A stretch of 64,000 nt of DNA from Escherichia coli (lineage in GTDB: Bacteria; Pseudomonadota; Gammaproteobacteria; Enterobacterales; Enterobacteriaceae), in assembly GCF_050920415.1 (NCBI RefSeq), contig NZ_CP169309.1; one strand, given 5' to 3'. The notes beneath the pieces were generated by a model, which had not been told where the DNA came from, did not search any database, and saw nothing but the letters and a program-made list of their open reading frames with translations. This document shows positions 1 through 64,000 of this stretch, piece after piece. How positions within the stretch are numbered: the stretch's first letter is position 1; each line of letters begins with the position of its first letter. A program made the translations under genes and the position numbers.

Positions 1-12251: not shown

Positions 12252-12614
12252 ATGTTTCTAAACTATTTCGCGTTGGGAGTGCTGATCTTCGTCTTTCTGG
12301 TGATTTTTTATGGAATCATCGCGATACATGACATCCCTTATCTGATTGCCAAAAAGCGCAATCACCCCCATGCCGACGCTATTCATACGGCGGGCTGGGT
12401 GAGCCTGTTTACTCTGCATGTTATCTGGCCGTTCCTGTGGATCTGGGCGACGCTCTATCAACCGGAGCGTGGCTGGGGTATGCAGTCACATGTTGCGTCG
12501 CAGGAGAAAGCGACTGACCCGGAAATCGCCGCACTTTCTGACCGAATTTCCCGGCTGGAGCATCAACTCGCCGCCGAGAAAAACGCTGACTATTCCACGT
12601 TCCCGGAGATCTAA
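12252..12614 (+). CDS. yibI: Small inner-membrane protein YibI (YiaW paralogue)
   Basis: [45 protein letters not shown]...; paralogue of the ORF at 36942; immediately upstream of the HlyD-like gene as in K-12. Confidence 0.75.
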
Positions 12615-13296
12615 TTATGGATCTGTTGATTGTTTTAACTTACGTGGCGCTGGCATGGGCGGTCTTTAAAATCTTCCGTATTCCGGTGAATCAGTGGACG
12701 CTGGCGACGGCGGCGCTGGGAGGCGTTTTTCTGGTAAGCGGTTTGATTTTGTTGATGAACTACAACCACCCTTACACTTTTACCGCACAGAAAGCGGTGA
12801 TTGCTATTCCCATCACGCCACAGGTGACGGGGATCGTGACTGAAGTCACTGACAAGAATAATCAGCTTATTCAGAAGGGCGAGGTGCTTTTTAAGCTCGA
12901 CCCGGTACGTTATCAGGCGCGAGTCGACAGACTTCAGGCTGACCTGATGACGGCGACGCATAATATAAAGACGCTGCGCGCGCAGCTCACTGAAGCGCAA
13001 GCCAATACCACCCAGGTTTCAGCGGAGCGTGACCGCTTGTTTAAAAATTATCAACGTTACCTGAAAGGCAGCCAGGCGGCGGTAAATCCGTTCTCAGAAC
13101 GTGATATCGACGATGCGCGGCAGAATTTTCTCGCGCAGGATGCGCTGGTGAAAGGTTCGGTGGCGGAACAGGCGCAAATCCAGAGCCAGCTCGACTGTCA
13201 GCGCCAATGATATAAGACAGTAATTCACCATTTGGATTGTCCGCTCCACCCAACATGTTGTTTCCTTAAGGTTCCTACACCACAAAGGGAACACTC

Positions 13297-14343
13297 ATGC
13301 TGAGCAGAGAGGACTTTTACATGATAAAGCAAATGCGCCAGCAAGGTGCGTATATTGTTGATATTGCCACTCAGGTTGGTTGCTCTGAGCGGACTGTCAG
13401 ACGGTACCTGAAATACCCGGAACCTCCGGCCAGAAAAACACGCCACAAAATGGCCAAACTCAAGCCGTTCATGGACTATATCGACATGCGTCTGGCTGAG
13501 AATGTCTGGAACGGCGAGGTCATCCTGGCGGAAATCAAAGCGATGGGTTATACCGGTGGCCGTTCCATGTTGCGTTACTACATCCAGCCCAAACGTAAGA
13601 TGCGGCCATCGAAGAAAACGGTTCGCTTCGAAACTCAGCCCGGTTACCAGCTACAGCATGACTGGGGAGAAGTTGAGGCTGAGGTTGCCGGGCAACGATG
13701 CAGGGTTAACTTCGCGGTTAATACGCTGGGGTTCTCACGTCGCTTCCATGTCTTCGCGGCACCAAAGCAGGATGCTGAACATACCTATGAGTCACTGGTC
13801 CGCGCCTTTCGCTACTTCGGCGGCAGCGTGAAAACCGTGCTGGTCGATAACCAGAAAGCCGCAGTGCTGAAAAATAACAACGGGAAGGTGGTGTTCAACT
13901 CCGGGTTCCTGCTGCTGGCCGATCACTATGGCTTCCTGCCACGGGCCTGCCGTCCACGAAGGGCCAGAACCAAAGGTAAGGTGGAACGGATGGTGAAATA
14001 CCTCAAGGAAAACTTCTTCGTCCGGTACCGCCGGTTCGACAGCTTCGCCCATGTTAATCAGCTACTGGAGCAGTGGATGGCTGACGTTGCCGACAGGCGG
14101 GAACTTCGCCAGTTCAGGCAGACACCGGAACAGCGCTTCACGCAGGAACAGGTGCATCTGCAGGCGCTGCCAGGTACGGACTTCGATACCAGCTACTTCG
14201 ATATCCGTCATGTCTCCTGGGATGGCTATATCGAGGTTGGCGGGAACCGTTACAGCGTGCCGGAAAGCCTGTGTGGCCAGCCGGTATCAATACGGATCTC
14301 GCTGGATGATGAACTGCGATTTACAGTAATGAGCAACAGGTAG
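13297..14343 (+). CDS. istA: IS21-family transposase IstA, apparently frameshifted near its 3' end
   Basis: HTH N-terminus and DDE-like core. The ORF stops at 14343, but another frame continues ...[13 protein letters not shown] to a TGA at 14466-14468 that overlaps the istB ATG, the usual istA/istB junction. Confidence 0.7.
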   Translation: MLSREDFYMIKQMRQQGAYIVDIATQVGCSERTVRRYLKYPEPPARKTRHKMAKLKPFMDYIDMRLAENVWNGEVILAEIKAMGYTGGRSMLRYYIQPKRKMRPSKKTVRFETQPGYQLQHDWGEVEAEVAGQRCRVNFAVNTLGFSRRFHVFAAPKQDAEHTYESLVRAFRYFGGSVKTVLVDNQKAAVLKNNNGKVVFNSGFLLLADHYGFLPRACRPRRARTKGKVERMVKYLKENFFVRYRRFDSFAHVNQLLEQWMADVADRRELRQFRQTPEQRFTQEQVHLQALPGTDFDTSYFDIRHVSWDGYIEVGGNRYSVPESLCGQPVSIRISLDDELRFTVMSNR

Positions 14344-14455
14344 CATCGCACCGTCTCTGTTCGGCTGTATACGGCTGGCAGACCGTGCCGGAGCATCACG
14401 CCCCACTCTGGCAGCAGGTCAGTCAGGTGGAACACAGGCCGTTGAGTGCCTATGA

Positions 14456-15262
<807 letters not shown>

Positions 15263-15884
15263 TGACCAATAGCGGACATTAAAAATGGCGAAAAACGGCC
15301 AATAATCTTGGCGTTGACACGACAGTATGGTTAACGGTGAGCAGTCGCAGATTGTCAGCTTAAGGGCGCAGCTTACCGAAGCGAAATATAACCTTGAGCA
15401 GACCGTCATTCGCGCGCCGAGCAATGGCTACGTTACTCAGGTACTGATCCGCCCAGGTACATACGCAGCTGCCTTGCCGCTACGTCCGGTGATGGTTTTC
15501 ATCCCCGAGCAAAAACGGCAAATTGTCGCCCAATTTCGGCAGAACTCGCTGTTACGTCTGAAACCCGGCGATGATGCGGAAGTAGTGTTTAACGCGCTAC
15601 CTGGGCAGGTGTTCCACGGCAAACTGACTAGTATTTTACCTGTCGTGCCAGGTGGTTCGTATCAGGCGCAGGGGGTACTGCAATCATTAACCGTCGTACC
15701 CGGCACGGACGGTGTGCTGGGAACCATCGAACTGGACCCTAACGCTGATATCGATGCTTTACCCGACGGCATCTACGCCCAGGTGGCAGTTTACTCCGAC
15801 CATTTCAGCCATGTTTCGGTGATGCGGAAGGTGCTGCTAAGAATGACCAGTTGGATGCATTATCTTTATTTGGATCATTGAGGG

Positions 15885-16450
15885 GGGCGGGGGAGATTAT
15901 GGAACTTTGCTCCTTGTAAGGACTAATTATTTTTGCATATTACTTCATTGGCTGCGATGATTTTTCTTTAATATTCATTAGGTTGAGAAGTTCTTGATGA
16001 GTGTGCTCTCATTGGATTTTTTATCCGTCTTGTTCTGCCGCAGGATCAGACTATACATCGTCGAGATCGCAATGATTATGAATTGTTCCTCTGCGACGAT
16101 GCTAATCAAAAAAGTGCTGGAGTGCTTTTCCATCTATTGCGATGATGGTTTTATTATCTGAAGAATGACAGTCACACATCCAGCTAATAAAGAACTCGTG
16201 AAATTTTCCAGGACTGATACAGGACACAACTCTGGTAATGATATCGTGAATAGGAATACCATATTAAAAATCACCATATTGCTTCAACAAATCGAGATGA
16301 GTCTCACCAGAATCCTCTATATCTTCCCATCCTTCAGCTCCGGAAATGATGGCGAAAATAATCAGCACTAGGATATCTGATAATTTATACTCTACTTTCC
16401 AGACTTGTCTGTAATCGGGACAGTAGAAATATGCTCCATTAATTTTTTAA
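15885..16450 (-). pseudogene. Degenerate H-repeat (ISAs1-family) transposase remnant
   Basis: Minus-strand translation gives [11 protein letters not shown]..., then after stops and frameshifts ...AIDGKALQ...RRRGTIH...ELLNLMNIKEK, matching H-rpt transposase motifs as I recall them. Confidence 0.5.
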
Positions 16451-16915
16451 GTTCCATTTTTTCTCCTTGTTTATGTAAGGAGTGTCTGAATATATATAAG
16501 CTATGAAAACACTTATTAAATAATAAGGGATATCTTGATTATTGGACATTTAGTGCTAATTGTTTAGTGCAAAAAATCGGCGTTATATGGTCTTTACCTT
16601 TATTACCCTTGCTGTTTTCCTCCAGCCTATGAAAAGCCAGCTTCAGTAAATCGTACCGCCCGAACATTGTAAGATACAATTTACTGACAACTTAGTACAT
16701 TATTAATATCACATTTAAGCTTTTTTTTCAGATTATAAAGCCTGTCCACTTTATAATCTTTGCAATTATAAACGTATTCTTTTTTTGTTTTCATATCAAT
16801 GACACTAACCCCTCGCATGTTACTACCGTTGTCGTAATTGCTAAACACGGAGTACTTATATCCACTTTGAATAAAACTAACGCTAAAGTAATCCGTTTGA
16901 AATCTGGAGTAATGA

Positions 16916-17128
16916 TTATAAAAAATCCTGAATACATTGGTCCATCTGAAATGAATTGAAATTTATCCCATGCTGACTATTCATTTCATAAATCAACGTT
17001 TCACCAAAACTTGTTAATGACAAAGTTCCTTTGGATGTATTACATAAAAAATAATTATTTCCTGCGTTTAGAGTCCAGGGAATTCCAGATAAAAAAATAA
17101 AAATTAATGCTCTATCTATATTGCTCAT
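16916..17128 (-). CDS. Hypothetical small protein downstream of the orphan toxin fragment; possible immunity-gene remnant
   Basis: 70-aa ORF whose start overlaps the end of the orphan toxin ORF; AT-rich; no recognisable motif. Confidence 0.25.
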   Translation of the reverse strand: MSNIDRALIFIFLSGIPWTLNAGNNYFLCNTSKGTLSLTSFGETLIYEMNSQHGINFNSFQMDQCIQDFL

Positions 17129-18290
17129 AATTAGCCCTTATTCTGTCATCATATCCTCGCTGACTTTGCCCATTATAACATAGAGCAAAGTTAAGCCAAT
17201 CTTTATCTCTAATAGCACGCAATAATACAGGATTAGATTTTATGAAGTTAATGAATGCCGCCAGATGGTTTTTCTCTGACTCTGAAATCGATATTATAAA
17301 CTCTTCGGGCGAAGAGTACCCGGCAGCTTGGTAATTTGAAGCCAATATCTGAAATTTACCCCACGATGCCGATTTAAGCGCAGCTTGCTTATCTAAAACA
17401 TATGCACGAAGTAATTTTTGATATTGCTCCGATCGTGTTCCATAACCGCCAGAACGGCTGTTGGAAATATCAGGTTGAGAATCATACACACCATTCGTAT
17501 ATCGATGGAAATGATGTCTTTCAAAAAGAATTGAGGGGACGTAATCATCTTCTTGTTCAAATTTAAAATAGCTACCGGAACTACCAGTTTCAGTTTTTGC
17601 AACAGCTTTAATTGCAGCCACTTCGCATTGTAGTGTCCTTGCAGCATTTTCATAGTCTGCATCATCAATGGTATCTCCGTTATAAAATCGTAAAAATTCC
17701 AATGGAATAAGTTCATTATTTACAGGAGTTTTTGGGTAATTGCTATTATTAATAGCATTCAAAAACACAACCGGATGAAAATGCCACACAGCATCATCAC
17801 TATTAAACGGAGACACCCCGCTCATCCACTCCAGATCCAGCTGCCACTTTTCACAGTATGCCACTTCCTCGGGTCCAGATCTTTATAAAACCCTTCCCAG
17901 CGTCCCGTCGAGCGACCGCCGTACCACTCGCTGTGGTGTCTGACTGTCAGACGATTCACCACATTTCTCACCAGTGGTTCACGCACGGTCAGCGCCTGTC
18001 TGATCTCTTCCTCCGTCACTTTTCCATCACCGTCCTGATCCATACCCGCCATCAGCTCACGATAAAAGGGCGGTACCTGCTCATACAGCCACTCATCTCC
18101 CTGTTCTGCGGCACGGCTTATTGAGTCAAACGCTTCCGGCACCCATCCTTCGTACGGGCTGTACGTCATGTCACCGCTGCTGTTCTCCTCCAGCGGCTGA
18201 AAACCCAGCTTCAGTAAATCATACTGTCCGGCCTCTTCAACATCCTTCTGTGGCAGCCAGCCGGTTCCGGTGATATTAAGCCGCCTCTGG
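17112..18290 (-). pseudogene. Orphan 3' fragment of a VgrG-linked effector paralogue: EF-hand linker plus an alternative C-terminal muramidase-like domain, frameshifted near 17860
   Basis: ORFs 17822-18391 and 17112-17864 are collinear with residues about 383-556 of the 829-aa effector at 19290-21779 (NITGTGWLPQKDVEEAGQ...DQDGDGKVTEEE...AYCEKWQLDLEWMSGVSPFNSDDAVWHFHPVVFL), then diverge into a different C-terminal domain (...FERHHFHRYT...SWGKFQILASNY...). Confidence 0.55.
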
Positions 18291-18572
18291 TTTCCTTTTA
18301 ATAAAGCACTCGTGAAATTTTGCAGGACTGATACAGGATACAACTCTGGCAATGGTATCGTGAACAGGAATACCATTATCAAAATCACCATATTGCTTCA
18401 AAAAATCGAGATGTGTTTCCCCAAAATCCTCTATATCTTCCCAGCCTTCTGCACCCGAAATAACGGCACAAATAGTCAACAGTAGAATATCCGATAATTT
18501 ATGTTGCACTTTCCAGGCTTGTCTGTAATCGGGGATAATAGAAATATGTCCCATCAATTTTTTAAGTTCCAT
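18276..18572 (-). pseudogene. H-repeat (ISAs1-family) transposase N-terminal fragment, about 90 codons, fused to the orphan toxin fragment
   Basis: [60 protein letters not shown]... matches the N-terminus of H-rpt transposases; a second copy with its upstream sequence is repeated at about 16150-16600. Confidence 0.6.
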
Positions 18573-18873
18573 TTTGTTCTCCTTAATTATGTAAGGAGTA
18601 TTTGATCATGTATAAGCAATAAAAAACAGCTTTAGGTAATGAGGAATATCTCAATTTTCAAACATAAAATGCGAATTGTCTAGTACAAAAAAGCAGCGTT
18701 ACGTGATCTTTCCCTGCCTGCCTGTACGATATCCCTCAAAAATAATTTTCCAGTCAGTTATTCATGTCTAACTTAAAATCATAAAACATTTAAATTAATA
18801 ATAAACAAATTCAACCTAGTCGCATTATTATTTTAATAACACAGCATCGATTTCATAAAAAACTGCACAATGG

Positions 18874-19284
18874 TCATCCAGTCCATTTGCAATCAGTACC
18901 ATCATCATTATATGCCTCAATATTTTCTTCAAACTCAGTTGTTTTCCCACTTATTGATTTATAATGAAACAAATTAAATCTTGCACCTTGTGTGGAAACA
19001 ACATACAACCCATTAATTTTTCCATTTACAACCTCGCTCCATGCATAAGAAAATTCAGAAGGCCTGTCATCGAAAGTCACTTCTAATTTATTTATAAACG
19101 CAAGAGGTATAAATTTTGAGGATTTCTCATAAATCACATAACCTAAAAAAATATCGCCAGACGATATTTCAACAAACTTTAAATTTGTTTTCCCAGCGCT
19201 AAAACAGCCTACCGTTGTTTGTTGTTTAGCCAATAAACAACAAGGCACCAAACAAAACAGTAAAACCAATAAGTTAACTTTCAT
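18874..19284 (-). CDS. Small secreted protein, putative immunity protein for the effector at 19290-21779
   Basis: N-terminal Sec-type signal peptide MKVNLLVLLFCLVPCCLLA; GGAG ribosome-binding site; starts 5 bp after the effector stop; AT-rich. Confidence 0.5.
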   Translation of the reverse strand: MKVNLLVLLFCLVPCCLLAKQQTTVGCFSAGKTNLKFVEISSGDIFLGYVIYEKSSKFIPLAFINKLEVTFDDRPSEFSYAWSEVVNGKINGLYVVSTQGARFNLFHYKSISGKTTEFEENIEAYNDDGTDCKWTG

Positions 19285-19289
19285 ATCAA

Positions 19290-21779
19290 TTACTCCAGTT
19301 CAGTTATTCGTCTCTCTACAAATGTGGATATATTCCTTTTTTCTATTCCATATACTTTTCTATCACCCTCACGCCCTTCCTGAGGAAACGGATGCAGGTC
19401 AATTAATTCTTTCGCCCTTCTATAACCTTTTAATGCTTCTTCGTTACTCTTGATCGTCCCTCTTCGGGAGCTATCAGGATCATGCCATATCCCCCATCCC
19501 AAAGCATATACTTTATTATCATATACGTCACTATCATCAAACAAGAAATCGTCGTTCATTGCTTTCTGATTTAAATGCTCGGCAGCAAGTGAGGTAACCA
19601 ATTTATTAAATATCGACAACCGTTCATCATAATGATTATACCCTCCATTAATCACTGCTGTAATTTTATTAAAATCATCATTTTTAGCATCTTCATTTAT
19701 TCTTTTGAATATATTGAAATACCAAAACGCAGATAATACGCAATGTGGGGAGGATATAAGTTTATCTCTTGCGGAATCTGAAGATGTTACGTCCTCATTG
19801 ATATATTCCCCATAGGCGGTGTAATTACTTTCCCCTGTAACTTGTATTAAGCCTCGGCCATACCACGGACTATATGAAGCTGATTCACCATTAATTTCTT
19901 TGGTATATCTAAAATAACCGCTCTCGTGAATAATTTGAGCAAGAAAATGGGCTTTTTCTCTACAAGTGGTCATACCAAACCGAATAAACCCTGCATTTAT
20001 ATCGTAGAGGTACCTTTTGAGAAGACCTTCACTTACTGCAGGAGCAACTTTTTTTAATTCATCTAATGTTATATCTCTGTTGCAAGCACACACAGATTTG
20101 GAATTAATAGCGTCCAAAAACACAACCGGATGAAAATGCCACACAGCATCATCACTATTAAACGGAGATACCCCGCTCATCCACTCCAGATCCAGCTGCC
20201 ACTTCTCACAGTATGCCACTTCCTCTGTGTCCAGATCTTTATAAAATCCTTCCCACCGCCCTGTCGAGCGCCCTCCGTACCATTCGCTGTGGTGTTTAAC
20301 TATCAGATGATTCACCACATTTCTCACCAGTGGTTCACGCACGGTCAGCGCCTGTCTGATCTCTTCCTCCGTCACTTTTCCATCACCGTCCTGATCCATA
20401 CCCGCCATCAGCTCACGATAAAAGGGCGGTACCTGCTCATACAGCCACTCATCTCCCTGTTCTGCGGCACGGCTTATTGAGTCAAACGCTTCCGGCACCC
20501 ATCCTTCGTACGGGCTGTACGTCATGTCACCGCTGCTGTTCTCCTCCAGCGGTTGAAAACCCAGCTTCAGTAAATCATACTGTCCGGCCTCTTCAACATC
20601 CTTTTGTGGCAGCCAGCCGGTTCCGGTGATATTAAACCACCACTGCTGCGATTCATCCGTGATCGGTGTCGTGGCTTCCCGCGGAAGAACGCGCTGAGCA
20701 CCCAGTGTGGCTGCGGTTGCGGTAAATACCTCCTGTCCCGGAACGGCCTGCCGGGTGTATAAAATTATCCCTTTTGGTGCCAGAACAGTCCGTTTTTCTC
20801 CCTTAACGCCTGCCGGGTTGGATAAGAACTTTGGCATATTCGGGTCTGTACTCAGAACCTCCAGATGGACGAACCACTCGCGCTCAATCTCACCGCTTCC
20901 CTCGCCAGGATAATCCTCGCATCCCATAAATCCGACCGGTGTTCCGGCACTGACTTTCCACTCTTCCGTTTCGTCGACCGTCTGTACCGAGTCAAAAATG
21001 CCTTTTGCCTTCGCCTTCTGCATCCACTCAGGCATCAGCATCTGTATTTCGCCATCTGACTCCATCAGATCCGGATCCAGGGTCACCCAGTACTGCTCAT
21101 TCCCCGGTTTATTGCCTTCCAGCAGGCGAACCAGTCCGAATGTCGTCAGGACCGGCTGGCCGTTATTGGTCACGTAAAAACGTCCGGTCCGGGATGACAC
21201 AAACCGATCTCCCGCATTAAGTGTCCTGTTTCCGCTGATTTTCGGGGGTATCCAGTACGTGGCATGATCTCCGCTTTCCTGCCCCTCGGGAAGGCCGTTC
21301 TTTCCCGGGATGTATCGGTGCAGCAATATGCCACCATGCCCGGTTTTAACTTTATAGCAGGGGGAGCCGGGATAATCGTTCACCGGGGCCAGATGCATAT
21401 AGAGACAGTAAAATTCCAGCCAGCTTTCTTTTTTTTGCGGGTCTGGCTGGCACTGCGATTTCACCAGAACAAATGTGCTGCTGTAACGGAGTTGCTGCCC
21501 TTTGTAGGTGCCTTTCAGGTAATCATTATTTATCCGGTACGCCGCAATGGTGCCATCGGCCATAAACTGAAGAGGAACCGGTTCTCCGGTAGCGGCGGTA
21601 TCCGGTTTCAGGGCTGATAACGGATTAGACACGTCACTGATATGTATCCCGCCGTGCCACAGCCCGTTTCCACCCAGCAGCCAGGTTCCGTGCGCTTCTT
21701 TGTCAATAAGCCGCATTATCTCATCCAGCGAGCGAAACTCTTTGCCTTCTTTATCCCTGATGGGATGGCTGATTTTCAT
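19290..21779 (-). CDS. VgrG-linked multidomain putative T6SS effector (829 aa): N-terminal M23-like region, EF-hand loop, C-terminal GH19-like glycoside hydrolase
   Basis: Starts 9 bp after the vgrG stop. WHGGIHI, LYMHL and GTPVGFMG...FVHLEV resemble M23 (lysostaphin/LytM) motifs; DQDGDGKVTEEE is a canonical 12-residue EF-hand loop; AHFLAQIIHESG...YGRGLIQVTGESNY resembles GH19 signatures. No signal peptide. Confidence 0.6.
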   Translation of the reverse strand: MKISHPIRDKEGKEFRSLDEIMRLIDKEAHGTWLLGGNGLWHGGIHISDVSNPLSALKPDTAATGEPVPLQFMADGTIAAYRINNDYLKGTYKGQQLRYSSTFVLVKSQCQPDPQKKESWLEFYCLYMHLAPVNDYPGSPCYKVKTGHGGILLHRYIPGKNGLPEGQESGDHATYWIPPKISGNRTLNAGDRFVSSRTGRFYVTNNGQPVLTTFGLVRLLEGNKPGNEQYWVTLDPDLMESDGEIQMLMPEWMQKAKAKGIFDSVQTVDETEEWKVSAGTPVGFMGCEDYPGEGSGEIEREWFVHLEVLSTDPNMPKFLSNPAGVKGEKRTVLAPKGIILYTRQAVPGQEVFTATAATLGAQRVLPREATTPITDESQQWWFNITGTGWLPQKDVEEAGQYDLLKLGFQPLEENSSGDMTYSPYEGWVPEAFDSISRAAEQGDEWLYEQVPPFYRELMAGMDQDGDGKVTEEEIRQALTVREPLVRNVVNHLIVKHHSEWYGGRSTGRWEGFYKDLDTEEVAYCEKWQLDLEWMSGVSPFNSDDAVWHFHPVVFLDAINSKSVCACNRDITLDELKKVAPAVSEGLLKRYLYDINAGFIRFGMTTCREKAHFLAQIIHESGYFRYTKEINGESASYSPWYGRGLIQVTGESNYTAYGEYINEDVTSSDSARDKLISSPHCVLSAFWYFNIFKRINEDAKNDDFNKITAVINGGYNHYDERLSIFNKLVTSLAAEHLNQKAMNDDFLFDDSDVYDNKVYALGWGIWHDPDSSRRGTIKSNEEALKGYRRAKELIDLHPFPQEGREGDRKVYGIEKRNISTFVERRITELE

Positions 21780-21788
21780 GTTCAGTCC

Positions 21789-23990
21789 TTATCGTGAGAA
21801 TCTTCCCGGCCGTTGTGGCGGTACCTTATCCTGCTGGGGAGGATCAAAGGCTTCCTGTACATTTTTCCGTGGTGGCTCCGCCCCTTCAGTTCCAGGTCCG
21901 CCATTGTCATAATCTGCCAGCGCTTTCAAAACCGCCGGTCGTAGTGTCGGCACCGGCGTTCCCGGACTACCGCCGCTATTGAGATTGATTTTCGGCCCGA
22001 CGATGTCCACGCCCCCTGAATGGATGACCACAAACGAACCACCCACCTTCAGGGTGATTTTACCGCCACTCTCCAGTACGATTTCATCCCGGACCTTCAT
22101 TCCCAGCGCACCGGTAATCTTCCTCGCCAGGTCGCCCTTCACCTCCAGACTGTGCGTTCCCTCCACCAGACTGATATGGTTCCCCGTCGTCTTATGCTCC
22201 TGCTTCCCTTCCACCGTCACTTTACGGTCGTTTCTGACATACAGGCCGTCATCGTGACTCACGCTCACCGTCCGGTCATTCGTCACCTTCAGCGTCTGGT
22301 CATTACGTACCGTTATGCGCCGGTCGTTCGCCACCGTGATACTCTGGTCGTGGCCCCCTTCTTTTCTGGTGCCGACCTCAACCGTCTGCCCCTTCACCAC
22401 CCTTATCTTCTGGTCGTTACCGATGGTCTCCGTATGGTCATGCTTCACGTCCGTCGTCCGGTCGTTAAGCACCTCCGTGTCCATGTTCTTCTGCGCGTGG
22501 ATATACACCTGCTCACTGTCCGTCGCATCCTCGAAACGCAGTTCATTAAAGCCGCTTCCTTTATAGGTCTTCGAGCGGATGGTCATCTGCGTCCGCGTGC
22601 CCGGTAAATCCCCCGGTGAACGGTTATCTTCATGGTAGGTCCGCCCCGTCACAATGGGCTGGTCCGGGTCGCCGTTCAGAAAGTCCACTATCACTTCCTG
22701 ACCCACACGCGGTATCGCCAGATTGCCGAACCCCGGTCCCGCCCATGCCTGCGACACCCGTATCCAGCATGAACTCTCCTCCGTCATCCCGTGATAACGG
22801 TCCCAGTGAAACTTCACCCGTACCCGGCCATGCTCGTCGCAGAATATCTCCTCGCCCTTCGGCCCGGTCACGATGGCACTCTGCGGGCCGTCCACCTTCG
22901 GCTTCGGCAGGGGCTGTGAGCGCCAGGTCCGGTCTGCCGGGATGACCGTGATATGGTTACTCAGTGTCGTTCCCCTCCCCTGGCTCCCGTGCAGCGCCTG
23001 CGGCTGGCTCCCCGTCAGCGTGCTGCTCACCACCTGCCACTCACGGTTCGGGTTCGCTCCCTGTACCGGATGCCCCGTCAGGGTGAACCGCCGTCCCGGC
23101 CACAGCGCCGGGGAGTTACTGATACCTGTGGCGGTTTCAGCACTGTTACGCAGCCCTTCCAGCCGGTAGCGGGTAAAGTCCTGACCATGCTGCTCGTCCT
23201 TGTAGCGCCCCGGCCAGTCCAGGATTTTGTACTGCTTCAGTTGCTCGTTGAGGTTTTCAGCATCCTCAATGTAAATACCCGGCCAGTCCGGCACCTTAAA
23301 CGTGTGGTCTTTTGAACGCACCTGCGAGGGCCGCACCTGCGCCTGGTAGCGGAACAGGCTGATGCACGCCGTCGTCACCTCACGGGTGTTCGGGTTAAAC
23401 GGTATCTCCCCGTACACCGGCAGGCCCGCCACATCATCGCACAGCGTGAGCGTCTGCTCCGGGCTGTCGTCAGCGTATCTGTCATAAAAGAAGATGCCTT
23501 CCTCCGCCCACAGCCGGGTCAGAAACGCCAGGTCGCTTTCACCGTACTGGACGCAGAACTCCCGTGCCGGGTGGCTCTCATAAAAGCGCGGCGTCCACTG
23601 CGTCACTCCGTCCTCGTTTAACAGCGTGGCGGAGATGGCCTGAATGTCCTGCTGCTGGAAGATTCGGTAGTTCTGCCGCAGCCCGCTGCGCCACAGGGGC
23701 GGGCGTATCTGAAGGTGGTACTGCATCTGCCAGCCGTTGTGCTCCTTCATGCCTAACCCCGACACCACACCGCTCACATAACGCAGCGCCGTGCCACCCT
23801 GCCAGATGGTCAGCACGGCCCCCTTCTCCAGCAGCTTCTCCGCCGTCTGGCGGAACGAGTCGCTGGCAACGTCCACATCCAGGACGAACGGCGATGAGTA
23901 TGCCTGCGTGAGGCGGAAATCCACCACCGCGAACGTCTCCGGCACCAGTCCGTCCACCGTCAGCGTAAAACGCAGCCCTTTTAATGACAT
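21789..23990 (-). CDS. vgrG: Type VI secretion spike protein VgrG (733 aa)
   Basis: MSLKGLRFTLTVDGL... N-terminus, gp27/gp5-like core with beta-helix repeats (VRNDQTLKVTNDRTVSVSHDD...), GGAGG-type RBS. Confidence 0.9.
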   Translation of the reverse strand: MSLKGLRFTLTVDGLVPETFAVVDFRLTQAYSSPFVLDVDVASDSFRQTAEKLLEKGAVLTIWQGGTALRYVSGVVSGLGMKEHNGWQMQYHLQIRPPLWRSGLRQNYRIFQQQDIQAISATLLNEDGVTQWTPRFYESHPAREFCVQYGESDLAFLTRLWAEEGIFFYDRYADDSPEQTLTLCDDVAGLPVYGEIPFNPNTREVTTACISLFRYQAQVRPSQVRSKDHTFKVPDWPGIYIEDAENLNEQLKQYKILDWPGRYKDEQHGQDFTRYRLEGLRNSAETATGISNSPALWPGRRFTLTGHPVQGANPNREWQVVSSTLTGSQPQALHGSQGRGTTLSNHITVIPADRTWRSQPLPKPKVDGPQSAIVTGPKGEEIFCDEHGRVRVKFHWDRYHGMTEESSCWIRVSQAWAGPGFGNLAIPRVGQEVIVDFLNGDPDQPIVTGRTYHEDNRSPGDLPGTRTQMTIRSKTYKGSGFNELRFEDATDSEQVYIHAQKNMDTEVLNDRTTDVKHDHTETIGNDQKIRVVKGQTVEVGTRKEGGHDQSITVANDRRITVRNDQTLKVTNDRTVSVSHDDGLYVRNDRKVTVEGKQEHKTTGNHISLVEGTHSLEVKGDLARKITGALGMKVRDEIVLESGGKITLKVGGSFVVIHSGGVDIVGPKINLNSGGSPGTPVPTLRPAVLKALADYDNGGPGTEGAEPPRKNVQEAFDPPQQDKVPPQRPGRFSR

Positions 23991-24145
23991 GATGACCTCC
24001 CTGGTATTGCTACAGGAAAAAGTAATTAACCGATATTGACCGTACCTTCTGATATTCTCTCACTGATTCATTATCTGTATTTCCCATGAACATTCTCATT
24101 TCAACAGGAAAACCAACGAATTGTAGCCATGACAATAAGTTAACA

Positions 24146-25060
24146 TTAATAATTCCTCAACGAATAAGGAGGAGATGCCCTGTCCCCATCAATAGTAACC
24201 ACGACCTGATTTGATCTTATTTTGAATATATTATCATTACCGCCATGATAGCCAAATCGTGCTAAAAAATCCTGAAATAGACCAGGTCCTCTATAAGGTC
24301 CACAGATTCTCCAAACCCGCCACTCCTCTATGCCATACGTTATTTTATCTATAGGATTAGTACACTCTCTTTCTGCCCGCCAGTTCATAATAGAAAGAAA
24401 ATACTCATATATATATTGTTCTGCAAACCACTCTTGATTAACTATTGTAAATTCTACCGTCCCTATATTATAACGATGAATGCCCGGTAAAAAGGCATAA
24501 TAATCGTTCAATGTGACATCAAAGGATAGCTCTTTCCCTGGTAATATCTCGCGCCAAACAGATTTACTTTTCCATTCACCAAAGCTACATTTTGTTTTTT
24601 TTAAAAAATCCAACTGAATGTTATCCATTATCGGTATAAACACACCACTACACAAGGAAGAGTAAGGCCCGCCGTTAACGTCAAGAGGAAGAGTTAGTCG
24701 ATGAACAAAATAAGATCCCTGGCTTTTATTCGATAAAACCACTGCAGCTGCTACAATATTTTCTTTCTGATGCACGGAAAGATGAAGATATATTTTATTT
24801 TTATCCTGATTATACTGACTCTCATTTTTACTGATAGTATAATATTGAAAAACAGCATAGGCTGAAAGATCATCATAATAATCATAATAATTAAGCCTTG
24901 TCGGTTCTACACGAGGATAGACACCAAGTTTTTCCATTACTCCATTCCAATGTAACTTCCCATATCTGTAATGAACCGCATAATCGCCAGAGATATCATA
25001 AGCAAATATTGGATGCACCCAAGAAAAAAAAGCAATAAAAACAATCCATCTAGCAAGCAT
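24146..25060 (-). CDS. Secreted protein with Sec signal peptide, putative immunity protein for the HExxH effector
   Basis: Start placed at the ATG at 25058-25060 (strong GGGGGAG RBS), giving MLARWIVFIAFFSWVHPIFA as signal peptide; 25 bp after the effector stop. Confidence 0.5.
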   Translation of the reverse strand: MLARWIVFIAFFSWVHPIFAYDISGDYAVHYRYGKLHWNGVMEKLGVYPRVEPTRLNYYDYYDDLSAYAVFQYYTISKNESQYNQDKNKIYLHLSVHQKENIVAAAVVLSNKSQGSYFVHRLTLPLDVNGGPYSSLCSGVFIPIMDNIQLDFLKKTKCSFGEWKSKSVWREILPGKELSFDVTLNDYYAFLPGIHRYNIGTVEFTIVNQEWFAEQYIYEYFLSIMNWRAERECTNPIDKITYGIEEWRVWRICGPYRGPGLFQDFLARFGYHGGNDNIFKIRSNQVVVTIDGDRASPPYSLRNY

Positions 25061-25084
25061 ATACTCCCCCGTCAAATAAAAGCA

Positions 25085-25930
25085 TCAATATGGTACAGGA
25101 ATCTCGAAATAACGTTCGATATTATATGCATTCTGAAACAGTTCTGATTTTTTATCATTTTTTAATTTAGTGGCATGAGCAATATATTCGTCACCTGTAC
25201 TATACTCTATATCTACCGGCATATCTTCCGTCCACATGCCTCCAAACTTAAGTGAATCCCCGTACCTTATAAAGTGAGATAGTTCATGGCAGAGTGTCGA
25301 TGCCTTAGAGTTTTCCCCAGTGAATGGCCTATCTATAAATCTTTGTCCTATAGTTATACTTACCAAACTTTTAAAGCTTCCAGATTTTACACCCAAAATC
25401 TGATCGTAAGTTACATTGGCAGCATAAGCGTCATTATCTGTACAATTCACAAAGTTACCAATTTTGGGCCTGATTACGTCTTTGTCAACATATTCATTAC
25501 CCCCTTTGTCATTAAGAACAAGATTACAATTGGCATCACGTTTGAGGAAATGGTCATGAACGGTAACGTCTACACAATCACCTTCCACAGATAATTCCCC
25601 ACATATCTCATACAGGCGAGTAACGCCATTTCTCATATAATCCCTTGCCTTTATATTCTCTGTAAACAGAGTATTACGCCCCCCGAAAGGGAACTTTAAT
25701 TTAATATAAGTATTTCCATCAATGCCAAATATATTTATAAATTCCTGATTTTGTTCCGCCCCCCATTTATCACCAAGATCTTCTACTCTTTTTTTCAATA
25801 CAGCCATCTGCGCCTTCAGAGCCTCTCTCATCATTATTTTAAAATCATTAGTAATTTTCCCCTCCTTTAAAACTACACACTGTTCACCACTCTGGCTTTT
25901 TCCGCTCGTACTACCCTTTTCATCTCCCAT
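25085..25930 (-). CDS. VgrG-linked putative zinc-metallopeptidase-like effector (281 aa, HExxH)
   Basis: CHELSHF (HExxH) at residues 215-219, with a possible downstream Asp ligand in STGDEY; hydrophilic N-terminus with no signal peptide; AAGGAGGA RBS; 81 bp after the vgrG stop. Confidence 0.5.
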   Translation of the reverse strand: MGDEKGSTSGKSQSGEQCVVLKEGKITNDFKIMMREALKAQMAVLKKRVEDLGDKWGAEQNQEFINIFGIDGNTYIKLKFPFGGRNTLFTENIKARDYMRNGVTRLYEICGELSVEGDCVDVTVHDHFLKRDANCNLVLNDKGGNEYVDKDVIRPKIGNFVNCTDNDAYAANVTYDQILGVKSGSFKSLVSITIGQRFIDRPFTGENSKASTLCHELSHFIRYGDSLKFGGMWTEDMPVDIEYSTGDEYIAHATKLKNDKKSELFQNAYNIERYFEIPVPY

Positions 25931-26011
25931 ATAAATCCTCCTTGGTATATATTTTCACTACAAACCCTGTTCCATTTATGCAAAAACACGCCAATTACAG
26001 GCGGTCACTCT

Positions 26012-28324
26012 CTATTCATTAATCCCTCCCCATATCATATCGATATTCAAATGCAACAATCTGACGTCTATTGTCTGCTCGCTGTCAGTGGTGAATATTT
26101 CCGTATACCCATCCTTATCCGTTTCTCCGCGGGTCTGCGTGCCGTCCTCAAAGAAGGCAATGTAGCGTGTCTCTGAATACGGTATCCCGTCATCGTCTGT
26201 AAAATGGAACTGGAGAGTATATTTTTCAGGGTTCTCATCATCATTCTCATCCTCCAGCGCCTCCAGTACAACCGGTTGCAGCGTCGATACTGGCGTCCCC
26301 GGACCTCCCCCACCATTCAGGTTTATCTTCGGCCCCACTATATCCACGCCGCCAGAGTGTATCACCACGAACGAACCGCCCGCTTTCAGGCTTATCTGGC
26401 TGCTGCTCTCCAGCACGATATCCCCGTCCACCTTTATCCCCAGCGCGCCACTCACCTTCTCCGCCAGGTCACCCTTCACCTCCAGGCTGTGTTTCCCCTC
26501 CACCAGGCTGATATGGTTTCCCGTCGTCTTATGCTCCTGCTTCCCTTCCACCGTCACTTTACGGTCGTTTCTGACATACAGGCCGTCATCGTGACTCACG
26601 CTCACCGTCCGGTCATTCGTCACCTTCAGCGTCTGGTCATTACGTACCGTTATGCGCCGGTCGTTCGCCACCGTGATACTCTGGTCGTGACCCCCTTCTT
26701 TTCTGGTGCCGACCTCAACCGTCTGCCCCTTCACCACCCTTATCTTCTGGTCGTTACCGATGGTCTCCGTATGGTCATGCTTCACGTCCGTCGTCCGGTC
26801 GTTAAGCACCTCCGTGTCCATGTTCTTCTGCGCGTGGATATACACCTGCTCACTGTCCGTCGCATCCTCGAAACGCAGTTCATTAAAGCCGCTTCCTTTA
26901 TAGGTCTTCGAGCGGATGGTCATCTGCGTCCGCGTGCCCGGTAAATCCCCCGGTGAACGGTTATCTTCATGGTAGGTCCGCCCCGTCACAATGGGCTGGT
27001 CCGGGTCGCCGTTCAGAAAGTCCACTATCACTTCCTGACCCACACGCGGTATCGCCAGATTGCCGAACCCCGGTCCCGCCCATGCCTGCGACACCCGTAT
27101 CCAGCATGAACTCTCCTCCGTCATCCCGTGATAACGGTCCCAGTGAAACTTCACCCGTACCCGGCCATGCTCGTCGCAGAATATCTCCTCACCCTTCGGC
27201 CCGGTCACGATGGCACTCTGCGGGCCGTCCACCTTCGGCTTCGGCAGCGGCGCGTGACGCCACGTCCTGTCTGCCGGTATCACCTCAAACTGATTGCTCA
27301 GTGTCGTCCCTTCACCGTGACTCCCGTGCAGCGCCTGCGGCTGTTCTCCCCGCAGTGTGCTTCCCACAACCTGCCATTCCCGGTTCAGCGTCGCTGACGG
27401 ATGGCCCGTCAGCCGGAACCGCGTTCCCGGCCACAGCCGCGCCGTGTTACACACCCCGCTCGCCGTCTCCGCCCCGTTCCGCCACCCTTCCGTCTGGTAA
27501 CGCGCAAAATCCTGGCCATGCTGCTCATCCTTGAAACGCCCCGGATAATCAAATATCTCGTACTGCGTTCCCTGTCCGTTCAGGCTCTCCCCGTCATGGC
27601 TGTAGTACCCCGGCCACCCCGGCGTTTTGAACGTATAATCCTGCGTCTCCACCGACGCCACGCTTATCTGCGCACGGTAACGGAAGTCGCGGATGTACTC
27701 TGTCGTGCCTCCGGTCGTGGTATTCGGGTTAAACGCCAGCGCCCCCATTCCCGTCAGCCCCGCCACGTCATCACACACCGCCAGCTTCTGTTCCGGCCCG
27801 TCCTGACTGCAGCGTTCATAAAAGAAGATACCTTCCTCCGCCCACAGCCGGGTCAGGAATGTCAGGTCGCTCTCCCCGTACTGCACGCAGAACTCCCGCG
27901 CCGGGTGCGCCTCATAGAACAGCGGCATCCACGCCGTCACCCCGTTCTCTTCAAGAAGCTGCGCTGATATCGTCTGAATGTCCTGCTGCTGGAAGATACG
28001 GAAGTTCTGCCGTAACCCTGCCCGCCACAGCGGCGGGCTGATGCTCAGGGAATAACGCATCTGCCAGTCGTTGTTCTCACCGAGCTGCACCTCTGTCACG
28101 ATACCGCTGACGTAACGCTGTGCAGTGTCGCCCTGCCAGACCGTCAGCACCGCGCTTTTCTCCAGAAAATCTTCTGCCGTCAGGTCAGACAGTCCGCTGG
28201 CGATATCCACATCCAGGATGAACGGTGTGCAGTGGTGCTGGTACAGACGGAAGCTCACCACCGCCGTCGCCATCTCCACAATACCGTCCACCGACAGCGT
28301 GAAACGTAATCCTTCTGCTGCCAT
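26012..28324 (-). CDS. vgrG: Type VI secretion spike protein VgrG with a divergent acidic C-terminal extension (about 770 aa)
   Basis: Start set at MAAEGLRFTLSVDG (ATG at 28322-28324); core nearly identical to the vgrG at 21789-23990; C-terminal 100 aa (...EDENDDENPEKYTLQFHFTDDDGIPYSE...) is unique. Confidence 0.9.
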   Translation of the reverse strand: MAAEGLRFTLSVDGIVEMATAVVSFRLYQHHCTPFILDVDIASGLSDLTAEDFLEKSAVLTVWQGDTAQRYVSGIVTEVQLGENNDWQMRYSLSISPPLWRAGLRQNFRIFQQQDIQTISAQLLEENGVTAWMPLFYEAHPAREFCVQYGESDLTFLTRLWAEEGIFFYERCSQDGPEQKLAVCDDVAGLTGMGALAFNPNTTTGGTTEYIRDFRYRAQISVASVETQDYTFKTPGWPGYYSHDGESLNGQGTQYEIFDYPGRFKDEQHGQDFARYQTEGWRNGAETASGVCNTARLWPGTRFRLTGHPSATLNREWQVVGSTLRGEQPQALHGSHGEGTTLSNQFEVIPADRTWRHAPLPKPKVDGPQSAIVTGPKGEEIFCDEHGRVRVKFHWDRYHGMTEESSCWIRVSQAWAGPGFGNLAIPRVGQEVIVDFLNGDPDQPIVTGRTYHEDNRSPGDLPGTRTQMTIRSKTYKGSGFNELRFEDATDSEQVYIHAQKNMDTEVLNDRTTDVKHDHTETIGNDQKIRVVKGQTVEVGTRKEGGHDQSITVANDRRITVRNDQTLKVTNDRTVSVSHDDGLYVRNDRKVTVEGKQEHKTTGNHISLVEGKHSLEVKGDLAEKVSGALGIKVDGDIVLESSSQISLKAGGSFVVIHSGGVDIVGPKINLNGGGGPGTPVSTLQPVVLEALEDENDDENPEKYTLQFHFTDDDGIPYSETRYIAFFEDGTQTRGETDKDGYTEIFTTDSEQTIDVRLLHLNIDMIWGGINE

Positions 28325-28539
28325 ATAAACCCCATAGCTACCGCACTCATAGTGCAAACCATACGGGCTTATAAGAAAGGCTTAAGTGAGATATCTGCCA
28401 GATAGCAACTATTAGGAAAATATTTATATCACCATGATAAATATGTGATTTATTGGGAGATAACAAACCATCAACATTTTCTGCCCTTTTTCCCATCACC
28501 AGGCCATACTGATATTTTTCCTCGCACAAAGGACTCGGC

Positions 28540-29148
28540 ATGAAACTCGTCGGTAGCTACACCAGCCCGTTTGTACGCAAACTTTCTATTCTGTTGTTAG
28601 AAAAGGGCATAACTTTCGAATTTATTAATGAACTGCCCTATAACGCGGACAACGGCGTGGCGCAATTTAACCCGTTAGGGAAAGTGCCGGTGCTGGTGAC
28701 CGAAGAGGGCGAATGTTGGTTTGATTCGCCGATCATCGCTGAATATATTGAATTAATGAATGTCGCTCCGGCGATGTTGCCGCGCGATCCGCTGGAGTCG
28801 TTGCGAGTGCGCAAAATTGAGGCGCTGGCGGATGGCATTATGGATGCCGGGCTGGTATCGGTGCGTGAACAGGCGCGTCCGGCGGCGCAGCAGTCTGAAG
28901 ATGAATTGTTACGCCAGCGGGAGAAAATCAACCGCAGTCTGGATGTGCTGGAAGGATATCTGGTCGATGGCACGCTCAAAACCGATACGGTCAATCTGGC
29001 GACTATCGCCATTGCCTGTGCCGTCGGATATCTCAATTTCCGCCGCGTTGCGCCAGGCTGGTGTGTCGACCGCCCACACTTAGTCAAACTGGTCGAAAAC
29101 CTGTTTAGCCGCGAAAGTTTTGCCCGCACCGAACCGCCAAAGGCTTGA
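28540..29148 (+). CDS. yibF: Glutathione S-transferase-like protein YibF (202 aa)
   Basis: [28 protein letters not shown]... thioredoxin-like GST N-terminal domain; upstream of selA as in K-12. Confidence 0.85.
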
Positions 29149-29245
29149 TGCGCGATATGTCCTCCTGACCCATCTCACGTTACAATCCGTGGTTATGTTA
29201 AACGCCCTTCTCCGTGTGAGAGGGCCTTGATCAACCAGGTTTCCT

Positions 29246-30637
29246 ATGACAACCGAAACGCGTTCCCTCTATAGTCAACTTCCGGCTATTGATCGCTTAT
29301 TGCGCGATAGCTCTTTCCTTTCTTTGCGTGATACCTATGGTCACACCCGCGTGGTGGAGTTGCTGCGTCAGATGCTTGACGAAGCGCGAGAAGTGATTCG
29401 TGACAGCCAGACGCTACCCGCGTGGTGTGAAAACTGGGCGCAAGAAGTTGATGCCCGGTTGACGAAAGAGGCGCAAAGCGCGCTGCGTCCGGTGATCAAC
29501 CTGACGGGAACCGTGCTGCATACCAACCTTGGGCGAGCTTTACAGGCGGAAGCCGCGGTGGAGGCTGTTGCGCAGGCTATGCGTTCGCCAGTAACCCTCG
29601 AATACGATCTGGACGACGCCGGACGCGGACATCGCGATCGGGCGCTGGCGCAGCTGCTGTGCCGTATTACGGGGGCGGAAGATGCCTGTATCGTTAATAA
29701 CAATGCGGCGGCGGTCTTGTTGATGTTGGCGGCCATTGCCAGCGGGAAAGAGGTTGTGGTTTCTCGCGGTGAACTGGTGGAGATTGGCGGTGCGTTTCGT
29801 ATTCCCGATGTTATGCGCCAGGCAGGCTGCACACTACACGAAGTGGGGACCACCAACCGCACGCACACTAATGATTATCGTCAGGCGGTGAATGAAAATA
29901 CCGCTCTGTTGATGAAAGTACATACCAGTAACTACAGCATTCAGGGGTTCACCAAAGCGATAGATGAAGCTGAACTGGTGGCGCTCGGCAAAGAGCTGGA
30001 TGTTCCCGTAGTGACTGACTTAGGCAGCGGCTCGCTGGTCGATCTTAGCCAGTACGGTTTGCCGAAAGAGCCAATGCCGCAGGAGTTGATTGCGGCGGGC
30101 GTCAGTCTGGTGAGCTTCTCCGGCGACAAGCTGTTAGGCGGGCCGCAGGCAGGAATTATTGTTGGTAAAAAAGAGATGATCGCCCGCCTGCAAAGCCATC
30201 CACTGAAGCGTGCATTACGCGCGGATAAAATGACCCTCGCGGCGCTGGAAGCCACGTTGCGTCTTTATTTACACCCTGAGGCGCTGAGTGAAAAATTACC
30301 GACCCTGCGTCTGCTTACCCGCAGCGCAGAGGTCATTCAAATCCAGGCACAACGTTTACAGGCCCCCCTTGCCGCACATTACGGCGCGGAGTTTGCGGTA
30401 CAGGTTATGCCATGTCTTTCGCAGATTGGCAGTGGTTCGCTGCCGGTTGATCGCCTGCCGAGCGCGGCATTAACGTTTACACCCCATGATGGACGCGGTA
30501 GCCACCTTGAGTCATTAGCCGCCCGCTGGCGTGAATTGCCAGTGCCGGTGATTGGTCGTATTTATGACGGACGATTGTGGCTGGATTTACGCTGCCTTGA
30601 AGATGAGCAACGGTTTTTGGAGATGTTGTTGAAATGA
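29246..30637 (+). CDS. selA: L-seryl-tRNA(Sec) selenium transferase (463 aa)
   Basis: 463 aa; overlaps selB start (ATGA); PLP-lysine context [13 protein letters not shown]. Confidence 0.9.
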
Positions 30638-32478
30638 TTATTGCGACTGCCGGACACGTTGACCACGGCAAAACAACCTTATTGCAGGCGATTACTGGCG
30701 TAAATGCCGACCGTCTGCCGGAAGAAAAAAAGCGCGGCATGACCATCGATCTCGGCTATGCCTACTGGCCGCAGCCGGATGGTCGTGTTCCGGGTTTTAT
30801 CGACGTTCCCGGTCATGAAAAGTTTCTTTCCAACATGCTGGCGGGCGTCGGGGGTATCGATCACGCGCTGTTGGTGGTGGCGTGCGATGACGGCGTGATG
30901 GCACAGACCCGTGAGCATCTGGCGATTTTACAGCTGACCGGTAACCCGATGCTGACCGTGGCGCTGACCAAAGCCGATCGCGTGGACGAAGCGCGTGTTG
31001 ATGAGGTTGAACGCCAGGTAAAGGAGGTACTGCGGGAATACGGTTTTGCTGAGGCAAAACTGTTTATCACCGCAGCAACCGAAGGCCGGGGAATTGATGC
31101 CCTGCGCGAGCATCTGCTTCAGTTACCAGAGCGTGAACACGCCAGCCAACATAGCTTCCGCCTCGCTATCGACCGTGCTTTTACCGTAAAAGGTGCCGGG
31201 CTGGTCGTCACCGGTACGGCGTTAAGTGGGGAAGTGAAGGTAGGCGATTCACTCTGGCTGACTGGTGTAAATAAACCGATGCGCGTGCGTGCGCTGCATG
31301 CGCAAAATCAGCCAACAAATGCAGCTCATGCCGGGCAGCGTATTGCGCTTAACATCGCGGGTGATGCGGAAAAAGAGCAGATTAACCGTGGCGACTGGCT
31401 GCTTGCCGATGCGCCGCCGGAGCCGTTCACACGGGTGATTGTCGAGCTTCAAACCCATACACCGCTGACCCAGTGGCAGCCGCTGCATATTCACCACGCC
31501 GCCAGCCACGTCACGGGACGCGTTTCGCTGCTGGAAGATAACCTTGCCGAGCTGGTGCTCGACACCCCGTTATGGCTGGCAGATAACGATCGCCTGGTGC
31601 TGCGCGATATCTCGGCCCGCAACACGCTGGCGGGGGCGCGCGTGGTGATGCTTAACCCGCCGCGTCGCGGTAAGCGTAAGCCGGAATATCTGCAATGGCT
31701 GGCGTCTCTTGCACGGGCGCAGAGCGATGCCGATGCGTTAGCTATTCATCTGGAACGCGGAACGGTTAACCTTGCTGATTTCGCCTGGGCGCGCCAGCTC
31801 AACGGCGAAGGGATGCGTGAACTGCTGCAGCAACCGGGCTATATTCAGGCCGGTTACAGCTTGCTGAATGCACCGGTTGCCGCTCGTTGGCAGCGGAAAA
31901 TTCTCGATACCCTGGCGACTTATCATGAGCAGCATCGCGATGAACCAGGTCCTGGGCGCGAGCGTCTGCGGCGCATGGCGTTGCCAATGGAAGATGAAGC
32001 GCTGGTGCTGTTGCTGATTGAAAAGATGCGCGAAAGCGGCGACATCCTCAGTCATCACGGTTGGCTGCATCTGCCGGATCATAAAGCGGGATTCAGCGAA
32101 GAGCAGCAGGCTATCTGGCAAAAAGCGGAGCCGCTGTTTGGTGACGAGCCGTGGTGGGTGCGTGACCTGGCAAAAGAGACGGGAACCGACGAGCAGGCAA
32201 TGCGTTTGACGCTACGCCAGGCGGCCCAACAGGGGATAATCACTGCGATCGTCAAAGATCGTTATTACCGTAACGATCGGATTGTCGAATTTGCCAATAT
32301 GATCCGCGATCTCGATCAGGAATGTGGTTCAACCTGCGCGGCGGATTTCCGCGATCGCTTAGGTGTAGGCCGAAAGCTGGCAATTCAAATTCTGGAATAT
32401 TTTGACCGTATTGGCTTTACGCGTCGCCGTGGAAATGATCATTTATTGCGCGACGCATTATTATTTCCCGAAAAATAA
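30634..32478 (+). CDS. selB: Selenocysteine-specific elongation factor SelB (614 aa)
   Basis: GTPase P-loop [16 protein letters not shown] at the N-terminus, 614 aa. Confidence 0.9.
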
Positions 32479-32536
32479 GGGAATGATTAATTCATAATAA
32501 ATATGAATTAATACAAAGTTCTTATTAATGTTAAGG

Positions 32537-32573
32537 AAGCACGTTATTTGATGAATGTAACGTGCTTTTTATT
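32537..32573 (+). terminator. Rho-independent terminator after selB
   Basis: Inverted repeat aagcacgtta...taacgtgctt followed by a T-run (tttttatt). Confidence 0.55.
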
Positions 32574-32667
32574 AAAAATATTTTAATAAACGGTAATGTT
32601 GATCATATTTTCAAATGAAAATCCTCAGTAAGCTGCCCGCCCTTTTTTACACTTTCAGGAGTGTGTT

Positions 32668-33819
32668 ATGGCAGCTTCAACCTTTTTTATTCCTTCCGTG
32701 AATGTTATCGGCGCTGATTCATTGAATGATGCAATGAATATGATGGCAGATTATGGATTTACCCGTACCTTAATTGTCACTGACAATATGTTAACGAAAT
32801 TGGGTATGGCGGGCGATGTGCAAAAAGCACTGGAAGAGCGCAATATTTTTAGCGTTATTTATGATGGCACCCAGCCTAACCCAACCACGGAAAACGTCGC
32901 CGCAGGTTTGAAATTACTTAAAGAAAATAATTGCGATAGCGTAATATCCCTGGGCGGTGGTTCTCCGCACGACTGTGCAAAAGGTATTGCGCTGGTTGCA
33001 GCCAACGGCGGTGACATCCGCGATTATGAAGGCGTTGACCGCTCTGCAAAACCGCAGTTGCCGATGATCGCCATCAACACCACTGCGGGTACTGCATCAG
33101 AAATGACTCGTTTCTGCATCATCACCGACGAAGCTCGTCACATCAAAATGGCGATTGTTGATAAGCACGTGACTCCGCTGCTTTCTGTCAATGACTCCTC
33201 GCTGATGATCGGTATGCCGAAGTCACTGACCGCTGCAACGGGTATGGATGCCTTAACGCACGCTATCGAAGCGTATGTGTCTATTGCCGCCACGCCGATC
33301 ACCGACGCTTGCGCACTGAAAGCGGTGACCATGATTGCCGAAAACCTGCCGTTAGCCGTTGAAGATGGCAGCAATGCTAAAGCGCGTGAAGCAATGGCTT
33401 ACGCTCAGTTCCTCGCGGGTATGGCGTTCAACAACGCATCTCTGGGTTATGTTCATGCGATGGCGCACCAGCTGGGCGGTTTCTACAACCTGCCGCACGG
33501 TGTATGTAACGCCGTTCTGCTGCCGCATGTTCAGGTATTCAACAGCAAAGTCGCTGCTGCGCGTCTGCGTGACTGCGCTGCTGCGATGGGTGTTAACGTG
33601 ACAGGTAAAAATGACGCAGAAGGTGCAGAAGCCTGCATCAATGCCATCCGTGAACTGGCGAAGAAAGTGAATATCCCGGCAGGCTTGCGTGACCTGAACG
33701 TGAAAGAAGAAGATTTCGCGGTACTGGCGACCAATGCCCTGAAAGATGCCTGCGGCTTTACTAACCCGATTCAGGCAACTCACGAAGAAATTGTGGCGAT
33801 TTATCGCGCGGCGATGTAA
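32668..33819 (+). CDS. yiaY: Iron-containing alcohol dehydrogenase YiaY (383 aa)
   Basis: Group III Fe-ADH motifs ([11 protein letters not shown]; histidine cluster [10 protein letters not shown]). Confidence 0.85.
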
Positions 33820-34019
33820 TCATCATTCCCACAATGGCTGGCTAATTGTCAGCCATTTTTTCAACTCTCTCAAAATTTGCGATTTTTGAGAGAGTTTTAG
33901 TTATCTCTGTAATCCTTGCCCGTAAATTCGTGATAGCCGTCGTAAAGCTATCACCAGCTGGCGAAGATTTCGCCAGTCACGTCTACCCTTGTTATACCTC
34001 ACACCGCAAGGAGACGATC

Positions 34020-35558
34020 ATGACCAATAATCCCCCTTCAGCACAGATTAAGCCCGGCGAGTATGGTTTCCCCCTCAAGTTAAAAGCCCGCTACGACAAC
34101 TTTATTGGCGGCGAATGGGTAGCCCCTGCCGACGGCGAGTATTACCAGAACCTGACGCCGGTGACCGGGCAGCTACTGTGCGAAGTGGCGTCTTCGGGCA
34201 AACGAGACATCGATCTGGCGCTGGATGCTGCGCATAAAGTGAAAGATAAATGGGCGCATACTTCGGTGCAGGATCGCGCGGCGATTCTGTTTAAGATTGC
34301 CGATCGAATGGAGCAGAACCTCGAACTTTTAGCGACGGCTGAAACCTGGGATAACGGCAAACCCATTCGCGAAACCAGTGCTGCTGATGTACCGCTGGCG
34401 ATTGACCACTTCCGCTATTTCGCCTCGTGTATTCGGGCGCAGGAAGGCGGTATTAGCGAAGTGGATAGCGAAACCGTGGCTTATCACTTCCACGAACCGT
34501 TAGGCGTGGTGGGGCAGATTATCCCGTGGAACTTCCCGCTGTTGATGGCGAGCTGGAAAATGGCTCCCGCGCTGGCGGCGGGCAACTGTGTGGTGCTGAA
34601 ACCCGCACGTCTTACCCCGCTTTCTGTACTGCTGCTAATGGAAATCGTTGGTGATTTACTGCCGCCGGGCGTGGTGAACGTGGTTAACGGCGCTGGTGGG
34701 GAAATTGGCGAATATCTGGCGACCTCGAAACGCATCGCCAAAGTGGCGTTTACCGGCTCAACGGAAGTGGGCCAACAAATTATGCAGTACGCCACGCAAA
34801 ATATTATTCCGGTAACCCTGGAACTGGGCGGCAAGTCGCCAAATATCTTCTTTGCTGATGTGATGGATGAAGAAGATGCCTTTTTCGATAAAGCGCTGGA
34901 AGGCTTTGCACTGTTTGCTTTTAACCAGGGCGAAGTTTGCACCTGTCCAAGTCGTGCCTTAGTGCAGGAGTCAATCTACGAACGCTTTATGGAGCGCGCC
35001 ATCCGCCGTGTCGAAAGCATTCGCAGCGGTAACCCGCTCGATAGCGTGACGCAAATGGGGGCGCAGGTTTCTCACGGGCAACTGGAAACCATCCTCAATT
35101 ACATTGATATCGGTAAAAAAGAGGGTGCTGACGTGCTCACCGGTGGGCGGCGCAAGCTGCTGGAAGGCGAACTGAAAGACGGCTACTACCTCGAACCGAC
35201 GATTCTGTTTGGTCAGAATAATATGCGCGTGTTCCAGGAAGAAATTTTTGGTCCGGTGCTGGCGGTAACCACCTTCAAAACGATGGATGAGGCGCTGGAG
35301 CTGGCGAACGACACGCAATATGGCCTGGGGGCTGGTGTCTGGAGCCGCAACGGTAATCTGGCCTATAAGATGGGGCGCGGTATTCAGGCAGGGCGCGTGT
35401 GGACCAACTGTTATCACGCTTACCCGGCACATGCGGCGTTTGGCGGCTACAAACAATCAGGTATCGGCCGTGAAACCCACAAGATGATGCTGGAGCATTA
35501 CCAGCAAACCAAGTGCCTGCTGGTGAGCTACTCAGATAAACCGTTGGGGCTGTTCTGA
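34020..35558 (+). CDS. aldB: Aldehyde dehydrogenase B (512 aa)
   Basis: Start at ATG 34020 ([17 protein letters not shown]..., AAGGAG RBS); ALDH signature ELGGKSP and catalytic Cys in [10 protein letters not shown]. The longer upstream ORF from 33846 is not used. Confidence 0.9.
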
Positions 35559-35835
35559 TGTAAGAAGCTGGTCGCATCGGGTATTCATTGCCTGATGCGA
35601 CGCTTTCGCGTTTTACCAATTCAAATGTCTACGTCTTGAATGACTGAATATTGATTGAACTTAATTACGAGTCTCCTCGCATCTTTTCAACAAGTTACTG
35701 CACACCGTTATTCTTCTTCCGAACGGCATTCCTGAGTCAACTTTATCTCCCTGACGGCCCATATAAATCGCGCTATCGTGATTGTTATTGCTAAGTGTGT
35801 GTGTATCGTGTGTATAATCATGGAAGGGCAGGGAT

Positions 35836-36021
35836 GTGAAAAGTGCAGACGTGATCGCCATCCTGAAGCAGCATGGCTGGGAACATATTCGAACCCGTGG
35901 TAGTCATCATCAGTTCCGCCACCCTGTCCATCCGGGTCTGGTGACGGTTCCGCACCCTAAAAAAGATATTAAGCCCGGTACGCTGGCGCAAATTGGGCGT
36001 CAGGCTGGTTTAACATTTTAA
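35836..36021 (+). CDS. hicA: HicA-family toxin (YcfA-like mRNA interferase), 61 aa, GTG start
   Basis: MKSADVIAILKQHGWEHIRTRGSHHQFRHPVHPGLVTVPHPKKDIKPGTLAQIGRQAGL matches the HicA pattern (GSHhqf...vtvPhH.kdlk.gtl..I..qaGl). Confidence 0.7.
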   Translation: MKSADVIAILKQHGWEHIRTRGSHHQFRHPVHPGLVTVPHPKKDIKPGTLAQIGRQAGLTF

Positions 36022-36037
36022 AATTTCAGGAGGCAAT

Positions 36038-36448
36038 ATGTTTTATCCCGCCTATATCCACAGTGATCCTGACGGCAGCGCCAGCGGTTTTTTCCCTGAT
36101 GTTCCAGGCTGTTATTTTGCTGGTGATACGCTGGACAACGCTTTCCAGGATGCGCGAAGTGCACTGGTCGCGCACTTCGAAACCTTATGCGAGATGAATG
36201 AAGAGTTGCCGCTTCCAGGCTCTGTGGAAACACATCTGGTCCAGCGTGCGCAGGACTTTATTGGCGGGCAATGGTTGCTGGTGGATATCAATATGAATCA
36301 GTTCGAAGGTCGGGCTGAACGTATCAATATTACGATGCCGAAAAGATTACTGAACAAGATTGATACCTACGTGCGCAATAACCCAGACTACGCCAACAGA
36401 AGTGCGTTTCTGGCGGAAGCTGCCCGGCGTGTATTGCCGGGCGTTTAA
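36038..36448 (+). CDS. hicB: HicB-family antitoxin with C-terminal ribbon-helix-helix domain (136 aa)
   Basis: Starts 17 bp after hicA; N-terminal HicB fold; C-terminal INITMPKRLLNKIDTYVRNNPDYANRSAFLAEAARRVL has RHH character. Confidence 0.65.
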   Translation: MFYPAYIHSDPDGSASGFFPDVPGCYFAGDTLDNAFQDARSALVAHFETLCEMNEELPLPGSVETHLVQRAQDFIGGQWLLVDINMNQFEGRAERINITMPKRLLNKIDTYVRNNPDYANRSAFLAEAARRVLPGV

Positions 36449-36780
36449 TCTCGCGTTTCGATGGTGAGCGGGCGGACCAGGCTGTACAGCCACAGACCAA
36501 AACAAGCGATGGTGCCAATCACCACGGTGAGGAACACACTGACTGACAGGCCTGCAAGCAATCCCGCAGGCAGGGCCAGCAGGCCGTGGATCACGGTGTC
36601 GTTCCATCTCACCTGATCGTAGCCAAACATGCCTAAAACGCCGCAAACCAGACCGTAAATCACCATTGGTGTTCCGAGGCCAATCAGCAATAAACGGTAG
36701 ATAATTGAAGGTTTAATACGCTTTATCTGTACTGTGGATGTTTTACTGGGGTTATTCATTAGTTTGGTCAATAGTTCCAT
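36445..36780 (-). CDS. Small inner-membrane protein, about 110 aa, 2-3 predicted TM helices
   Basis: Hydrophobic segments IIYRLLLIGLGTPMVIYGLVCGVLGMF and LLALPAGLLAGLSVSVFLTVVIGTIACFGLWLY; convergent with hicB, stop codons overlap; start codon uncertain. Confidence 0.4.
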   Translation of the reverse strand: MELLTKLMNNPSKTSTVQIKRIKPSIIYRLLLIGLGTPMVIYGLVCGVLGMFGYDQVRWNDTVIHGLLALPAGLLAGLSVSVFLTVVIGTIACFGLWLYSLVRPLTIETRD

Positions 36781-36941
36781 TATTTCAATATGATAAACCT
36801 CGACCTGTTGAAAAGCCAGGTAGCACACTTCAGAAAGTATATAAAAAACAATATGTCGTTATATAAATAAGGAAATTGCACTGCATCATGGCATTTCATA
36901 ATATGCGTTAATTGTTCTTTTTTATATTCTCTGAGGGAAAT

Positions 36942-37265
36942 ATGTTCCTGGACTATTTTGCACTGGGAGTGCTTATTTTTGTATTTCTGGTGATATTCTA
37001 TGGGATTATTATTTTACATGATATTCCCTACCTGATTGCTAAAAAACGTAATCATCCTCATGCCGACGCCATTCATGTTGCTGGTTGGGTGAGTCTTTTT
37101 ACGCTGCATGTTATCTGGCCATTTTTGTGGATTTGGGCCACGCTTTACCACCCGGAGCGGGGATGGGGAATGCAAAACCATGACTCCTCCGTTGTGCAAC
37201 TACAACAGCGTATTGCCGGGCTGGAGAAACAGCTCGCCGACATCAAATCCTCTTCTGCCGAGTAA
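36942..37265 (+). CDS. yiaW: Small inner-membrane protein YiaW (107 aa)
   Basis: Start at [15 protein letters not shown]... (GAGGGA RBS); paralogue of YibI; directly upstream of yiaV. Confidence 0.8.
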
Positions 37266-37270
37266 TACTT

Positions 37271-38407
37271 ATGGATTTACTGATTATTTTGACCTATGTG
37301 GCTTTCGCATGGGCAATGTTTAAGATCTTCAAAATTCCTGTAAATAAATGGACCATTCCCACCGCGGCCCTGGGTGGCATATTTATTGTCAGCGGTCTAA
37401 TTCTGTTAATGAACTATAACCATCCGTATACCTTTAAAGCGCAAAAAGCGGTTATTTCTATTCCTGTTGTCCCGCAGGTGACAGGCGTGGTGATCGAAGT
37501 GACGGACAAGAAAAATACGCTGATTAAAAAAGGTGAGGTGCTATTTCGACTGGACCCGACGCGTTATCAGGCGCGGGTGGATCGGCTGATGGCGGATATC
37601 GTTACCGCAGAACATAAACAGCGGGCGTTGGGCGCAGAGTTAGATGAGATGGCGGCGAATACTCAGCAGGCAAAGGCCACGCGGGATAAATTCGCTAAAG
37701 AGTACCAGCGTTACGCACGCGGCAGCCAGGCGAAAGTAAACCCGTTTTCAGAACGCGATATTGATGTGGCGCGGCAAAATTATCTGGCGCAGGAAGCCTC
37801 CGTAAAGTCATCGGCGGCGGAACAAAAACAGATCCAGAGCCAGCTGGATAGCCTGGTGTTGGGTGAACATTCTCAAATCGCCAGCCTGAAAGCGCAGCTC
37901 GCGGAAGCAAAATATAACCTTGAGCAGACGATAGTGCGTGCGCCGAGCGATGGTTATGTGACCCAAGTGCTGATTCGTCCGGGTACCTATGCCGCATCGC
38001 TGCCGCTACGTCCTGTGATGGTGTTTATACCCGATCAGAAACGACAAATTGTGGCGCAGTTCCGTCAGAACTCCTTGCTGCGACTGGCTCCCGGCGATGA
38101 TGCGGAAGTGGTGTTTAATGCTCTGCCAGGTAAGGTATTCAGCGGTAAGCTGGCATCCATTAGTCCAGCTGTTCCCGGCGGAGCTTATCAGTCGACCGGC
38201 ACCTTACAGACGTTAAACACAGCACCGGGTTCAGATGGCGTTATCGCGACCATTGAACTGGATGAGCACACTGAGTTGAGCGCTTTACCAGACGGTATTT
38301 ACGCCCAGGTGGCGGTTTACTCTGATCATTTCAGCCATGTCTCGGTGATGCGCAAAGTGCTGTTACGCATGACCAGTTGGGTGCATTACCTTTATCTCGA
38401 TCATTAA
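37271..38407 (+). CDS. yiaV: HlyD-family membrane fusion protein YiaV (378 aa)
   Basis: N-terminal TM helix, coiled-coil region and beta-barrel; intact paralogue of the IS-disrupted yibH. Confidence 0.85.
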
Positions 38408-39378
38408 TCTTCGCTTTCCGCCGCTTGTTCAGGCCGCAGTTGCTGCGACTGAGCAAGCTGGTGGCGAATTTCACGCAGCATTTCATCCAGCACATACTGG
38501 ACCCGCCAGGGCTGGTATTCCCGTTTACGGAAGATAGCCACCAGATCCAGCCACCATTCATACGGTTGCTGAAAGCAGGGCACCAGCGTGCCGTCTTGCA
38601 GGTCGCTCTGCACACTTTTGTCTGGCGCAAACACAATCCCCAGGTGATTTCGTGCCAGCTCCAGCGCCGATTGCGTGTTGTCGCAAACGTAATTTCCCTT
38701 CACGCGATAATCCCGCACCTCTTTACTCCCGGCGACGTTGAAGCGCCAGATATTCGCGTCGTCGATCATCATCGAGTCGATCAAAATACAGGAGTGATGT
38801 TCGAGTTCGTCAGGACGGCTAATGGGATGTTTCTCAAGATAGCGCTGACTGGCATAAGCGGTTACGGCATATTGCGTAATAAAACTGGCAACCAGCGATT
38901 CATCTTTTGGTGGAGCATAGCTGATTAAAACATCACAATCATCGGGAAATTCGACACCTTCATAAAAGGCATTACGCTCAAGATTGCAGGTTTTTAGCGA
39001 TAAGGTGATATCACCGATATCTTTAATTTTATCGATAACATGTTTGGATAAATAGGTAATTATGCCGGTTGGGGCGTAGATGGTGACCCGACCACGTTTC
39101 TCATGCTTATAATCTGCAATAAAATTATTAAGTTGCTCGTTTCTGTCCAGCATGTCGTTGATGTACGGTAACAGCGCGGTACCAAAAGGTGTGAGCATCA
39201 GCTGCCGGGTGGTTCGGTCAAAGACTTTTAAACCTACTTTTGATTCAAAATCAGCAAGATATTTGCTGACGTTGGCCTGTGCGAATCCAAGTACAGTCGC
39301 GGCATGGCTGATATTTTCACTGGCAGCGATTACCGAGATAATTTTTAACTCCCGGTACTTAAGTTGTAATTTTGTCAT
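38404..39378 (-). CDS. yiaU: LysR-family transcriptional regulator YiaU (324 aa)
   Basis: N-terminal LysR HTH ([41 protein letters not shown]); divergent from yiaT. Confidence 0.85.
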
Positions 39379-39501
39379 CGCAACAGCCCAATTATATATA
39401 ATTTTATATATTACTATATAAATATGAATCTTGCACCGGAGAAATTGTAAGCATTATTATGCCGACTCTTTTTTATCTTATTTTAAAATGGAATACCGGA
39501 C

Positions 39502-40242
39502 ATGTTAATTAACCGCAATATTGTGGCGTTATTTACGTTGCCTTTTATGGCAAGCGCTACTGCTTCTGAATTATCCATTGGTGCTGGTGCAGCTTATAAT
39601 GAATCGCCTTATCGTGGTTATAATGAAAATACAAAGGCAATTCCGCTGATTAGTTATGAAGGTGATTCTTTTTATGTTCGTCAGACCACGTTAGGTTTTA
39701 TTCTGTCGCAAAGTGAAAAAAATGAACTTAGCCTGACCGCATCCTGGATGCCGCTGGAATTTGACCCTGCAGATAATGACGATCATGCCATGCAACAGCT
39801 TGATAAGCGTGATAGTACGGCTATGGCGGGGGTTGCCTGGTATCACCACGAGCGTTGGGGAACCGTGAAAGCCTCTGCGGCTGCGGACGTTCTGGATAAC
39901 AGCAACGGCTGGGTGGGGGAGCTATCGGTATTTCACAAAATGCAGATAGGTCGCCTGTCGCTGACACCTGCACTGGGCGTTCTCTATTATGACGAGAATT
40001 TCAGTGACTATTACTATGGCATTTCAGAGAGTGAGTCCCGTCGTAGCGGTCTGGCAAGTTATTCCGCGCAGGATGCCTGGGTGCCCTATGTCAGCCTGAC
40101 GGCAAAATACCCGATAGGAGAGCACATCGTATTGATGGCGAGTGCCGGATACAGCGAGCTGCCGGAAGAGATTACCGACAGCCCGATGATTGATCGTAAT
40201 GAGAGTTTTACCTTTGTCACCGGCGTGAGCTGGCGTTTTTAA
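39502..40242 (+). CDS. yiaT: Outer-membrane protein YiaT (MipA/OmpV family, 246 aa)
   Basis: Signal peptide then beta-strand-rich sequence ending in an aromatic C-terminus (...VSWRF). Confidence 0.85.
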   Translation: MLINRNIVALFTLPFMASATASELSIGAGAAYNESPYRGYNENTKAIPLISYEGDSFYVRQTTLGFILSQSEKNELSLTASWMPLEFDPADNDDHAMQQLDKRDSTAMAGVAWYHHERWGTVKASAAADVLDNSNGWVGELSVFHKMQIGRLSLTPALGVLYYDENFSDYYYGISESESRRSGLASYSAQDAWVPYVSLTAKYPIGEHIVLMASAGYSELPEEITDSPMIDRNESFTFVTGVSWRF

Positions 40243-40289
40243 TTTACCGGTGGATGTCGGTGCGGCTGGCCTACGCTCTCGCACTGACC

Positions 40290-40370
40290 TTCAGGCTTGA
40301 TAAGACGCGTTAAGCGTCGCATCAGGCAATGTGCACCCTACGTTGGATGCGGCGCGAGCGCCTTATCCAA
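40290..40370. repeat. REP/BIME elements
   Basis: gcttgataagacgcgttaagcgtcgcatcaggc and ggatgcggcgcgagcgccttatcc palindromes. Confidence 0.6.
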
Positions 40371-40371
40371 C

Positions 40372-42342
40372 CTACGGATGGCAATGCTTTTCCTCATTCA
40401 CCCAGATCCGCATTTCGCCTTCACCCCGGTTAGCCCAGCTAAACCACGGGATAAATGTCAGAGTTTGCGGCTGGCGTTTGGCTGGCGCGCTGTCGTAATG
40501 CCACAGCGGTTGCTGCTCTGGATTGCTCTGTTCATACCGGTAACCCGGTGCCTGGATTAAGATCTTATGGCGGAACAATCCATTACCTTCAAATGTCGTA
40601 AATGGCGCATCGGCGGGCAGCCACAGGTTATGCAGTGACTCGCCGTTGTCGGCCTGTTCCAGGCAATACACCAGCGGGCCGCGCTGAATCGCCACTTTTC
40701 CGGCGACGTGACGCACCAGCGGGTTACCGTAAACGCGACGTACCGGCATTGGCAAAGTCAGATTCAGCGTGTCGCCCTCCTGCCATTCGCGGGTAATGTG
40801 CAAATACCCTTTACGAATATCCTGCTCGACCTCTTCCCCATTCAATGTAATCTGCGGCTGTGTGCACCAGTCCGGCAGACGTAAAGCCAGCGTATGACGC
40901 ACCGGCTGGGGCGATTCAACCGCAATTGTCACCTGTTCCTGCCACGGATAGTTTCCGCTAACCCGCAGACGCAGCGTGCCATTTTCTACCGGCACTTCCA
41001 TGCTGTTTCCTGCGTAGATGTTGATATACAACGCATCTTCACGCGGCGTGTAGAGATAATGACCAATCGAGGTTAGCACGCGGGCGATATTTGGCGGACA
41101 ACAAGCGCAACCAAACCAACGCTGGCGGATCGGCTTAACGTGATCGTAGATATGGTTGAATTTCAGCGATTTTGGATGTACTTCCAGCGGATTCACATAG
41201 AAGAAATGTTTGCCATCCAGCGCCATGCCGCCGAGCACGGTGTTGTACAGTGCGCGCTCCATCACATCGGCATATTGACTGTCGCCTTCCATTTCCAGCA
41301 TTCGCCGGGCGAACATCATCAGGCCGATGGAAGCACAGCTTTCGGCGTATACCGTGTCATTCGGCAGATCGTAATCGCTGCTGAACGCTTCGCCGCTGCT
41401 TTGTGAGCCAATGCCGCCGGTAATATATAACTGACGCTGGGCCATATTGTTCCACAGCCGCAGGCAGTCCTGACGCTTGCTTTCATCGTGACTTAAACGC
41501 GCGAGATGCGCGACGCCGGTCATCAGGTAGACAAAACGTACCGCGTGACCAATGGCAGTTTGCTGCTGTGCGATGGGCAAATGTGCCTGGCTGTAGGCTT
41601 TGTCTTTCACCATCCACGCCGGGCCGTAGGTGTGCCAGTGCGAGGTCTGCCCGCGCTTTTCATATTCCTGGTCGTAATAGTGCGGTTGCGCACCACGCTG
41701 TTCGACAAAATAGTTCGTCAGCGCCAGGTAGCGCGGCTCTTCGGTCACTTCATATAGGCGCATTAGTGCCAGTTCAATTTCCGGGTGACCAGGATAACCG
41801 TGTAACTTACTTTCACCTGGACCAAATACGCTGTCGATATGATCGGCCAGACGGCAAACCACTTCCAGCAAGCGCCGCTTGCCCGTGGCCTGGAAGAAGG
41901 CGACTCCGGCTTCAATCAGATGACCGGCGCAGTAAAGTTCATGACACTCCGCCAGATTGCTCCAGCGTTCTTCGGGCGTTTTTACCGTAAAGTAAGTATT
42001 GAGATAGCCATCTTCGCACTGGGCGGAAGCGACCAGTTCGATTACCTCGTCAGCAGTTTTTTCCAGTTCGGCATCCGGCTTCTGGCACAGCGACCAGGCT
42101 ACCGCTTCCAGCCATTTGGCGACGTCGCTGTCCTGAAACACCATCCCGTAAAATTCACCGTCTTGCAGTCCTGCGGCAATGCGAAAGTTTTCAATCGCAT
42201 GGCTGGGTTCCGCTTCTGGGATACGATCGTTCAAGGCATCCCACTGATAAGGAATCACCACGTCGCGGACCAGTTGTTGGTACTGACCGAGGAACGGATC
42301 GCTGACCGTCAGTTTATGCAGATCGACTTCCGAAATGTTCAT
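40372..42342 (-). CDS. Glycoside hydrolase, GH127-like (DUF1680 family, beta-L-arabinofuranosidase-type), about 656 aa
   Basis: Start at MNISEVDLHKL (AAGGAG RBS); Cys-rich motif WFGCACCPPN typical of GH127 as I recall it; 10 bp downstream of the transporter gene. Confidence 0.65.
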   Translation of the reverse strand: MNISEVDLHKLTVSDPFLGQYQQLVRDVVIPYQWDALNDRIPEAEPSHAIENFRIAAGLQDGEFYGMVFQDSDVAKWLEAVAWSLCQKPDAELEKTADEVIELVASAQCEDGYLNTYFTVKTPEERWSNLAECHELYCAGHLIEAGVAFFQATGKRRLLEVVCRLADHIDSVFGPGESKLHGYPGHPEIELALMRLYEVTEEPRYLALTNYFVEQRGAQPHYYDQEYEKRGQTSHWHTYGPAWMVKDKAYSQAHLPIAQQQTAIGHAVRFVYLMTGVAHLARLSHDESKRQDCLRLWNNMAQRQLYITGGIGSQSSGEAFSSDYDLPNDTVYAESCASIGLMMFARRMLEMEGDSQYADVMERALYNTVLGGMALDGKHFFYVNPLEVHPKSLKFNHIYDHVKPIRQRWFGCACCPPNIARVLTSIGHYLYTPREDALYINIYAGNSMEVPVENGTLRLRVSGNYPWQEQVTIAVESPQPVRHTLALRLPDWCTQPQITLNGEEVEQDIRKGYLHITREWQEGDTLNLTLPMPVRRVYGNPLVRHVAGKVAIQRGPLVYCLEQADNGESLHNLWLPADAPFTTFEGNGLFRHKILIQAPGYRYEQSNPEQQPLWHYDSAPAKRQPQTLTFIPWFSWANRGEGEMRIWVNEEKHCHP

Positions 42343-42352
42343 CTTGTGCTCC

Positions 42353-43753
42353 TTAAGGCTGTACATGACGCTGACGCAGGTCGCTAGCAATGCGTGACAT
42401 CATAGGGTTATTGAGTTTGCAAAAGCGGATCGCCATCGCCAGCAGCAGGTGGAACAGCGCAGGCAGCAATGTTTCCATCGCTGCGATCCCGCCAAGCGAA
42501 CTGGCGGTCTGGTTTTCCACGCCTGGCTGGTAGGCGACAAAAATAAACAGCAGGCTGATGATCCCGGCGCTGGAGGCCCAGGCCAGCTTGATGAAAAACA
42601 GATTGAAGGCGAAGTTCATGCCGGAAGAACGTACGCGGGTTTTCCACTCGCCGTAGTCATCGGCAAAGGCCATCAATGAGAAGTGCAATGGCAATGTGAA
42701 GCCAAGAATCACGCCATTACCAAGGATCACCGCCAGCCACAGCGTTTGATAAGCCGGGCCAGAAGGCAGGAACCACATCAACACCGCCAGCGCGGCGAGG
42801 AGCAGGTTGGTGTAGTAGTAAATTTTGACGGTATCGAAACGTCGCGTTAACGGGCTGACAATCACCGAGCCGATAATGGAGGCGAAGGTGACCATAGTGA
42901 AGAACAGCGACGTGTAGCCCGTACTGCCTTGTAAGACGTAGGTAATGAAGTACATATACCCACCGCCGCGAATATTAAAGACGTTAATCAGCAGGAAAGA
43001 CATGACCAGCATCAGCAGCAGTTGGTCGTTGTTTCGCAGCCCGGCAAGATGTTCGCGCAGGGTAAATTTCCCCATTGTGGAGAGTGGCACCCGTTCACGA
43101 ACCCAGAAGAAACAGCACAGGAACATCACCACAGCGATGGCGCACAGCACGCCGACGCCCAGTTGATAGCCGCGCGCGGCATTACCCTGACCGAAGAGAT
43201 CCACCATCCACGGCAGGCCAACCGAAACCAGAAATCCCGCTACGCCGCAGAGAACGAATCGCCAGGACTGGCAGGAGATCACTTCATTGTGGCGGGTGGT
43301 CATGGTGTTGATCAGCGCGCAGTACGGCACGTTGATGGCGGTATAACCGACTGAAAGGAGCAGGTAAGTGCCGAACGCCCAGGCGATTTTTACTCCCATG
43401 CTGGCATCTGGCACGGTGAACGTCAGGATGCCGATAATGCCGATGGGAATGGCAATCCACAACTGCCACGGACGAAAGCGCCCCCAGCGACTTTGCGTCC
43501 GGTCGGCAATGACGCCCATCACCGGGTCGGAGATGGCATCAAACACGCGCAGTGCAATAAACAGCGTGCCGACCAGCGCCGGAGTTAAGCCAAAAACGTC
43601 GGTGTAGAAAAAGGTGAGAAAGTTCATGATCAGGCAAGTTATGACGGTGCCGCCAGCGTCACCCAGGCCGTAGCCTATTTTTTCCCGTACAGATAACGCG
43701 TCGTCAATTTTACCTTTAGCGATATCAGCGGTGGTAATCGGTGTAGAGGTCAT
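42353..43753 (-). CDS. GPH-family (MelB-like) glycoside/cation symporter, about 466 aa
   Basis: 12-TM profile; N-terminal [35 protein letters not shown] and the D/R-rich loop-helix motifs typical of the GPH family. Confidence 0.7.
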
Positions 43754-43978
43754 AGATATTCCTCGCAAATAGAGAGCATTTTTTTGTTTTATTGCAATGA
43801 CCTGATTAATTTCGCCGTTATCTGGAATATCAACAAGGCGAGAAAAGAGTAAAAAAAGGTGACGATTCCGACCTGAATTTAAAAGTGTGAATTGGATCAG
43901 GTGAAATTAATGTTTTTGATTAATAATCAAAAGGTAATGTGTTTAATCATTAATGAATAAGCGGGAAATTACATATCA

Positions 43979-44794
43979 ATGCTCGAATTATCCATGACGT
44001 TACCGATTAAAGTGCAAAATGGTGGATTATTTATTTCCCGTGGCGTAGGGAGGCATCCGGCAAGGCGGCTGGAGTCATGGGAAATTATCTTTGTCGAAAA
44101 AGGTCGATTAGCGATTCAGGAAGAAGAGCGGATATTTCTGGTCGATGCGGGAGAGAGTTTATTACTCTGGCCGAACCGACAGCATGTTGGGGTAGAGGAT
44201 TTTCCCGCCGATCTCAAATTTTACTGGCTGCATTTTGAGGTTAAAGCGCCGGATAGCGACCCGCGCTGGCTCACTCATCTTAGTGTGCCGCAACAAACGA
44301 AGGTTGCCGATCCGCAGGCGCTGGTGGCCCTGTTTCGCCAGTTCTTAAGCGAACAGGAAAAGCATCAACGCACTCCGGCGCTGGAGTTTATTGTGCTGCT
44401 GATTTTGCAGCAACTCACCCGTGACGCGCGTCTTGATGAACAGGCCGATGCCGCAGGTACCACGCTTGCCTGGAAAGCGCAGAAACTGATCCGCACGCAA
44501 TATCATCGCCCGCTTTCCACTGCGCTTTTAGCCCGCGAGCTGTACTGCAATGCCGATTATCTTGGGCGCGTCTATCGGCGGGTGTTTCATCTGACGTTAA
44601 CAGAAGCAATCCACCGCCAGCGGGTGCGCGAAGCCGAAAAGCTGTTAATTAGCGAAGCGCGATCGCTCACGGAAGTGGCGGCGTTGTGCGGGTTTAATGA
44701 CGTTGGCTATTTCCGGCAGATTTTTCGCAAACACACCGGTTTAACGCCAGCTGCGTGGAAGCGACGTTACAGCAAGGAACATATCAATTCGTAG
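43979..44794 (+). CDS. AraC/XylS-family transcriptional regulator (271 aa)
   Basis: C-terminal double-HTH AraC signature (...TEVAALCGFNDVGYFRQIFRKHTGLTPAAWKRRY); divergent from the transporter/hydrolase operon. Confidence 0.75.
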   Translation: MLELSMTLPIKVQNGGLFISRGVGRHPARRLESWEIIFVEKGRLAIQEEERIFLVDAGESLLLWPNRQHVGVEDFPADLKFYWLHFEVKAPDSDPRWLTHLSVPQQTKVADPQALVALFRQFLSEQEKHQRTPALEFIVLLILQQLTRDARLDEQADAAGTTLAWKAQKLIRTQYHRPLSTALLARELYCNADYLGRVYRRVFHLTLTEAIHRQRVREAEKLLISEARSLTEVAALCGFNDVGYFRQIFRKHTGLTPAAWKRRYSKEHINS

Positions 44795-44825
44795 TGCCGG
44801 GGCAATGAAGCCCCGGCGTGAGAGA

Positions 44826-45521
44826 TTACTGCCCGTAATAGGCATTGGCCCCATGTTTACGCAGGTAGTGCTTATCCAGCAGTTCGTTTTGCATCGCAGG
44901 GAGCTGCGGCGCAAGCTGGCGCGAGAACAGGCCCATATAGGCGCACTCTTCCAGCACTACGGCATTATGCACCGCATCGGCGGCGTTTTTTCCCCAGGCG
45001 AACGGGCCGTGAGAATGCACCAGTACCGCCGGGATTTGTGCCGGACTCCTGCCGCGTTCTTCGAAAGTTTCAATGATCACTTCGCCGGTCTGATATTCAT
45101 ATTCGCCGTTAATCTCCTCTACGGTCATCTGTCGCGTGCAGGGGATGGCACCATAGAAATAATCGGCGTGCGTGGTGCCCCAGGCGGGGAGATCCAGCCC
45201 GGCCTGTGACCAGATGGTGGCGTGGCGCGAGTGGGTATGCACAATGCCACCGATTTCGGCATAGCGACGGTAAAGCGCCAGATGCGTTGGCGTATCGGAC
45301 GAGGGCTTTTTGCTACCTTCCACCACCTTGCCGCTGGCTATCTCAACCACCACCATATCGTCGGCGGTCATCACGTCGTACTCGACGCCGGAAGGCTTAA
45401 TTACCATCCATTGCCGCGTCTCGTCTACCGCACTGACATTGCCCCAGGTAAACGTCACCAGATGGTGAGCGGGAAGCGCCAGATTTGCCGCCAGTACGTC
45501 GGCTTTCAGTTGTTCTAACAT
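44826..45521 (-). CDS. sgbE: L-ribulose-5-phosphate 4-epimerase (231 aa)
   Basis: Class II aldolase/epimerase motifs (HTHS...; [12 protein letters not shown]); last gene of the yiaK-sgbE cluster. Confidence 0.85.
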
Positions 45522-46375
45522 ATAAATCCAGCCTCCTGCATACGCGCTTCAATCCAGCGCCGTGCCTGAATAATCTCCAGCACCGGCTCTTTGGCTTTTT
45601 CGGTCCACATCTCAATCAGAAATGATCCGCGATAGTTCAGTTCATGCAGCGTTTTGAAGATACCAACGAAATCGACGCAGCCTTCGCCAAACGGCACGTC
45701 GCGGAACTGTCCGGGGCTATGCTCGGTCACTGGCTGGGTATCTTTCAGGTGGATGGCGGCGATACGGTCAATGCCCAGTTTCAGTTCAGCGGGAACATCA
45801 TTGCCCCAGGCGCTAAGGTTGCCGACGTCCGGGTAGACGGTGAACCACGGCGAGGCGAGCATCTCGTCCCACTTTTTCCATTTGCTGATGGAGTTCATAA
45901 ACGAGGTATCCATAATCTCCACCGCCAGCATTACTTGTGATGCCGCCGCCTGTTCGACAGCCCACGTCAGCCCTTCAGCAAAACGTTGCCGGGTACCTTC
46001 GTCATGGTCTTCGTAATAGACGTCGTAGCCCGCCAGTTGAATGGTGCGAATACCGAGATCGCGCGCCAGGCGAATCGCTTTGCTCATGATCTCCCGCGCC
46101 CGTTCGCGCACCGCCTCGTCCCGGCTGCCAAAAGGAAAACGGCGATGGGCAGACAGACACATTGACGGAATGGTAACACCCGTTTCGATCATCGCGGTGA
46201 CCAGCGAGGCACGTTGCGCGGCGCTCCAGTCAAGGCGTGACAGCCGTTCATCGGTTTCATCCACCGACATTTCGACAAAATCAAAGCCACAGCTTTTCGC
46301 CAGCACCAGCCGCTCGGGCCAGGAGAGATCTTTCGCCAGTGCTTTTTCATAAATCCCTAACGGATGATTACGCAC
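45515..46375 (-). CDS. sgbU: L-xylulose-5-phosphate 3-epimerase (286 aa, GTG start)
   Basis: TIM-barrel sugar-phosphate epimerase; start assigned at GTG ([13 protein letters not shown]...), overlapping the sgbH stop. Confidence 0.8.
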
Positions 46376-47030
46376 GCGCGCCTCCCCAGATAGCGTCGAT
46401 TTGCGCATGGAAGTCGGCAGCTACCTGTGCCGGATTTGCTGCGCCTGCCAGCGCCCGCCCGGCAATAAACGCTTTCACGCGGATATCTTTAAACAGCGGC
46501 AGGTCAGCAGGCGTAATCCCGCCGGTAATGGAAAGCTCAAGGCCGATATCGGAAAGCGCCTTCATGCGTGCCAGATCGGCTTCGCCCCACTGTTGCCCGC
46601 TGGCTTGCGCGTCACGGCCACGATGATAAATGGCCTGCCGCACGCCAATACGATGCCAGTCGCGGGCGTCGTCCAGCGTCCAGTTACCAAAAAGCTCTAT
46701 CTGGATTTCACCACCGCAGCGTTGCGCCATTGCGTGGCCTTTTTCTACCGTCGCGAGCGGTGCAGCGCAGATGATGGTCATCCAGTTAGCGCCTGCGCCA
46801 AACGCCTGTTGCGCGAGCGTTTCACCAGCATCGGCGACCTTCCAGTCAGCAACGATGATTTTGTCCGGGCACTGTTCGCGCAAGGCTTTCACCGCGCCAA
46901 GCCCTTCGTTTAAACAGAGAATGGTGCCCGCTTCGACGATATCGACGCTGTCTTTTAACAGCGCAACGTCGCGCTGTGCGGCTTCAAGTGATGAGTGGTC
47001 GAGGGCCAGTTGCAGAAGTGGTCTGCTCAT
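46368..47030 (-). CDS. sgbH: 3-keto-L-gulonate-6-phosphate decarboxylase (220 aa)
   Basis: OMP-decarboxylase-like fold ([18 protein letters not shown]...); 220 aa. Confidence 0.85.
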
Positions 47031-48523
47031 AATGTGTTCTCCTTAACGCGGGCATGAAAGCCCTGTAGTGCGGCAATGAGGTGCTGATAGCGTTGGTATT
47101 TTTGTTGGTAAAGCTGATGGGCGGTCATATCCGGTAACAGGGTGCGCACCGGGTGCTGTTGATCGCGCTGGGCTTCGCTGAAATCGCGATAAACACCGGT
47201 GCCGACGCGGGCTGCAAGCGCCGCGCCAAAACAGCCCGTTTCTTGCACCTGCGGCAGTTCGATACGCAGTCCGCTAACGTCCGCCAGCATTTGCATCCAG
47301 ACATCGGAGTGCGCCGGGCCGCCAGTGACGCGCAGGGTGTGCACATCAGTAAAACGTTCGCGCATCCGGTTGAGGTGGGTCATATGGCTGAACACCACGC
47401 CTTCATAAATGGCCTGCAACAGGTGTGCGCGGGTGTGAATGGCCTGCATCCCGTAGAAACCGCTGGTCATCTCGAGTCCGGCGTTGCTGCCGTACAGGAA
47501 CGGCAGGAAAAAGAGATCGCCACCGGCTTTCGGTAAGCTGGCAACAGCCTGGTTGATCTCTGCAAACGAGATTTCTCCCCACTGCGCGGTAAACCATTCG
47601 AGATTGCCGGAAGAGGTAGGGCTGGCTTCGTGAACGATAAATTCACCGTCGTTAACGTAGCGGCCATAGACATACGGATGCGCTTCACCGCCACCTAAAC
47701 CGCTGGTTATGCCGCTGGTCACCGCCCAGGTCCCCATCACCGCATTGAGGGTAAATTCGTCTTCGATTCCGGCGCAGAGTGCGGTAGAAACCACATCAAA
47801 CAGGCCGCCGACAACGGGCGTACCCGCTTTCAGACCGGTCAGTGCGGCTGTCTGAGCGGTGATTTCCCCGCAGATTTCGGCAGATCCAACAACAGGCGGC
47901 AGGGCGTGATTGATTTCACTGATCCCCAGCCAGTTGGTGAGGCACGGGTCATATTCCCCGCGACTCATGTTGTAGAGATTGGATTCGGAAATATTGCTCT
48001 CTTCGCAGCCTTTGACACCGGTTAAACACCAGCGCAGGTAGTCGTGCGTCATCATCACGCAGCCAATTTGCGCGTAGCGTTCTGGTTCGTGTTCTTTCAG
48101 CCAGCGTAACAGCGACACCGGATGCCCGGTCCACAAGGTTTGTCGGGTCAGCGGGTAGAGTTTTTCCGGGATGTTATCTTCCTGCCAGCGACGAACGATT
48201 TCCATCGCCCGGCGATCCGAGGACAAAATGGCGTTACCGAGCGGCTTGTCGTTTTTATCCAGCAAAAACAAGCCCTTTCCCTGTGCGGAGATACCGATGC
48301 CGACAATTTGCTCTCCGCTAACGCTGGAATGGGTAAGCAGGGCGCGAATGACAGCCATGCAGCATTGCCACAGTTCTTCTATATCGCGCTCTGCCCAGCC
48401 TGGCTGCGGGCTTAATGCGCACAGCGGCAGGCGCTGCACGCCTGCCTCCCAGCCTTCGCGGTCATACAGTCCGGCTTTTAGCCAGCTTCCGCCACAATCT
48501 AACCCCAGCCAGTATTGCGTCAT
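47027..48523 (-). CDS. lyxK: L-xylulose kinase (498 aa)
   Basis: FGGY-family carbohydrate kinase, 498 aa, syntenic. Confidence 0.85.
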   Translation of the reverse strand: MTQYWLGLDCGGSWLKAGLYDREGWEAGVQRLPLCALSPQPGWAERDIEELWQCCMAVIRALLTHSSVSGEQIVGIGISAQGKGLFLLDKNDKPLGNAILSSDRRAMEIVRRWQEDNIPEKLYPLTRQTLWTGHPVSLLRWLKEHEPERYAQIGCVMMTHDYLRWCLTGVKGCEESNISESNLYNMSRGEYDPCLTNWLGISEINHALPPVVGSAEICGEITAQTAALTGLKAGTPVVGGLFDVVSTALCAGIEDEFTLNAVMGTWAVTSGITSGLGGGEAHPYVYGRYVNDGEFIVHEASPTSSGNLEWFTAQWGEISFAEINQAVASLPKAGGDLFFLPFLYGSNAGLEMTSGFYGMQAIHTRAHLLQAIYEGVVFSHMTHLNRMRERFTDVHTLRVTGGPAHSDVWMQMLADVSGLRIELPQVQETGCFGAALAARVGTGVYRDFSEAQRDQQHPVRTLLPDMTAHQLYQQKYQRYQHLIAALQGFHARVKENTL

Positions 48524-48526
48524 GGC

Positions 48527-49513
48527 TTATTGCACCTCATCCACGGCTTTCAGCAGTTCATCGCCCTGCGGAACATCTTTTACAAACATGTCGCGGACCT
48601 GAGTACCCAGTACGTCGCTAAAGGCTTTGCGATCAAGTTCGGTGATGACTTCCACGCCAGCGTCTTTCATGCCGTCGATGATTTTTTGCTGATTTTCGGC
48701 GACCAATTTGCGCTGGTAATTACCCGCTTCTTGCGCAGATGAAATTAGCGCTTGCTGGAACTCCGGGCTTAAGCCATCAAACTTCGCTTTGTTGATCACC
48801 ACCAGAAGTGGGGAATAGGCATGGTGCGTCAGAGAAAGGTACTTCTGCACTTCATAAAATTTGGCTGACCAGACGACGTTGATCGGGTGTTCCTAAGCGT
48901 CGATAGTGCGCGTTTCCAGCCCGGTATAGACTTCGGCAAATGGCATCGGAATCGGGTTAGCGCCAAAGACTTTGAATGCGGCGATATTCATCGGGCTATT
49001 GTTGGTGCGTATTTTCAGCCCTTTCAGGTCGGCAGGTGTTTTAACTGGCTGGCGTGAGTTGGTGACATCGCGCCAGCCGTTTTCCCAGTAGGCCAGTACT
49101 TTCAGTCCCTTACCTTCAAGGGAGGCCTTCAGTTCATCGCCGACTTTGCCGTCGAGTGTTTTATGCGCGTGGGCGGTATCGCGGAACAGGAAAGGAACAT
49201 CAAGCAGGTTCATCACAGGTGATAATCCGGCAAAGTTATTCGAGCCAGACATCTCCATATCAATAGTGCCGCCACGCACGCCGCTGATCATCGCTTGTGC
49301 GTTGCCGAGAGTACTGTCCGGGAACAGTTTTAATTTCAGCTCGCCTTTGGTTCTCTCCTGTAATAATTCATTAAATTTTTTCGCTGCAATATGTTGTGAG
49401 TCGGTTTGTGAGGTTTCATAACCGAAACGTAATGATTGTGCCGCCAGCGAAGACGTACTGAATGCAGCGAGGCCAGCAATGAATAATGCGTAGGTTACAG
49501 AGCGTAATTTCAT
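48527..49513 (-). pseudogene. yiaO: TRAP-transporter solute-binding protein YiaO with an in-frame amber stop
   Basis: The 987-bp frame (328 codons, the length I recall for K-12 YiaO) is intact except for TAG at 48893-48895 (minus strand), giving ...TRTIDA*EHPINVVW; the codon replaces the Gln of the conserved TRAP-SBP D-x-Q-E-x-P motif. Confidence 0.75.
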
Positions 49514-49525
49514 TATATTTTCCTT

Positions 49526-50803
49526 TTAATTAATCCATTTCAACGGGAGGATGATGAGATCGGGAATAAAAACAAATAAGGCTAATAAGGAATATAAAAC
49601 CAGGACGTAAGGGAAAACGCCTCTGACTGCATCATCGAATTTGAGTTTAGCCACCCCTGAAATAACGTTAAGCACATTACCGATAGGCGGTGTAATTAAG
49701 CCGATTGAGCAGTTGATGATAAACATGACTCCGAAGTAAATCGGATCGATTCCTGCCTCTTTAACTAAAGGCATTAATACCGGGGTAAGAATTAACACCG
49801 TCGGCGTTAAATCCATTACCATACCGACTATCAAAATCGCCACCATAATGACGATAAACAGCAGACGCGGTGAATCGACCAACGGTTGCAGTAAATCAGA
49901 AACCATCATCGGCAATTCAGCAATGGTAATCAGCCAGGCAGAAACTTGTGCCGAGGCCACCAGAAACATCACCACTGAGGTGGTTTTCGCCGCGCCAATG
50001 AGTACATGCCAAAGTGTAGCGAAGGTCATTTCACGGTAAATAACTGTGGCGACAAACAACGCATAGAAAGCAGCAACGGCCCCGGCTTCGGTAGGGGTAA
50101 ACAGACCGGAGCGAAAGCCGCCAATAATAATGACCGGAAGAAATAGCGCCCAGATACCGGAAACAAAAGATTGCCAGATTTCTCGTTTCGTTGCTTTTTG
50201 CTGACGGGGTAAATTAAGACGACTGGCCTGCCACCACCAGGTGAGCATCAGCGTTGCGCCCATCATAATGCCTGGGGCAATACCCGCCATAAACAACTTA
50301 CTGATGGATAATCCGCTGGAAACACCGAAGATAATAAACGGAATGGAAGGGGGAATAATTGGCGCGATAATGCCGCCAGAGGCAATCAGCCCCGCAGCCC
50401 GGTTGACCGGGTAGTTAGCGCTGCGCATCATCGGCACTAATAGCGCGGCAACGGCGGCGGTATCCGCAACAGCAGAACCGGAAAGGCTCGCCATAATCAT
50501 TGCCGCCAGCACGCCGACGTAGCCCAGCCCGCCTGGTTTATGCCCCACCAGTTTCATCGGCAGGTCAACAATGCGTTTTGATAAGCCGCCCGCATTCATG
50601 ATTTCACCCGCCAGTACAAAGAACGGAATCGCCAGCAGGGAGAAGCTGTCAGCACCGTTTACCAGCGTTTGCGCCATGATCTGGACATCAAACATATCCA
50701 GCCAGAACATAAGCGCCGCCCCGCACAACAGTAGCGACCAGGCAATAGGCAAACCGATGGCAATGCCACCCAACAGGCAGCCCAGAAAAATCAGCACAGC
50801 CAT
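49526..50803 (-). CDS. yiaN: TRAP transporter large permease (425 aa)
   Basis: DctM-like polytopic membrane protein, 425 aa. Confidence 0.85.
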   Translation of the reverse strand: MAVLIFLGCLLGGIAIGLPIAWSLLLCGAALMFWLDMFDVQIMAQTLVNGADSFSLLAIPFFVLAGEIMNAGGLSKRIVDLPMKLVGHKPGGLGYVGVLAAMIMASLSGSAVADTAAVAALLVPMMRSANYPVNRAAGLIASGGIIAPIIPPSIPFIIFGVSSGLSISKLFMAGIAPGIMMGATLMLTWWWQASRLNLPRQQKATKREIWQSFVSGIWALFLPVIIIGGFRSGLFTPTEAGAVAAFYALFVATVIYREMTFATLWHVLIGAAKTTSVVMFLVASAQVSAWLITIAELPMMVSDLLQPLVDSPRLLFIVIMVAILIVGMVMDLTPTVLILTPVLMPLVKEAGIDPIYFGVMFIINCSIGLITPPIGNVLNVISGVAKLKFDDAVRGVFPYVLVLYSLLALFVFIPDLIILPLKWIN

Positions 50804-50805
50804 GA

Positions 50806-51279
50806 TTAAGCTCCTTGCGGTGGCGGCGTTAGAGAATTGCTACGCGTGATGAGTTGATATAAAAGGCGCAGCTCAAAGAATGCGATAACGAGGCTGGTGG
50901 GCAGACAAGCGGCATACATCAGGCCGATGGGCAAGCCGAGGATCGGTGAATAATCGCTCCAGTCCTGAATTGTTTTTAGCGTTGCGCCCCAGGCCAGTGC
51001 GCCACAAATAAATAAGATTAAGGAGTGGGTAACCAGAGCGACTCGTCGCTGCCACGCGGGGGAGAGTTTCTCCACCAGAAAGGTAACCTGAACGTGGGCG
51101 TTATCCATAAAAGCCACAATCGCGCCAATAAAGGTTAACCAGACAAATAAATAGCGCGACAATTCATCTACAGATAAAATACTTGTCTGAAAACCATATC
51201 TTAAAATAATGTTTATAAACACAATACAGGAAAGTACGGCGAGATTAATCGCCAGTATTGCTTCAAGTATTTTTTTCAT
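50806..51279 (-). CDS. yiaM: TRAP transporter small permease (157 aa)
   Basis: DctQ-like, 4 TM helices, 157 aa. Confidence 0.85.
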
Positions 51280-51386
51280 AGCTATTCCTTGAGGCTATGT
51301 TTGTCATAATTCAAGTTGCATGTGCAGCAACCTGAATTATTAATATAGTTAGAGCAATAACATTACCCAGGCGTTCTGGTGTTCGA

Positions 51387-51857
<471 letters not shown>

Positions 51858-51865
51858 TTATCTCC

Positions 51866-52864
51866 TTATAACGCCTGGATTTTTGCCCATACGCTGTCAT
51901 CAACGGTAATACCGTTACGGCGGTTTTCTGCCAGCAGGGTGGTAAATTCGTGGCCGGGTAAGCGAATGGCCTGGTTTTCATCGGCGCGTTCAGCGGTAGT
52001 AACATAATCCATGATGCGTTGCAGCTTGGCATCGCGGGTGGGGCCGTCGATCAATTTATCCACTTCGATGGCGATAAAGATTTGCGAAACACCGTATTCG
52101 TCGCTGTTATCCTGGGTGACTTCAGCAACTGACGCGCCGTCAGAAAGAAGAGTAGCGATCATATCCAATACGATCGACATACCGGAACCTTTCCAGTAAC
52201 CCATTGGCAAAATACGGCGATTTTTCTCGATTACACCAGGTTCTTTGGTGAGGTTGCCTTCATCGTCAAAGCCGCCATCGACCGGTAACTGACGGCCCGC
52301 CAGGCGGTTAACTTCTAACATGCCATAAGAGAACATCGACATCGACATATCGACCATAGTGATCGGCGTGGAAGGAATTGCGACGATCAGCGGGTTAGTG
52401 CCGATGCGACACTCTTTTGCGCCCCACGGCGGCATTACGGCGATGGAGTTGGTCCAGCAAATGCCAATATAGCCTTTTTCCGCCGCCTGCCAGCCGTAGC
52501 TGCCGCCGCGCATCCAGTGGTTGGCATTACGCAACGCCACCAGACCAATACCGTGATCGGCAGCCAGTTCAATGGCGCGATCCATCATCTTTTTCGCCGT
52601 CAGATTGCCGATTGAACGCTGGGCGTCCCACTGTTCAATTGCGCCGAGGCTGGTTATACGTTTGGGTTGGGCATCAGGAATGATATCGCCGTTTTCCAGT
52701 TGTTGAATGAAACGAGGGAAACGGTTGACGCCGTGAGAATAAACGCCGGATTCGGTGGTGCGGGCGAACATTTCGGCACAGGCATCAGCCGTTTCGCTGT
52801 CAACGCCGCGTGAAATTAAGACTCGATTAAAGGCTGCTTTTAACTGCTCAAATGTCACTTTCAA
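51866..52864 (-). CDS. yiaK: 2,3-diketo-L-gulonate reductase (332 aa)
   Basis: Ldh2-family oxidoreductase, 332 aa, first gene of the cluster. Confidence 0.85.
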
Positions 52865-53064
52865 CCCTGGCTTCCTTGTTTTTTTGATCGCTTTTTTGGT
52901 TTAAAATTTCAATATGCGAAATCTGATTTCAAATATATCGATCGCTTTTTAACAAAGCAATCTGATTGATGAATTTCAAAAAACTTAAAAATCAATCGGT
53001 TATAAATTATCTGTCGAGATCGTGAACTACGACACACTTTGCGCTACCATCAGGACGCGACAAA

Positions 53065-53913
53065 ATGGGGAAAGAAGTGATGGGAAAAAAAGAGAACGAG
53101 ATGGCGCAGGAAAAAGAGCGTCCAGCCGGAAGCCAGAGTCTGTTTCGCGGGTTGATGCTGATTGAGATTTTGAGCAACTATCCAAATGGTTGCCCGCTGG
53201 CGCATCTCTCGGAGCTGGCAGGTTTAAATAAGAGTACCGTCCATCGCTTATTGCAGGGATTACAGTCCTGCGGCTATGTGACCACCGCGCCCGCCGCAGG
53301 GAGTTACCGCCTGACTACCAAATTTATTGCCGTCGGGCAGAAGGCGCTGTCTTCGCTGAATATCATTCATATCGCCGCTCCGCATCTTGAGGCACTGAAC
53401 ATCGCCACTGGTGAAACCATTAACTTCTCCAGCCGCGAAGACGATCACGCTATTTTGATTTATAAGCTGGAACCCACGACCGGGATGCTGCGAACCCGAG
53501 CTTATATAGGCCAGCATATGCCGCTCTACTGTTCCGCAATGGGCAAGATCTATATGGCGTTTGGTCACCCGGACTACGTGAAGTCATACTGGGAAAGCCA
53601 TCAGCATGAGATCCAGCCGTTAACCCGCAATACCATTACCGAGCTGCCCGCGATGTTCGACGAACTGGCGCACATTCGTGAAAGCGGAGCGGCGATGGAC
53701 AGAGAAGAAAACGAACTCGGCGTCTCCTGTATTGCTGTTCCGGTGTTTGATATTCATGGGCGGGTGCCGTACGCCGTGTCGATTTCTCTTTCGACATCAC
53801 GTCTGAAACAGGTGGGGGAGAAAAATCTCCTGAAACCACTGCGTGAAACCGCGCAGGCTATTTCTAATGAACTGGGATTTACTGTCAGGGACGACCAGGG
53901 CGCGATCACATAA
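53065..53913 (+). CDS. yiaJ: IclR-family transcriptional repressor YiaJ (282 aa)
   Basis: IclR HTH (LAELAGLNKSTVHRLLQGL) and C-terminal effector domain; divergent from yiaK. Confidence 0.85.
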   Translation: MGKEVMGKKENEMAQEKERPAGSQSLFRGLMLIEILSNYPNGCPLAHLSELAGLNKSTVHRLLQGLQSCGYVTTAPAAGSYRLTTKFIAVGQKALSSLNIIHIAAPHLEALNIATGETINFSSREDDHAILIYKLEPTTGMLRTRAYIGQHMPLYCSAMGKIYMAFGHPDYVKSYWESHQHEIQPLTRNTITELPAMFDELAHIRESGAAMDREENELGVSCIAVPVFDIHGRVPYAVSISLSTSRLKQVGEKNLLKPLRETAQAISNELGFTVRDDQGAIT

Positions 53914-54008
53914 CGCTCTGGACAAGTGCCAAAACTTTAACATTTCCTTCGTTGGATCAAAGCAGTAGAGACGCGCTCTCTGGCACTCTGCTGTTTTAGT
54001 GCAAAGGA

Positions 54009-54488
54009 GTGATCATGAACCGGTTTATTATTGTGGATGCGACGAAATGTATCGGTTGCCGTACCTGTGAAGTGGCTTGCGCAGTGTCGCATCAGGAGAA
54101 TCAGGATTGCGCTGCGTTGTCACCCGGTGAGTTTATTTCGCGTATTCGTGTCATTAAAGATCATACTTACACCACGGCAGTAGCCTGTCATCAGTGTGAA
54201 GATGCACCGTGCGCAAATGTGTGCCCTGTTGACGCGATAAGTCGCGAACATGGGCATATTTTCGTTGAACAATCACGTTGTATTGGCTGTAAAAGCTGTA
54301 TGCTGGCTTGCCCGTTTGGTGCGATGGAGGTCGTTTCTTCACGCACAAAGGCGAGGGCGATTAAGTGCGATCTGTGCTGGCATCGGGCGACGGGACCGGC
54401 CTGTGTTGAAGCTTGCCCAACACAAGCGTTGCAATGCATGGATGTCGAGAAAGTGCAGCGGCATCGGCTACGGCAGCAGTCTGTTTGA
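54009..54488 (+). CDS. ysaA: 4Fe-4S ferredoxin-type protein YsaA
   Basis: Multiple CxxCxxCxxxCP clusters (CIGCRTCEVAC; CHQCEDAPCANVCP; CIGCKSCMLACP). Confidence 0.8.
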   Translation: MIMNRFIIVDATKCIGCRTCEVACAVSHQENQDCAALSPGEFISRIRVIKDHTYTTAVACHQCEDAPCANVCPVDAISREHGHIFVEQSRCIGCKSCMLACPFGAMEVVSSRTKARAIKCDLCWHRATGPACVEACPTQALQCMDVEKVQRHRLRQQSV

Positions 54489-54529
54489 AACGTTTTTCCG
54501 GCGTTTTTTAACGCAGGAATAGTGCGCTT

Positions 54530-54575
54530 TGTTTATGCCGGATGCGGCTTAAACGCCTTATCCGGCCTACAAATT
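54530..54575. repeat. REP element
   Basis: gccggatgcggcttaaacgccttatccggcctacaa. Confidence 0.6.
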
Positions 54576-54604
54576 ATTCCAAATTCAATATATTGCAGAA
54601 ATGA

Positions 54605-55897
<1,293 letters not shown>

Positions 55898-55917
55898 CGT
55901 AGTGCATCAGGCAATTT

Positions 55918-57171
55918 TTAATGACTTTCAGCCCAGGCGCGTTCAATCTCTTCCGCCAGAATCTTCACCCCCGCTTCAATTTTATCCGGCTCCGGCACGT
56001 AGTTCATACGCATACATTGATGTGTATGTGGCCACGGTTTATCCAGCCCTGGGAAGAAGTTGTGCCCCGGCACCATCAGCACGCCCCGTGCTTTCAGGCG
56101 CTGGTAGAGCTGCTCGGTCGTAATTGGCAAATCCTTAAACCATAGCCAGAGGAAAATGGCTCCTTCCGGTTTATGAATCAGGCAGCGATCTTCCGGTAAA
56201 TAGCGGCGAATGATAGCGATAGTTTCCTGAACACGTTGGTAGTAAAACGGTTTGATGACTGTTTCAGACAGGCGCAGCAGATCGTTACGCTTAATCATTT
56301 CACACATCATCGCTGGACCAATACCGCCAGGTGCCAGGCTGATAATGCCGTTCATATTGGTGATGGCGGTGATGATTTTTTCATTGGCGATGATAATGCC
56401 GCAGCGGGAGCCTGGTAGACCCAGCTTGGAAAGACTCATGCACAGTACGATATTCGGATTCCACAGCGGGCGCGCTTCGCTGAAGATGATCCCCGGGAAC
56501 GGGACGCCATAAGCGTTATCAATCACCAGCGGAATGCCGTGCTGATTCGCCAGTGCGTCCAGTTTCAATAATTCTTCGTCAGTAATCACATTGCCTGTTG
56601 GATTCGTCGGTCGGGAGACGCAAATCATCCCGGTTTCTTCGCCAATATGCAGATGCTCAAAATCGACGTGGTATTTAAACTGGCCTTCCGGCAGCAGTTC
56701 AATATTCGGACGCGCAGAGACAAACAGATCTTCTTCCAGTCCGGCGTCAGCGTAGCCAATGTATTCCGGTGCCAGCGGGAACAGCACTTTTTTGACCCGA
56801 CCATCGGCACGGCGTCCGGCGAACAGATTAAATAAGTAGAAAAACGCGCTCTGGCTGCCGTTTGTTAGTGCAATATTCTGTGGTTCGATATCCCAACCCA
56901 ACTTCTCGCGTAGCATTCCGGCAAGCAGTGTGAGTAGCTCCGTTTTCCCCTGTGGACCGTCGTAATTGCACAGTGCATCAGTCGCTTTGCCACTTTCCAG
57001 CATGTCGGTCAGTAGCGTCTGGAAGTAGTCCTGCATTTCCGGGATCTGCGCTGGATTACCGCCGCCGAGCATAATCGCGCCAGGCGTGCGTAAACCGTCG
57101 TTCAGATCTTCCATCAGCAGCGTAATGCCGGAGTGGCGGGTAAATTTGTCACCAAAAAGGGAGAATGTCAT
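55918..57171 (-). CDS. avtA: Valine-pyruvate aminotransferase (417 aa)
   Basis: Start at MTFSLFGDKF (ATG 57169-57171); class I aminotransferase with PLP-lysine context SLSKLGLPG. Confidence 0.85.
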   Translation of the reverse strand: MTFSLFGDKFTRHSGITLLMEDLNDGLRTPGAIMLGGGNPAQIPEMQDYFQTLLTDMLESGKATDALCNYDGPQGKTELLTLLAGMLREKLGWDIEPQNIALTNGSQSAFFYLFNLFAGRRADGRVKKVLFPLAPEYIGYADAGLEEDLFVSARPNIELLPEGQFKYHVDFEHLHIGEETGMICVSRPTNPTGNVITDEELLKLDALANQHGIPLVIDNAYGVPFPGIIFSEARPLWNPNIVLCMSLSKLGLPGSRCGIIIANEKIITAITNMNGIISLAPGGIGPAMMCEMIKRNDLLRLSETVIKPFYYQRVQETIAIIRRYLPEDRCLIHKPEGAIFLWLWFKDLPITTEQLYQRLKARGVLMVPGHNFFPGLDKPWPHTHQCMRMNYVPEPDKIEAGVKILAEEIERAWAESH

Positions 57172-57348
57172 AGCGGGATATCTGTCGAACTCTGTAGCAA
57201 GGAAGGTAACAATAACGCTACATTTGCTGGGGTGCAAATCGGTCTGTTGAAGTGGGAGCGGTGCTTTATCCTGCAACGCTGATTAGGGCTGACATTTTAT
57301 CCTGGTTGGCGGCTTCCCGATGTACTCACGAACGGGAAGCCGGAAACG

Positions 57349-59379
57349 TTACTGTTGCCCCGCCCAGACGACCAGCACTTTATCGTCGTCATGCTCACGA
57401 ACAAAGCCGTAGCCCTGCTTCAGCGAAAGTGTCGTTTGTTTGCCCGCGCCAATTGCGGGATGGCGGGCGCGGAACTGGCTGATTTTCTGCCAGTGCGCGA
57501 CGCTAGCGGCAGATTTACCGCTAACATCCTGCCAGTTCATATCCGAACGCGTGCCTTGCAGCGGATCAGAACCGGTAGGACCGAACGGACGAGAGGATTC
57601 ATCACCATAAAAGATTTGTACTGCACCTGGCGCTAATAACAATAACTCTGCTGCTTTGTCGCCCCCTTCACGAAACAAACGAGTATCATGCGACGAAAGA
57701 TAGCTCAACACGTTGAAATCCTGCAATTTCTCTGCCATTTGCTGCCAGGTCGTATCCATCTGCGCCAGACAATCGACTGCTTTAGCCGCCTGCTCCTGAT
57801 AATCGAAATTGATCATCGCATCGAAGCCGTGGCGATAGTAGTCACTTTGCATCACGCCGTGGCCCCAGGCTTCACCGGTCATCCAGAACGGTTTGTCATC
57901 TAACGCTTTATCGGGATTCGCTTTTTTCCATTCGACAAGCGCGGCGCTGGCTTCGGTTTTCAGTTGCTGCCAGGCGGGCAACTCAACATGCTTGGCGGTA
58001 TCGACCCGAAAACCATCAATTCCGTAGTCACGGACCCACTGGCTTAACCAATGGGTTAAGTAATCTCGAGGGGTAAAGCCGTCAATGGCTTTAGCGTGGG
58101 TATCCGTTTTGTTGTTATAGAACACTGGCAGGCCAGAAGCGGTAGTTGATTCGGTTTTGATATCCGGTAAAAAGGCCAGCGACATGGTGAGATCGTCAAA
58201 TCCAGGATTGTCGTAGTCGCCGATATCCGTTCTGATCCAGTTTTTTCCCCACCATTTATCCCAGCCTGTTTTGTCGCTGAAATTAATGTAATCGTTAAAG
58301 CTATGCCAGGTTTGTCCGGCGGCGGGCTTCCAGTCGCTCCAACGGTCACCTAACGTTTTTTTCACTTCGTCACCAGAAAGATATAACGCGCCAAACTGAT
58401 ACTCCTGCATATCCGCCAGTGTGGCATAGCCGGTGTGGTTCATCACGACATCAAAGAGAATACGAATACCGCGCTGATGCGCGCTATCAACCAGCGTCCG
58501 TAGATCGGCTTCGCTGCCCATATTGGCATCAAGATTCGTCCAGTCCTGGGTGTAATAACCGTGGTAGGCATAATGCGGGAAATCGCCTTTTGTACCGCCA
58601 CCGACCCAGCCGTGAATTTGCTCAAATGGGGCACTTATCCATAAAGCATTGACGCCCAGCTGCTGGAGGTAATCCAGTTTGTTGGTCAGGCCGCGTAAAT
58701 CGCCGCCGTGAAAAGTGCCAATTTCTGCCATACCGTCTTTATGACGTCCGTAACTCTGGTCATTACTGGGATCGCCGTTTTCGAAACGATCTGTCAGCAC
58801 GAAGTAAACCGTGGCGTTATGCCAGTCGAAAGGGGCGGATGTGTCAGTTTCTGCCCGTTCCAGCAGGAGTAAACCGTTGCTGGTGGCAGCGGGTTGTAAC
58901 GTTATTTGACCGTTCTTCACTATCGCAATTTGCTGGCTGTAATAATCCCGGACTGCGGCTCCCTCCGGAAAAGTGGCGCTGACATCCAGTGTGAGCGGTA
59001 ATCCATCCCATTTCGGGCATTCACGGACCAGGCTTGCTACCGGTTCGACGGTGTTCTGGATGGAAATCATCAATGTTGGTGTACCGGAGCGGGTGTCTAG
59101 TTGCAGCGTATATTCGCCGTCCCTGAACAATCGCCATTGAGGTGGCGTGTTGCTACAAGGTTGCAGGGAAAGCATCTGATTGAGTTTTATCGCATCCGCA
59201 GGCTGCCAGCACTGTTGGTCAAAATTTAGCGTTAGTGGACGCGTACCTTTGGGCAACTGCGCGTGGCTGACAAATGTTCCCGTTCCCTGTTCGCTAAAGG
59301 CAGGGAACCCCGGAGAAGTCCAGCTGGCGGCAACGGCGAAGCCAGGAAGGAGTGTCAGAAAACAGGCGGCGAGTTTCAT
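57349..59379 (-). CDS. malS: Periplasmic alpha-amylase (676 aa)
   Basis: Signal peptide MKLAACFLTLLPGFAVA; GH13 catalytic regions (GFRVDTAKH; FVDNHD-like SSHD). Confidence 0.9.
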   Translation of the reverse strand: MKLAACFLTLLPGFAVAASWTSPGFPAFSEQGTGTFVSHAQLPKGTRPLTLNFDQQCWQPADAIKLNQMLSLQPCSNTPPQWRLFRDGEYTLQLDTRSGTPTLMISIQNTVEPVASLVRECPKWDGLPLTLDVSATFPEGAAVRDYYSQQIAIVKNGQITLQPAATSNGLLLLERAETDTSAPFDWHNATVYFVLTDRFENGDPSNDQSYGRHKDGMAEIGTFHGGDLRGLTNKLDYLQQLGVNALWISAPFEQIHGWVGGGTKGDFPHYAYHGYYTQDWTNLDANMGSEADLRTLVDSAHQRGIRILFDVVMNHTGYATLADMQEYQFGALYLSGDEVKKTLGDRWSDWKPAAGQTWHSFNDYINFSDKTGWDKWWGKNWIRTDIGDYDNPGFDDLTMSLAFLPDIKTESTTASGLPVFYNNKTDTHAKAIDGFTPRDYLTHWLSQWVRDYGIDGFRVDTAKHVELPAWQQLKTEASAALVEWKKANPDKALDDKPFWMTGEAWGHGVMQSDYYRHGFDAMINFDYQEQAAKAVDCLAQMDTTWQQMAEKLQDFNVLSYLSSHDTRLFREGGDKAAELLLLAPGAVQIFYGDESSRPFGPTGSDPLQGTRSDMNWQDVSGKSAASVAHWQKISQFRARHPAIGAGKQTTLSLKQGYGFVREHDDDKVLVVWAGQQ

Positions 59380-59766
59380 GGCGGATGAGTCCTTATTGCT
59401 GCGATTTCAGACAGTTTGCCAGCGATAAGCCAGACAAAACTCATCCCTGAGCGGTAAGTCCACAGGATGAGAAGCAAGGGTGAGCGATCGCGCGCAAAAA
59501 ACGGCCGAATTTTGCGATAAACCCCACATTTTCTGCGATTTAGCGCCAATCTGAATCGTTAACACGTGACATAGTTTCAGATTTGGACTATTCCTTGGGG
59601 TGCTCTTGACGGCTATTTTTGATATGATTTGAGATTCAACTCTCAAATTTGTGAAAAATATAAGGTGTTGGAATGTAGACTGGCCCCCTGAATCTCCAGA
59701 CAACCAGTATCACTTAAATAAGTGATAGTCTTAATACTAGTTTTTAGACTAGTCATTGGAGAACAG

Positions 59767-60132
59767 ATGATTGATGTCTTAGGGCCGGAGAAACGCAGAC
59801 GGCGTACCACACAGGAAAAGATCGCAATTGTTCAGCAGAGCTTTGAACCGGGGATGACGGTCTCCCTCGTTGCCCGGCAACATGGTGTAGCAGCCAGCCA
59901 GTTATTTCTCTGGCGTAAGCAATACCAGGAAGGAAGTCTTACTGCTGTCGCCGCCGGAGAACAGGTTGTTCCTGCCTCTGAACTTGCTGCCGCCATGAAG
60001 CAGATTAAAGAACTCCAGCGCCTGCTCGGCAAGAAAACGATGGAAAATGAACTCCTCAAAGAAGCCGTTGAATATGGACGGGCAAAAAAGTGGATAGCGC
60101 ACGCGCCCTTATTGCCCGGGGATGGGGAGTAA
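59767..60132 (+). CDS. insC: IS2 OrfA (InsC-like), 121 aa
   Basis: [53 protein letters not shown]... (HTH plus leucine zipper). Confidence 0.85.
60084..60090 (+). other. IS2 programmed -1 ribosomal frameshift heptamer (AAAAAAG)
   Basis: aaaaaag at 60084-60090, in the orfA/orfB overlap. Confidence 0.6.
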
Positions 60133-60995
60133 GCTTAGTCAGCCGTTGTCTCCGGGTGTCGCGTGCGCAGTTGCACGTCATTCTCAGACGAACCGATGAC
60201 TGGATGGATGGCCGCCGCAGTCGTCACACTGATGATACGGATGTGCTTCTCCGTATACACCATGTTATCGGAGAGCTGCCCACGTATGGTTATCGTCGGG
60301 TATGGGCGCTGCTTCGCAGACAGGCAGAACTTGATGGTATGCCTGCGATCAATGCCAAACGTGTTTACCGGATCATGCGCCAGAATGCGCTGTTGCTTGA
60401 GCGAAAACCTGCTGTACCGCCATCGAAACGGGCACATACAGGCAGAGTGGCCGTGAAAGAAAGCAATCAGCGATGGTGCTCTGACGGGTTCGAGTTCTGC
60501 TGTGATAACGGAGAGAGACTGCGTGTCACGTTCGCGCTGGACTGCTGTGATCGTGAGGCACTGCACTGGGCGGTGACTACTGGCGGCTTCAACAGTGAAA
60601 CAGTACAGGACGTCATGCTGGGAGCGGTGGAACGCCGCTTCGGCAACGATCTTCCGTCGTCTCCAGTGGAGTGGCTGACGGATAATGGTTCATGCTACCG
60701 GGCTAATGAAACACGCCAGTTCGCCCGGATGTTGGGACTTGAACCGAAGAACACGGCGGTGCGGAGTCCGGAGAGTAACGGAATAGCAGAGAGCTTCGTG
60801 AAAACGATAAAGCGTGACTACATCAGTATCATGCCCAAACCAGACGGGTTAACGGCAGCAAAGAACCTTGCAGAGGCGTTCGAGCATTATAACGAATGGC
60901 ATCCGCATAGTGCGCTGGGTTATCGCTCGCCACGGGAATATCTGCGGCAGCGGGCTTGTAATGGGTTAAGTGATAACAGATGTCTGGAAATATAG
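60090..60995 (+). CDS. insD: IS2 OrfB (InsD-like) DDE transposase, 301 aa, normally expressed as an OrfAB fusion by -1 frameshifting
   Basis: DDE catalytic core (...WCSDGFEF...LTDNGSCY...E at [12 protein letters not shown]); overlaps orfA in the -1 frame. Confidence 0.85.
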
Positions 60996-61034
60996 GGGCA
61001 AATCCAGAATGATTAAATCCGACCAGGAGACCTG

Positions 61035-61859
61035 ATGATTTTGACTCCCATACGACGATATGGGGCGATGATTCTTATGTTACTCACTCTGGTGTTTTCG
61101 AGTGAGGTGTTAGCGAAGACGCACACAACAACAGCGAGTCAAAAGTCCCACTTAACTAAAGCTAGTAATAAACAGGTAAGCAGTAAACAAGAGTATTCTC
61201 GCAATAGTGCAAAGAGTAGTTCACTTCCTGATTTGCGAAAATACCCTTCCGGAACACCAAGGAAAAAAGCGTTTCTCCGGACCGTAATGCCTTACATTAC
61301 CAGCCAAAATGCGGCCATTACTGCGGAACGTAACTGGCTCATTTCAAAACAGTATCAGGGCCAATGGTCACCTGCTGAGCGTGCGCGTCTGAAAGACATC
61401 GCCAAACGCTACAAGGTGAAGTGGTCCGGTAATACGCGAAAAATCCCGTGGAATACCTTGCTTGAACGCGTAGACATTATTCCTACCAGTATGGTGGCGA
61501 CGATGGCTGCAGCAGAAAGCGGTTGGGGAACGTCGAAGCTGGCGCGTAGCAACAACAACCTATTCGGCATGAAGTGCATGAAAGGACGTTGTACCAATGC
61601 GCCGGGTAAAGTGAAGGGGTACTCACAGTTCAGTTCTGTCAAAGAATCGGTGAGCGCCTATGTCACTAACCTGAATACTCACCCGGCTTACTCTTCGTTC
61701 CGTAAATCGCGTGCACAGCTGCGTAAAGCGGATCAGGAAGTGACTGCCACAGCGATGATTCACAAGCTGAAGGGCTACTCGACCAAAGGGAAGAGTTATA
61801 ACAACTACCTGTTCGCAATGTACCAGGATAACCAACGGTTAATCGCGGCGCATATGTAA
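61035..61859 (+). CDS. bax: Bax protein (glucosaminidase-domain protein), 274 aa
   Basis: N-terminal signal/TM segment, 274 aa, K-12 syntenic position between malS and xylR. Confidence 0.8.
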   Translation: MILTPIRRYGAMILMLLTLVFSSEVLAKTHTTTASQKSHLTKASNKQVSSKQEYSRNSAKSSSLPDLRKYPSGTPRKKAFLRTVMPYITSQNAAITAERNWLISKQYQGQWSPAERARLKDIAKRYKVKWSGNTRKIPWNTLLERVDIIPTSMVATMAAAESGWGTSKLARSNNNLFGMKCMKGRCTNAPGKVKGYSQFSSVKESVSAYVTNLNTHPAYSSFRKSRAQLRKADQEVTATAMIHKLKGYSTKGKSYNNYLFAMYQDNQRLIAAHM

Positions 61860-61872
61860 TTGCATTTCCTCG

Positions 61873-61910
61873 AGCCTTATCCGACTTGTCAGTCGGATAA
61901 GGCTTTTGCT
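61873..61910 (+). terminator. Rho-independent terminator after bax
   Basis: agccttatccgac / gtcggataaggct stem with a 6-nt loop, followed by tttt. Confidence 0.6.
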
Positions 61911-61966
61911 CGCATCAGGTGGTTGTGCTGAGTTACCTGATGCGACGCCGACAATTCTCATCATCG

Positions 61967-63145
61967 CTACAACATGACCTCGCTATTTACATCGCGATAC
62001 TCTTTTGGTGTCGTGTCATATGCTTTTTTAAAAACAGAGTAGAAATATTGCAGCGATGGATAACCGCACATTTGCGATATCTCATTGATCGACAAGGTGG
62101 TTGAAATCAGCAGACTGCGCGCTTTCTCCAACTTCTCGGCATGAATCATGGCATGGATGGTTTCACCCACCTCTTCTTTAAAACGCTTCTCAAGATTGGA
62201 GCGCGAGATCCCGACCGCATCGAGTACCTGATCCACTTTAATCTCTTTACAGGCGTGATTACGAATGTAATGCATGGCCTGAATAACGGCGGGATCGGTC
62301 AGCGAGCGGTAATCTGTTGAGCGCCGTTCAATGACGCGAACTGGTGGGACCAAAATCCGCTGTAGCGGCATTTCTTCTTTATCTAATAATCGATGCAACA
62401 GTTTTGCCGCCTGATATCCCATTTGCCGTGCGCCCTGAGCGACCGAAGAAAGGGCGACACGCGATAGATAGCGGGTCAGTTCTTCGTTATCGATGCCAAT
62501 CACACATAATTTTTCCGGCACAGGAATATGCAGATGTTCGCATACTTGCAAAATGTGCCGCGCCCGGGCGTCGGTAACGGCAATGATCCCGGTTTGCGGC
62601 GGCAGCGTTTGTAGCCAGTCTGCCAGCCGATTTTGTGCGTGTTGCCAGTTCTCTGGCGCTGTTTCTAACCCCTGATAAACCACTCCGCGATACTTTTCTT
62701 CGGCGACAAGCTGACGGAAAGCATATTCGCGTTCAGTGGCCCAACGTTTGCCGCTTGATTCCGGAAGACCATAAAAAGCAAAGCGGTTAACGCCTTTCTC
62801 TTTTAAATGCAAAAATGCGCTTTCAACCAGCGCATAGTTATCGGTGGCAATGTAATGAACGGGTGGGTAACTTTCGGCAAGGTGATACGAGCCACCAACC
62901 CCAACAATGGGGACGTCGACGTTAGCCAGCGCTTGCTCGATTTGTTTGTCGTCGAAGTCGGCAATGACGCCATCTCCTAACCAGTCCTTGATTTTATCAA
63001 TGCGGGCGCGGAAATCTTCTTCAATGAAAATATCCCATTCCGATTGTGACGCCTGTAAATATTCCCCTACGCCTTCTACTACCTGCCGGTCATAGGCTTT
63101 ATTGGCATTGAACAGTAATGTGATGCGGTGACGTTTAGTAAACAT
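61967..63145 (-). CDS. xylR: Xylose operon transcriptional activator XylR (392 aa)
   Basis: Periplasmic-binding-protein-like N-domain plus C-terminal AraC HTH (...EISQMCGYPSLQYFYSVFKKAYDTTPKEYR). Confidence 0.9.
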   Translation of the reverse strand: MFTKRHRITLLFNANKAYDRQVVEGVGEYLQASQSEWDIFIEEDFRARIDKIKDWLGDGVIADFDDKQIEQALANVDVPIVGVGGSYHLAESYPPVHYIATDNYALVESAFLHLKEKGVNRFAFYGLPESSGKRWATEREYAFRQLVAEEKYRGVVYQGLETAPENWQHAQNRLADWLQTLPPQTGIIAVTDARARHILQVCEHLHIPVPEKLCVIGIDNEELTRYLSRVALSSVAQGARQMGYQAAKLLHRLLDKEEMPLQRILVPPVRVIERRSTDYRSLTDPAVIQAMHYIRNHACKEIKVDQVLDAVGISRSNLEKRFKEEVGETIHAMIHAEKLEKARSLLISTTLSINEISQMCGYPSLQYFYSVFKKAYDTTPKEYRDVNSEVML

Positions 63146-63222
63146 GGTTCTTTTCCTGCTGAATCATGCAAAAACTCAAAACCGGTAATACGTTACCGGC
63201 TTTGAGAAAATTTTTATCAAAA

Positions 63223-64000
63223 TCAAGAACGGCGTTTGGTTGCGGAGTCCATCCATACTGCCAGCAACAGAATCGCACCTTTAACGATATACTGCCAGAA
63301 GGTCGGTACATCCATCATACTCATGCCGTTATCCAGTGAAGCCATGATGAATGCCCCCATTACTGCTCCGGCCACGCTCCCGACTCCGCCTGCCAGGCTG
63401 GTTCCGCCAATCACGCAGGCGGCAATTGCGTCCAGCTCAGCGATATTCCCCGCAGAAGGTGAACCTGCGCCAAGGCGTGAACTAAGGATTAACCCAGCGA
63501 TAGCGACCATTAATCCGTTAATAGCGAATACGGCAAGTTTGGTGCGTTCAACGTTAATCCCGGAGAGACGTGCCGCTTCCAGATTGCCGCCGATGGCATA
63601 AATGCGTCTTCCAAATGCCGTCCGCGTTGCCATAAACATTCCGCCGAGTAACAGCAACGTCAGCAGCAGTACAGGAGTGGGAACGCCACGGTAATCATTC
63701 AAAAGCCAGATTGCGCCTAAGACGATAATCGCCGTTAATGCCTGGCGGCCGACAACTGCGGTAGAGGCCGGAGACTGCAAACCCAAAGCCTGACGGCGCA
63801 TTCTTCCGCGCCATTGCCAGCCAACAAAAGCCATTAAGCCAAGCGCGCCAATGATGAAGCCGGTGCTGGCAGGTAGATAGCTTTGCCCAATTTGTGACAT
63901 CGCGGCACTGGTGGGGGAAACCGTCGTGCCGTTGGTGATGCCAATGAGTATGCCGCGAAATGCCAACATGCCCGCAAGGGTGACAATAAATGAAGGGACT
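63223..64000 (-). CDS. xylH: Xylose ABC transporter permease, C-terminal part (gene runs off the window end)
   Basis: Polytopic membrane protein with the ABC-permease EAA-like loop; downstream of xylR by synteny. Confidence 0.8.

Follow-up and report, generated by a model that had tools for sequence, protein, structure and literature searches.

Layout of the island beside yibH

The window, that is, the whole 64,000-nt stretch of Escherichia coli DNA analysed, contains a run of toxin and immunity genes on the minus strand next to yibH (Table 1). Reading along that strand, a VgrG gene is followed by an 829-aa effector gene, its immunity gene, a truncated ISAs1 fragment and an out-of-frame 3′ fragment of an effector gene. 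Further along come an orphan toxin domain, its putative cognate immunity gene, a 58-nt effector remnant, a degraded ISAs1 copy and finally yibH, which is itself interrupted by an IS21-family element at about 13200-15320. The orphan lies downstream of the full-length effector gene and its immunity gene and is co-oriented with them. GC content falls from about 0.53 in the block shared by the two effector sequences to 0.31-0.38 in the toxin and immunity parts. Two vgrG genes and no core T6SS genes are present within the window, and positions 15000-24500 gave no Rfam match to an RNA family.

Table 1. Features of the island and its border, with the basis for each assignment
Feature	Coordinates	Strand	Basis
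VgrG/TssI spike gene, head of the module	21789..23990	-	733-aa ORF; RefSeq (tssI); Pfam Phage_GPD, Phage_base_V and Gp5_trimer_C matches on record for the identical gene
Intact WHIX-class cargo effector, 829 aa	19290..21779	-	ORF; Pfam; PDB; WP_000703217.1
Immunity gene 1 (imm1), 136 aa	18874..19284	-	ORF; synteny
ISAs1 (H-rpt) copy 2	18298..18716	-	NF033564 match
Junction/filler between truncated ISAs1 and effector fragment	18290..18297	-	three-way alignment; sequence
Orphan WHIX 3′ portion, equivalent to residues ~378-560	17748..18289	-	543-nt alignment
1-nt deletion, frameshift site of the orphan toxin	17872..17873	-	alignment column 418
Orphan C-terminal toxin domain, predicted PF11860 N-acetylmuramidase	17112..17747	-	Pfam, E 6.5e-46
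Immunity gene 2 (imm2), pseudogene here with two 1-nt deletions	16681..17128	-	locus comparison
Older WHIX gene remnant, 58 nt, codons ~401-420	16605..16662	-	repeat search; BLAST
ISAs1 (H-rpt) copy 1, degraded, 3′-truncated	15953..16599	-	identity to full ISAs1; RefSeq pseudogene
yibH 3′ part, right-hand island border	15327..15881	+	ORF; RefSeq

Pfam and NCBIfam gave little on the 829-aa protein (from Pfam, an EF-hand and a weak GH19 match only), and we assigned its family via the literature. Fridman et al. 2025 (PLoS Biol; PMC12135965) list its RefSeq accession among their WHIX proteins, in both the tree and the C-terminus files. That study describes WHIX as a bipartite domain that carries a WHxxxH motif in its first region and caps the VgrG C-terminus; it covers single-blade and double-blade full-length effectors and tallies 163 proteins as "no domain/truncated". 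The protein encoded in the window has such a bipartite domain, with WHxxxH near the N-terminus of the first region (W41-H-G-G-I-H46, residues 41-46), an EF-hand loop at residues 455-479 and a GH19/endolysin-like domain at about 605-732, which resembles endolysins in the PDB (best E 1.7e-13). As for the catalogued effectors, a vgrG lies directly upstream, the C-terminus is chitinase- or GH19-like and a predicted secreted immunity protein is encoded downstream. We conclude, from its sequence and neighborhood, that the intact gene is an already catalogued WHIX effector with a predicted peptidoglycan-targeting toxin end.

The immunity protein encoded by imm1 has a hydrophobic N-terminal leader but no family match in Pfam, NCBIfam or the PDB. 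The gene directly follows the effector in all 14 of the 14 related loci that have the GH19 module, and its position marks it as the predicted cognate partner of the GH19-like toxin.

The orphan toxin fragment and its putative immunity gene

The original prediction held that a 3′ fragment of an effector paralogue lies downstream of the intact gene, starting at the equivalent of residue 383 or so. Alignment bears out both points, and chance does not account for any of the elements predicted for this locus. The sequence from 18289 to 17748 is the counterpart of 20645-20103 in the intact gene. Their 543-nt alignment is 96% identical, the differences being 21 mismatches and a single 1-nt gap, and the motif NITGTGW near its start is residue 383 of the 829-aa protein; weaker homology extends about five codons further upstream. 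The two blocks are direct repeats 2,356 bp apart and contain a stretch of 245 identical nucleotides, and the similarity stops abruptly at about residue 560, where both C-termini start. The orphan keeps the EF-hand loop; residues 1-377, including WHxxxH, are absent, leaving it with neither the N-terminal delivery region nor a start of its own. It retains only the last ~180 of ~560 WHIX residues. Since it lacks WHIX region 1 and part of region 2, unlike the catalogued effectors, it falls short of the family's own threshold of at least 70% WHIX coverage including region 1. By its sequence, the orphan derives from a WHIX gene and does not qualify as a WHIX effector.

At its upstream end the fragment is joined to ISAs1 copy 2. 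A fusion without regard to frame had been predicted, and the two are indeed out of frame: the ISAs1 frame terminates in a TAA overlapping both the junction and the first effector codons, and the effector frame is offset by one base. Two copies lying as direct repeats in one orientation might also be explained by local tandem duplication and divergence, or by a sequencing or assembly artefact. But the C-termini belong to unrelated families (GH19-like and PF11860), the immunity genes are likewise unrelated, the junction is formed by an ISAs1 fragment, and the same structure recurs with the same 1-nt deletion in 13 independent assemblies, complete genomes among them. The unrelated C-terminal domains and immunity genes rule out tandem duplication, and we give this explanation as a whole practically no weight.

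The divergent C-terminus had been related, tentatively, to N-acetylmuramidase-type lysozymes, and the profile search confirmed this assignment: the domain covers positions 1-174 of the 175 in the PF11860 Muramidase model, with the E value given in Table 1. The PDB endolysins 7q4s, 5nm7 and 7rum also match it. Glu92 of the 250-aa ORF described below, which lies within KTETG, falls at the alignment position of the catalytic Glu101 in AP3gp15; changing Glu101 to Ala costs AP3gp15 99.4% of its activity. The orphan C-terminus is thus a predicted N-acetylmuramidase-type lysozyme that retains the catalytic glutamate.

One nucleotide has been deleted between 17873 and 17872, and the orphan is thereby broken into two ORFs, 18391-17822 and 17864-17112. 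These leave a 189-aa WHIX-derived frame and a muramidase frame of 237 or 250 aa open in the window, and both could be expressed. RefSeq lists the two halves of this one frameshifted orphan as an "EF-hand domain-containing protein" and an "N-acetylmuramidase family protein". We rejected sequencing error as the source of the frameshift, since the same deletion is found in 13 assemblies. Programmed frameshifting was also rejected, since the deletion is absent from strain RMDEC465, the site has no slippery run and further lesions build up from strain to strain.

The open muramidase frames raise the idea of a stand-alone expressed module, acting as a TA-like pair inside the producer or exported by another route. 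An orphan Salmonella Rhs is proposed as a TA-like module in PMC7043789, and the ISAs1 transposase promoter could conceivably read into the fragment. But the muramidase ORF encodes no signal peptide or secretion domain, a peptidoglycan hydrolase would be harmless in the cytoplasm, and the spacing ahead of the GTG start is not credible for ribosome binding. The accumulation of frameshifts and IS insertions across strains also argues against such a module, which we regard as very improbable.

Downstream of the orphan toxin, imm2 is broken in the window by two 1-nt deletions. We call it the predicted cognate immunity gene of the orphan muramidase because its homologues, 48-49% identical (E 1e-47 and 8e-45), sit immediately behind a muramidase toxin at two other loci, L016, where the context is a full-length WHIX-muramidase, and L017, a Lelliottia T6SS cluster. 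No Pfam or NCBIfam family matched imm2. A kinship with V. cholerae TsiV3 was considered and dropped, as a PDB search with imm2 gave one chance-level match to an antibody chain. The WHIX family, the missing WHxxxH half, the toxin deletion, and imm2 with its two deletions were all absent from the original prediction.

A third and older piece of the effector gene lies beyond imm2. A 40-bp remnant had been predicted at about 16611-16660; it is present, and its length is 58 nt. It is 83% identical to both larger copies (BLAST aligns 53 nt at 84.9%, E 4e-11) and is cut by the left end of ISAs1 copy 1.

Decay and possible recombination among related strains

We arranged fifteen related loci by the lesions they carry. 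RMDEC465 (L002) has none: its orphan is an un-frameshifted ORF of 413 aa beside an intact immunity gene. The toxin deletion occurs alone in L003 (strain N96), L007 and L008, and N96 additionally carries an IS66 within the toxin gene. It is joined by one immunity deletion in L004, by two in the window and eight loci, and by five in L005. Comparison with other E. coli, suggested as a way to find intact versions, yielded an intact orphan in RMDEC465 and no full-length WHIX-muramidase: none of the 5,426 complete E. coli genomes has an intact full-length WHIX-PF11860 gene, and the three with a muramidase at the yibF-yibH locus have it as an orphan. One candidate for the intact gene, P0133 (L022), has a full N-terminus, orphan-type SNPs and no frameshift; we rejected it since it lies on a 1.9-kb contig and the gene breaks into unrelated sequence at both ends.

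In this series the toxin was inactivated before the immunity gene. Such an order would suit retention of imm2 alone, as protection against neighbors' muramidase-armed WHIX or VgrG effectors, with the toxin as a passenger. Consistent with this, a predicted secreted protein of 149 aa is encoded by intact imm2 in RMDEC465 and, beside a frameshifted or IS-disrupted toxin, in N96, L007 and L008. A promoter-like TTGGCT-16-TATAAT with an extended -10 TG lies just upstream of imm2 at 17199-17172, and T6SS islands of Vibrio and Pantoea are known to hold arrays of orphan immunity genes. However, imm2 is itself frameshifted in the window and nine other loci. Promoter-like sites are not enriched (15 found, 12.7 +/- 3.3 expected), the promoter and terminator scan of the region giving no excess over shuffles. 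We consider it quite unlikely that the module has been kept for its immunity gene.

The fragment had also been proposed as a reservoir for toxin-domain swapping, and structurally this is possible, given the 543 shared and 245 identical nucleotides. If the orphan were kept as a live reservoir, RecA-dependent recombination between the two WHIX blocks would delete the GH19 toxin, imm1 and the ISAs1 fragment and re-arm the main gene with the muramidase. Re-arming of this kind by recombination has reportedly been shown in experiments on Salmonella Rhs orphans. The spacing and 96% identity of the repeats favor such an exchange, and both ORFs are still intact in RMDEC465. The L004 contig, moreover, is exactly the predicted product. 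It looks like an intact-by-orphan recombinant that lacks imm1, and its SNPs switch from intact-type to orphan-type inside the 245-nt identical stretch. L004 carries the orphan-lineage toxin deletion and one of the two immunity deletions, which arose after the ISAs1 junction, and it is therefore not an undisplaced ancestor.

Nevertheless, the state of the module in the window speaks against a live reservoir. With the toxin frameshifted and imm2 carrying two deletions, a swap in this genome would give a dead or self-toxic product: most crossovers would lead to a pseudogene, and the rare in-frame one would come without immunity. The 533-aa product (P0029) is recorded only from a single draft contig of 17 kb, and if the assembly had taken a wrong path through the identical stretch, the same pattern of SNPs would result. 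No recombinants were found among the complete genomes checked (three RefSeq chromosomes and the megabase-scale records among L005-L014). L004 is the only candidate natural recombinant and, as a single draft contig, may be an assembly chimera. A live reservoir is in our judgment unlikely. From the frameshifts we infer loss of function, which would make the module a relic, not a usable reservoir, in this genome.

Taken together, these comparisons lead us to conclude, with a probability of roughly 0.85, that a WHIX-class T6SS effector has left an orphan toxin-immunity module in this region through C-terminal displacement, and that the module is now in decay. The lesion-dated strain series, with the toxin lost first and immunity later, offers a way to study for how long an orphan immunity gene remains of use, and RMDEC465 provides a strain with intact parts for the swap hypothesis.

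ISAs1 fragments, proposed history and related systems

As predicted, the 5′ end of an H-rpt gene and its upstream sequence occur twice in direct orientation. Positions 16185-16599 and 18299-18715 align in three in-register blocks of 72-89% identity, and a 98-aa ORF (18572-18276, minus strand) matches NCBIfam NF033564, transpos_ISAs1, at E 1.9e-22 and 79.9 bits (cutoff 70). Copy 1 proved longer than expected, running from 16599 to 15953. Copy 2 has kept the left inverted repeat (CAGGGAAAG...) and the element's first 418 nt, breaking off within the transposase gene; the full ISAs1 in RMDEC465 has a right repeat that pairs with the left repeat CAGGGAAAGATCACG. Copy 2 is 98.1% identical to the 5′ part of that full element, which follows imm1 in RMDEC465, and 90.9% identical to the ISAs1 fragment fused to the orphan there. 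Copy 1 is 80.6% identical to the full element over 654 nt and contains frameshifts and stops; its distal part (15882-16176) is shared by 3,729 of the 5,426 E. coli genomes. Both copies share the N-terminal transposase segment, left inverted repeat and upstream leader with ISAs1-family elements such as the H-repeat ISEc1 and ISEc5 of E. coli. Unlike those, they are incomplete (418 nt and about 650 nt, against about 1.3 kb for a whole element) and have no right end, and neither combines a DDE transposase with both ends. We conclude that they are dead fragments, serving at most as homology or scars, not mobile elements.

RMDEC465 differs from the window in an extra cassette, comprising vgrG′, an S-type pyocin gene and an immunity gene, that is bounded by two ISAs1 copies, A and B. 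The fragment in the window is A-type up to a point some 14 nt short of the junction and B-type beyond the junction, and the other orphan-bearing loci compared (L001, L003 and L005-L014) are likewise A-type in 12 of 12 cases. ISAs1-A of RMDEC465 has both inverted repeats and unrelated flanks, and no target duplication was seen around it.

From these arrangements we infer the following order and mechanism. The ancestor would have joined a WHIX secretion domain to a PF11860 muramidase, with its immunity gene, after vgrG at the yibF-yibH (RhsA) hotspot. Because the E. coli searches turned up no intact full-length WHIX-PF11860 gene, this ancestor is modelled on L016, a 50%-identical relative whose assembly shows it, too, in two pieces. 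On the vgrG side, newer VgrG-effector-immunity cassettes would then have joined it, each with ISAs1 at its end. The resident gene would have lost residues 1-377, and thus the WHxxxH half of its VgrG-tail docking domain, together with its start codon and promoter. What remained would be the last ~180 WHIX codons, the toxin domain and the immunity gene, joined out of frame to a truncated ISAs1. From an RMDEC465-like intermediate the vgrG′-pyocin-immunity cassette would next have been lost, most simply by recombination between its two ISAs1 copies, giving the arrangement seen in the window. Deletion is the direction we tentatively favor over insertion; the A/B switch, falling in an unusually short stretch of about 14 nt, speaks against it. 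Free of selection, the toxin would have acquired its 1-nt deletion first, followed by one immunity deletion and later the second.

The proposed likeness to the graveyards of displaced toxin C-termini at Rhs and CDI loci is upheld by the stacked modules at the yibF-yibH site, which holds rhsA and its orphans in most E. coli. As in the orphan Rhs-CT/CdiA-CT modules (Poole et al. 2011, PMC3150448), a 5′-truncated fragment lies downstream of a full-length toxin gene in the same orientation and keeps a conserved stretch, followed by a different, AT-rich toxin domain and its own immunity gene. The conserved part here is the C-terminal third of a WHIX domain, from a cargo effector loaded on VgrG, in place of an Rhs/YD shell or a CdiA filament. 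Whereas the orphan Rhs and CdiA toxins are nucleases or other cytoplasmic toxins, these are predicted to be periplasm-acting peptidoglycan hydrolases, and the junction is with a truncated IS, not directly after the preceding immunity gene. Orphans at the K-12 Rhs loci are accompanied by ISAs1/H-rpt elements, and so is this one.

Serial cassette addition, with older immunity genes and effector 3′ remnants staying downstream, is also a feature of T6SS auxiliary clusters in Vibrio cholerae (Kirchberger 2017) and of hcp/vgrG/paar islands in Pantoea (PMC9796082). By contrast, the module in the window keeps a whole toxin domain, not an immunity gene alone, and has IS fragments at each junction. The WHIX overview and methods of PMC12135965 describe neither displaced WHIX C-termini with immunity modules nor a link to ISAs1; the paper's three occurrences of "orphan" all concern a non-WHIX Aeromonas effector. 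The locus is a clear but unsurprising case of bacterial weapon genes replaced and left behind. Weapon turnover by a displaced C-terminus with its immunity gene, familiar from Rhs and CdiA, is hereby extended to the recently defined WHIX cargo effectors, which are loaded on VgrG, and the part retained as recombination substrate is the last ~180 WHIX residues, not a domain boundary.

More tentatively, and with more doubt than confidence, we suggest that ISAs1 (H-rpt) elements might be working parts, not bystanders, of toxin-cassette turnover at E. coli T6SS/Rhs hotspots. They would supply portable homology arms for the capture of new vgrG-effector-immunity cassettes and for the deletion or resurrection of old ones. 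If true, such a role would account for the association between H-repeats and Rhs elements, which was noted long ago but has lacked an explanation. Hints come from the RMDEC465 copy with unrelated flanks and no target duplication, from the A/B hybrid copy, and from the left end of ISAs1, which lies in the same orientation at all three module junctions seen. Further hints are that ISAs1 interrupts WHIX genes at two more positions, one of them at the rhsC site, and that the island border common to 3,729 genomes falls inside an ISAs1 remnant. Cassettes of unrelated classes (WHIX-GH19, VgrG-linked S-type pyocin, WHIX-muramidase and Rhs) each end in a co-oriented ISAs1.

The orphan muramidase and its intact neighbor

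The orphan locus lies in the yibF-yibH island, which in most E. coli holds rhsA and its orphan modules; in the window strain, two tandem vgrG modules occupy the island instead. The feature list below gives the gene order from the first vgrG to yibH.

Features of the toxin locus between vgrG and yibH in the window
Feature	Coordinates	Strand	Match
vgrG	23990-21789	minus	
Intact effector, 829 aa	21779-19290	minus	
imm1, 136 aa, hydrophobic leader	19284-18874	minus	
Spacer, 157 nt	between imm1 and ISAs1 copy 2	minus	
ISAs1/H-rpt copy 2, left end and first 418 nt	18716-18298	minus	NF033564, 79.9 bits
Filler, ~8 nt	between ISAs1 copy 2 and orphan	minus	
Orphan, 3' fragment of a paralogous effector	18289-17112	minus	
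imm2	17128-16681	minus	
Remnant of the same effector region, 58 nt	16662-16605	minus	
ISAs1 copy 1, left end, degraded, cut after ~650 nt	16599-15953	minus	
yibH stop codon	15881		

The original prediction described the orphan as a piece of an effector paralogue, joined to an ISAs1 remnant without regard to frame and ending in a domain tentatively likened to N-acetylmuramidase-type lysozymes, and each of these points was borne out. Aligning 18289-17748 with 20645-20103 of the intact effector gives 543 nt of similarity with 21 mismatches and one 1-nt gap. The motif NITGTGW corresponds to residue 383 of the intact protein, and for about five codons upstream of it the similarity is weaker (CAG AGG CGG CTT versus CAG TGG TGG TTT). 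Similarity ends abruptly near residue 560, where the two differing C-termini start. The mismatches are spread very unevenly: junction aside, those at alignment columns 42 and 93 are followed by none in the next 245 nt and by 16 in the final 205 nt. GC content is about 0.53 in the shared block but only 0.31-0.38 where both modules encode toxin and immunity protein, a drop that we read as the usual signature of imported C-terminal cassettes. At the upstream junction, the frame of ISAs1 copy 2 closes with a TAA that lies across the first effector codons, and these are read one base out of register, so the fusion is out of frame.

At its C-terminus the orphan carries a complete N-acetylmuramidase domain of family PF11860 (E 6.5e-46), with the phage endolysins 7q4s, 5nm7 and 7rum as relatives. 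The Glu in its KTETG motif aligns with Glu101 of AP3gp15, whose change to Ala abolishes 99.4% of activity. Directly 3', imm2 in strain RMDEC465 (locus L002) encodes a 149-aa protein with a hydrophobic leader that gave no match in family searches. Homologues with 48-49% identity follow muramidase toxins directly at two other places: L016, whose toxin is a WHIX-muramidase of full length that has WHGGIH and is broken into 119 + 680 aa in the assembly, and L017, the main T6SS cluster of Lelliottia amnigena. This conserved pairing supports the view that the orphan muramidase and imm2 are a putative cognate toxin-immunity pair. The muramidase domain is also 68-69% identical to the C-terminus of some Vibrio cholerae-type VgrG proteins (P0028, P0030; VgrG + PF11860 + PG_binding_1), indicating that one toxin domain serves both specialized VgrG effectors and WHIX cargo effectors. 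A promoter-like site (17172-17199, minus strand; TTGGCT-16 nt-TATAAT, extended -10 TG) 44 nt 5' of the imm2 start, still within the 3'-terminal part of the muramidase ORF, matches the consensus and may be an internal immunity promoter.

For the intact effector, Pfam gives nothing beyond an EF-hand loop (455-479) and a weak GH19 match, and PDB endolysins match residues 605-732 (E 1.7e-13); its WHIX identity was reached through a literature search. PMC12135965 describes WHIX as a T6SS secretion domain of two regions, the first of which contains a WHxxxH motif; the intact effector reads W41-H-G-G-I-H46. Its RefSeq entry, WP_000703217.1, is present in the tree and C-terminal sequence file of that work (PMC12135965). 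Together, motif and listing show it to be a WHIX effector already on record, of subclass I and with a chitinase-like C-terminus. In locus L014 (~4652-5182), the intact GH19 effector has 825 aa owing to a 12-nt in-frame deletion at columns 419-430. This deletion adjoins column 418, the site of the 1-nt deletion in the orphan, which may reflect a local deletion hotspot or coincidence.

Decay of the displaced module

A 1-nt deletion between 17873 and 17872 cuts the orphan in two, and RefSeq annotates the pieces as separate genes ("EF-hand domain-containing protein" and "N-acetylmuramidase family protein"). In the window, imm2 has two separate 1-nt deletions. Sequencing error was ruled out as the source, the toxin deletion being common to 13 independent assemblies.

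The lesions form a nested series when the window is compared with 14 related loci. RMDEC465 has none: its orphan ORF is open over 413 aa and its imm2 is intact. The toxin deletion occurs by itself in N96 (L003), L007 and L008, with one immunity deletion in L004, with two in the window and eight other loci (L001, L006, L009-L014), and with five in L005; in N96, IS66 also lies within the toxin domain. This nesting indicates that the toxin was lost first and the immunity gene later, the order expected, judging from sequence, for a displaced module that would have no delivery route. The comparison was proposed as a way to find intact versions, and it did so in part: orphan ORF and imm2 are intact in RMDEC465, but at the megablast level none of the three carriers among 5,426 complete E. 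coli genomes has a full-length muramidase effector. The left end of ISAs1 copy 2 has acquired further insertions within its first 10 nt (a group II intron in L005, L009 and L013; an IS3-family element in L006 and L014), making the imm1-ISAs1 spacer a repeated target.

ISAs1 copies and the probable layering of the island

In RMDEC465 the stretch after imm1 begins with an ISAs1 of full length (copy A) and continues with part of a vgrG, a protein with an S-type pyocin domain and its immunity gene. Beyond them, the 5' part of another ISAs1 (copy B) is joined to the orphan at the junction also seen in the window. This extra cassette spans L002 11504-15851, between imm1 and the orphan. Its ISAs1 has an internal stop, its vgrG fragment is 95.8% identical to window 22947-21913, a single 504-aa frame links the C-terminal part of vgrG with the pyocin-domain protein, and the immunity gene encodes a bacteriocin immunity protein.

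ISAs1 copy 2 of the window is 98% identical to copy A and only 91% to copy B; identity between the two strains is 99.4% in the orphan next to it. A three-way alignment shows the window following A until ~14 nt before the junction and B thereafter, and the other orphan-bearing loci compared are all A-type (12/12). In the simplest reading, an RMDEC465-like locus would have lost the pyocin cassette through recombination between the two co-oriented ISAs1 copies; conversely, the cassette may have been inserted rather than deleted. Copy A itself has both inverted repeats, unrelated flanks (the imm1 3' flank versus the middle of a vgrG) and no visible target duplication in RMDEC465, a pattern that marks recombination among IS copies, not a simple insertion event.

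The 58-nt remnant covers WHIX codons ~401-420 and extends right up to the left end of ISAs1 copy 1, which implies that a still older WHIX gene was struck by ISAs1 and then mostly lost. We infer that the locus may have grown as a push-down stack, from oldest to newest: WHIX remnant; WHIX'-muramidase-imm2; vgrG'-pyocin-imm, seen in RMDEC465 only; and vgrG-WHIX-GH19-imm1. Every junction carries a co-oriented ISAs1 left end, consistent with ISAs1 copies serving as portable homology for the exchange of different effector-class cassettes at Rhs hotspots.

The segment beside yibH (15882-16176, 295 nt, including distal ISAs1 copy 1) is ~93.6% conserved in 3,729 of the 5,426 complete genomes; in EDL933 it adjoins an Imm57 pseudogene, an Rhs core fragment, yibG and rhsA. 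Similarity to such rhsA-type islands ends inside the copy 1 remnant, placing the island boundary within the IS scar. An IS21-family element (13200-15320; istA, istB annotated as frameshifted; ISEc62 in RefSeq) splits yibH, leaving the border gene a pseudogene in the window strain, unlike in RMDEC465 and N96, where it is intact. The region 24146-28357 holds the second vgrG (26012-28357) and, after it, hypothetical ORFs of 281 and 309 aa; N96 has one M35-family metalloendopeptidase gene in their place, so this cargo slot is polymorphic too.

Possible toxin exchange and related loci

Because the 543-nt repeats are direct, a toxin swap is structurally possible. A crossover between them would fuse the WHIX N-terminus with the muramidase, at the cost of the GH19 C-terminus, imm1 and the ISAs1 fragment. 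Exactly this structure occurs at 574-2885 of L004 (GCA_039787015.1, 17-kb contig ABSKRV010000042.1), with intact-type SNPs at columns 42 and 93 and orphan-type ones from 338 on, including the 1-nt deletion. An undisplaced ancestor is ruled out: L004 has one of the two immunity deletions, indicating descent from an orphan-bearing locus. It is either a natural swap that took the frameshift along or an assembly chimera. The 533-aa product is recorded on one draft contig only, and a wrong assembly path through the 245-nt identical stretch would produce the same SNP pattern.

In the window strain, most crossovers would bring the frameshift into the main gene; one within the last 123 nt, rare but in frame, would leave the toxin without working immunity. 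The proposed reservoir for toxin-domain swapping thus stands as a structural possibility; with its frameshifted toxin and broken imm2, the module in this strain is, to judge by its lesions, a relic.

The displaced module is an instance of a phenomenon known for Rhs and CdiA orphan modules (PMC3150448) and also for T6SS islands in Pantoea and Vibrio, to which it adds a WHIX case. The WHIX effector family has already been described (PMC12135965). Within the portions of the WHIX literature searched, we found neither displaced WHIX-CT and immunity modules nor the last third of WHIX as retained homology, nor ISAs1 scars. To our knowledge, all three are new.

At the megablast level the effector family occurs in only 3 of 5,426 complete E. 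coli genomes, each with the orphan. A wider collection has 77 contigs with the GH19 effector and 83 with the commonest 237-aa muramidase ORF, cryptic Escherichia clades among them. A 5'-truncated WHIX'-muramidase gene with a short 3' ORF also occurs in the Lelliottia T6SS cluster (L017; ORF an imm2 homologue, 49% identity) and in Providencia stuartii (ORF of 151 aa) beside PAAR and Tle1-like genes, so toxins of this type are orphaned outside E. coli and away from ISAs1 too. These truncated genes (L017 6001-7861; L025/L026 in P. stuartii) lack ISAs1, and the Lelliottia one has on its 5' side an intact VgrG, a 766-aa pesticin-domain effector and an LprI gene. At the rhsC site of other Escherichia (kdp...ybgA-phr), ISAs1 cuts WHIX fragments at codon ~445; in L019-L021 (9001-10951, kdpA...ybgA-phr) its left end terminates the fragment there, 3' of a vgrG-DUF4123-PAAR module. 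At the same site in L018, a WHIX C-terminus carries M23 peptidase and phage lysozyme domains and is followed by a 203-aa gene.

Follow-up and report, generated by a model that had tools for sequence, protein, structure and literature searches.

A probable auxiliary vgrG island of the type VI secretion system in the rhsA slot of Escherichia coli MFDS1022581

The window analysed here, a stretch of 64,000 nucleotides from E. coli strain MFDS1022581, carries two vgrG genes with associated cargo genes between yibF and a disrupted yibH. A preliminary description interpreted this region as an auxiliary type VI secretion system (T6SS) island, which raises the question of whether the genes belong to such a system and, if so, which secretion machine they would serve.

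The boundaries of the locus were obtained by local blastn against K-12, whose gene order is yibF-rhsA-yibA-yibJ-yibG-...-yibU-yibH. Homology ends at window position 16176 (K-12 3,769,945), at the yibU/ISAs1 remnant, and restarts at 28356 (K-12 3,762,139), 44 bp upstream of the K-12 rhsA start. The interval in between, bordered by yibF on one side and an IS21-split yibH on the other, takes the place of rhsA-yibA-yibJ-yibG-yibS-yibW-yibV. Gene order and breakpoints thus agree with the slot proposed in the preliminary description, which had also reported no Rhs gene and no hcp, PAAR or tss core gene; none of these is annotated by RefSeq anywhere in the window. Positions 15320-16176 are common to K-12 and span the 3' end of yibH and yibU. 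The ISEc62 insertion is flanking context, outside the T6SS island. Every gene of the preliminary description was recovered on the minus strand at the positions it gave. The features are the following.

16177..28355, minus strand: whole variable island, 12.2 kb (local blastn against K-12)
26012..28324, minus strand: vgrG-A, T6SS spike, 770 aa (TIGR03361, Pfam)
26015..26224, minus strand: VgrG-A C-terminal tail, approximately aa 701-770 (tail comparison of VgrGs)
25085..25930, minus strand: eff1, putative M35/aspzincin-like zinc metallopeptidase effector, 281 aa (alignment, profile, AF2/Foldseek)
24146..25060, minus strand: imm1, predicted exported protein, 304 aa (Sec-type N-terminus, PAR homologue)
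21789..23990, minus strand: vgrG-B, T6SS spike, 733 aa (TIGR03361)
19290..21779, minus strand: eff2, 829 aa
20094..21779, minus strand: eff2 N-terminal carrier domain, aa 1-562 (M23/LytM-like fold)
19290..20093, minus strand: eff2 C-terminal putative toxin domain, aa 563-829, GH19-type lysozyme/endolysin fold (PDB profile matches)
18874..19284, minus strand: imm2, predicted exported protein, 136 aa (signal-peptide-like N-terminus)
18300..18572, minus strand: ISAs1 (H-repeat) transposase fragment, 5' boundary of the orphan module (RefSeq: partial ISAs1 family transposase)
17112..18280, minus strand: orphan toxin module, 5'-truncated (eff2 alignment, tblastn, PF11860)
16916..17128, minus strand: truncated orphan immunity gene, 70 aa (translations compared)
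15961..16457, minus strand: distal ISAs1 remnant (annotation, K-12 blastn)
13199..15319, plus strand: IS21-family (ISEc62) insertion splitting yibH (annotation, K-12 homology breakpoints)

The island runs in the order vgrG-A, eff1, imm1, vgrG-B, eff2, imm2, ISAs1 scar and orphan toxin/immunity module. The genes are co-directional with gaps of 5-155 bp, an operon-like layout. In a consensus scan, no promoter-like site was detected between yibF and vgrG-A, and counts of such sites across the island are close to the shuffled background. In terms of composition, the vgrG genes have a GC of 0.58-0.60 and yibF/selAB of 0.53-0.57. The low GC that had been ascribed to the cargo holds for eff1 (0.374), imm1 (0.358), imm2 (0.326) and the C-terminal domain of eff2 (0.368), but not for the N-terminal 562 codons of eff2, which at 0.528 make this gene a mosaic.

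Both spikes were confirmed against TIGR03361 (cut-off 186 bits), with 591 bits for VgrG-A and 589 for VgrG-B, and VgrG-A contains the Pfam domains Phage_GPD, Phage_base_V and Gp5_trimer_C, of the gp27/gp5 type. The dependence on a T6SS encoded elsewhere, as previously proposed, is supported by a core cluster on the same chromosome (NZ_CP169399.1, 4.105-4.151 Mb), beside yafV and about 4 Mb from the island. It comprises hcp and tssA, B, C, E, F, G, H, J, K, L (icmH/DotU) and M, and further carries tagH, vasI, vasL, two PAAR genes and three vgrG genes. No pseudogene flag is present among its 13 core genes, and the cluster is apparently intact. Given the core genes were found in the same genome, the T6SS reading is supported.

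The island spikes resemble those of this cluster. Across its whole length VgrG-A shares 95% identity with the VgrG next to hcp, and its tail shares 91% with the tail of a main-cluster VgrG, 85% with that of strain A30 and 60-64% with the tails of both VgrGs of E. coli PAR. An M35-like gene follows five of the five VgrGs that bear a tail of this type, at loci spanning two T6SS types; by this comparison, the tail is a candidate adaptor for M35-type cargo. Residues 1-692 of VgrG-B are 94% identical to the main-cluster VgrG_2, to whose tail its own Pro-rich tail is unrelated. The PAR VgrG cores are approximately 25% identical to VgrG-B, the one island VgrG compared with them. In Klebsiella, an eff2 relative is carried by a VgrG with just 25% identity and no tail in common, and therefore docking of eff2 on VgrG-B is unsupported.

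As had been described, each vgrG is followed by a gene lacking a signal peptide and then by one with a Sec-type N-terminus, the latter judged by eye (imm1 starts MLARWIVFIAFFSWVHPIFA followed by YD, and imm2 starts MKVNLLVLLFCLVPCCLLA followed by KQ). The first of these genes, eff1, lies directly after vgrG-A. A 14-sequence alignment gives H215-E-L-S-H219, D236 and Y269-N-x-E-x-Y-F as invariant, and profile searches matched peptidyl-Lys metalloendopeptidase (1g12, E=9e-5) and AsaP1 (E=3.5e-3). With an AF2 model of pLDDT 84.5, Foldseek returned only AsaP1 and GfMEP at E<=1.4e-3, and 6H56 was recovered by neither the profile search nor Foldseek. The assignment of eff1 as an aspzincin-type zinc metallopeptidase is supported by the profile and Foldseek matches and by the invariance of the HExxH motif and of the Asp and Tyr residues. 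Searches of Pfam and NCBIfam gave no match for eff1, imm1 or imm2.

The closest counterpart of this cassette is in E. coli PAR, where full-length eff1 shares 47% identity with the protein of L010:7630-8418 and imm1 shares 45% with that of the 308-aa gene downstream (281/304 aa in the island, 262/308 aa in PAR). In that system, M35^PAR is reported to be toxic in E. coli, with its immunity gene downstream (PMC10673891); the PAR pair is equated with M35^PAR/AKO63_2956 by gene order, presuming a mapping from RefSeq to the old AKO63_2955/2956 tags. On the strength of this homology, imm1 is a candidate cognate immunity protein for eff1. Both pairs lie directly downstream of a VgrG, yet the PAR locus is of a different T6SS subtype from that of the island, and its carrier consists of two proteins, a VgrG and a DUF2345 protein, whereas VgrG-A is a single 770-aa protein. 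A likely functional analogy for eff1 is the C-terminal metallopeptidase of Pseudomonas aeruginosa VgrG2b, a T6SS-delivered periplasmic HExxH zinc peptidase whose immunity protein, PA0261, bears a signal peptide (PMC6899460). Unlike VgrG2b, eff1 is a separate cargo protein with no VgrG fusion, and imm1 has 304 aa whereas PA0261 is described as a small ORF.

The second effector gene, eff2, follows vgrG-B. In its N-terminal domain, H42xxxH46 and H305xE307 are invariant and H129 is near-invariant (at least 90%); the domain carries SH3b-like modules, and an EF-hand loop lies at aa 462-473 (window 20361-20396). The C-terminal domain matches the PWe2 endolysin (1.7e-13), the SPN1S endolysin 4ok7 (5.6e-10) and TseP-C 8xcl (5.8e-8) in the PDB, and its E619 and E628 are 9 residues apart, the same spacing as TseP E654/E663 (PMC11893102). 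No NCBIfam family matches eff2. The protein is collinear with the Aeromonas TseP orthologue P0235, whose C-domain matches TseP-C 8XCL at E=6e-79, and on these alignments we place eff2 in the TseP family of T6SS peptidoglycan hydrolases. With eff1/imm1 matching the PAR pair, the cargo genes are not housekeeping genes. The alternative C-terminal tails found in the eff2 family are all peptidoglycan hydrolases, not nucleases. Located 5 bp downstream of eff2, imm2 is 100% conserved in strain RMDEC465 and is, from its position and N-terminus, a candidate immunity protein against the eff2 C-domain.

Experiments have established two proteins, TseP of Aeromonas dhakensis (PMC11893102) and SARI_02625 of Salmonella arizonae SPI-21 (PMC12992299), as antibacterial effectors of the T6SS. 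Their architecture is the same as that of eff2: a vgrG immediately upstream, an M23-like N-domain with a higher GC than the C-domain, an EF-hand, a C-terminal lysozyme-type domain and a small immunity gene next. Identity to the Aeromonas proteins is only 25-35%, however, and the eff2 C-domain is a different GH19-type allele from that of TseP, nearer to phage endolysins. Furthermore, imm2 is unrelated to the Aeromonas downstream gene, and the eff2 locus differs from both in having a resident orphan C-terminal module.

This orphan, previously noted as a degraded toxin module, is real, and consists of a split PF11860 muramidase and a 70-aa immunity stub. Homology to eff2 starts immediately past the ISAs1 fragment, extends for about 533 bp at approximately 97% identity with a single-base gap, and ends past the HFHPVVFL-coding junction. 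The module is a copy of eff2 codons ~382-562 fused to a PF11860 N-acetylmuramidase domain (E=6.5e-46), which a 1-bp deletion near 17872 splits into ORFs 17822-18391 and 17112-17864. An intact 749-aa form (P0014) occupies the same slot in another E. coli (contig L011). The counterpart of the stub has 149 aa in strain RMDEC465, and the annotation of L002 likewise has a 149-aa protein here. By sequence comparison, the orphan is a displaced muramidase tail of eff2's effector family. The arrangement resembles Rhs/CdiA systems, which likewise have a conserved N-terminal body and a variable C-terminal toxin with a sharp junction (here ...VWHFHPVVFL), downstream immunity, and displaced 5'-truncated orphans with ISAs1/H-repeat remnants distally; in K-12, rhsA itself occupies this slot. 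Unlike these systems, eff2 is a VgrG cargo protein and has no YD/Rhs repeats and no PAAR.

Islands of this kind were reported in pathogenic E. coli, under the name 'VT modules', by Ma et al. 2018, and belong with auxiliary T6SS clusters in general. As far as the summary in PMC6730261 describes them, they share with our locus a vgrG followed by cargo effector and immunity genes outside the main cluster, with the core elsewhere, and cargo that includes peptidoglycan amidase, lysozyme-like, peptidase and 'two-domain' toxins. The present locus differs in having two cassettes and an orphan in the yibF-yibH slot, and in its rarity: the vgrG-yibF junction, the island, and the eff1 and eff2 alleles each occur in just 3 of the 5,426 complete genomes of E. 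coli. The island is kept at 93-99% amino-acid identity in three strains (Korea, Thailand, Tibetan pig), and the dN/dS of its genes against RMDEC465 is 0.15-0.55, a range derived from few substitutions.

Part of this evidence could fit a silent or decaying remnant, whose genes are intact but undelivered because the T6SS is inactive or eroding, and which persists through recent acquisition. The main cluster has an M35-like cassette of its own, in which IS2 interrupts the immunity gene and leaves the effector intact, which would cause self-harm if the T6SS fired. Also, an IS21 element cuts a vgrG and, with a group II intron, marks the cargo region. Given these three insertions, the T6SS may be silent or under relaxed selection. 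The island itself has IS scars, a frameshifted orphan, a truncated orphan immunity gene and no promoter-like site ahead of vgrG-A. Nevertheless, we consider such a remnant unlikely: all six principal genes of the island and all 13 of the core have open, unflagged reading frames, no catalytic motif is disrupted, and the identity among the three strains is accompanied by dN/dS below 1.

T6SS clusters are known to retain orphan immunity genes (PMC6730261), and the full conservation of imm2 between strains would suit a mainly defensive island, with selection acting on imm1 and imm2, and formerly on the orphan immunity gene, for survival against neighbours that wield these toxins, and the island's own toxins incidental. 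However, imm1 and imm2 each accompany an intact cognate effector that has its own VgrG, while the sole unpaired immunity gene has decayed from 149 to 70 aa. Moreover, the allele counts indicate that E. coli attackers carrying eff1 or eff2 are rare, though eff2 relatives are common in other Enterobacteriaceae; a defensive role is thus very improbable. Least credible of all is a phage or tailocin remnant composed of a tail spike and endolysins. VgrG is homologous to phage gp27/gp5 and the eff2 C-domain finds its best PDB matches among phage endolysins, yet the locus has no further phage genes, the VgrGs score threefold above the T6SS-specific cut-off and are 94-95% identical to those inside the core cluster, and the effectors come with exported immunity partners, whereas endolysins have none.

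The locus is therefore likely an auxiliary (orphan) vgrG island of the T6SS, and the preliminary interpretation was largely right. Gene content, homologies, active-site motifs, the annotation of the core cluster as intact, and rarity are direct observations, from which we go on to infer expression, loading, secretion, toxicity, substrates and immunity. The island VgrGs, as near-copies of the main-cluster spikes, would assemble on the yafV-side machine, whose cluster would also supply the PAAR cap. With its tail of about 70 residues VgrG-A would carry eff1, and VgrG-B would carry eff2 as a TseP-type chimeric peptidoglycan hydrolase; on sheath contraction, both would enter the periplasm of a Gram-negative neighbour. 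There, eff1 would cleave a peptide or protein of the envelope and the GH19-type domain of eff2 (Glu619/Glu628) would cut glycan strands, while its M23-like N-domain may additionally hydrolyse the amide bond between MurNAc and L-Ala. Sec-exported imm1 and imm2 would shield sister cells. An ISAs1-associated event probably installed the GH19 version of eff2, leaving the former muramidase toxin and its immunity gene as the orphan.

The island is real and rare in E. coli but does not represent a new type of system: earlier work has described vgrG islands and each of the two effector families, and its toxins are relatives of studied ones.

In place of the K-12 genes rhsA-yibA-yibJ-yibG-yibS-yibW-yibV, the segment between yibF and yibH holds two successive cassettes, each composed of a vgrG gene, a candidate effector gene and a candidate immunity gene, followed by a degraded orphan module. 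The RefSeq annotation and the ORF list made here concur on the gene order, which is given below on the minus strand from yibF outwards. A local blastn against K-12 places the proximal breakpoint at window position 28356, 44 bp ahead of where rhsA starts in K-12, and the distal breakpoint at 16176, within the yibU/ISAs1 remnant; hence, the variable segment is 16177-28355, or 12.2 kb. The annotation, the ORF list and this alignment confirm the arrangement proposed in the preliminary description, i.e., two vgrG-effector-immunity cassettes and a degraded orphan at the rhsA position. Window positions equal NZ_CP169399.1 positions minus 129,337, and the 13.2-kb island-spanning query matches the E. 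coli MFDS1022581 chromosome at 100% identity.

Genes of the island and its distal flank, in order from yibF
26012-28324, minus strand: vgrG-A, first gene from yibF
25085-25930, minus strand: eff1, candidate M35-like effector, 281 aa
24146-25060, minus strand: imm1, candidate immunity gene, 304 aa
21789-23990, minus strand: vgrG-B (RefSeq and ORF list)
19290-21779, minus strand: eff2, candidate TseP-type effector, 829 aa
18874-19284, minus strand: imm2, candidate immunity gene, 136 aa
18300-18572, minus strand: ISAs1 transposase fragment, between imm2 and the orphan
17112-18391, minus strand: orphan, an "EF-hand" ORF and an "N-acetylmuramidase" ORF (RefSeq and ORF list)
16916-17128, minus strand: truncated orphan immunity ORF, 70 aa
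15961-16457, minus strand: second ISAs1 remnant, followed by yibH, which is interrupted by an IS21-family element

Across the whole 64-kb window, the RefSeq annotation is free of hcp, PAAR, tss core and Rhs genes, which bears out the absence noted earlier from the sequence. Among the island proteins there was no match to Rhs, YD-repeat or PAAR models, i.e., the arrangement of Rhs shell, PAAR N-terminus and DPxGL-type junction is not found, and an Rfam scan of the window returned no match inside the island. The sole Rfam match at gathering threshold in the window is naRNA4 (RF02564, 67.8 bits, 40294-40372, minus strand).

Several other features of the window were recorded. The IS21-family element inserted in yibH is ISEc62 (13199-15319), with istA intact and istB frameshifted. 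A gene for a 1,658-aa YadA-like trimeric autotransporter adhesin (560-5536, minus strand) adjoins a DUF3251 gene between lldP and yibL, a HicA/HicB toxin-antitoxin pair follows aldB (about 35836-36448, plus strand), yiaO (about 48527-49513) has an internal stop codon, and a copy of IS621, an IS110 family transposase, is located between ysaA and avtA (about 54715-55695, minus strand).

Curated models assign both island VgrGs to the T6SS VgrG (TssI) spikes, with predicted gp27-like and gp5-like domains: vgrG-A and vgrG-B score 591 and 589 bits against TIGR03361 (cut-off 186), and 431 and 413 against TIGR01646 (cut-off 122). The Pfam domains of vgrG-A are Phage_GPD, Phage_base_V and Gp5_trimer_C, and, against the PDB, each of the two proteins matches P. 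aeruginosa VgrG1 with E of about 1e-90. The preliminary description had the cassettes depend on a T6SS encoded elsewhere, and such a system is present on the same chromosome: a core cluster beside yafV (NZ_CP169399.1, 4.105-4.151 Mb) contains all 13 Tss genes. Its genes comprise hcp, tssB, C, E, F and G, tagH, tssJ and K, icmH/dotU (tssL), tssH, vasI, tssA, tssM and vasL, with no pseudogene flags, and additionally three vgrG, two PAAR, and cargo of Tae4-, M23- and Tle1-type. This region was read directly; a core-gene count with joined island DNA and a tssC query was uninformative, given that the anchor held a repeat found in most E. coli.

VgrG-A is 95% identical to the hcp-adjacent VgrG of this main cluster across all 770 residues, and VgrG-B is 94% identical to a second main-cluster VgrG over residues 1-692, beyond which the tails are unrelated. 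Given the core genes present and this 94-95% identity, the island spikes are judged plainly compatible with the yafV machine. With its cassettes separate from a complete core cluster that is encoded elsewhere in the genome, the segment has the layout of an auxiliary, or orphan, vgrG effector island, an organisation that is already known (PMC6730261). The reading as an auxiliary T6SS island is judged correct, and by its gene content the island appears genuine.

The assignment of eff1 relies on motifs, on fold and on homology with a characterised effector. It has no Pfam match even at E<=10 and no NCBIfam match; imm1 and imm2 have no Pfam match either, and NCBIfam returned nothing for any cargo or orphan protein. 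The aspzincin pattern consists of HExxH plus a downstream Asp, the third zinc ligand, in a GTxD-type motif. An alignment of 14 eff1 relatives contains an invariant STLCHExSH motif (H215ExxH219), an AYNxExYF motif, and an invariant D236 within a GG(M)GTDD motif, which reads GGMGTDD in relatives and GGMWTED in eff1. The profile built from this alignment matches, over the active site, 1g12 (peptidyl-Lys metalloendopeptidase, E=9e-5) and 2x3a (AsaP1, E=3.5e-3), both members of family M35. At a Foldseek E-value of 1.4e-3 or better, the only structures matched by an AlphaFold2 model (pLDDT 84.5, pTM 0.82) are AsaP1 and GfMEP, with target-based TM reaching 0.79. Motif and model together indicate that eff1 carries the aspzincin motif and the predicted fold of M35/aspzincin metallopeptidases. 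The label "M35" is taken from the PGAP annotation of relatives and, since eff1 has no Pfam or NCBIfam M35 match, it is named "M35-like".

Behind VgrGs in the main clusters of strain A30 and of this strain lie gene pairs whose products share about 32% identity with eff1 and about 30% with imm1. Closer relatives are found in E. coli PAR, whose M35^PAR (AKO63_2955) was reported in a 2023 study to be toxic in E. coli, to have an immunity gene downstream, and to bind its VgrG via a DUF2345-containing carrier (PMC10673891). In the metV-side T6SS cluster of this strain (NZ_CP012379.1, segment 2965001-3015000, positions 770-9429), two successive cassettes each hold a VgrG, an M35-like effector and a downstream gene. 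Full-length eff1 is 47% identical over 278 aa to the PAR gene in the matching position (E=6e-81), and imm1 is 45% identical over 289 aa to the 308-aa gene following the PAR M35 gene (E=1e-85); the PAR RefSeq genes were equated with AKO63_2955/2956 from gene order. By full-length homology of both members, the pair would belong to the M35^PAR effector-immunity family.

Both PAR VgrGs end in a tail that shares 60-64% identity with the last ~70 residues of VgrG-A, and an M35-like gene follows the VgrG in five out of five VgrGs bearing this type of tail. This co-occurrence supports the tail as a candidate cargo-specific adaptor. With VgrG-B, the sole island VgrG compared, the PAR VgrG cores share only about 25% identity, yet the PAR tails resemble that of VgrG-A, which suggests the tail tracks the cargo rather than the machine. 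For VgrG-B, a tail acting as an eff2-specific adaptor is unsupported: the VgrG that precedes an eff2 relative in Klebsiella has 25% identity and does not share the tail.

In terms of function, the best analogy for eff1 is the C-terminal peptidase of P. aeruginosa VgrG2b, which acts in the periplasm and has an immunity protein with a signal peptide (PMC6899460). Kinship between the two was rejected, as no sequence or fold similarity to 6H56 (VgrG2b-Cter) was recovered: this structure is absent from the eff1 profile search at E<=10 and from the best 50 Foldseek matches listed.

The second effector, eff2, has the layout of the TseP family, i.e., a central EF-hand (PF00036, E=4.8e-4, residues 455-479) and a predicted C-terminal lysozyme-type domain with a Glu-Glu dyad. 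The C-domain matches GH19-type phage endolysins in the PDB (E down to 1.7e-13) and the TseP-C crystal chain of Aeromonas dhakensis (8xcl, E=5.8e-8), while PF00182 (glycoside hydrolase family 19) yields a weak match (E=0.084, over 44 residues). The dyad E619/E628 has the same 9-residue spacing as E654 and E663, the dyad of TseP (PMC11893102). The N-domain is homologous to TseP-N, for which amidase activity is reported (PMC11893102), and has an M23-like (3SLU-like) fold; the family profile gave no N-domain match among PDB sequences, the M23 similarity being seen by fold alone. H42, H46, H305 and E307, all putative ligands, show no variation in the family, and H129 is kept in at least 90% of sequences; the structure model is unreliable around residues 1-69.

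The family defined by eff2 residues 1-562 numbers 274 matches by word-indexed search and, at 50% identity, 693 representatives, with members from Salmonella, Citrobacter, Enterobacter, Klebsiella, Cronobacter, Pantoea, Rahnella, Photorhabdus, Serratia, Pseudomonas and Aeromonas. One member, SARI_02625 of Salmonella arizonae, is a shown antibacterial T6SS effector (PMC12992299). Wherever identifiable, the C-domains are all peptidoglycan hydrolases (GH19, PF11860 muramidase, GH108, pesticin-like, M23 plus GH24, and CHAP), and they appear to be interchangeable. The 844-aa Aeromonas representative P0235 matches TseP-C over the same residue range with E=6e-79, and is hence taken as a TseP orthologue; eff2 is collinear with it from residue 1 to the end, with the WHGGIH, VHLE, EF-hand and WHF-P junction motifs kept. 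In Aeromonas molluscorum, an eff2-family gene comes after a VgrG C-terminus and is followed by a small ORF. No similarity was found between imm2 and the gene downstream of the Aeromonas TseP-type effector, as expected given that the toxin allele differs. In Klebsiella variicola (CP153315.1, segment positions 2634-11186), two tandem eff2-family effectors with different tails, one of them pesticin-like, sit behind a DUF2345-type VgrG, each with its own downstream gene, which again points to modular tail diversity.

The vgrG genes have a GC content of 0.58-0.60 and the adjacent housekeeping genes 0.53-0.57, against 0.374 in eff1, 0.358 in imm1 and 0.326 in imm2. Within eff2, codons 1-562 have 0.528 and codons 563-829 have 0.368, the same N/C disparity as reported for TseP (PMC11893102). 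The earlier characterisation of both effectors as AT-rich therefore holds for eff1 and for the toxin end of eff2, and fails for eff2 codons 1-562.

The orphan is a relic of the same family. Beginning just downstream of the ISAs1 fragment, about 533 bp align at roughly 97% identity with eff2 codons ~382-562, and a 1-bp deletion near 17872 breaks this copy into two ORFs. The similarity stops abruptly past the ...VWHFHPVVFL codons, the sequence that comes next being GH19 in eff2 and a PF11860 muramidase in the orphan. The orphan immunity gene encodes 70 aa, compared with 149 aa in E. coli RMDEC465. The muramidase version also exists intact, as a 749-aa protein (P0014) with 98% identity over the common part; its gene, with a 145-aa gene downstream, lies directly beside yibH-yibI-mtlA on a Logan contig (DRR244934, 70-2740). 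By sequence and neighbourhood, this locus is taken to be the undegraded form of the orphan in the same chromosomal slot, which suggests the slot once held, or elsewhere still holds, the muramidase allele.

The orphan resembles the displaced C-terminal tails of Rhs and CdiA systems, with the difference that the protein here is a VgrG cargo effector. As a tentative proposal, to which we give slightly less than even chances, Enterobacteriaceae TseP-type VgrG cargo would form a polymorphic-toxin system diversifying like Rhs/CdiA, and the yibF-yibH "rhsA slot" would be a general landing pad. Exchange of C-terminal toxin/immunity modules would take place at the conserved ...VWHFHPVVFL junction, just past the EF-hand region, and the displaced, 5'-truncated orphans would be left downstream. 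Within the slot, marked by the upstream intergenic region in common and a distal H-repeat remnant, Rhs and non-Rhs T6SS toxins may replace one another. A literature search of limited reach found no published description of TseP-family orphan modules or of the VWHFHPVVFL junction.

The island is rare. Among 5,426 complete E. coli genomes, the island-spanning query at >=80% coverage, the vgrG-A/yibF junction, the eff2/imm2 DNA and the window's eff1/imm1 allele are each found in three, whereas distant M35-like relatives occur in about 280. Of the three carriers, one comes from Korean food, one from a Tibetan pig and one from a Thai patient. The RMDEC465 island has an additional module of ISAs1, vgrG fragment, S-type pyocin and immunity, and that of N96 has an IS66 insertion. 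Values of dN/dS against RMDEC465 are 0.15-0.55, from small counts.

Two other readings of the island were considered. A phage remnant was rejected. The second, that the island is a silent remnant and the T6SS is silent or under relaxed selection, is regarded as unlikely and is kept because disruptions in the main cluster would fit it. There, the hcp-adjacent VgrG neighbours an intact M35-like effector with HEVSH and GTDD motifs (NZ_CP169399.1 4100001-4150000, segment positions 24590-27747), and the ~300-aa immunity gene of this effector is split by IS2, which would carry a risk of self-intoxication if the system were active. Also in the cargo region are ltrA, which encodes a group II intron reverse transcriptase, and an IS21 (positions 7611-8933 and 15171-17135 of the same segment), the latter truncating a vgrG. 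Regarding expression of the auxiliary island, promoter-like and terminator-like sites are close to background (29 vs. 19 +/- 4.8 shuffled, and 12 vs. 10 +/- 3.2 shuffled, respectively), and between yibF and vgrG-A the consensus scan gave no promoter-like site. K-12 rhsA has this upstream region in common, to within 32 bp of the start of vgrG-A, which suggests vgrG-A may reuse the resident rhsA promoter.

By homology, both effector-immunity pairs appear to be new alleles within families that include experimentally characterised proteins, and the island leaves the current understanding of T6SS biology unchanged. Its interest lies in its rarity in E. coli, the occupation of the rhsA slot, the covariation of tail and cargo, and an orphan in the TseP family. 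The ~70-residue VgrG tail tracking M35-type cargo in two T6SS subtypes is a testable point, and the DRR244934 contig and the window offer a natural before-and-after pair for toxin-tail displacement in a cargo effector. The two alleles are of predicted cell-envelope-targeting enzymes with candidate inhibitors, a protein class explored as antimicrobial leads. The island brings into E. coli a TseP-type predicted dual peptidoglycan hydrolase that is almost absent there (3/5,426) and common in Klebsiella, Enterobacter, Citrobacter and Salmonella, and it indicates that the classical E. coli rhsA locus can hold a non-Rhs T6SS arsenal.

Follow-up and report, generated by a model that had tools for sequence, protein, structure and literature searches.

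The 70-aa open reading frame (ORF) that overlaps the end of an orphan muramidase toxin ORF in this Escherichia coli genome is the first part of a broken gene. The minus-strand segment 16681–17128 is a pseudogene of the 149-aa protein WP_000065119.1, and with a probability of roughly 0.85 we regard it as the dead cognate immunity gene of the orphan toxin module in which it lies. The window mentioned below is the whole stretch of DNA that was analysed (64,000 nt). The original prediction had taken the broken gene for an immunity gene of the muramidase-like toxin, and comparative genomics supports this assignment. An immunity role is suggested by where the gene lies, by its co-variation with the toxin, by an export signal and by the persistence of orphan copies, and from these we infer that the intact protein would neutralize the muramidase.

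The 70-aa ORF is the start of a frameshifted gene

The ORF list of the window contains a 70-aa frame with an ATG start, and the 250-aa toxin ORF shares 17 nt with it. As predicted, the DNA is AT-rich. The G+C content is 29.5% over 16681–17128, compared with 38% in the toxin domain, 55.5% in the WHIX-derived piece and 50.5% in the window. The ORF-like text that had been noticed in the other frames turned out to be the rest of the gene. Three-frame translation and alignment to the copies of RMDEC465 and N96 revealed one 450-nt gene that is split by two 1-nt deletions into three frame segments, and with translation and tblastn these segments reassemble into an intact 149-aa protein. The features are listed in Table 1.

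Codons 1–54 encode the signal-peptide-like residues 1–22 and the first three predicted beta-strands. The second frame holds about 14 codons of the intact gene, between codons 1–54 and codons ~70–149. Three of the four invariant cysteines lie in the third segment together with the likewise invariant motif YNHYSRFQTDY, and this segment is out of frame with the gene's own start. The reading frame is not intact in this genome: the two deletions leave 54 authentic residues followed by 16 out-of-frame residues, and the product keeps only three of the ten predicted strands and one of the four cysteines and is devoid of the YNHYSRFQTDY motif. The DNA of the window is 99.4% identical to the intact annotated gene. 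The substitution H21N falls on position −2 of the predicted signal-peptidase site (TLHA↓G).

Annotation was read from the RefSeq record of E. coli MFDS1022581 (NZ_CP169399.1, 129338–193337), whose gene coordinates agree with those of the window and whose DNA is 100% identical to it over the two stretches put through BLAST, 16500–17200 and 17112–17870. The RefSeq (PGAP) annotation of 16458–17111 is blank. This blank, and the lack of a database family, would fit an ORF that arose by chance in the AT-rich DNA between genes, or an independent small gene. Both readings are refuted by the alignment with the intact genes: H21N is the only difference from codons 1–54 of the 149-aa gene, and the remainder follows in the other two frames. 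Also, the part of the protein that the family conserves is missing from the truncated product. By our own arithmetic, 70 codons without a stop would have a probability of ~0.003 at a stop frequency of ~8% per codon in DNA of 30% G+C. We give this alternative practically no weight and treat the ORF as part of the pseudogene.

The Shine–Dalgarno-like AAGGG lies within the end of the toxin ORF, an arrangement that would be suited to translational coupling. A promoter-like site with a near-consensus extended −10 element was seen 44 nt 5′ of the ATG, inside the 3′ end of the toxin ORF, and could be an internal promoter of the putative immunity gene. By consensus match only, it recalls the internal immunity promoters reported for Vibrio cholerae. 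In a promoter and terminator scan the number of sites in the region was not above that in shuffled controls. An Rfam scan of 15800–19400 gave as sole match a sub-threshold archaeal snoRNA, which was taken as chance.

Table 1. Positions of the features in the window
Feature	Position	Strand	Evidence
Whole pseudogene, 448 nt (intact: 450 nt, 149 aa)	16681..17128	-	alignment to intact L001 and L003 copies; tblastn
ATG of the pseudogene	17128-17126	-	
Stop codon of the pseudogene	16683-16681	-	
70-aa ORF: codons 1-54 authentic, then 16 out-of-frame codons and stop	16916..17128	-	alignment
Third frame segment, codons ~70-149	16681..16925	-	tblastn, alignment
Frameshift 1: one A lost, intact GGGAATAAA to GGGATAAA	16966..16967	-	alignment column 175
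Frameshift 2: intact T7 run to T6 (the T6 at 16920-16925)	16920..16926	-	alignment column 217
Substitution H21N, CAC to AAC	17068	-	alignment
Shine-Dalgarno-like AAGGG, 6 nt 5' of the ATG	17135..17139	-	read from sequence
Promoter-like site: TTGGCT, 16 nt, TATAAT with upstream TG	17172..17199	-	consensus match only
WHIX-coding remnant, ~50 nt, YDLLKLAFHRLEENS, directly 3' of the pseudogene	16602..16655	-	ORF translation; by-eye comparison with 18180-18230
Orphan toxin ORF, 250 aa, GTG start	17112..17864	-	
PF11860 N-acetylmuramidase domain, toxin residues 81-249	~17118-17624	-	Pfam, E = 6.5e-46
WHIX homology region of the orphan module	17745..18280	-	tblastn, alignment with L031 and main copy
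Truncated effector remnant	17112-18280	-	
ISAs1-family transposase fragment between main pair and orphan module	18300..18572	-	RefSeq annotation
Second ISAs1-family fragment, at the yibH end of the orphan module	15961..16457	-	RefSeq annotation
136-aa gene after the main effector	18874..19284	-	
Main 829-aa WHIX-class effector, WP_000703217.1	19290..21779	-	WHGGIH motif
VgrG (TssI) spike gene heading the effector locus	21789..23990	-	annotation
ISEc62 istA	13297-14469		
ISEc62 istB, annotated as frameshifted	14469-15262		

The frameshifts are real and inherited

A megablast search of 5,426 complete E. coli genomes matched the region in three chromosomes only. Two of them, RMDEC465 and N96, give a match with 2 additional nt and contain at the same position an annotated 450-nt gene for WP_000065119.1, a "hypothetical protein". 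The predicted decay of a once longer gene was thereby confirmed, with an intact 149-aa version at the same site in other E. coli. Over the 2.1 kb of the orphan module, strains with the broken allele and strains with the intact gene differ at four positions, three of them within the putative immunity gene. All exact or near-exact E. coli copies are orphans at this position.

Each deletion is located within or next to a mononucleotide run (AA, T7), the surrounding DNA is AT-rich, and the window matches a single complete-genome record, in which istB is itself annotated as frameshifted. These points would favour sequencing or assembly errors at short homopolymers in a strain that in reality has an intact gene. 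However, the exact 70-aa product (P0047), H21N included, was recovered in at least 23 contigs, which come from NCBI, from an ENA metagenome and from more than 20 Logan run assemblies. Both yibH backgrounds are represented, the intact gene and the one split by an IS21-family element, and in L038 the compared part of the module has the same DNA as the window. Because the same product recurs in independent assemblies, the lesion is real and inherited and not an assembly error. Furthermore, the broken genes in the 64-kb window are confined to the IS fragments, the IS-split yibH, yiaO with its internal stop and the annotated frameshift in istB. The other genes are intact, so that the assembly is not error-ridden, and we hold an artefact to be very improbable.

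The split yibH (HlyD family, 12617–15881) is interrupted by the IS21-family element ISEc62, and yiaO (48527–49513) is a pseudogene with an internal stop in the RefSeq annotation. As the 70-aa allele is also present in strains with an intact yibH, the frameshifts probably predate the IS21 insertion.

Other broken alleles of the gene were found. P0013 (112 aa) has the deletion in the T run alone, P0050 (145 aa, five contigs) is frameshifted within an A8 run close to the 3′ end, and P0055 (85 aa) starts at M65. This amounts to at least three independent lesions among the alleles. By our own tally, ~30% of the contigs recorded for the 90%-identity cluster of the gene have a frame-disrupted product.

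Since independent lesions fall in homopolymers (T7 in P0013 and P0047, A8 in P0050), one could think of a gene that is still functional through ribosomal or transcriptional slippage or through homopolymer phase variation. Yet the window allele would require two separate +1 corrections, the first of them at a site (GGGATAAA) that offers no slippery run. Tracts of 7–8 nt are short for phase variation, and many isolates share the double-mutant allele by stable inheritance. Residual function by such a route is highly improbable, and we consider the copy in the window to be dead.

The orphan module lies downstream of a complete effector pair

Between yibF and yibH/mtlA, the minus strand carries in this order the VgrG gene, the 829-aa effector, the 136-aa gene, an ISAs1 fragment, the effector remnant, the pseudogene and a second ISAs1 fragment. 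The orphan toxin–immunity module is thus located downstream of a full-length effector–immunity pair and in the same orientation. The WHGGIH motif of the main effector is the WHxxxH signature of the WHIX secretion domain, and WP_000703217.1 appears in the supplement of the WHIX paper (PMC12135965). Its C-terminus has a weak, sub-threshold Pfam match to GH19 (chitinase-like), and the 136-aa gene is presumed to be the immunity gene for this domain. A paralogous relationship of the 136-aa gene to the 149-aa family was ruled out (hhalign probability 0.3%).

The WHIX homology region of the orphan encodes protein that is 95–97% identical to residues 382–560 of the main effector. These residues form its second WHIX region, which has an EF-hand-like match below the Pfam cut-off. 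Past residue 560 the homology ends, and the orphan continues into PF11860 and the main copy into the chitinase-like domain. At the orphan junction the G+C content steps from 55% to 38% (toxin) and to 30% (immunity gene). Only part of the second WHIX region is kept in the orphan, and the first is absent. In addition, a 1-nt deletion after 17873 splits the WHIX piece (the "EF-hand" ORF of PGAP) from the muramidase ORF. This deletion is shared by the window and three of the four other strains compared; the fourth, L031, is free of it and has an open ORF of 352 aa. Between 17988 and 17873, L031 carries main-effector sequence, which indicates gene conversion between the main and the orphan copy.

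The toxin domain is a clear homologue of the PF11860/DUF3380 phage endolysins 7q4s (E = 6e-31), 5nm7 and 7rum, with E-values from 6e-31 to 6e-25 over ~185 residues. Those proteins are phage lysis enzymes, whereas the domain in the window belongs to the C-terminal warhead of a type VI secretion system (T6SS) effector and has a dedicated downstream gene. Among the 5,426 complete E. coli genomes, the toxin domain was present only in the three chromosomes and, with 69% identity, on one plasmid, and a cognate full-length attacker was not encountered in this set.

The short YDLLKLAFHRLEENS remnant behind the pseudogene resembles the WHIX segment at the start of the orphan homology. WHIX fragments also occupy the equivalent place in L007–L010 and L022. 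The remnant is probably the trace of a further displaced module or a recombination junction.

Homologues follow PF11860 toxins in several genera

Comparison with intact homologous loci had been proposed as a check, and lack of a homologous immunity gene in intact versions of the module was to count against the prediction. The outcome was the reverse. We fetched loci L001–L054, and the tblastn comparison covered L001–L026. A homologue of the 149-aa gene follows PF11860 in full-length VgrG-linked effectors of several genera (Table 2). In all fetched loci except L053 and L025 the homologue starts 14–20 nt before the stop codon of the PF11860 toxin. Many partners are full-length VgrG-linked effectors of 764–1092 aa, and Cronobacter is also among the hosts of paired loci. 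The homologues behind PF11860 of full-length effectors are 40–75% identical to the protein of the window.

Table 2. Loci in which a homologue of the 149-aa gene (listed as "immunity" after its putative role) accompanies a long effector frame
Locus	Host	Gene order
L007	Enterobacter hormaechei	Hcp, VgrG, gene with weak DUF3828 match, 917-aa effector, immunity
L008	Enterobacter hormaechei	767-aa effector, immunity
L011-L014	E. coli IncFII plasmids	769-770-aa effector, immunity
L015	Yersinia mollaretii	772-aa effector, immunity
L023	Salmonella arizonae	772-codon open frame, immunity
L026	Enterobacter asburiae	772-codon open frame, immunity
L050	ENA metagenome contig	VgrG, 764-aa effector, immunity, PAAR, TssM
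L051	Acerihabitans	770-aa effector, immunity
L054	Entomomonas (remote relative, 40% identity)	VgrG, 1092-aa effector, immunity

The closest full-length version is that of Escherichia whittamii (L022), with 95% identity in the WHIX part, 90% in the toxin and 75% in the immunity protein. Effector and immunity gene are both frame-broken in this contig, which has a coverage of ~10x, and the breaks could be real decay or an assembly error. On the IncFII plasmids the WHIX-muramidase effector and its downstream gene adjoin partition and addiction genes. In L004–L006 a related chromosomal copy lies beside a CBASS operon (SMODS, ThiF, JAB, SAVED).

Toxin and immunity protein diverge together. Their identities to the window run from 83/74% over 71/56% and ~67/48% to 63/40%, and the pairwise identities co-vary with a Mantel r of 0.95 (p = 2e-4). 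Since tight linkage by itself yields correlated divergence, this result lends support but does not decide the matter. Divergence is faster on the immunity side (mean identity 58%, compared with 74% for the toxin). A scan of species-representative genomes yielded six loci only, too few for statistics, and look-ups of exact proteins were used in its place. The WHIX part is sometimes only ~33% identical where the toxin is ~70% identical, and this shows that toxin and immunity gene travel together as a module.

The intact protein belongs to a family with a predicted export signal and beta-barrel fold

Pfam, NCBIfam and PDB sequence searches with the immunity protein gave no match, and none of ten sampled remote relatives had a Pfam family. 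A word-indexed search returned 45 homologues, most of them 142–151 aa long, with a few shorter fragments and one protein of 171 aa. All named hosts are Enterobacterales, and every protein is named "hypothetical protein". A profile search of 1.84 billion representatives gave 370 clusters at 50% identity (E ≤ 1e-3), whose proteins are typically 160–190 aa long. The ten clusters that were looked up include proteins of Pseudomonas, Ralstonia, Xanthomonas and Entomomonas.

In the family alignment, the N-terminus shows a basic n-region, a hydrophobic core of 10–13 residues and small residues at −3 and −1; the signal-peptide call was made by inspection of the alignment by eye. Four cysteines are invariant. 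A nearly invariant block, YNHYSRFQTDYF, was also seen, along with the YNHYSRFQTDY motif. AlphaFold2, run with a 43-sequence alignment, predicted an all-beta barrel with a mean pLDDT of 85 and values above 90 for most of residues 30–140. Residues 1–22 are disordered in the model. The muramidase joined to the mature immunity protein by (GGGGS)6 was modelled as well, and this prediction reached a pLDDT of 52 and a pTM of 0.40 from a shallow alignment with 11 paired sequences. Known immunity and inhibitor families (PliC/MliC, Ivy, LprI/DUF1311, Tai3/DUF3828, Tsi3) gave no significant match in sequence or fold. One protein of 339 aa (P0069) is an apparent fusion of a protein of the 240-aa type, as found after the GH19 effector of L053, with a domain of the muramidase-immunity family, and is possibly a double immunity protein.

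Copies of the gene are retained without the toxin

Three loci keep the gene where the toxin is lost or disrupted. L053 (3266–4456) carries VgrG, a GH19-type WHIX effector, a 240-aa gene and an intact family member and has no muramidase; the family member is, as far as gene content can tell, a true orphan immunity gene. In L049 the gene is retained behind an effector disrupted by IS1, and in L025 it stands with a toxin stub of only 47 residues. Orphan immunity genes are likewise known to outlast the loss or displacement of their toxin in V. cholerae and Pantoea (PMC5361080, PMC9796082), and the retention in L053, L049 and L025 is the same behaviour. The proposal that a retained orphan immunity gene protects against toxins of neighbours does not hold for the strain of the window, as its copy is dead.

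Retention of the gene also bears on the question whether the intact family could be another kind of toxin partner, such as a co-effector that is itself secreted, an adaptor or chaperone, or a periplasmic protein whose linkage has unrelated causes. The missing sequence or fold match to known immunity and inhibitor families would leave room for such a partner. But the protein has a predicted export signal and conserved cysteines, and its gene is downstream of the toxin, overlaps the toxin stop and persists when the toxin is lost or displaced. T6SS adaptors and chaperones, in comparison, are cytoplasmic and usually encoded upstream of the effector. A role other than immunity is improbable, and we keep to the immunity gene as the preferred reading.

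Proposed mechanism and relation to known systems

In the proposed mechanism, the intact 149-aa protein would be exported to the periplasm by its Sec signal peptide and would fold there into a small disulfide-bonded beta-barrel. This barrel would bind and block the muramidase domain that the T6SS injects, as other periplasmic immunity proteins and lysozyme inhibitors do with their targets. In the strain of the window, the two 1-nt deletions end translation after 54 authentic codons and abolish function. The 70-aa product cannot protect because the conserved motif, three cysteines and seven strands are gone. The loss would be harmless with respect to the strain's own toxin, as the adjacent toxin is truncated, frameshifted and without its delivery domain (the first WHIX region), so that no risk of self-intoxication is expected. 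The sole cost would be the loss of protection from neighbours that fire the cognate effector.

N-acetylmuramidase is a listed C-terminal toxin type of WHIX effectors (353 proteins), and the vast majority of the genes flanking WHIX effectors have predicted signal peptides and are likely cognate immunity proteins (PMC12135965). In position, orientation and export signal, the gene in the window resembles the WHIX immunity genes described there, such as AwiU and AwiD of Awe1 in Aeromonas jandaei. It differs from them in that the window holds a truncated orphan module and a pseudogene and not a full effector. The muramidase-linked downstream family was not singled out in that work, and the immunity-type domains reported in it (DUF1311/LprI, DUF3828/Tai3) do not match the 149-aa protein. 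Periplasmic lysozyme inhibitors and immunity proteins against T6SS glycoside hydrolases (PliC/MliC, Tsi3/Tgi) are near known systems.

The layout is also that of orphan modules of Rhs and CDI systems, of V. cholerae arrays (PMC5361080) and of T6SS1 in Pantoea agglomerans (PMC9796082). There, too, a 5′-truncated toxin with homology to the effector and then an immunity gene lie 3′ of an active pair. Exchange between main and orphan copy, seen here in L031, and retention of the immunity gene after displacement of the toxin, seen here in L053, are alike in these systems. Some Pantoea modules have been inactivated by frameshifts (PMC9796082), the same kind of inactivation as in the window. In contrast to orphans carried by Rhs, CdiA or PAAR proteins, the carrier here is a WHIX cargo effector. 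Two further points set the window apart from the Rhs/CDI, V. cholerae and Pantoea orphans, namely the ISAs1 fragments and the fact that toxin and immunity gene are both broken.

Decay of an orphan immunity gene in a WHIX-muramidase module is familiar in kind, and the gene belongs to an uncharacterised family. As a dead immunity gene beside a dead orphan toxin it represents routine genome decay and matters little in itself. The result does fill an annotation gap, as RefSeq leaves the place blank and calls the intact gene a "hypothetical protein". It also provides a concrete candidate immunity family, at present without Pfam model or solved structure, for the 353 N-acetylmuramidase WHIX effectors (PMC12135965). 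Finally, it offers a population example that bears on the useful lifetime of orphan immunity genes, with ~30% of the contigs recorded for the cluster frame-disrupted, at least three independent lesions and no cognate full-length attacker in 5,426 complete E. coli genomes.

A wider reading would make the proteins an undescribed, fairly large family of periplasmic beta-barrel inhibitors that is dedicated to PF11860/DUF3380 muramidases and might also blunt phage endolysins, as such endolysins share the PF11860 catalytic fold. We think this unlikely. If true, lysis from without or engineered endolysin drugs might be affected, and phage pressure would join T6SS pressure in deciding whether orphan copies persist.

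Elsewhere in the window, the minus-strand region 24146–28324 contains a second vgrG (26012–28324). The two ORFs that come after it (281 and 304 aa) have no Pfam family and may be another effector–immunity pair.

Follow-up and report, generated by a model that had tools for sequence, protein, structure and literature searches.

WHIX, named for its WHxxxH motif, has been described as a domain for T6SS secretion, loaded onto VgrG by way of its C-terminal tail (Fridman et al., PLoS Biol 2025, PMC12135965), and a chitinase-like/GH19 C-terminus is its commonest toxin class (2,242 proteins, PMC12135965). TseP from Aeromonas dhakensis, which is cited as a WHIX protein in the same paper (PMC12135965), is VgrG-linked and brings together an M23-like zinc site, a predicted EF-hand and a GH19-like lysozyme; the zinc site of its N-domain can be superposed on 3SLU, an M23 protein (Wang et al., eLife 2025, PMC11893102). 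These two key papers (PMC12135965, PMC11893102) disagree as to whether WHIX, or the N-domain of TseP (TseP-N), is itself toxic or catalytic. The WHIX paper contains no account of WHIX as M23-like and no mention of an EF-hand (PMC12135965).

An effector of this type was encoded on the minus strand of the 64-kb window of Escherichia coli DNA (the whole stretch that was analysed) by an ORF with an ATG start (19290..21779, 829 aa). The window was 100% identical to E. coli NZ_CP169399.1, in which the effector is WP_000703217.1, and this accession was present in supplementary files 8 and 28 of the WHIX paper (the tree and C-terminus files; PMC12135965). The effector is thus no novelty but a catalogued T6SS toxin of the WHIX/TseP type, aimed at the cell wall: the ORF, RefSeq and the supplements of the WHIX paper place it in WHIX subclass I, with which it shared the WHxxxH motif, a bipartite N-domain, a GH19 C-terminus, an upstream VgrG and a downstream signal-peptide gene, and nothing defining differed. 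An earlier note on this DNA had considered the architecture “unusual”, a view that does not hold for a protein of the published WHIX dataset, the same three parts having been characterised in TseP (PMC11893102). The allele was rare in E. coli (3 of 5,426 complete genomes) and its RefSeq naming was inconsistent (“hypothetical protein”, “chitinase” or “GH19 family protein”); NCBIfam gave no family for the effector, for the immunity gene or for any of the orphans described below. Effector homologues carried the same N-terminus of ~560 aa, followed by C-termini of the GH19, muramidase, GH108, pesticin-like, CHAP or M23+lysozyme types.

TseP resembled the effector in its architecture and in the combination of a higher-GC N-domain with a lower-GC C-domain (here 53% vs. 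37%), but was distant: family representatives whose architecture is of the Aeromonas type were ~30-35% identical over the N-domain, and the C-domain here was a more compact GH19 variant with an added helical tail of 94 aa. The link to TseP rests on similarity to 8XCL (the crystal structure of the TseP C-domain), on the common architecture and on the citation of TseP in the WHIX paper; when TseP was sought among the family representatives, none showed the H19/H23 numbering, and the representative P0199 was rejected as TseP because its 8XCL match reached only an E of 5e-13. An EHEC paper mentioning WHIX, which cites it only for DUF1311 immunity, was irrelevant to the effector.

The effector started 9 nt past the stop codon of the upstream vgrG (21789..23990, minus strand; tssI in RefSeq), the gene for the spike protein that presumably carries it; the match of this ORF to TIGR03361 (E 7.5e-177) bore out the VgrG linkage that had been proposed from the sequence. 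The last 14 aa of the VgrG C-terminal tail (...KVPPQRPGRFSR, 21792..21833, minus strand) are presumed to be the WHIX docking peptide. This tail (...GRFSR) was similar to those of other WHIX-linked carriers, with C-termini ...ISR, ...NSR or ...LSR, and to the published tail of A. jandaei VgrG4 (...VSFSGR), which is needed for WHIX loading (PMC12135965). The ...RFSR ending also occurred in the Cronobacter VgrG encoded ahead of the effector's ortholog, a VgrG that otherwise differed from this one; the window's second VgrG ended in ...GGINE. The order vgrG-effector-small gene recurred in Cronobacter and at other loci, 4 of 5 having the same gap of 9 nt, and in Cronobacter and further bacteria the effector homologues sat within the core T6SS cluster; core T6SS genes were absent from the 64-kb window. 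The effector ORF was followed, after a gap of 5 nt, by an ORF for a putative periplasmic immunity protein (136 aa, 18874..19284, minus strand), the N-terminus of which was signal-peptide-like by inspection, whereas the effector itself had no signal peptide. Pfam and NCBIfam scans of the 136-aa protein were without match, and it was 60% identical (E 4e-60) to the gene next after the Cronobacter ortholog of the effector. GC content fell along vgrG, WHIX, toxin and immunity gene (60, 53, 37 and 33% respectively).

The WHIX domain (aa 1-560, 20100..21779, minus strand) combined a helical subdomain with a beta core that was M23/LytM-like and bore insertions, and residues 1-562 were modelled as a single module (pTM 0.91). 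Its conservation was bipartite, with distant relatives matching residues ~1-145 and ~250-560. The WHxxxH motif that defines WHIX (WHGGIHI, residues 41-47, 21639..21659, minus strand) was conserved in an alignment of 102 diverse relatives (W41 in 98, H42 in 101 and H46 in 101). LYMHL (residues 126-130, 21390..21404, minus strand), the counterpart of xYxHL in M23, retained Y127 in 97 and H129 in 77 of these relatives, H129 being substituted in the other 25; and EREWFVHLEV (residues 299-308, 20856..20885, minus strand), the counterpart of the HLHFE strand, retained both H305 and E307 in 101. A further conserved motif, WHFHP (residues 547-551, 20127..20141, minus strand), closed the WHIX domain (W547 in 95, H548 in 96, H550 in 92 and P551 in 100 of the 102), and GTPVGFMG corresponded to residues 279-286. 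All the motifs quoted in the earlier note were located at the residues it gave.

The N-domain had an M23/LytM-like fold, with conserved His/Glu residues of a putative zinc site on an M23-like scaffold, and we infer that H42, H46, H129, H305 and E307 cluster in one metal site. It differed from M23/LytM proteins (PF01551; LytM, lysostaphin, NMB0315/3SLU, EnvC) in several respects: the canonical HxxxD and HxH motifs were not kept, H42xxxH46 standing for HxxxD and F-V-H305-L-E307 for HLHFE, and the leading His of HxH having given way to Q, F or Y at residue 303; the motifs were separated by large insertions; and the chemistry reported for TseP is that of an amidase, not of an endopeptidase. The H46-H129 and H129-H305 gaps were 83 and 176 residues, the equivalent gaps in classical M23 domains being roughly 45 and 30 residues. 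The claim that the motifs are “spaced like an M23 peptidase” was therefore right as to their order but, because of the large insertions, wrong as to their spacing. PF01551 gave no match to the effector even at E<=10, and a profile of the 102 family members run against PDB sequences found no M23 chain and weak EF-hand matches only. A local hhalign comparison of the spliced WHIX core with a small alignment of genuine M23 domains, together with a lysostaphin sequence, gave a P of 3.3e-4 at only 38% probability and is a lead only; its register was unreliable at WHxxxH but plausible at the H305-x-E307 strand, where the M23 motif aligned its second His with H305 and its Glu with E307. Metal ligands are generally lost in degenerate LytM domains. 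The near-invariance of the putative metal residues in 102 diverse relatives therefore argues against a decayed pseudo-enzyme.

The EF-hand loop DQDGDGKVTEEE (residues 462-473, 20361..20396, minus strand) was detected with Pfam EF-hand_1 (E 4.8e-4) and with PROSITE PS00018, and was flanked in the model by helices 452-460 and 471-479. The canonical EF-hand described earlier was upheld and is no mere coincidence: DQDGDGKVTEEEI fitted the full PS00018 pattern, with ligands at positions 1, 3, 5 and 12 and Gly at position 6, and this pattern had only 2 matches in the six-frame translation of the window, one in the effector and one in the downstream duplicated fragment. Conservation of the loop among the 102 relatives was partial (D462 in 75, E473 in 79), and invariant residues were found on either side of it, within the conserved second half of WHIX. 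The EF-hand is not a linker, because it lies inside the conserved WHIX module; the “calcium-regulated linker” suggested previously is accordingly not supported, residues 1-562 forming one module and EF-hand mutations in TseP having had no detected effect on assembly or toxicity (PMC11893102).

The toxin was a compact GH19-type lysozyme domain (aa ~570-735, 19575..20072, minus strand), with E619 and E628 as candidate catalytic residues. It was identified by phmmer against PDB (9ms7, E 1.7e-13; 4ok7, 5.6e-10; 8xcl or TseP-C, 5.8e-8) and by Foldseek, which at a probability of 1.0 matched chitinases and endolysins of GH19 (TM (target) 0.52-0.76) and also 8XCL (E 2.1e-5), so that the resemblance to GH19 noticed earlier proved to be one of fold. 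PF00182 (GH19, Pfam) matched residues 634-677 only, below threshold (E 0.084), and several effector homologues bore precomputed PF00182 matches. E619 was kept in 45 of 59 sequences, and E628 was also present in the effector. The GH19-like signatures AHFLAQIIHESG and YGRGLIQVTGESNY occupied residues 610-621 and 640-653. The stretches HES...E, GRGxIQ(V/L)TG..NY and INGG, like the fold and the candidate pair E619/E628, were common to the domain and to GH19 endolysins and chitinases (SPN1S endolysin 4OK7, PWe2 9MS7, Pseudomonas aeruginosa GH19 endolysin 9EOI); the difference is that the domain was here joined to a secretion domain, and is probably delivered by a T6SS. Its GC content was 36.7%, vs. 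53% in WHIX. The helical C-terminal tail of 94 aa (aa 736-829, 19293..19574, minus strand) was seen in the structure model with a pLDDT mostly of 74-95, beyond a low-confidence hinge (738-745), and occurred only together with the compact GH19 variant (7 proteins of the set examined).

These data make it very probable that the protein is a subclass I WHIX (TseP-family) T6SS cargo effector working in the following way. By homology with Awe1/VgrG4, and given the conserved tail, the ~560 N-terminal residues would dock on the ...GRFSR tail of VgrG, and the effector would therefore ride the spike out of the attacker. The GH19-type domain would then cleave the glycan strands of peptidoglycan in the prey periplasm, as expected from TseP-C and the GH19 endolysins. 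The WHIX metal site may add a second activity, that of a Zn-dependent amidase as in TseP-N, a point contested in the literature. The 136-aa signal-peptide protein probably acts as the periplasmic immunity protein, judging from synteny and co-conservation.

The TseP model, in which the N-domain would be at once an active Zn-dependent amidase and a loading domain, and the effector would cleave peptide stems as well as glycan strands, falls only just short of an even chance. TseP-N and two homologs release tri-/tetrapeptides from peptidoglycan, an activity abolished by EDTA and restored by Zn, and the amidase of TseP-N was reduced by mutating H19, H23, H109, H339, H359 or E539 (PMC11893102); in the family studied here the fold was M23-like and H42, H46, H305 and E307 were each kept in all relatives except one. 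However, the WHIX domain of Awe1 alone was non-toxic in the E. coli periplasm (PMC12135965), a mutation in the lysozyme site mitigated the periplasmic toxicity of TseP (PMC11893102), and both the replacement of H129 in a quarter of the relatives and the absence of canonical HxxxD and HxH count against catalysis. The altered ligand motifs would equally suit a pure adaptor, that is, a catalytically dead M23-like module which only binds the VgrG tail and whose histidines hold a structural metal or touch the tail. WHIX alone is enough for secretion, requires the VgrG tail and is non-toxic by itself (PMC12135965), and the proposal in the earlier note that an altered M23 module serves “binding or delivery” anticipated the role of WHIX as a T6SS loading domain. 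We nevertheless lean somewhat against a module that does nothing else, since an amidase activity is on record for TseP-N as well as for two homologs (PMC11893102) and a His/His/His/Glu set that is complete and invariant is more to be expected where a metal site is functional; for the same reasons the term “pseudo-enzyme” is not retained. The family-wide invariance of H42, H46, H305 and E307 bears on the dispute over WHIX catalysis. It can also be speculated, as a long shot, that the M23-derived metal groove of WHIX is the deep cavity for the ...F-S-x-R tail of VgrG, the tail mimicking a substrate and so holding the amidase latent as long as the effector is loaded, and that the EF-hand, free of Ca in the cytoplasm of the attacker and bound to Ca in the periplasm of the prey, senses the compartment and aids release and activation; if true, this would reconcile the reports of a non-toxic secretion domain with those of a Zn-amidase, but the EF-hand mutants published for TseP had no phenotype (PMC11893102).

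Control of the two enzymatic modules, or of release from VgrG, by the EF-hand in response to Ca2+ is in itself unlikely. The loop was canonical and conserved in roughly 60-80% of the family representatives, and EF-hand proteins were the only PDB matches of the family profile, though weak ones (E >= 0.012); but the EF-hand lay in the WHIX fold and not in a linker, was single and unpaired with a local pLDDT of 58-73, and lacked key loop residues in at least a quarter of the relatives, and in TseP its mutation was without detected effect and Ca2+ failed to restore amidase activity (PMC11893102). That the protein has nothing to do with a T6SS, being an endolysin of phage descent or a hydrolase for cell-wall housekeeping that is placed by chance beside vgrG, is hardly credible. 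By sequence, the C-domain matched phage endolysins best in the PDB, and one Salmonella homolog was labelled “bacteriophage protein” by its source; against this, phage genes were absent nearby, the coupling to vgrG was tight, Cronobacter and further bacteria had homologues within their core T6SS clusters, more than 98% of the genomes with WHIX have a T6SS (PMC12135965) and the effector, unlike the neighbouring gene product, had no signal peptide. A prophage origin of the effector was rejected on genomic context.

The WHIX effector was followed downstream by remnants of related genes, all on the minus strand. An ISAs1 transposase remnant (18300..18572, RefSeq annotation) separated the active cassette from an orphan (17112..18289) in which a WHIX 3′ fragment ran on into sequence for an N-acetylmuramidase toxin (PF11860, the Pfam Muramidase family, E 6.5e-46). 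The WHIX fragment was 96% identical to nt 1135-1677 of the effector (blastn, 521/543), with a 1-bp deletion near 17872, and the orphan aligned collinearly, at 98%, with a WHIX-muramidase gene that is intact in a different E. coli (L004). Next came the frameshifted remains of the orphan's immunity gene (16681..17128), recognised by comparison with L004, whose intact 145-aa immunity gene was broken in the window into three small ORFs. Since a WHIX 3′ end is fused to a muramidase in the orphan, toxin replacement by recombination is indicated, and the locus shows that WHIX effectors swap toxins when their 3′ ends recombine, leaving orphan modules. Comparison of the sequences shows that the low-GC toxin + immunity cassette was acquired by recombination within the WHIX 3′ region, displacing an older muramidase toxin that now decays downstream. 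Orphan 3′ fragments, or a change of toxin by this route, are not described in the WHIX paper (PMC12135965). The orphan modules of Rhs/CdiA loci are similar in that there, too, a conserved 3′ part of the carrier gene has been copied downstream, where it is linked to another toxin + immunity pair, but here the carrier was a WHIX cargo effector, the orphan toxin and its immunity gene were both frameshifted, and ISAs1 remnants abutted the fragments. A WHIX 3′ fragment older still had left a vestige of 53 bp (16610..16662), which was 85% identical to nt 1194-1246 of the effector and occurred in L004 too.

The ORF at 19290..21779 (minus strand, ATG start, 829 aa) was confirmed, and all the motifs quoted from it in the earlier note were found at the residues assigned to them, the EF-hand coordinates (20361-20396) being exact. 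The encoded effector, WP_000703217.1, is included in the tree and C-terminus files of the WHIX paper (PMC12135965). An M23-like N-terminal part, an EF-hand and a GH19 domain are the known signature of the WHIX/TseP family; both the family and this exact accession have been published, and the effector is therefore already known. The domain calls of the earlier note were sound, but not its descriptions of the protein as “unusual” and of the EF-hand as a “linker”. WHIX (Fridman et al.) is a bipartite N-terminal domain named for its WHxxxH motif, described in 4,434 proteins from genomes almost always harboring a T6SS, with mostly peptidoglycan-targeting C-termini, of which chitinase-like domains are the biggest class (PMC12135965). 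TseP, the Aeromonas dhakensis effector with a C-terminal lysozyme (Wang et al.; PMC11893102), was counted among the secreted WHIX proteins (PMC12135965).

The effector gene is preceded by a vgrG (21789..23990, minus strand; TIGR03361 E 7.5e-177), whose stop codon lies 9 nt ahead of the effector start, and followed, 5 nt beyond its end, by a putative immunity gene (18874..19284, minus strand) encoding 136 aa with a signal-peptide-like N-terminus. The window spans lldP to xylG of the E. coli chromosome and is 100% identical in strain MFDS1022581; the vgrG islands lie between yibF/selA on one side and yibH/yibI/mtlA on the other. GC content falls stepwise (vgrG 60%, WHIX 53%, toxin 37%, immunity 33%), paralleling the GC step reported between the parts of TseP. 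The effector allele is rare: either half of the gene was matched in only 3 of 5,426 complete E. coli genomes.

When all 1.84 billion representatives were scanned with residues 1-562, 693 relatives were retrieved (E<=1e-3), the distant ones aligning in two stretches, as fits a bipartite domain. With 102 aligned, diverse relatives (26-73% identity) as input, these residues were modelled at a pLDDT of 91.8 and a pTM of 0.91, and so make up a single compact module. The M23 module proposed earlier was upheld as a likeness, and TseP's N-domain superposes on 3SLU, an M23 protein (PMC11893102); by its sequence, however, the N-domain falls outside Pfam M23. PF01551 did not match the effector, NCBIfam returned no family for it, and the family profile found no M23 chain in the PDB. 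The effector has HxxxH instead of the canonical HxxxD, FVHLE instead of the HLHFE strand, and a motif spacing stretched by large insertions. In the 102-sequence alignment, H42, H46, H305 and E307 were each conserved in 101 sequences, W500 in all 102, H496 in 100, H548 in 96, H550 in 92 and H129 in 77. This near-invariance argues for a working metal or ligand site, at which these residues would cluster, rather than for the decayed pseudo-enzyme considered in the earlier note.

The GH19-like C-terminal part was corroborated by sequence and by structure. Although Pfam GH19 remained below threshold (E 0.084), residues 605-732 matched PDB sequences of GH19-type endolysins (9ms7, E 1.7e-13; 4ok7, 5.6e-10) and 8xcl (E 5.8e-8), the crystal structure of the TseP C-domain from Aeromonas dhakensis. 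With the full-length AlphaFold2 model (pLDDT 84.4), Foldseek gave a probability of 1.0 to GH19 endolysins, TseP-C, and plant and bacterial GH19 chitinases. The candidate catalytic pair, E619 and E628, is present. The domain is followed by a confidently modelled helical tail of 94 aa (aa 736-829; 19293-19574, minus strand) with no family match, found only in proteins with the compact GH19 variant.

In close homologs the N-terminal ~560 aa were constant, and the C-termini were GH19, N-acetylmuramidase, GH108, pesticin-like, CHAP or M23 plus lysozyme. Homolog P0020 and its relatives carry a genuine Pfam M23 domain and a phage-type lysozyme C-terminal to WHIX, a single protein thus combining the M23-like core of WHIX with a canonical M23. 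A Cronobacter ortholog (64% identical) lies directly after vgrG in the core T6SS cluster, and the next gene shares 60% identity with the window's putative immunity gene. At three further loci the WHIX gene immediately follows vgrG, preceded in one by a PAAR gene. WHIX is enough for T6SS secretion, provided that the upstream VgrG retains its final ~14 residues; the tail of A. jandaei VgrG4 (...VSFSGR) was required experimentally (PMC12135965). The tails of the spike proteins encoded just ahead of WHIX genes in the window and in loci L003, L007, L008 and L009 resemble it: the window's VgrG (tail at 21792-21833, minus strand) ends in ...GRFSR, and ...NRFSR, ...GLISR, ...GRNSR and, in a PAAR protein, ...ALLSR were also found. 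The tail was ...YLFSE in the more distant locus L011, and ...GGINE in the window's M35-linked VgrG.

The most likely mechanism is one in which WHIX would bind the VgrG tail and be carried out with the effector on spike firing, the GH19 domain would hydrolyse glycan strands in the prey periplasm, and the 136-aa periplasmic protein would shield the producing cells and their kin. Whether WHIX contributes catalysis divides the remaining readings. That it may also be a Zn-dependent amidase has nearly an even chance: TseP-N was reported as such an enzyme, active in vitro, its activity lowered by mutation of H19, H23, H109, H339, H359 or E539 (PMC11893102), but the WHIX of Awe1, an effector carried by VgrG4, was not toxic in the periplasm (PMC12135965). 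A WHIX acting purely as an adaptor, without catalysis, is plausible, if somewhat short of even.

The EF-hand itself is canonical: the loop DQDGDGKVTEEEI agrees with the full PROSITE PS00018 pattern, Pfam EF-hand_1 matched the effector (E 4.8e-4), and in the six-frame translation of the window the pattern occurred only twice, in the effector and in a duplicated downstream fragment. It is not a linker, because invariant parts of the WHIX domain flank it. The loop was less conserved (E473 in 79, D462 in 75 and G467 in 63 of the 102 sequences), and a calcium switch is improbable, since mutating the EF-hand predicted in TseP had no detected effect (PMC11893102).

Downstream of the immunity gene, beyond an ISAs1 remnant, lie 543 bp that duplicate effector nt 1135-1677 at 96% identity, the EF-hand included; this copy carries a 1-bp deletion and continues into an N-acetylmuramidase domain. 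This orphan (17112-18289, minus strand; PF11860 E 6.5e-46) is accompanied by its frameshifted immunity gene (16681-17128, minus strand) and an older 53-bp WHIX 3' vestige (16610-16662, minus strand). In another E. coli assembly, L004, the WHIX-muramidase gene at this chromosomal site is intact and is accompanied by an immunity gene for 145 aa; L004 nt 29-1683 are 98% identical to window 21757..20103, and nt 1141-4112 are 98% identical to 18289..15320. By this collinearity, the window is the L004 arrangement into which a block has been inserted, consisting of the GH19 toxin, the immunity gene and the ISAs1 remnant, with the WHIX 3' end duplicated at the block's flank. Both the toxin that was displaced and the immunity gene belonging to it carry frameshifts. 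This is toxin replacement in the style common to Rhs and CdiA; the WHIX paper makes no mention of recombination or displacement (PMC12135965).

ISAs1 remnants (about 15961-16457 and 18300-18572) bracket the orphan modules; in strain RMDEC465 (L002) a fragment of vgrG, together with an S-type pyocin and the pyocin's immunity gene, comes after a full ISAs1. Nearby, yibH (HlyD-type; region 12617-15881) is interrupted by the IS21-family element ISEc62 (about 13297-15262). A second vgrG cassette (24146-28357, minus strand) comprises a VgrG with a differing C-terminal extension (26012-28357), a 281-aa HExxH protein (25085-25930), annotated by RefSeq in other strains as an M35 family metalloendopeptidase, and a 309-aa ORF (24146-25075), which may be its immunity protein or partner, all on the minus strand. 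A HicA/HicB toxin-antitoxin pair (35836-36448, plus strand; RefSeq annotation of the identical genome) lies downstream of aldB.

Follow-up and report, generated by a model that had tools for sequence, protein, structure and literature searches.

Recurrent gene conversion probably homogenises the core of tandem vgrG genes in an Escherichia coli island at the yibF site

The window, by which we mean the whole 64,000-nucleotide stretch of contig NZ_CP169309.1 that was analysed, is part of an E. coli chromosome and carries a vgrG island between mtlADR/yibI and yibF-selAB. We take the yibF site to be the rhsA position in K-12 and the ybbP site, where a further vgrG copy is found in other strains, to be the rhsD position. 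In order of transcription on the minus strand, the island consists of vgrG_B, the genes for a 281-aa and a 309-aa protein, vgrG_A, the genes for an 829-aa and a 136-aa protein, and finally ISAs1 remnants with an orphan fragment:

26012–28324, minus strand: vgrG_B, encoding a T6SS spike protein of 770 aa (RefSeq start) with a C-terminal extension, recognised by TIGR03361 and Pfam
25085–25930, minus strand: 281-aa putative zinc-metallopeptidase effector downstream of vgrG_B, with an HELSH (HExxH) motif
24146–25075, minus strand: 309-aa protein with a hydrophobic signal-like N-terminus, the putative immunity protein of the M35-like effector
21789–23990, minus strand: vgrG_A, encoding a T6SS spike protein of 733 aa, recognised by TIGR03361 and Pfam
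19290–21779, minus strand: 829-aa predicted effector downstream of vgrG_A, with an EF-hand motif at aa 455–479 and a weak GH19-like C-terminal domain
18874–19284, minus strand: 136-aa protein with a signal peptide-like N-terminus, a putative periplasmic immunity protein
17748–18289, minus strand: orphan fragment that matches the central part of the 829-aa effector gene (20103–20645) at 96% identity

Judging from their sequences, VgrG_A and VgrG_B are VgrG/TssI spike proteins of a T6SS. Their scores against TIGR03361 (589 and 591 bits, cut-off 186.35) and TIGR01646 (413 and 431 bits, cut-off 121.8) agree with the identity that a preliminary description of this DNA had given both genes. According to Pfam, the domains follow the order Phage_GPD (30–329), Phage_base_V (the OB domain, 386–452), and Gp5_trimer_C (469–623), and the best solved relatives are the VgrG1 structures 4mtk and 4uhv (E ~1e-88). 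Both genes are full length with intact N-termini, and the mechanical open reading frame of vgrG_B extends to a TTG at 28357. No T6SS core cluster was found within the window.

The roles of the neighbouring genes were assigned from RefSeq names, the HExxH motif, and signal-like N-termini. RefSeq names the orthologue of the 281-aa protein “M35 family metalloendopeptidase” and the 829-aa effector “glycoside hydrolase family 19 protein/chitinase”. In Pfam, NCBIfam, and PADLOC, the 281-aa, 309-aa, and 136-aa proteins had no match, and the 829-aa protein had only weak matches to EF-hand and GH19 models. Base composition divides the island, with 57–65% GC in the vgrG genes vs. 31–39% in the effector and immunity genes, and the 829-aa effector gene is itself GC-rich at its 5′ end and AT-rich at its 3′ end. 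The orphan effector fragment is frameshifted by a 1-nt deletion at ~17873 and runs on into an alternative, N-acetylmuramidase-like C-terminus (17112–17864).

The two vgrG genes have a central tract in common that is nearly identical at the nucleotide level:

22183–22910, minus strand: copy of the tract in vgrG_A, differing from its partner at 2 of 728 bases and placed in the protein by the Pfam domain positions
26520–27247, minus strand: copy of the tract in vgrG_B, delimited by an identity profile and a fixed-offset comparison

At a fixed offset of +4337, these 728 nt are 99.7% identical. The only mismatches lie at 22353 and 22854 (partners 26690 and 27191), both at third codon positions, and they divide the tract into exact-match runs of 170, 500, and 56 nt. 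Because both copies are on the minus strand, they form direct repeats, 4337 bp apart. The preliminary description had already reported a near-identical direct repeat at about 22185–22900 and 26500–27240; the repeat and its orientation are real, and the coordinates were close to the true ends. The self-comparison that it had proposed, run here as a self-BLAST of the window, did not lower the identity of the tract substantially. Its further remark that the antisense open reading frames are the same in both copies is correct but trivial, as this follows from identical DNA.

Across the genes as a whole, the self-BLAST aligned 21917–23980 with 26254–28314 at 82.1% identity over 2077 columns. This mean conceals two regimes, which a profile in 60-nt steps makes visible: a near-identical core, at 98–100% from ~22214 to 22873, and divergent flanks, at 55–85% on either side. 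In the 73 nt that precede the tract in the reading direction of the genes, for example, there are 25 differences. The tract encodes codons 361–603 of vgrG_A and 360–602 of vgrG_B, and all 243 residues are the same in both proteins. Its span includes the linker, the OB fold, and the greater part of the gp5-like β-helix, while the gp27-like N-termini and the effector-specific C-termini of the two proteins remain divergent (~30%).

To judge how readily such a run could arise, we redistributed the 386 mismatches at random among the 2071 aligned sites in 20,000 trials. The longest run with no more than two mismatches was 98 nt, compared with the 728 nt observed (0 of 20,000), and with third codon positions alone, the maximum was 65, compared with an observed run of 242. 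Chance is therefore excluded as the origin of the tract.

An error of assembly or polishing that made two similar regions alike would be a more mundane explanation. The only differences between the window and the genome of strain MFDS1022581 are a single SNP and two indels of 1 nt in an IS21 element, and at least one of these indels falls in a homopolymer run, as is typical of sequencing errors; the assemblies are therefore not error-free. However, the tract appears with the same ends in the window, MFDS1022581, and N96, and these three assemblies, which come from different sources, also agree on the two internal mismatches. A fourth assembly (RMDEC465) has a different but equally sharp tract, and a distant third vgrG copy, described below, carries the tract too. 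An artefact is thus scarcely credible.

The third codon positions are the most informative part of the comparison. Between vgrG_A and vgrG_B, they differ at 2 of 242 positions in the tract (0.8%) and at 199 of 448 outside it (44%). When other E. coli vgrG alleles are compared with the tract, 16–28% of third positions and 3–7% of first and second positions differ. Since synonymous sites have been homogenised, selection on the protein cannot explain the tract, and because other alleles vary freely at the same positions, the homogenisation points to recent copying rather than to sequence constraint. A constraint acting on the DNA itself, through a hidden antisense gene, an RNA, or a regulatory site, could draw on the long open reading frames on the plus strand (22020–22607 and 26204–26944). 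Yet such frames are expected by chance at 57–65% GC, an Rfam scan of 16000–30000 gave no match, and the variation of other alleles at third positions extends across the segment. We regard this kind of constraint as having a negligible chance of being correct.

To place the tract in a wider setting, we compared it with 5,426 complete E. coli genomes. It was found at ≥99% identity in only three of them (MFDS1022581, N96, and RMDEC465), with the next best match at ~90%, a distribution too narrow for a universally conserved sequence. The locus with two cassettes was likewise confined to these three genomes. The N-terminal 360 codons of vgrG_A are also a rare type, present at ≥95% nucleotide identity in 3 of the 5,426.

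In RMDEC465, the gene order is unchanged, but the stretch without any difference between A and B is 882 nt long and corresponds to 22125–23006 of the window. On the coding 5′ side of the tract (22911–22983), all 25 informative sites in the A copy of this strain are of the B type, while on the 3′ side (22134–22182), 5 of 7 sites in the B copy are of the A type. The 5′ extension thus runs from B to A and the 3′ extension from A to B. B-type bases in A together with A-type bases in B indicate that transfers have gone both ways, with different end points.

Further copies of the tract lie elsewhere in these genomes. A third vgrG (copy C) adjoins ybbP in MFDS1022581 and RMDEC465, where it combines a B-type N-terminus, the tract at 98–100% identity, and a C-terminus of its own; a further M35-type cassette follows it. 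Copies B and C of RMDEC465 match without a difference over 1,816 nt, and the same strain has a copy D, its 5′ end cut off by ISAs1, that carries the tract upstream of a pyocin-type effector. The two bases by which vgrG_A of the window differs from vgrG_B are those present in copy C. At one site in the tract (position 1221 of the A copy), all three copies of one lineage read A/A/A and all three of the other read G/G/G. A lineage-specific base common to all three copies is what concerted evolution leaves behind. At two loci, the tract directly adjoins a B-type N-terminus, and this favours a probable B/C-type origin for it.

Taken together, these observations make it highly probable that recurrent gene conversion among vgrG paralogues homogenises the vgrG core in the island at the yibF (rhsA) site. 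Three features by which gene conversion is recognised were found: a block of near-identity with a sharp drop on both sides (99.7% vs. 55–85%), homogenised synonymous sites (2/242 vs. 199/448, with 16–28% in other alleles), and a donor in the same genome, the copies being closer to each other than to alleles elsewhere (≥99% vs. ~90%). A patch bounded on both sides is not explained by a single crossover or a simple duplication. The preliminary description had treated the repeat as a substrate for recombination; it missed the point that the repeat is itself a recombination product, a two-sided gene-conversion patch.

A more elaborate history starting from a duplication would also leave a bounded block, if vgrG had been duplicated in tandem and the 5′ and 3′ parts of one copy had then been replaced by foreign sequence. 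The vgrG genes here are clearly mosaic. In vgrG_A, for example, 21909–22182 is 94.5% identical to Tle1-linked vgrG genes of many strains, whose N-termini are only 64–82% identical. Replacement of C-termini along with effector cassettes has moreover been documented for vgrG and rhs (PMC5361080, PMC2935791). However, a relic of this kind requires at least two independent replacements that exactly flank one block, and it fails to account for the tract in copies C and D, the end points in RMDEC465, or the opposite directions of transfer. We therefore consider it very unlikely. A search for a vgrG_A orthologue that had escaped conversion, which would fix the direction of transfer, found none in the collections covered: the next best N-terminus in the 5,426 complete E. 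coli genomes was 76% identical in nucleotides, and the best match in a search of 5.8 billion proteins was 73% identical in amino acids.

Each copy could also have acquired its core independently, by homologous recombination with DNA from outside the genome. Horizontal exchange at the locus is evident from the comparison of the two lineages, in which the island is 99.5% identical and the backbone 97.8%. Still, no external source is present among the 5,426 complete genomes, in which the next best match to the tract is ~90%, whereas a donor is already available 4.3 kb away in the same genome. Independent import also sits poorly with the lineage-specific bases that all paralogues of one genome have in common, and we judge it highly improbable. 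More specifically, only 1–3 of the 728 sites of the tract differ between the two lineages, and their GH19-like cassettes match at 99.5%, as against a divergence of 2.2% in the flanking housekeeping genes (yibF–yiaY). An island more alike than its housekeeping flanks indicates that the island, or parts of it, moved between strains. Horizontal transfer of the island thus contributes to the between-lineage pattern, and part of this pattern could be due to transfer followed by one later event instead of many exchanges within the genome.

Under gene conversion, the core of vgrG (residues 361–603) would have been copied non-reciprocally between paralogues within one E. coli genome. Exchange would start in the core, where alleles are already 80–96% alike, by recombination that we assume to be of the RecA type, and it would be halted by highly divergent flanks such as the mismatch-rich segment 5′ of the tract. 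The event would then be resolved as gene conversion. Such exchange appears to be recurrent and bidirectional within a concertedly evolving family that would include the tandem pair at yibF, copy C at ybbP, and copy D of RMDEC465. Chi sites, considered as possible stimulators of recombination, give no support: the window has 10, all on the plus strand, with none between 9849 and 34691 and so none in the island.

It is also conceivable that the homogenisation is favoured by selection and is not just a neutral by-product, with identical cores allowing VgrG_A, VgrG_B, and the ybbP copy to form mixed trimers or to fit one PAAR or baseplate. One spike could then carry both the GH19-like and the M35-like effectors, while the divergent C-termini would keep cargo specificity. 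We think this very unlikely; VgrG1 and VgrG2 of Serratia have been reported not to form heterotrimers (PMC4924876).

As a by-product of gene conversion, the tract may now make it possible for the 4337-bp unit with the M35-like cassette to be deleted or duplicated in frame. Direct repeats of 728 bp at a distance of 4.3 kb can recombine through RecA in such a way that the cassette between them is lost or duplicated. Crossing-over between the two copies of the tract would remove 4337 bp, and with them the M35-like cassette, while preserving the reading frame and leaving a VgrG with the N-terminus of B and the C-terminus of A ahead of the GH19-like effector, and the reciprocal crossover would duplicate the same unit. 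The preliminary description had predicted such rearrangements, and on general knowledge, its mechanistic reasoning is sound. However, the deletion recombinant (B N-terminus, core, A C-terminus, and GH19-like effector) was not found in the 5,426 complete genomes. Sequences at ≥95% to the A- or B-type N-terminus and the GH19-like cassette occurred in the same three genomes only, all of which keep both cassettes.

The repeat had also been expected to collapse in short-read assemblies. This is plausible, as many VgrG entries in databases are “partial” proteins of ~358–418 aa that end near the start of the conserved core, but the tract itself was resolved identically in three independent complete assemblies. 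Two warnings follow for work on similar loci: vgrG islands of this type may break or be mis-joined in short-read assemblies, and vgrG phylogenies must be built segment by segment.

RecA-dependent gene conversion drives the concerted evolution of bacterial paralogues such as tufA and tufB of Salmonella and the rRNA operons. As in those families, the vgrG paralogues have parts that are nearly identical down to synonymous sites, and lineage-specific substitutions appear in all copies. The difference is one of extent, as the whole gene is homogenised in tuf and rrn but only the central third here; the vgrG flanks are presumably kept diverse because they specify different cargo. The cargo-binding C-terminus and the gp27-like N-terminus that would face the tube and baseplate thus stay different despite the shared core. 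The conserved spike core may therefore be seen as a portable region of homology, held identical among paralogues by conversion, that could recombine machine-facing N-terminal modules with cargo-facing C-terminal modules or delete and duplicate effector cassettes.

Similar processes have been described in other T6SS loci. In Vibrio cholerae, homologous recombination has shaped mosaic clusters of vgrG and effector-immunity genes, and displaced modules pile up downstream (Kirchberger et al. 2017, PMC5361080). There, too, the conserved part of vgrG is the recombination substrate, with variable 3′ ends that travel with the effector-immunity genes, but the exchange is between strains and inserts incoming modules, whereas the patch described here is two-sided and lies among the paralogues of one genome (PMC5361080). 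Both tandem vgrG genes here are also still full length. For T6SS clusters of Pantoea agglomerans, homologous fragments have been read as products of intra-chromosomal recombination that drives effector-immunity diversity; that study concerns Rhs, effector, and immunity fragments in another genus and is not known to describe a defined vgrG conversion tract (bioRxiv 10.1101/2023.03.17.533219). The vgrG tract thus adds a well-resolved case to a known process and reveals no new mechanism. We consider it a clean, dated example of how E. coli may reshuffle its T6SS arsenal, in what would be ordinary evolution for such gene families. A comparable block, ~900 nt long and 95–100% identical, lies elsewhere in the gene in an unrelated tandem vgrG pair of strain ET350, so that patchy homogenisation seems to be a general feature of vgrG islands in E. 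coli.

The closest structural parallel within the species is provided by the Rhs elements. Both they and this island have a GC-rich core, AT-rich variable tips, and ISAs1 (H-repeat) remnants, and the chromosomal sites also coincide, yibF and ybbP being the positions of rhsA and rhsD in K-12. Unequal crossing-over between rhsA and rhsB was reportedly described by Lin, Capage and Hill in 1984. E. coli Rhs elements are known for a conserved core, displacement of C-termini, and orphan tips (Jackson et al. 2009, PMC2935791). Unlike Rhs loci, the island has no rhs gene, its repeated unit is the vgrG core, and its tandem vgrG genes are not truncated orphans. Displacement of the Rhs type, in which the downstream copy loses its 5′ (delivery) part and retains just a core fragment with a new tip, is accordingly not seen in vgrG_A or vgrG_B; it is seen only in truncated vgrG copies of other strains and in the orphan effector fragment at 17748–18289, which fits the Rhs pattern.

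Directly after the 728-nt core tract that vgrG_A nearly shares with its tandem neighbor vgrG_B, vgrG_A contains a segment (21909-22182) with 94.5% identity to Tle1-linked vgrG genes found in many E. coli strains. The N-termini of those same Tle1-linked genes, however, share only 64-82% identity with vgrG_A. Judged by this disparity in sequence identity, vgrG_A is a mosaic, with at least three origins.

Copies of the tract, and a comparable pair of vgrG genes, were also found at other loci in E. coli genomes:

L008 7470-9875, third vgrG of MFDS1022581, at the ybbP locus
L005 4672-7077, third vgrG of RMDEC465
L007 7368-9378 and 13529-15537, tandem vgrG pair of ET350, at the yddH-yncG locus

In both genomes, the third vgrG carries the core tract behind an N-terminus of the B type. 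By record coordinates, it lies about 3.5 Mb away in the same orientation, and it adjoins a different M35-type cassette. In RMDEC465, this gene is 100% identical to vgrG_B of the yibF locus over 1816 nt. The ET350 pair shares a block of ~900 nt at 95-100% identity within flanks of 55-85%, and this block corresponds to the gp27-like part of vgrG rather than the core. Very many VgrG entries in the protein database are labeled partial, with lengths of about 358-418 aa and hundreds to thousands of members, and they stop close to the start of the conserved core. Such end points are consistent with short-read contigs having broken at the repeated vgrG core.

A second direct repeat in the window (543 nt, 96% identity, minus strand) pairs 17748-18289 with 20103-20645, placing a copy of the middle of the 829-aa effector gene 2.36 kb downstream of it:

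17748-18289, minus strand, orphan effector fragment, matching the EF-hand (middle) region of the 829-aa effector gene
17112-17864, minus strand, alternative C-terminus on the orphan, N-acetylmuramidase-like and unlike that of the 829-aa effector

A 1-nt deletion near 17873 splits the orphan into two overlapping ORFs. The orphan of the 829-aa effector gene looks like a displaced toxin tip of the Rhs/CDI kind, one that recombination could swap in.

Insertion sequences lie near this region:

15961-16599 and 18299-18715, ISAs1-family (H-repeat) transposase remnants, on either side of the orphan effector module
13196-15320, IS21-family element ISEc62, interrupting a yibH-like HlyD-family gene

The two ISAs1-family remnants are 82% identical to each other. 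At the corresponding place, RMDEC465 carries an insertion comprising a full ISAs1 copy and a truncated vgrG-pyocin-immunity cassette. Within ISEc62, the window and MFDS1022581 differ by two 1-nt indels (at 14319 and about 14552), such that istA is frameshifted in the window and istB in MFDS1022581. At least one of these indels falls within a homopolymer run, and both are probably sequencing errors.

Ten Chi sites (GCTGGTGG) are spread across 2576-58886, all on the plus strand, compared to a chance expectation of 2. Scanning the window revealed none between 9849 and 34691, a gap that covers the entire vgrG island and is consistent with its foreign origin.

At position 25086, in the stop codon of the 281-aa M35-like ORF, the base in N96 differs from that in the window, and the N96 annotation presents the 281-aa and 309-aa ORFs as a single 594-aa "M35 family metalloendopeptidase." In light of this difference, the 309-aa protein, a putative immunity protein, may instead belong to the effector.

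The window also holds repeats elsewhere:

560-5536, minus strand, YadA-like adhesin gene (1658 aa)
9505-9789, also 444-531, 54536-54595, and 55886-55916, short intergenic repeat elements

Inside the adhesin gene, at 3150-4213, tandem repeats with 81-85% identity recur at a spacing of about 250 nt. The element at 9505-9789, immediately upstream of mtlA and downstream of the annotated mtlD end, consists of two tandem ~135-nt copies (94% identity); together with its relatives at the other three sites, it is probably of the REP/BIME type. Finally, the yibI/yibH-like pair into which the IS21 element is inserted (12240-13194 and 15336-15879) has a paralogous pair about 24 kb away at 36930-38405, with 68-74% identity.

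Follow-up and report, generated by a model that had tools for sequence, protein, structure and literature searches.

T6SS metallopeptidase toxins with an HExxH motif that act in the periplasm have been described as the pairs VgrG2b-C-ter/PA0261 and Tpe1/Tpi1 (Wood et al. 2019, PMC6899460). The immunity proteins PA0261 and Tpi1 carry a signal peptide, depend on disulfides and DsbA, and reside in the periplasm, and their genes lie immediately downstream of the toxin (PMC6899460). A homologous pair has been validated in E. coli PAR, in which M35^PAR (AKO63_2955) kills E. coli when expressed there and co-expression of AKO63_2956 prevents this toxicity (PMC10673891, Commun Biol 2023); the available part of that article contains no description of the fold or inhibitory mechanism of AKO63_2956. 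The window, the whole 64,000-nucleotide stretch of E. coli DNA analyzed here (contig NZ_CP169309.1), carries a pair of the same general mode as VgrG2b-C-ter/PA0261 and Tpe1/Tpi1, though known from sequence, in which a 304-aa protein is encoded after a metallopeptidase-like effector. Taken as a whole, we consider it probable that this protein serves a VgrG-delivered M35 (aspzincin) effector as its cognate immunity partner in the periplasm, with prodomain-like inhibition as the likeliest mode.

The candidate immunity gene occupies 24146-25060 on the minus strand, running from ATG to TAA and encoding 304 aa plus the stop. The sequence-only reading had reported an open reading frame at these positions, which we confirmed and to which the strand can be added. 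It had also named a GGGGGAG ribosome-binding site, and this Shine-Dalgarno-like motif is indeed present at 25070-25064 on the minus strand, 3 nt 5' of the ATG (25060-25058), a short and suboptimal gap. Of its statement that the gene starts 25 bp after the effector stop, the close adjacency held and the exact figure did not, the spacer being 24 nt (25061-25084, minus strand) from the effector TGA at 25087-25085. No terminator-like site was found in this 24-nt gap, and the terminator-free spacer would fit co-transcription of the effector and immunity genes. The frame is not a chance one, given its 35-38% GC setting (the range of the two cargo genes, against 53-65% in the flanking vgrG genes), a UniProt entry (A0A0L7AHD6) of exactly the same sequence and length, the start of the PGAP-annotated orthologue in strain RMDEC465 at the same ATG, and dN/dS values of 0.14-0.26 against relatives, an orphan copy among the comparisons. 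With dN/dS at about 0.2, the gene is under purifying selection. An alternative TTG start upstream of the ATG (25075) had no support from any homologue or annotation and was discarded.

The partner effector (281 aa; 25085-25930, minus strand) has an M35 aspzincin-like metallopeptidase domain after a helical N-terminal region. Its HELSH zinc-binding motif (aa 215-219, with H215, E216, and H219; 25274-25288, minus strand) is invariant among 17 effector homologues. D236 of a G-(T/S)-x-D motif (25223-25225, minus strand) is also invariant and is a candidate third zinc ligand, which we take, from established knowledge of the aspzincin motif, to be the ligand that defines this group. The effector thus combines the HExxH, the GTxDxxYG-type Asp, and the M35 fold that mark aspzincin/M35 peptidases. 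Pfam PF14521 (Aspzincin_M35) gave no match for the window effector and matched 6 of the 17 homologues weakly (best E 2e-3); the group is a divergent M35 subfamily. PGAP labels the effector orthologue "M35 family metalloendopeptidase" and the 304-aa orthologue hypothetical. VgrG2b, by comparison, is thermolysin-like and uses a Glu (E983) as additional ligand, whereas the window effector has the invariant GTxD. By description, PA0261/Tpi proteins are encoded by a small ORF and are lipoproteins in Enterobacteriaceae, whereas the window protein is 304 aa long. Membership in the PA0261/Tpi family was rejected on the type of the partner effector, which is GTxD/M35 and not VgrG2b-C-ter. Within the window effector, codons about 25-70 (window 25720-25860, KITNDFKIMMREALKAQ...) form two confident helices in the model. 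Conservation at the DNA level is confined to this part of the effector, at 72-79% identity across about 278 further E. coli genomes, which carry different "peptidase M35" effectors. This segment may serve VgrG docking or loading.

The module is headed by a vgrG (TssI) spike gene on the minus strand, from 26012 to 28324 or 28357 (TIGR03361, E 2e-177), and maps to the chromosomal yibF-selA junction in E. coli. The C-terminal extension of the vgrG is kept in distant loci with the same effector family. Directly downstream, also on the minus strand, follows a second T6SS cargo module (18874-23990) with its own vgrG (21789-23990) and an 829-aa effector (19290-21779), for which a related strain has the annotation glycoside hydrolase family 19. 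The probable immunity partner of the 829-aa effector is a signal-peptide protein of 136 aa (18874-19284). A stretch of ~300 aa is identical in the products of both vgrG genes (approx. 22000-22950 and 26340-27290; PKPKVDGPQSAIVTG...NHISLVEG), whose N-terminal parts and C-terminal tips differ, a mosaic that looks like spike-gene recombination preserving cargo-specific ends. In the region at 17112-18572 (minus strand), an internal segment of the 829-aa effector recurs as a duplicate (17822-18391). After it come another C-terminal domain, unlike that of the effector (17112-17864; "N-acetylmuramidase family" in RMDEC465), and an ISAs1-type transposase fragment (18276-18572); the region may be a displaced alternative toxin cassette. 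An IS21-type element within 12617-15881 (istA 13297-14343, istB 14465-15262) apparently splits a yiaV-like HlyD-family gene into 12617-13210 and 15327-15881.

For comparison with the validated pair, the PAR genes were located through the published primers (PMC10673891) in L046 (NZ_CP012379, locus at 2.97 Mb). The AKO63_2955 forward primer matched exactly at L046:27631, the gene start. The AKO63_2956 reverse primer gave no match to PAR DNA; it encodes LYSSMQ*, the C-terminus of the PAR gene that follows the effector. Both PAR genes are hypothetical in RefSeq, at 262 and 308 aa. The window effector is 47% identical over its full length to the product of L046:27631-28419 (E 6e-81), and the 304-aa protein is 45% identical over 289 aa to its PAR homologue at L046:28504-29430 (E 1e-85). 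Common to the two systems are both families at full length, the order vgrG-effector-immunity, comparable sizes (262/308 vs 281/304 aa), and the AT-rich type of cargo in E. coli T6SS islands. They differ in clade, in location (the metV T6SS cluster in PAR, yibF-selA in the window), and in the upstream vgrG, which is frameshifted in PAR. PMC10673891 speaks of a VgrG and a stand-alone DUF2345 protein; VgrG^PAR and DUF2345^PAR correspond to one vgrG at 25121-27638, a RefSeq pseudogene with a frameshift and an internal stop. PAR also has two tandem M35 effector-immunity modules (L046 20771-29430). Among 5426 complete E. coli genomes, the PAR-type pair occurs in 197 (about 3.6%) and the window-type pair, at ≥96% identity, in 3. 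Within the M35^PAR family, the window pair thus forms a clade that is both new and rare.

The 304-aa protein begins with a predicted Sec signal peptide (codons 1-20; 25001-25060, minus strand), the N-terminus reading MLARWIVFIAFFSWVHPIFA|YDISGDY. This segment has one positive charge, an 11-residue hydrophobic core (Kyte-Doolittle 2.27), a terminal P-I-F-A, and a helix at residues 2-14 in the model. The signal peptide that had been claimed earlier is thus predicted here as well, and an equivalent hydrophobic N-terminus is present in 51 of 57 family members. A lipoprotein reading was rejected, there being no lipobox. Signal-peptide cleavage and a periplasmic location would be expected from these features, though the segment could possibly act instead as an N-terminal membrane anchor. 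Conservation of C137, C158, and C233 is 90% or higher among the 57 family members, and C253 never varies within a subset of 17 sequences; the pattern suggests two putative periplasmic disulfides, C137-C158 and C233-C253. The predicted layout comprises N-terminal strands with a conserved (K)YxYG motif (Y31, G34), a beta-sandwich core at about aa 70-228 that holds the conserved C137 and C158, and a C-terminal subdomain (aa 229-304) with the conserved C233 and C253 and an IRSNQV motif (R282, N284, Q285). The AF2 model, built with 57 sequences, reached a mean pLDDT of 79.5 and a pTM of 0.76, with the beta-sandwich core above 90.

We then considered how the gene is distributed relative to the effector, using loci gathered by looking up exact protein matches and by scanning genomes and metagenomes. 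An immunity homologue lies directly downstream of an effector homologue in all 14 distinct locus types recovered (window/L001, L012-L029, L002/L030, L007, L008, L011, L032, L035-L040, and PAR), where L012-L029 are one clade represented 17 times. Identities among these types range from 30 to 95%, with Salmonella, Enterobacter, Citrobacter, Buttiauxella, and E. coli all represented, and the immunity and effector identities move together (0.96/0.94, 0.67/0.58, 0.44/0.50, 0.36/0.41, and 0.33/0.40, respectively). This adjacency in 14 of 14 types, together with the tracking divergence, contradicts the notion that the gene encodes an unrelated secreted or envelope protein, independently expressed and merely neighbouring the effector, which we find barely credible. 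In its favour are the orphan copies at other loci and a promoter-like site within the effector gene (TTGACA-16-CAAAAT, 25488-25461, minus strand; a consensus match only, at 10 of 12 positions), which could drive the immunity gene independently of the effector. An internal promoter is nevertheless compatible with immunity genes, and the family sits in T6SS cargo contexts.

Orphan immunity copies without an effector were found at the ndh-ycfJ locus of Pseudocitrobacter and on a metagenome contig, and in one further locus (L006) an intact immunity homologue stands beside a 68-aa C-terminal effector stump. Orphan and stump patterns of this kind are typical of T6SS immunity genes. The arrays at ndh-ycfJ (L003 6001-9034 and L009 5001-7369) both lack an effector; in L003 a 304-aa family member is followed by a 312-aa paralogue (25% identity), and further small signal-peptide ORFs follow in both. 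These arrays resemble an orphan immunity-gene island. In Salmonella enterica (L035 2532-3739), the pair is followed by a second paralogue (300 aa, 29% identity) and then by a PAAR gene.

The constant co-occurrence of the two genes could also speak for an accessory chaperone, adaptor, or folding catalyst of the effector rather than an immunity protein, and propeptides of secreted proteases often do assist folding. We judge such a role highly improbable. T6SS adaptors are cytoplasmic, whereas the immunity family has export signals and conserved cysteine pairs; intact effector-less orphans are kept under purifying selection; and the PAR homologue rescues toxicity, as PMC10673891 reports. A specifically cytoplasmic adaptor or chaperone was rejected on the export signals and the orphan copies. 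Conserved synteny, co-varying divergence, orphans, export signals, and the rescuing homologue with 45% identity together bear out the immunity assignment made in the sequence-only reading, and the 304-aa protein is very likely the immunity protein of the adjacent M35-type effector.

Structure comparison offered a view of how this immunity protein may work. The top match of its model was 2x3a, a zymogen from the peptidase family to which the partner itself belongs; 2x3a led the next match, itself a protease inhibitor, by 2.8 Z units, although the sequences of the protein and the 2x3a propeptide are no more than 13% identical. The structure matches of the immunity model did not include 1g12 or 1eb6, M35 structures with the catalytic domain only, so the 2x3a match must lie in the propeptide half. 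The first Foldseek matches in AFDB50 outside the family were "Lysine-specific metallo-endopeptidase domain-containing" proteins (E 3.5e-8) and a BsuPI-domain protein. As far as predicted models go, the fold is shared with M35 zymogen prodomains and BsuPI-like beta-sandwich inhibitors, and one solved zymogen appears to be matched in both halves, one half per gene of the pair. The family profile gave no match to 2x3a or 3isy when compared with the PDB, and no natural fusion to an M35 domain was found among the 80 matches of an exhaustive HMMER search. In an AF2 prediction of an immunity-(GGGGS)6-effector fusion, made with 14 paired plus unpaired rows, the domains were each confident and the pTM was 0.48.

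Beta-sandwiches are common folds. The protein might be an immunity protein whose prodomain likeness reflects generic Ig-like/beta-sandwich similarity or convergence and whose binding mode is another, such as an exosite or a steric block by the C-terminal subdomain; the 75-residue C-terminal subdomain was assigned no counterpart among the structural relatives. We regard this account as unlikely, though worth keeping in mind, because the top match is specifically a zymogen of the partner's family, with the stated lead over a protease inhibitor, and because an independent Foldseek search likewise has M35 zymogens and BsuPI at the head of its non-family matches. Prodomain-like inhibition of the effector, as suggested by the models, seems to us to stand at about an even chance. 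An extension, to which we give slightly less than even odds, is that the toxin-immunity pair may be an M35 zymogen split into two genes. The catalytic domain would have turned into a toxin loaded on VgrG, and the prodomain, having gained a signal peptide, disulfides, and the C-terminal subdomain, into a separate periplasmic immunity protein that occludes the active site in trans.

The structural relatives also differ from the window protein. The AsaP1 propeptide (PDB 2x3a), from an M35 aspzincin of Aeromonas salmonicida, is covalently attached and removed on activation, whereas the window inhibitor is a separate, permanent, exported protein, about twice as long and with the extra C-terminal subdomain. 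BsuPI/IPI of Bacillus subtilis (PDB 3isy; PMC3901451) is cytoplasmic, has ~120 aa, and inhibits a cytoplasmic subtilisin, not a metallopeptidase. Our literature searches returned no report of a propeptide-like T6SS immunity protein, nor of an aspzincin with T6SS. Free propeptide-like inhibitors are known for other proteases, and the prodomain resemblance of the immunity fold appears to be unreported.

The size and spread of the family were assessed with the exhaustive HMMER search, which covered 1.84 billion representatives with E up to 1e-3 and placed 80 clusters (50% identity) in the immunity family, mostly of 260-315 aa. About 300 aa is ordinary for this family, contrary to the earlier description of the protein as unusually large, and the suggestion that it could have an additional function found no support; no catalytic or other motif was found in the 304-aa protein. 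Its size is accounted for by the two predicted parts, the core (~70-228) and the C-terminal subdomain (229-304). The sequence-only reading had recognized no motif and had proposed a domain search and structure prediction as checks. Its statement remains true at the sequence level, since neither Pfam nor NCBIfam had a match for the protein or for 57 family members, and neither collection has a model of the family; it no longer applies to the predicted structure, where the AF2 beta-sandwich fold has a clear relative in the M35 zymogen. Weak PDB matches of the single sequence or the family profile to kinesin and hemocyanin were dismissed as spurious.

Short E. coli relatives of 219-228 aa retain the core only, aligning to ~70-228 of the window protein, and in additional E. 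coli types such a 219-228-aa immunity homologue has a "peptidase M35" of 263-267 aa as its partner. Members in AlphaFold DB, as found by Foldseek, come from Escherichia, Salmonella, Citrobacter, Enterobacter, Buttiauxella, Trabulsiella, Phytobacter, Cronobacter, and Superficieibacter, and all are named "Uncharacterized protein" except one "Transposase". Among the records seen, the family is almost entirely from Enterobacteriaceae, and all but one are called "hypothetical" or "uncharacterized". Searching with a 17-sequence alignment recovered only 3 loci from 100,044 species-representative genomes, and metagenomes yielded 23. One AFDB50 entry, A0A447XXP0, a 348-aa E. coli "putative zinc-dependent metallopeptidase", aligned to the immunity model over 232 columns at 25% identity; it might represent an effector/immunity fusion, whether natural or mis-called.

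From these observations, a mechanism can be proposed for the window pair. The 304-aa protein would be translated from the toxin's own transcript, exported to the periplasm by its N-terminal signal peptide, and stabilized there by the C137-C158 and C233-C253 disulfides. It would then bind and block effector injected by sister cells, and the inhibition mode that we consider most likely is that the beta-sandwich core covers the active-site cleft as a trans-acting M35 prodomain, much as in AsaP1. The analysis shows the gene structure, family membership, synteny, co-divergence, purifying selection, and the likeness in fold of the predicted models; from these we infer the periplasmic location, direct binding, the disulfides, and the prodomain-like inhibitory geometry.

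Records of this family, at least 80 clusters at 50% identity, can from here on be labelled as immunity partners of T6SS M35-like metallopeptidase effectors. If the prodomain relation is true, active-site occlusion would be a concrete and testable inhibitory mechanism, a T6SS effector-immunity pair would have an evolutionary origin, and the diverged protease/inhibitor pairs would form a natural set for the study of specificity. If the split zymogen is true as well, it would indicate a route from ordinary secreted zymogens to interbacterial toxin-immunity pairs.

Follow-up and report, generated by a model that had tools for sequence, protein, structure and literature searches.

The analysed window was a stretch of 64,000 nucleotides from Escherichia coli (GCF_050920415.1, NZ_CP169309.1), in which a vgrG island is inserted beside yibF-selA-selB. 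It is collinear with E. coli MFDS1022581 (NZ_CP169399.1:129338-193337), with matching coordinates of the annotated genes and 100% identity in the part that was compared (24000 to 26100). On the minus strand, the genes of this island follow each other in the order vgrG1, a gene for a 281-aa protein (ORF281), a gene for a 304-aa protein (ORF304), vgrG2, a gene for an 829-aa GH19/EF-hand protein and a 136-aa ORF. The vgrG1 gene (tssI according to PGAP; positions 26012 to 28324) encodes a 770-aa protein with the Pfam domains Phage_GPD, Phage_base_V and Gp5_trimer_C. No significant match to DUF2345 was obtained in this protein (Pfam, E=0.34). Behind an acidic linker, VgrG1 ends with a C-terminal module of about 65-70 aa (...EKYTLQFHFTDDDGIPYSETRYIAFFEDGTQTRGETDKDGYTE..., 26015 to 26227). 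The product of vgrG2 (21789 to 23990) is the same as VgrG1 over aa 351-600; it is followed by other cargo and is devoid of the C-terminal module. The GH19/EF-hand protein and the 136-aa ORF are encoded at 19290 to 21779 and at 18874 to 19284, respectively, and IS remnants and gene fragments lie beyond them. Fragments of ISAs1 and IS21, a truncated duplicate effector fragment and pseudogenes were also observed in the island. The G+C content is 34-38% in the cargo genes versus 57-64% in the vgrG genes. No T6SS core gene was present in those 50 kb of the window that are annotated. VgrG1 is probably the spike protein that carries the product of ORF281.

ORF281 (25085 to 25930, minus strand; WP_000502104.1) lies downstream of vgrG1 after a gap of 81 nt. 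Its 281-aa product is a predicted zinc endopeptidase of the aspzincin (M35) type, hereafter the effector. The start codon is ATG, preceded at 6 bases by the Shine-Dalgarno sequence AAGGAGG (25937 to 25943), and the N-terminus read directly from the DNA (MGDEKGSTSGKSQSGEQ) is hydrophilic. This agrees with the first-pass annotation, made from the sequence alone, which had described a 281-aa ORF with a strong ribosome-binding site and no signal peptide. Residues 1-25 (25856 to 25930) form a Ser/Gly/Lys-rich tail that is predicted to be disordered (pLDDT ~30). The pattern MSxxxxSTxG...CV.E of the tail was found repeatedly across the family in an alignment of 13 members, and the tail may contact VgrG. 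The catalytic domain begins at about residue 26, with no prodomain in front. Residues 113-160 (25451 to 25594) correspond to a lineage-specific insertion of ~45 residues, which is gapped in most homologues and was modelled with a pLDDT of 43-55.

The gene ends with a TGA codon (25085 to 25087) that shares its frame with ORF304. In strain N96, TTA replaces this TGA and the two proteins are fused into one of 594 aa. Use of the in-frame TGA, close to selA and selB, as a selenocysteine or read-through site was rejected, because the 66-nt stretch across the stop (25030 to 25095) folded no better than its shuffles (z +1.3), because the downstream ORF has its own ribosome-binding site, ATG and signal peptide, and because the split form outnumbers the fused one (67 contigs versus ~5). 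No SECIS-like structure was detected downstream of the TGA. The 281-aa protein is encoded without any change on 67 contigs and the 304-aa protein on 64, and both ORFs are still intact in a copy that has diverged by 4% in DNA. The effector allele is rare among complete E. coli genomes (3/5426). A scan of positions 23900 to 28600 with promoter and terminator consensus sequences returned sites no more numerous than in shuffled controls and was therefore uninformative on operon structure.

Pfam and NCBIfam scans of the effector gave no direct match, and Aspzincin_M35 was not retrieved even at E<=10. When the Aspzincin_M35 HMM was run on the 13 family members, four were recovered at E<=0.1 and none at E<=0.001. 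Comparison with the PDB using phmmer and, more clearly, using a profile of 13 homologues gave aspzincins as the sole matches. With the profile, the peptidyl-Lys metalloendopeptidase 1G12 scored E 1e-4 and AsaP1 (2X3A) E 4.6e-4, and the matches centred on ...TG.DS.A.TL.HE.SHF. A profile search of 1.84 billion representatives returned 22 core sequences at E<1e-30 and ~100 weaker matches; Pfam Aspzincin_M35 was present in all 27 of the weaker matches that were sampled. The core family aligned with these 27 distant matches over the whole domain (hhalign, probability 99.7%, E 3.7e-27). The predicted structure of the effector has the fold of an aspzincin catalytic domain, confidently modelled, and the HExxH motif falls inside it; a comparison with zincin folds had been proposed in the first-pass annotation, and its outcome is in line with the metallopeptidase reading given there. 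From these sequence and model comparisons, the effector is an aspzincin catalytic domain (MEROPS M35-type; Pfam PF14521/PF02102) and little else. It differs from the aspzincins GfMEP (1G12), AsaP1 (2X3A) and deuterolysin (1EB6) in having neither a signal peptide nor a prodomain in cis, in its degenerate motif (WTED...Y, with the G lost), in the replacement of the S1' Asp by Tyr and in scores that fall under the Pfam thresholds. Aspzincins are secreted as zymogens, whereas the effector is proposed to travel by the T6SS. The pre-pro-enzyme organization of the secreted enzymes is thus absent, and a propeptide-like protein is provided by the next gene instead.

The sequence C-HELSH-F occupies residues 214-220, and HELSH itself (H215, E216, H219) lies at 25274 to 25288, exactly where it had been placed in the first-pass annotation. 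Two of the zinc ligands and the catalytic Glu would come from it. From composition, ~0.6% of such proteins (281 aa with 5 His and 20 Glu) should contain a lone HExxH, and the motif is for that reason weak evidence when taken alone. Its invariance in the 13 members, together with the confidently modelled aspzincin fold, is far beyond chance. The counterparts of the motif in the alignment are HESSH in GfMEP and HQLSH/HALSH in the AsaP1 E294 mutant structures. Besides H215, E216 and H219, the residues D236, Y269 and E272 are invariant in the 13 aligned members. D236 (25223 to 25225) belongs to GGMWTED, for which the family consensus is GGMGTDD. It aligns with GGT.D of Aspzincin_M35 proteins, which places it at the Asp of GTxD in aspzincins, and is the probable third zinc ligand. 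For this role, the first-pass annotation had suggested STGDEY, about 27 residues after the HExxH, as a possible source. The STGDEY sequence is indeed present (residues 244-249, 25184 to 25201), 25 residues past H219 rather than 27. D247 was rejected as a zinc ligand, since this position varies across the 13-member alignment; just Y249 fits the motif. Y249 is kept in 11 of the 13 members and, past a family-specific insertion that displaces it, aligns with the Tyr of GTxDxxYG. In the effector, the GTxDxxYG motif is therefore degenerate: it reads WTED, a 12-residue gap, then Y, and the final G is missing.

The family signature NAYNIERYFE (residues 267-276, 25103 to 25132) has its counterpart in NADN(H/F)EYF of AsaP1 and GfMEP, a helix that borders the S1' pocket of aspzincins. 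In GfMEP, E157 governs the P1' Lys specificity (PMC11985622). Its equivalent in the effector, E272, is kept, and the neighbouring S1' Asp of aspzincins has become the invariant Y269. The specificity of the effector is thus probably related to, and not identical with, that of Lys-N.

ORF304 (24146 to 25060, minus strand; WP_000881111.1) encodes the candidate immunity protein, predicted to be periplasmic. Residues 1-20 (25001 to 25060) read as a typical signal peptide, MLARWIVFIAFFSWVHPIFA, with cleavage predicted after IFA and before YD. The neighbour had likewise been called periplasmic in the first-pass annotation. A homologue of this protein (28-45% identity) is encoded downstream of the effector in every locus examined, and 9 of the 10 downstream ORFs examined open with a hydrophobic leader. 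Neither ORF304 nor its family matched any Pfam (BsuPI included) or NCBIfam entry, and the family profile gave only noise against PDB sequences. The AlphaFold2 model of ORF304 (pLDDT 72, with a core above 90) is all-beta. Its beta-sandwich core, at about residues 87-210 (24431 to 24802), resembles the aspzincin propeptide and BsuPI, and ORF304 is predicted to adopt the beta-sandwich fold of the AsaP1 prodomain. The aspzincin structures that contain only the mature enzyme, 1G12 and 1EB6, were not matched by the model. As the model is all-beta and these two are not matched, the part of AsaP1 that is matched must be the propeptide. Using Foldseek against AFDB50, ORF304 retrieved its own family first, then BsuPI-domain proteins and precursors named 'lysine-specific metallo-endopeptidase' (353-380 aa, E ~1e-7).

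The direct sequence signal between the ORF304 family and the AsaP1/P0125 propeptides was modest (hhalign 70%, E 4e-5, residues 94-198). A word-indexed protein search for homologues of the AsaP1 propeptide returned short, frameshifted fragments only. Intermediates were found among the genes that lie beside fused aspzincin toxins. At locus L017, a VgrG-aspzincin fusion is followed by a gene for a 173-aa protein with a signal peptide. The top PDB match of this protein was the AsaP1 propeptide (residues 36-134, E 1.8e-4; 31% identical by BLASTP, E 4e-10), and it also aligned with the ORF304 family (hhalign 86%, E 4.9e-6). At L020 and L021, where the fusion is of PAAR and aspzincin, the products of the genes that follow gave propeptide matches at E 3e-10 to 3e-16 and were recognized by the ORF304 family HMM at E 2e-6 to 3e-9 in a small database. 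Over the immunity proteins of L017, L020 and L021 together, the overall E-values with this HMM were 3e-9 to 4e-5, again in a small database. We conclude from these sequence and model comparisons that propeptide-like domains appear to provide the immunity to T6SS aspzincins, and that ORF304 is a longer, periplasmic elaboration of such a domain. ORF304 differs from the AsaP1 propeptide and from BsuPI (3ISY) in being a separate, Sec-exported product encoded after the protease, and not an N-terminal part in cis. It is also about twice as long, with additional N-terminal, helical and C-terminal elements. Some of the PAAR-fused versions have an immunity protein without a leader. By analogy with the prodomain, ORF304 most likely inhibits the effector by covering its active-site cleft in trans.

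The order vgrG, effector, immunity was found in 11/11 homologous places, i.e. 10 loci in five genera, comprising Buttiauxella, Phytobacter, Citrobacter and Rahnella and, in E. coli, four places spread over three loci. A search for homologues beside vgrG in other genomes had been suggested in the first-pass annotation, and its proposal of an aspzincin-like T6SS effector is borne out by this gene order as well as by the fold and the motif conservation. Close homologues of the effector are few and were recovered from Enterobacterales only (12 clusters in the word-indexed search; six loci among 100,044 species genomes). The family rides on two unrelated classes of VgrG, one with DUF2345 and the class of VgrG1, without significant DUF2345. 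The C-terminal module of VgrG1 is 62-85% identical in the VgrGs encoded ahead of M35-family effectors at L003, L009, L014 and L015. Because the module accompanies M35 cargo and is absent from the vgrG2 product, which has other cargo, we propose that it is a putative docking site for the cargo. Among the more distant relatives with Aspzincin_M35, fusion to a carrier (PAAR, VgrG, Hcp or Rhs/YD) is frequent, and this variety of carriers marks the aspzincin as a widespread polymorphic toxin domain.

Two members of the family have published toxicity assays, and both were tied to it by matching the cloning primers. The forward primer used for M35-PAR (PMC10673891) matches exactly at L005:12357, and in this locus the primers for the junction and for the immunity gene also match, apart from a few substitutions. 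AKO63_2955 and AKO63_2956 of E. coli PAR thus correspond by primer to L005:12357-14156. The near-identical copy of M35-PAR in this locus (L005:12357-13145) is 46.8% identical to ORF281 over its full length (E 6e-80), its partner AKO63_2956 is 43% identical to ORF304, and the locus is likewise in the order vgrG, effector, immunity. M35-PAR kills E. coli when expressed from the pelB vector pET22b, and the downstream gene neutralizes it (PMC10673891, Commun Biol 2023). It binds its VgrG via DUF2345 (PMC10673891). This VgrG, with DUF2345 as adaptor, is ~26% identical to VgrG1, in which the module is a different one. For the M35-like protein of BCE049 (PMC7904677), both primers match exactly (L014:5935-6726). 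The encoded protein is 35% identical to ORF281 (E 1.6e-38), and the protein encoded downstream is homologous to ORF304. Toxicity of the BCE049 protein required a PelB leader, which directs it to the periplasm (PMC7904677). The published experiments on these two proteins report neither T6SS-dependent delivery nor peptidase activity nor a substrate, and no published secretion assay was found for the effector family. Orthologues of the effector in two other strains are named 'M35 family metalloendopeptidase' by PGAP. The first-pass annotation had not recognized the protein as a member of a characterized T6SS effector family; with this name and the two assayed homologues, the family is not an uncharacterized one.

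Taken as a whole, a T6SS cargo effector of the aspzincin type that acts in the periplasm and is neutralized by the propeptide-like ORF304 is the explanation in which we have good confidence. The effector would be made in the cytoplasm without signal peptide or prodomain and loaded on VgrG1, probably via the conserved C-terminal module. It would then be fired by the T6SS into neighbouring Gram-negative cells, where it would act as a zinc-dependent endopeptidase in the periplasm of the prey; proteolysis is the presumed toxic activity. In the predicted zinc site, H215, H219 and D236 would bind the metal, E216 would be the general base and Y249 would serve as the catalytic tyrosine. Sec-exported ORF304 would shield the producer as well as its kin; its beta-sandwich would lie across the active-site cleft in the manner of the prodomain that blocks the activity of AsaP1 and other secreted aspzincins. 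The fold, motif conservation, gene order, co-conservation of the pair and propeptide likeness used in this explanation come from the present analysis; the periplasm-dependent toxicity and the neutralization by the downstream gene are taken from the work of others on homologues.

What the effector cleaves in the periplasm is the point on which an alternative carries most weight. It could be a peptidoglycan peptidase that cuts either the Lpp-Lys-DAP link or the stem peptides at a site adjacent to meso-DAP. In favour of this, the homologues are toxic in the periplasm, and damage to the cell wall was predicted by the authors of PMC7904677. The retained E272, whose equivalent E157 gives GfMEP its specificity for a basic or amino side chain, would suit meso-DAP, which carries such an amine; the second acidic residue of the S1' pocket, however, has become the invariant Y269. 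The characterized aspzincins are all endopeptidases of proteins or peptides, and none of them is known to act on peptidoglycan, for which metallopeptidases are known from other folds (M23, M15, M14). A protein target is therefore favoured, and peptidoglycan or the Lpp-DAP link is kept as a minority alternative to which we give about one chance in four. An effector delivered by the T6SS mainly against eukaryotic hosts, like the fish-lethal AsaP1, with a downstream gene that is not an immunity gene, is improbable. AsaP1 is annotated as 'toxic extracellular endopeptidase' and, in part of the literature at least, fungal M35 proteases figure as virulence factors; the partner of the effector, however, is tightly co-conserved, bears a signal peptide and looks like a protease inhibitor, and E. 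coli cells die when the homologues are sent to their periplasm, with rescue by the partner in one case. A dual role against bacteria and eukaryotes is nevertheless conceivable.

We give hardly more, and if anything slightly less, credit to the idea that the pair is in decay and no longer functional, as a remnant within a degenerating vgrG island. The IS fragments, the truncated duplicate and the pseudogenes described above would suit such a decay, as would the low frequency of the allele among complete genomes and the existence of fusion variants. Against it, both ORFs are intact and have good ribosome-binding sites, every catalytic residue is conserved, the exact sequences recur on many contigs and the diverged copy also retains both ORFs. 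Least credible of all is membership in the metallopeptidase family of the VgrG2b C-terminal domain (DUF4157, HExxH plus a downstream Glu, thermolysin-like; PDB 6H56), which was rejected, since no match to 6H56-type proteins was found in sequence or in structure comparison. This assignment has a source in PMC10673891, where M35-PAR is equated with the VgrG2b (PA0262) toxin domain and where neither the aspzincin fold nor the nature of the immunity protein was recognized. The likeness is one of function: the VgrG2b C-terminal domain of P. aeruginosa, with PA0261, is also an HExxH zinc T6SS toxin, toxic only in the periplasm, with immunity provided by an adjacent small gene (PMC6899460). Its zincin family differs, with a Glu as additional ligand and thermolysin-like neighbours, and the domain is covalently fused to VgrG.

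Returning to the aspzincin effector and its propeptide-like partner, a split zymogen would account for the origin of the pair. A secreted pro-aspzincin would have given rise to both partners: its mature domain to the toxin, and its own inhibitory propeptide to the free-standing immunity protein, which would plug the active-site cleft in trans. We lean towards this origin, with little more than even confidence, for stand-alone toxins as well as for those fused to VgrG, PAAR and probably Hcp. If it is true, it documents a route from a single protease precursor to a toxin-antidote pair. An immunity protein with the predicted fold of an aspzincin propeptide is the new element here; it suggests a split-zymogen origin and mode of inhibition, i.e. 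both how the effector would be inhibited and how the pair may have evolved. The identification of the effector as an aspzincin, and not as the VgrG2b-like gluzincin implied by the literature, leads to the catalytic model with H215, E216, H219, D236 and Y249 and to the specificity-pocket hypothesis (Y269, E272). The C-terminal module that tracks M35 cargo predicts a loading interface. With a Lys-N-like scaffold, whose substrate-binding geometry is known, the effector offers a good entry to the targets of periplasmic T6SS metallopeptidases.

The effector adds a rare and divergent allele to a known E. coli T6SS toxin family, members of which have already been shown to be toxic. The E. coli effectors of the WP_000342577.1 type ('peptidase M35'), encoded at the yncG locus or in a T6SS cluster, together with the M35-like protein of BCE049, share with it the signatures NAYNIERYFE and STLCHE(M/L)SH. 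The VgrG that precedes them is 74-75% identical to VgrG1, and the C-terminal module is common to both. These paralogues do not have the 113-160 insertion; they carry a C-terminal coiled extension, and their immunity proteins are shorter (249-261 aa). They are far commoner than the allele studied here, being present in ~280 of the 5426 complete E. coli genomes.

The effector gene (281-aa aspzincin, 25085-25930, minus strand) and the gene of its candidate immunity protein (304 aa, 24146-25060, minus strand) share one reading frame and have only a TGA (25085-25087) and three codons between them. The effector stop is replaced by TTA in strain N96, where a 594-aa effector-immunity fusion is encoded (WP_000502244.1, L002:12147-13931). 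Three contigs carry this fusion and two carry another fused variant, against 67 for the separate effector protein and 64 for the separate immunity protein. The selA and selB genes adjoin the effector-immunity locus, yet no SECIS-like fold was found downstream of the effector TGA.

The two spike proteins, VgrG1 (26012-28324), encoded upstream of the effector, and VgrG2 (21789-23990), have the same sequence at residues 351-600 and entirely divergent sequences in the final ~80 residues. Each C-terminus is accompanied by a different cargo. This pattern looks like the swapping, by recombination, of cargo-specific tails onto a common spike core. Between 17000 and 29000, the G+C content forms a sharp mosaic, with 34-38% in the effector and immunity genes and 57-64% in the vgrG bodies, which is consistent with the insertion of foreign cargo cassettes downstream of conserved spike genes. 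The second cargo module (18874-21779) comprises the gene of an 829-aa protein, in which an EF-hand loop is combined with a GH19/chitinase-like C-terminus, and a 136-aa ORF carrying a signal peptide. After this module come a truncated duplicate (17112-18391), in which an EF-hand fragment is fused to an N-acetylmuramidase fragment, and ISAs1 remnants. The architecture of the module is reminiscent of that of the S. arizonae effector SARI_02625, which contains M23 peptidase, EF-hand and endolysin-like domains (PMC12992299).

The propeptide-like proteins encoded downstream of the PAAR-fused aspzincin toxins (L020:3388-3798 and L021:3615-4022) are without a signal peptide, whereas those found downstream of the VgrG-fused toxin (L017) and of the enterobacterial stand-alone toxins possess one. 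Given this difference, the aspzincin toxin sub-families may differ in their site of action or of neutralization. M35-PAR, the homologue of the effector in E. coli PAR, was equated with the toxin domain of VgrG2b, both being named 'M35' (PMC10673891). VgrG2b was described with an HExxH+Glu arrangement, thermolysin-like neighbours and DUF4157 (PMC6899460). Our comparisons place the family of M35-PAR in the aspzincins, which use an Asp ligand; for VgrG2b, 'M35' appears to be a misnomer. In the collinear genome of E. coli MFDS1022581 (NZ_CP169399.1), the distant DNA search gave a second matching place, located outside the window. It is therefore probable that a further M35-family effector paralogue is present at another site in this strain.

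Two other features of the window are ordinary and have no relation to the effector-immunity finding: a yibH-like HlyD-family gene disrupted by the IS21-family element ISEc62 (12617-15881), and a hicA/hicB toxin-antitoxin pair located downstream of aldB (35836-36448).
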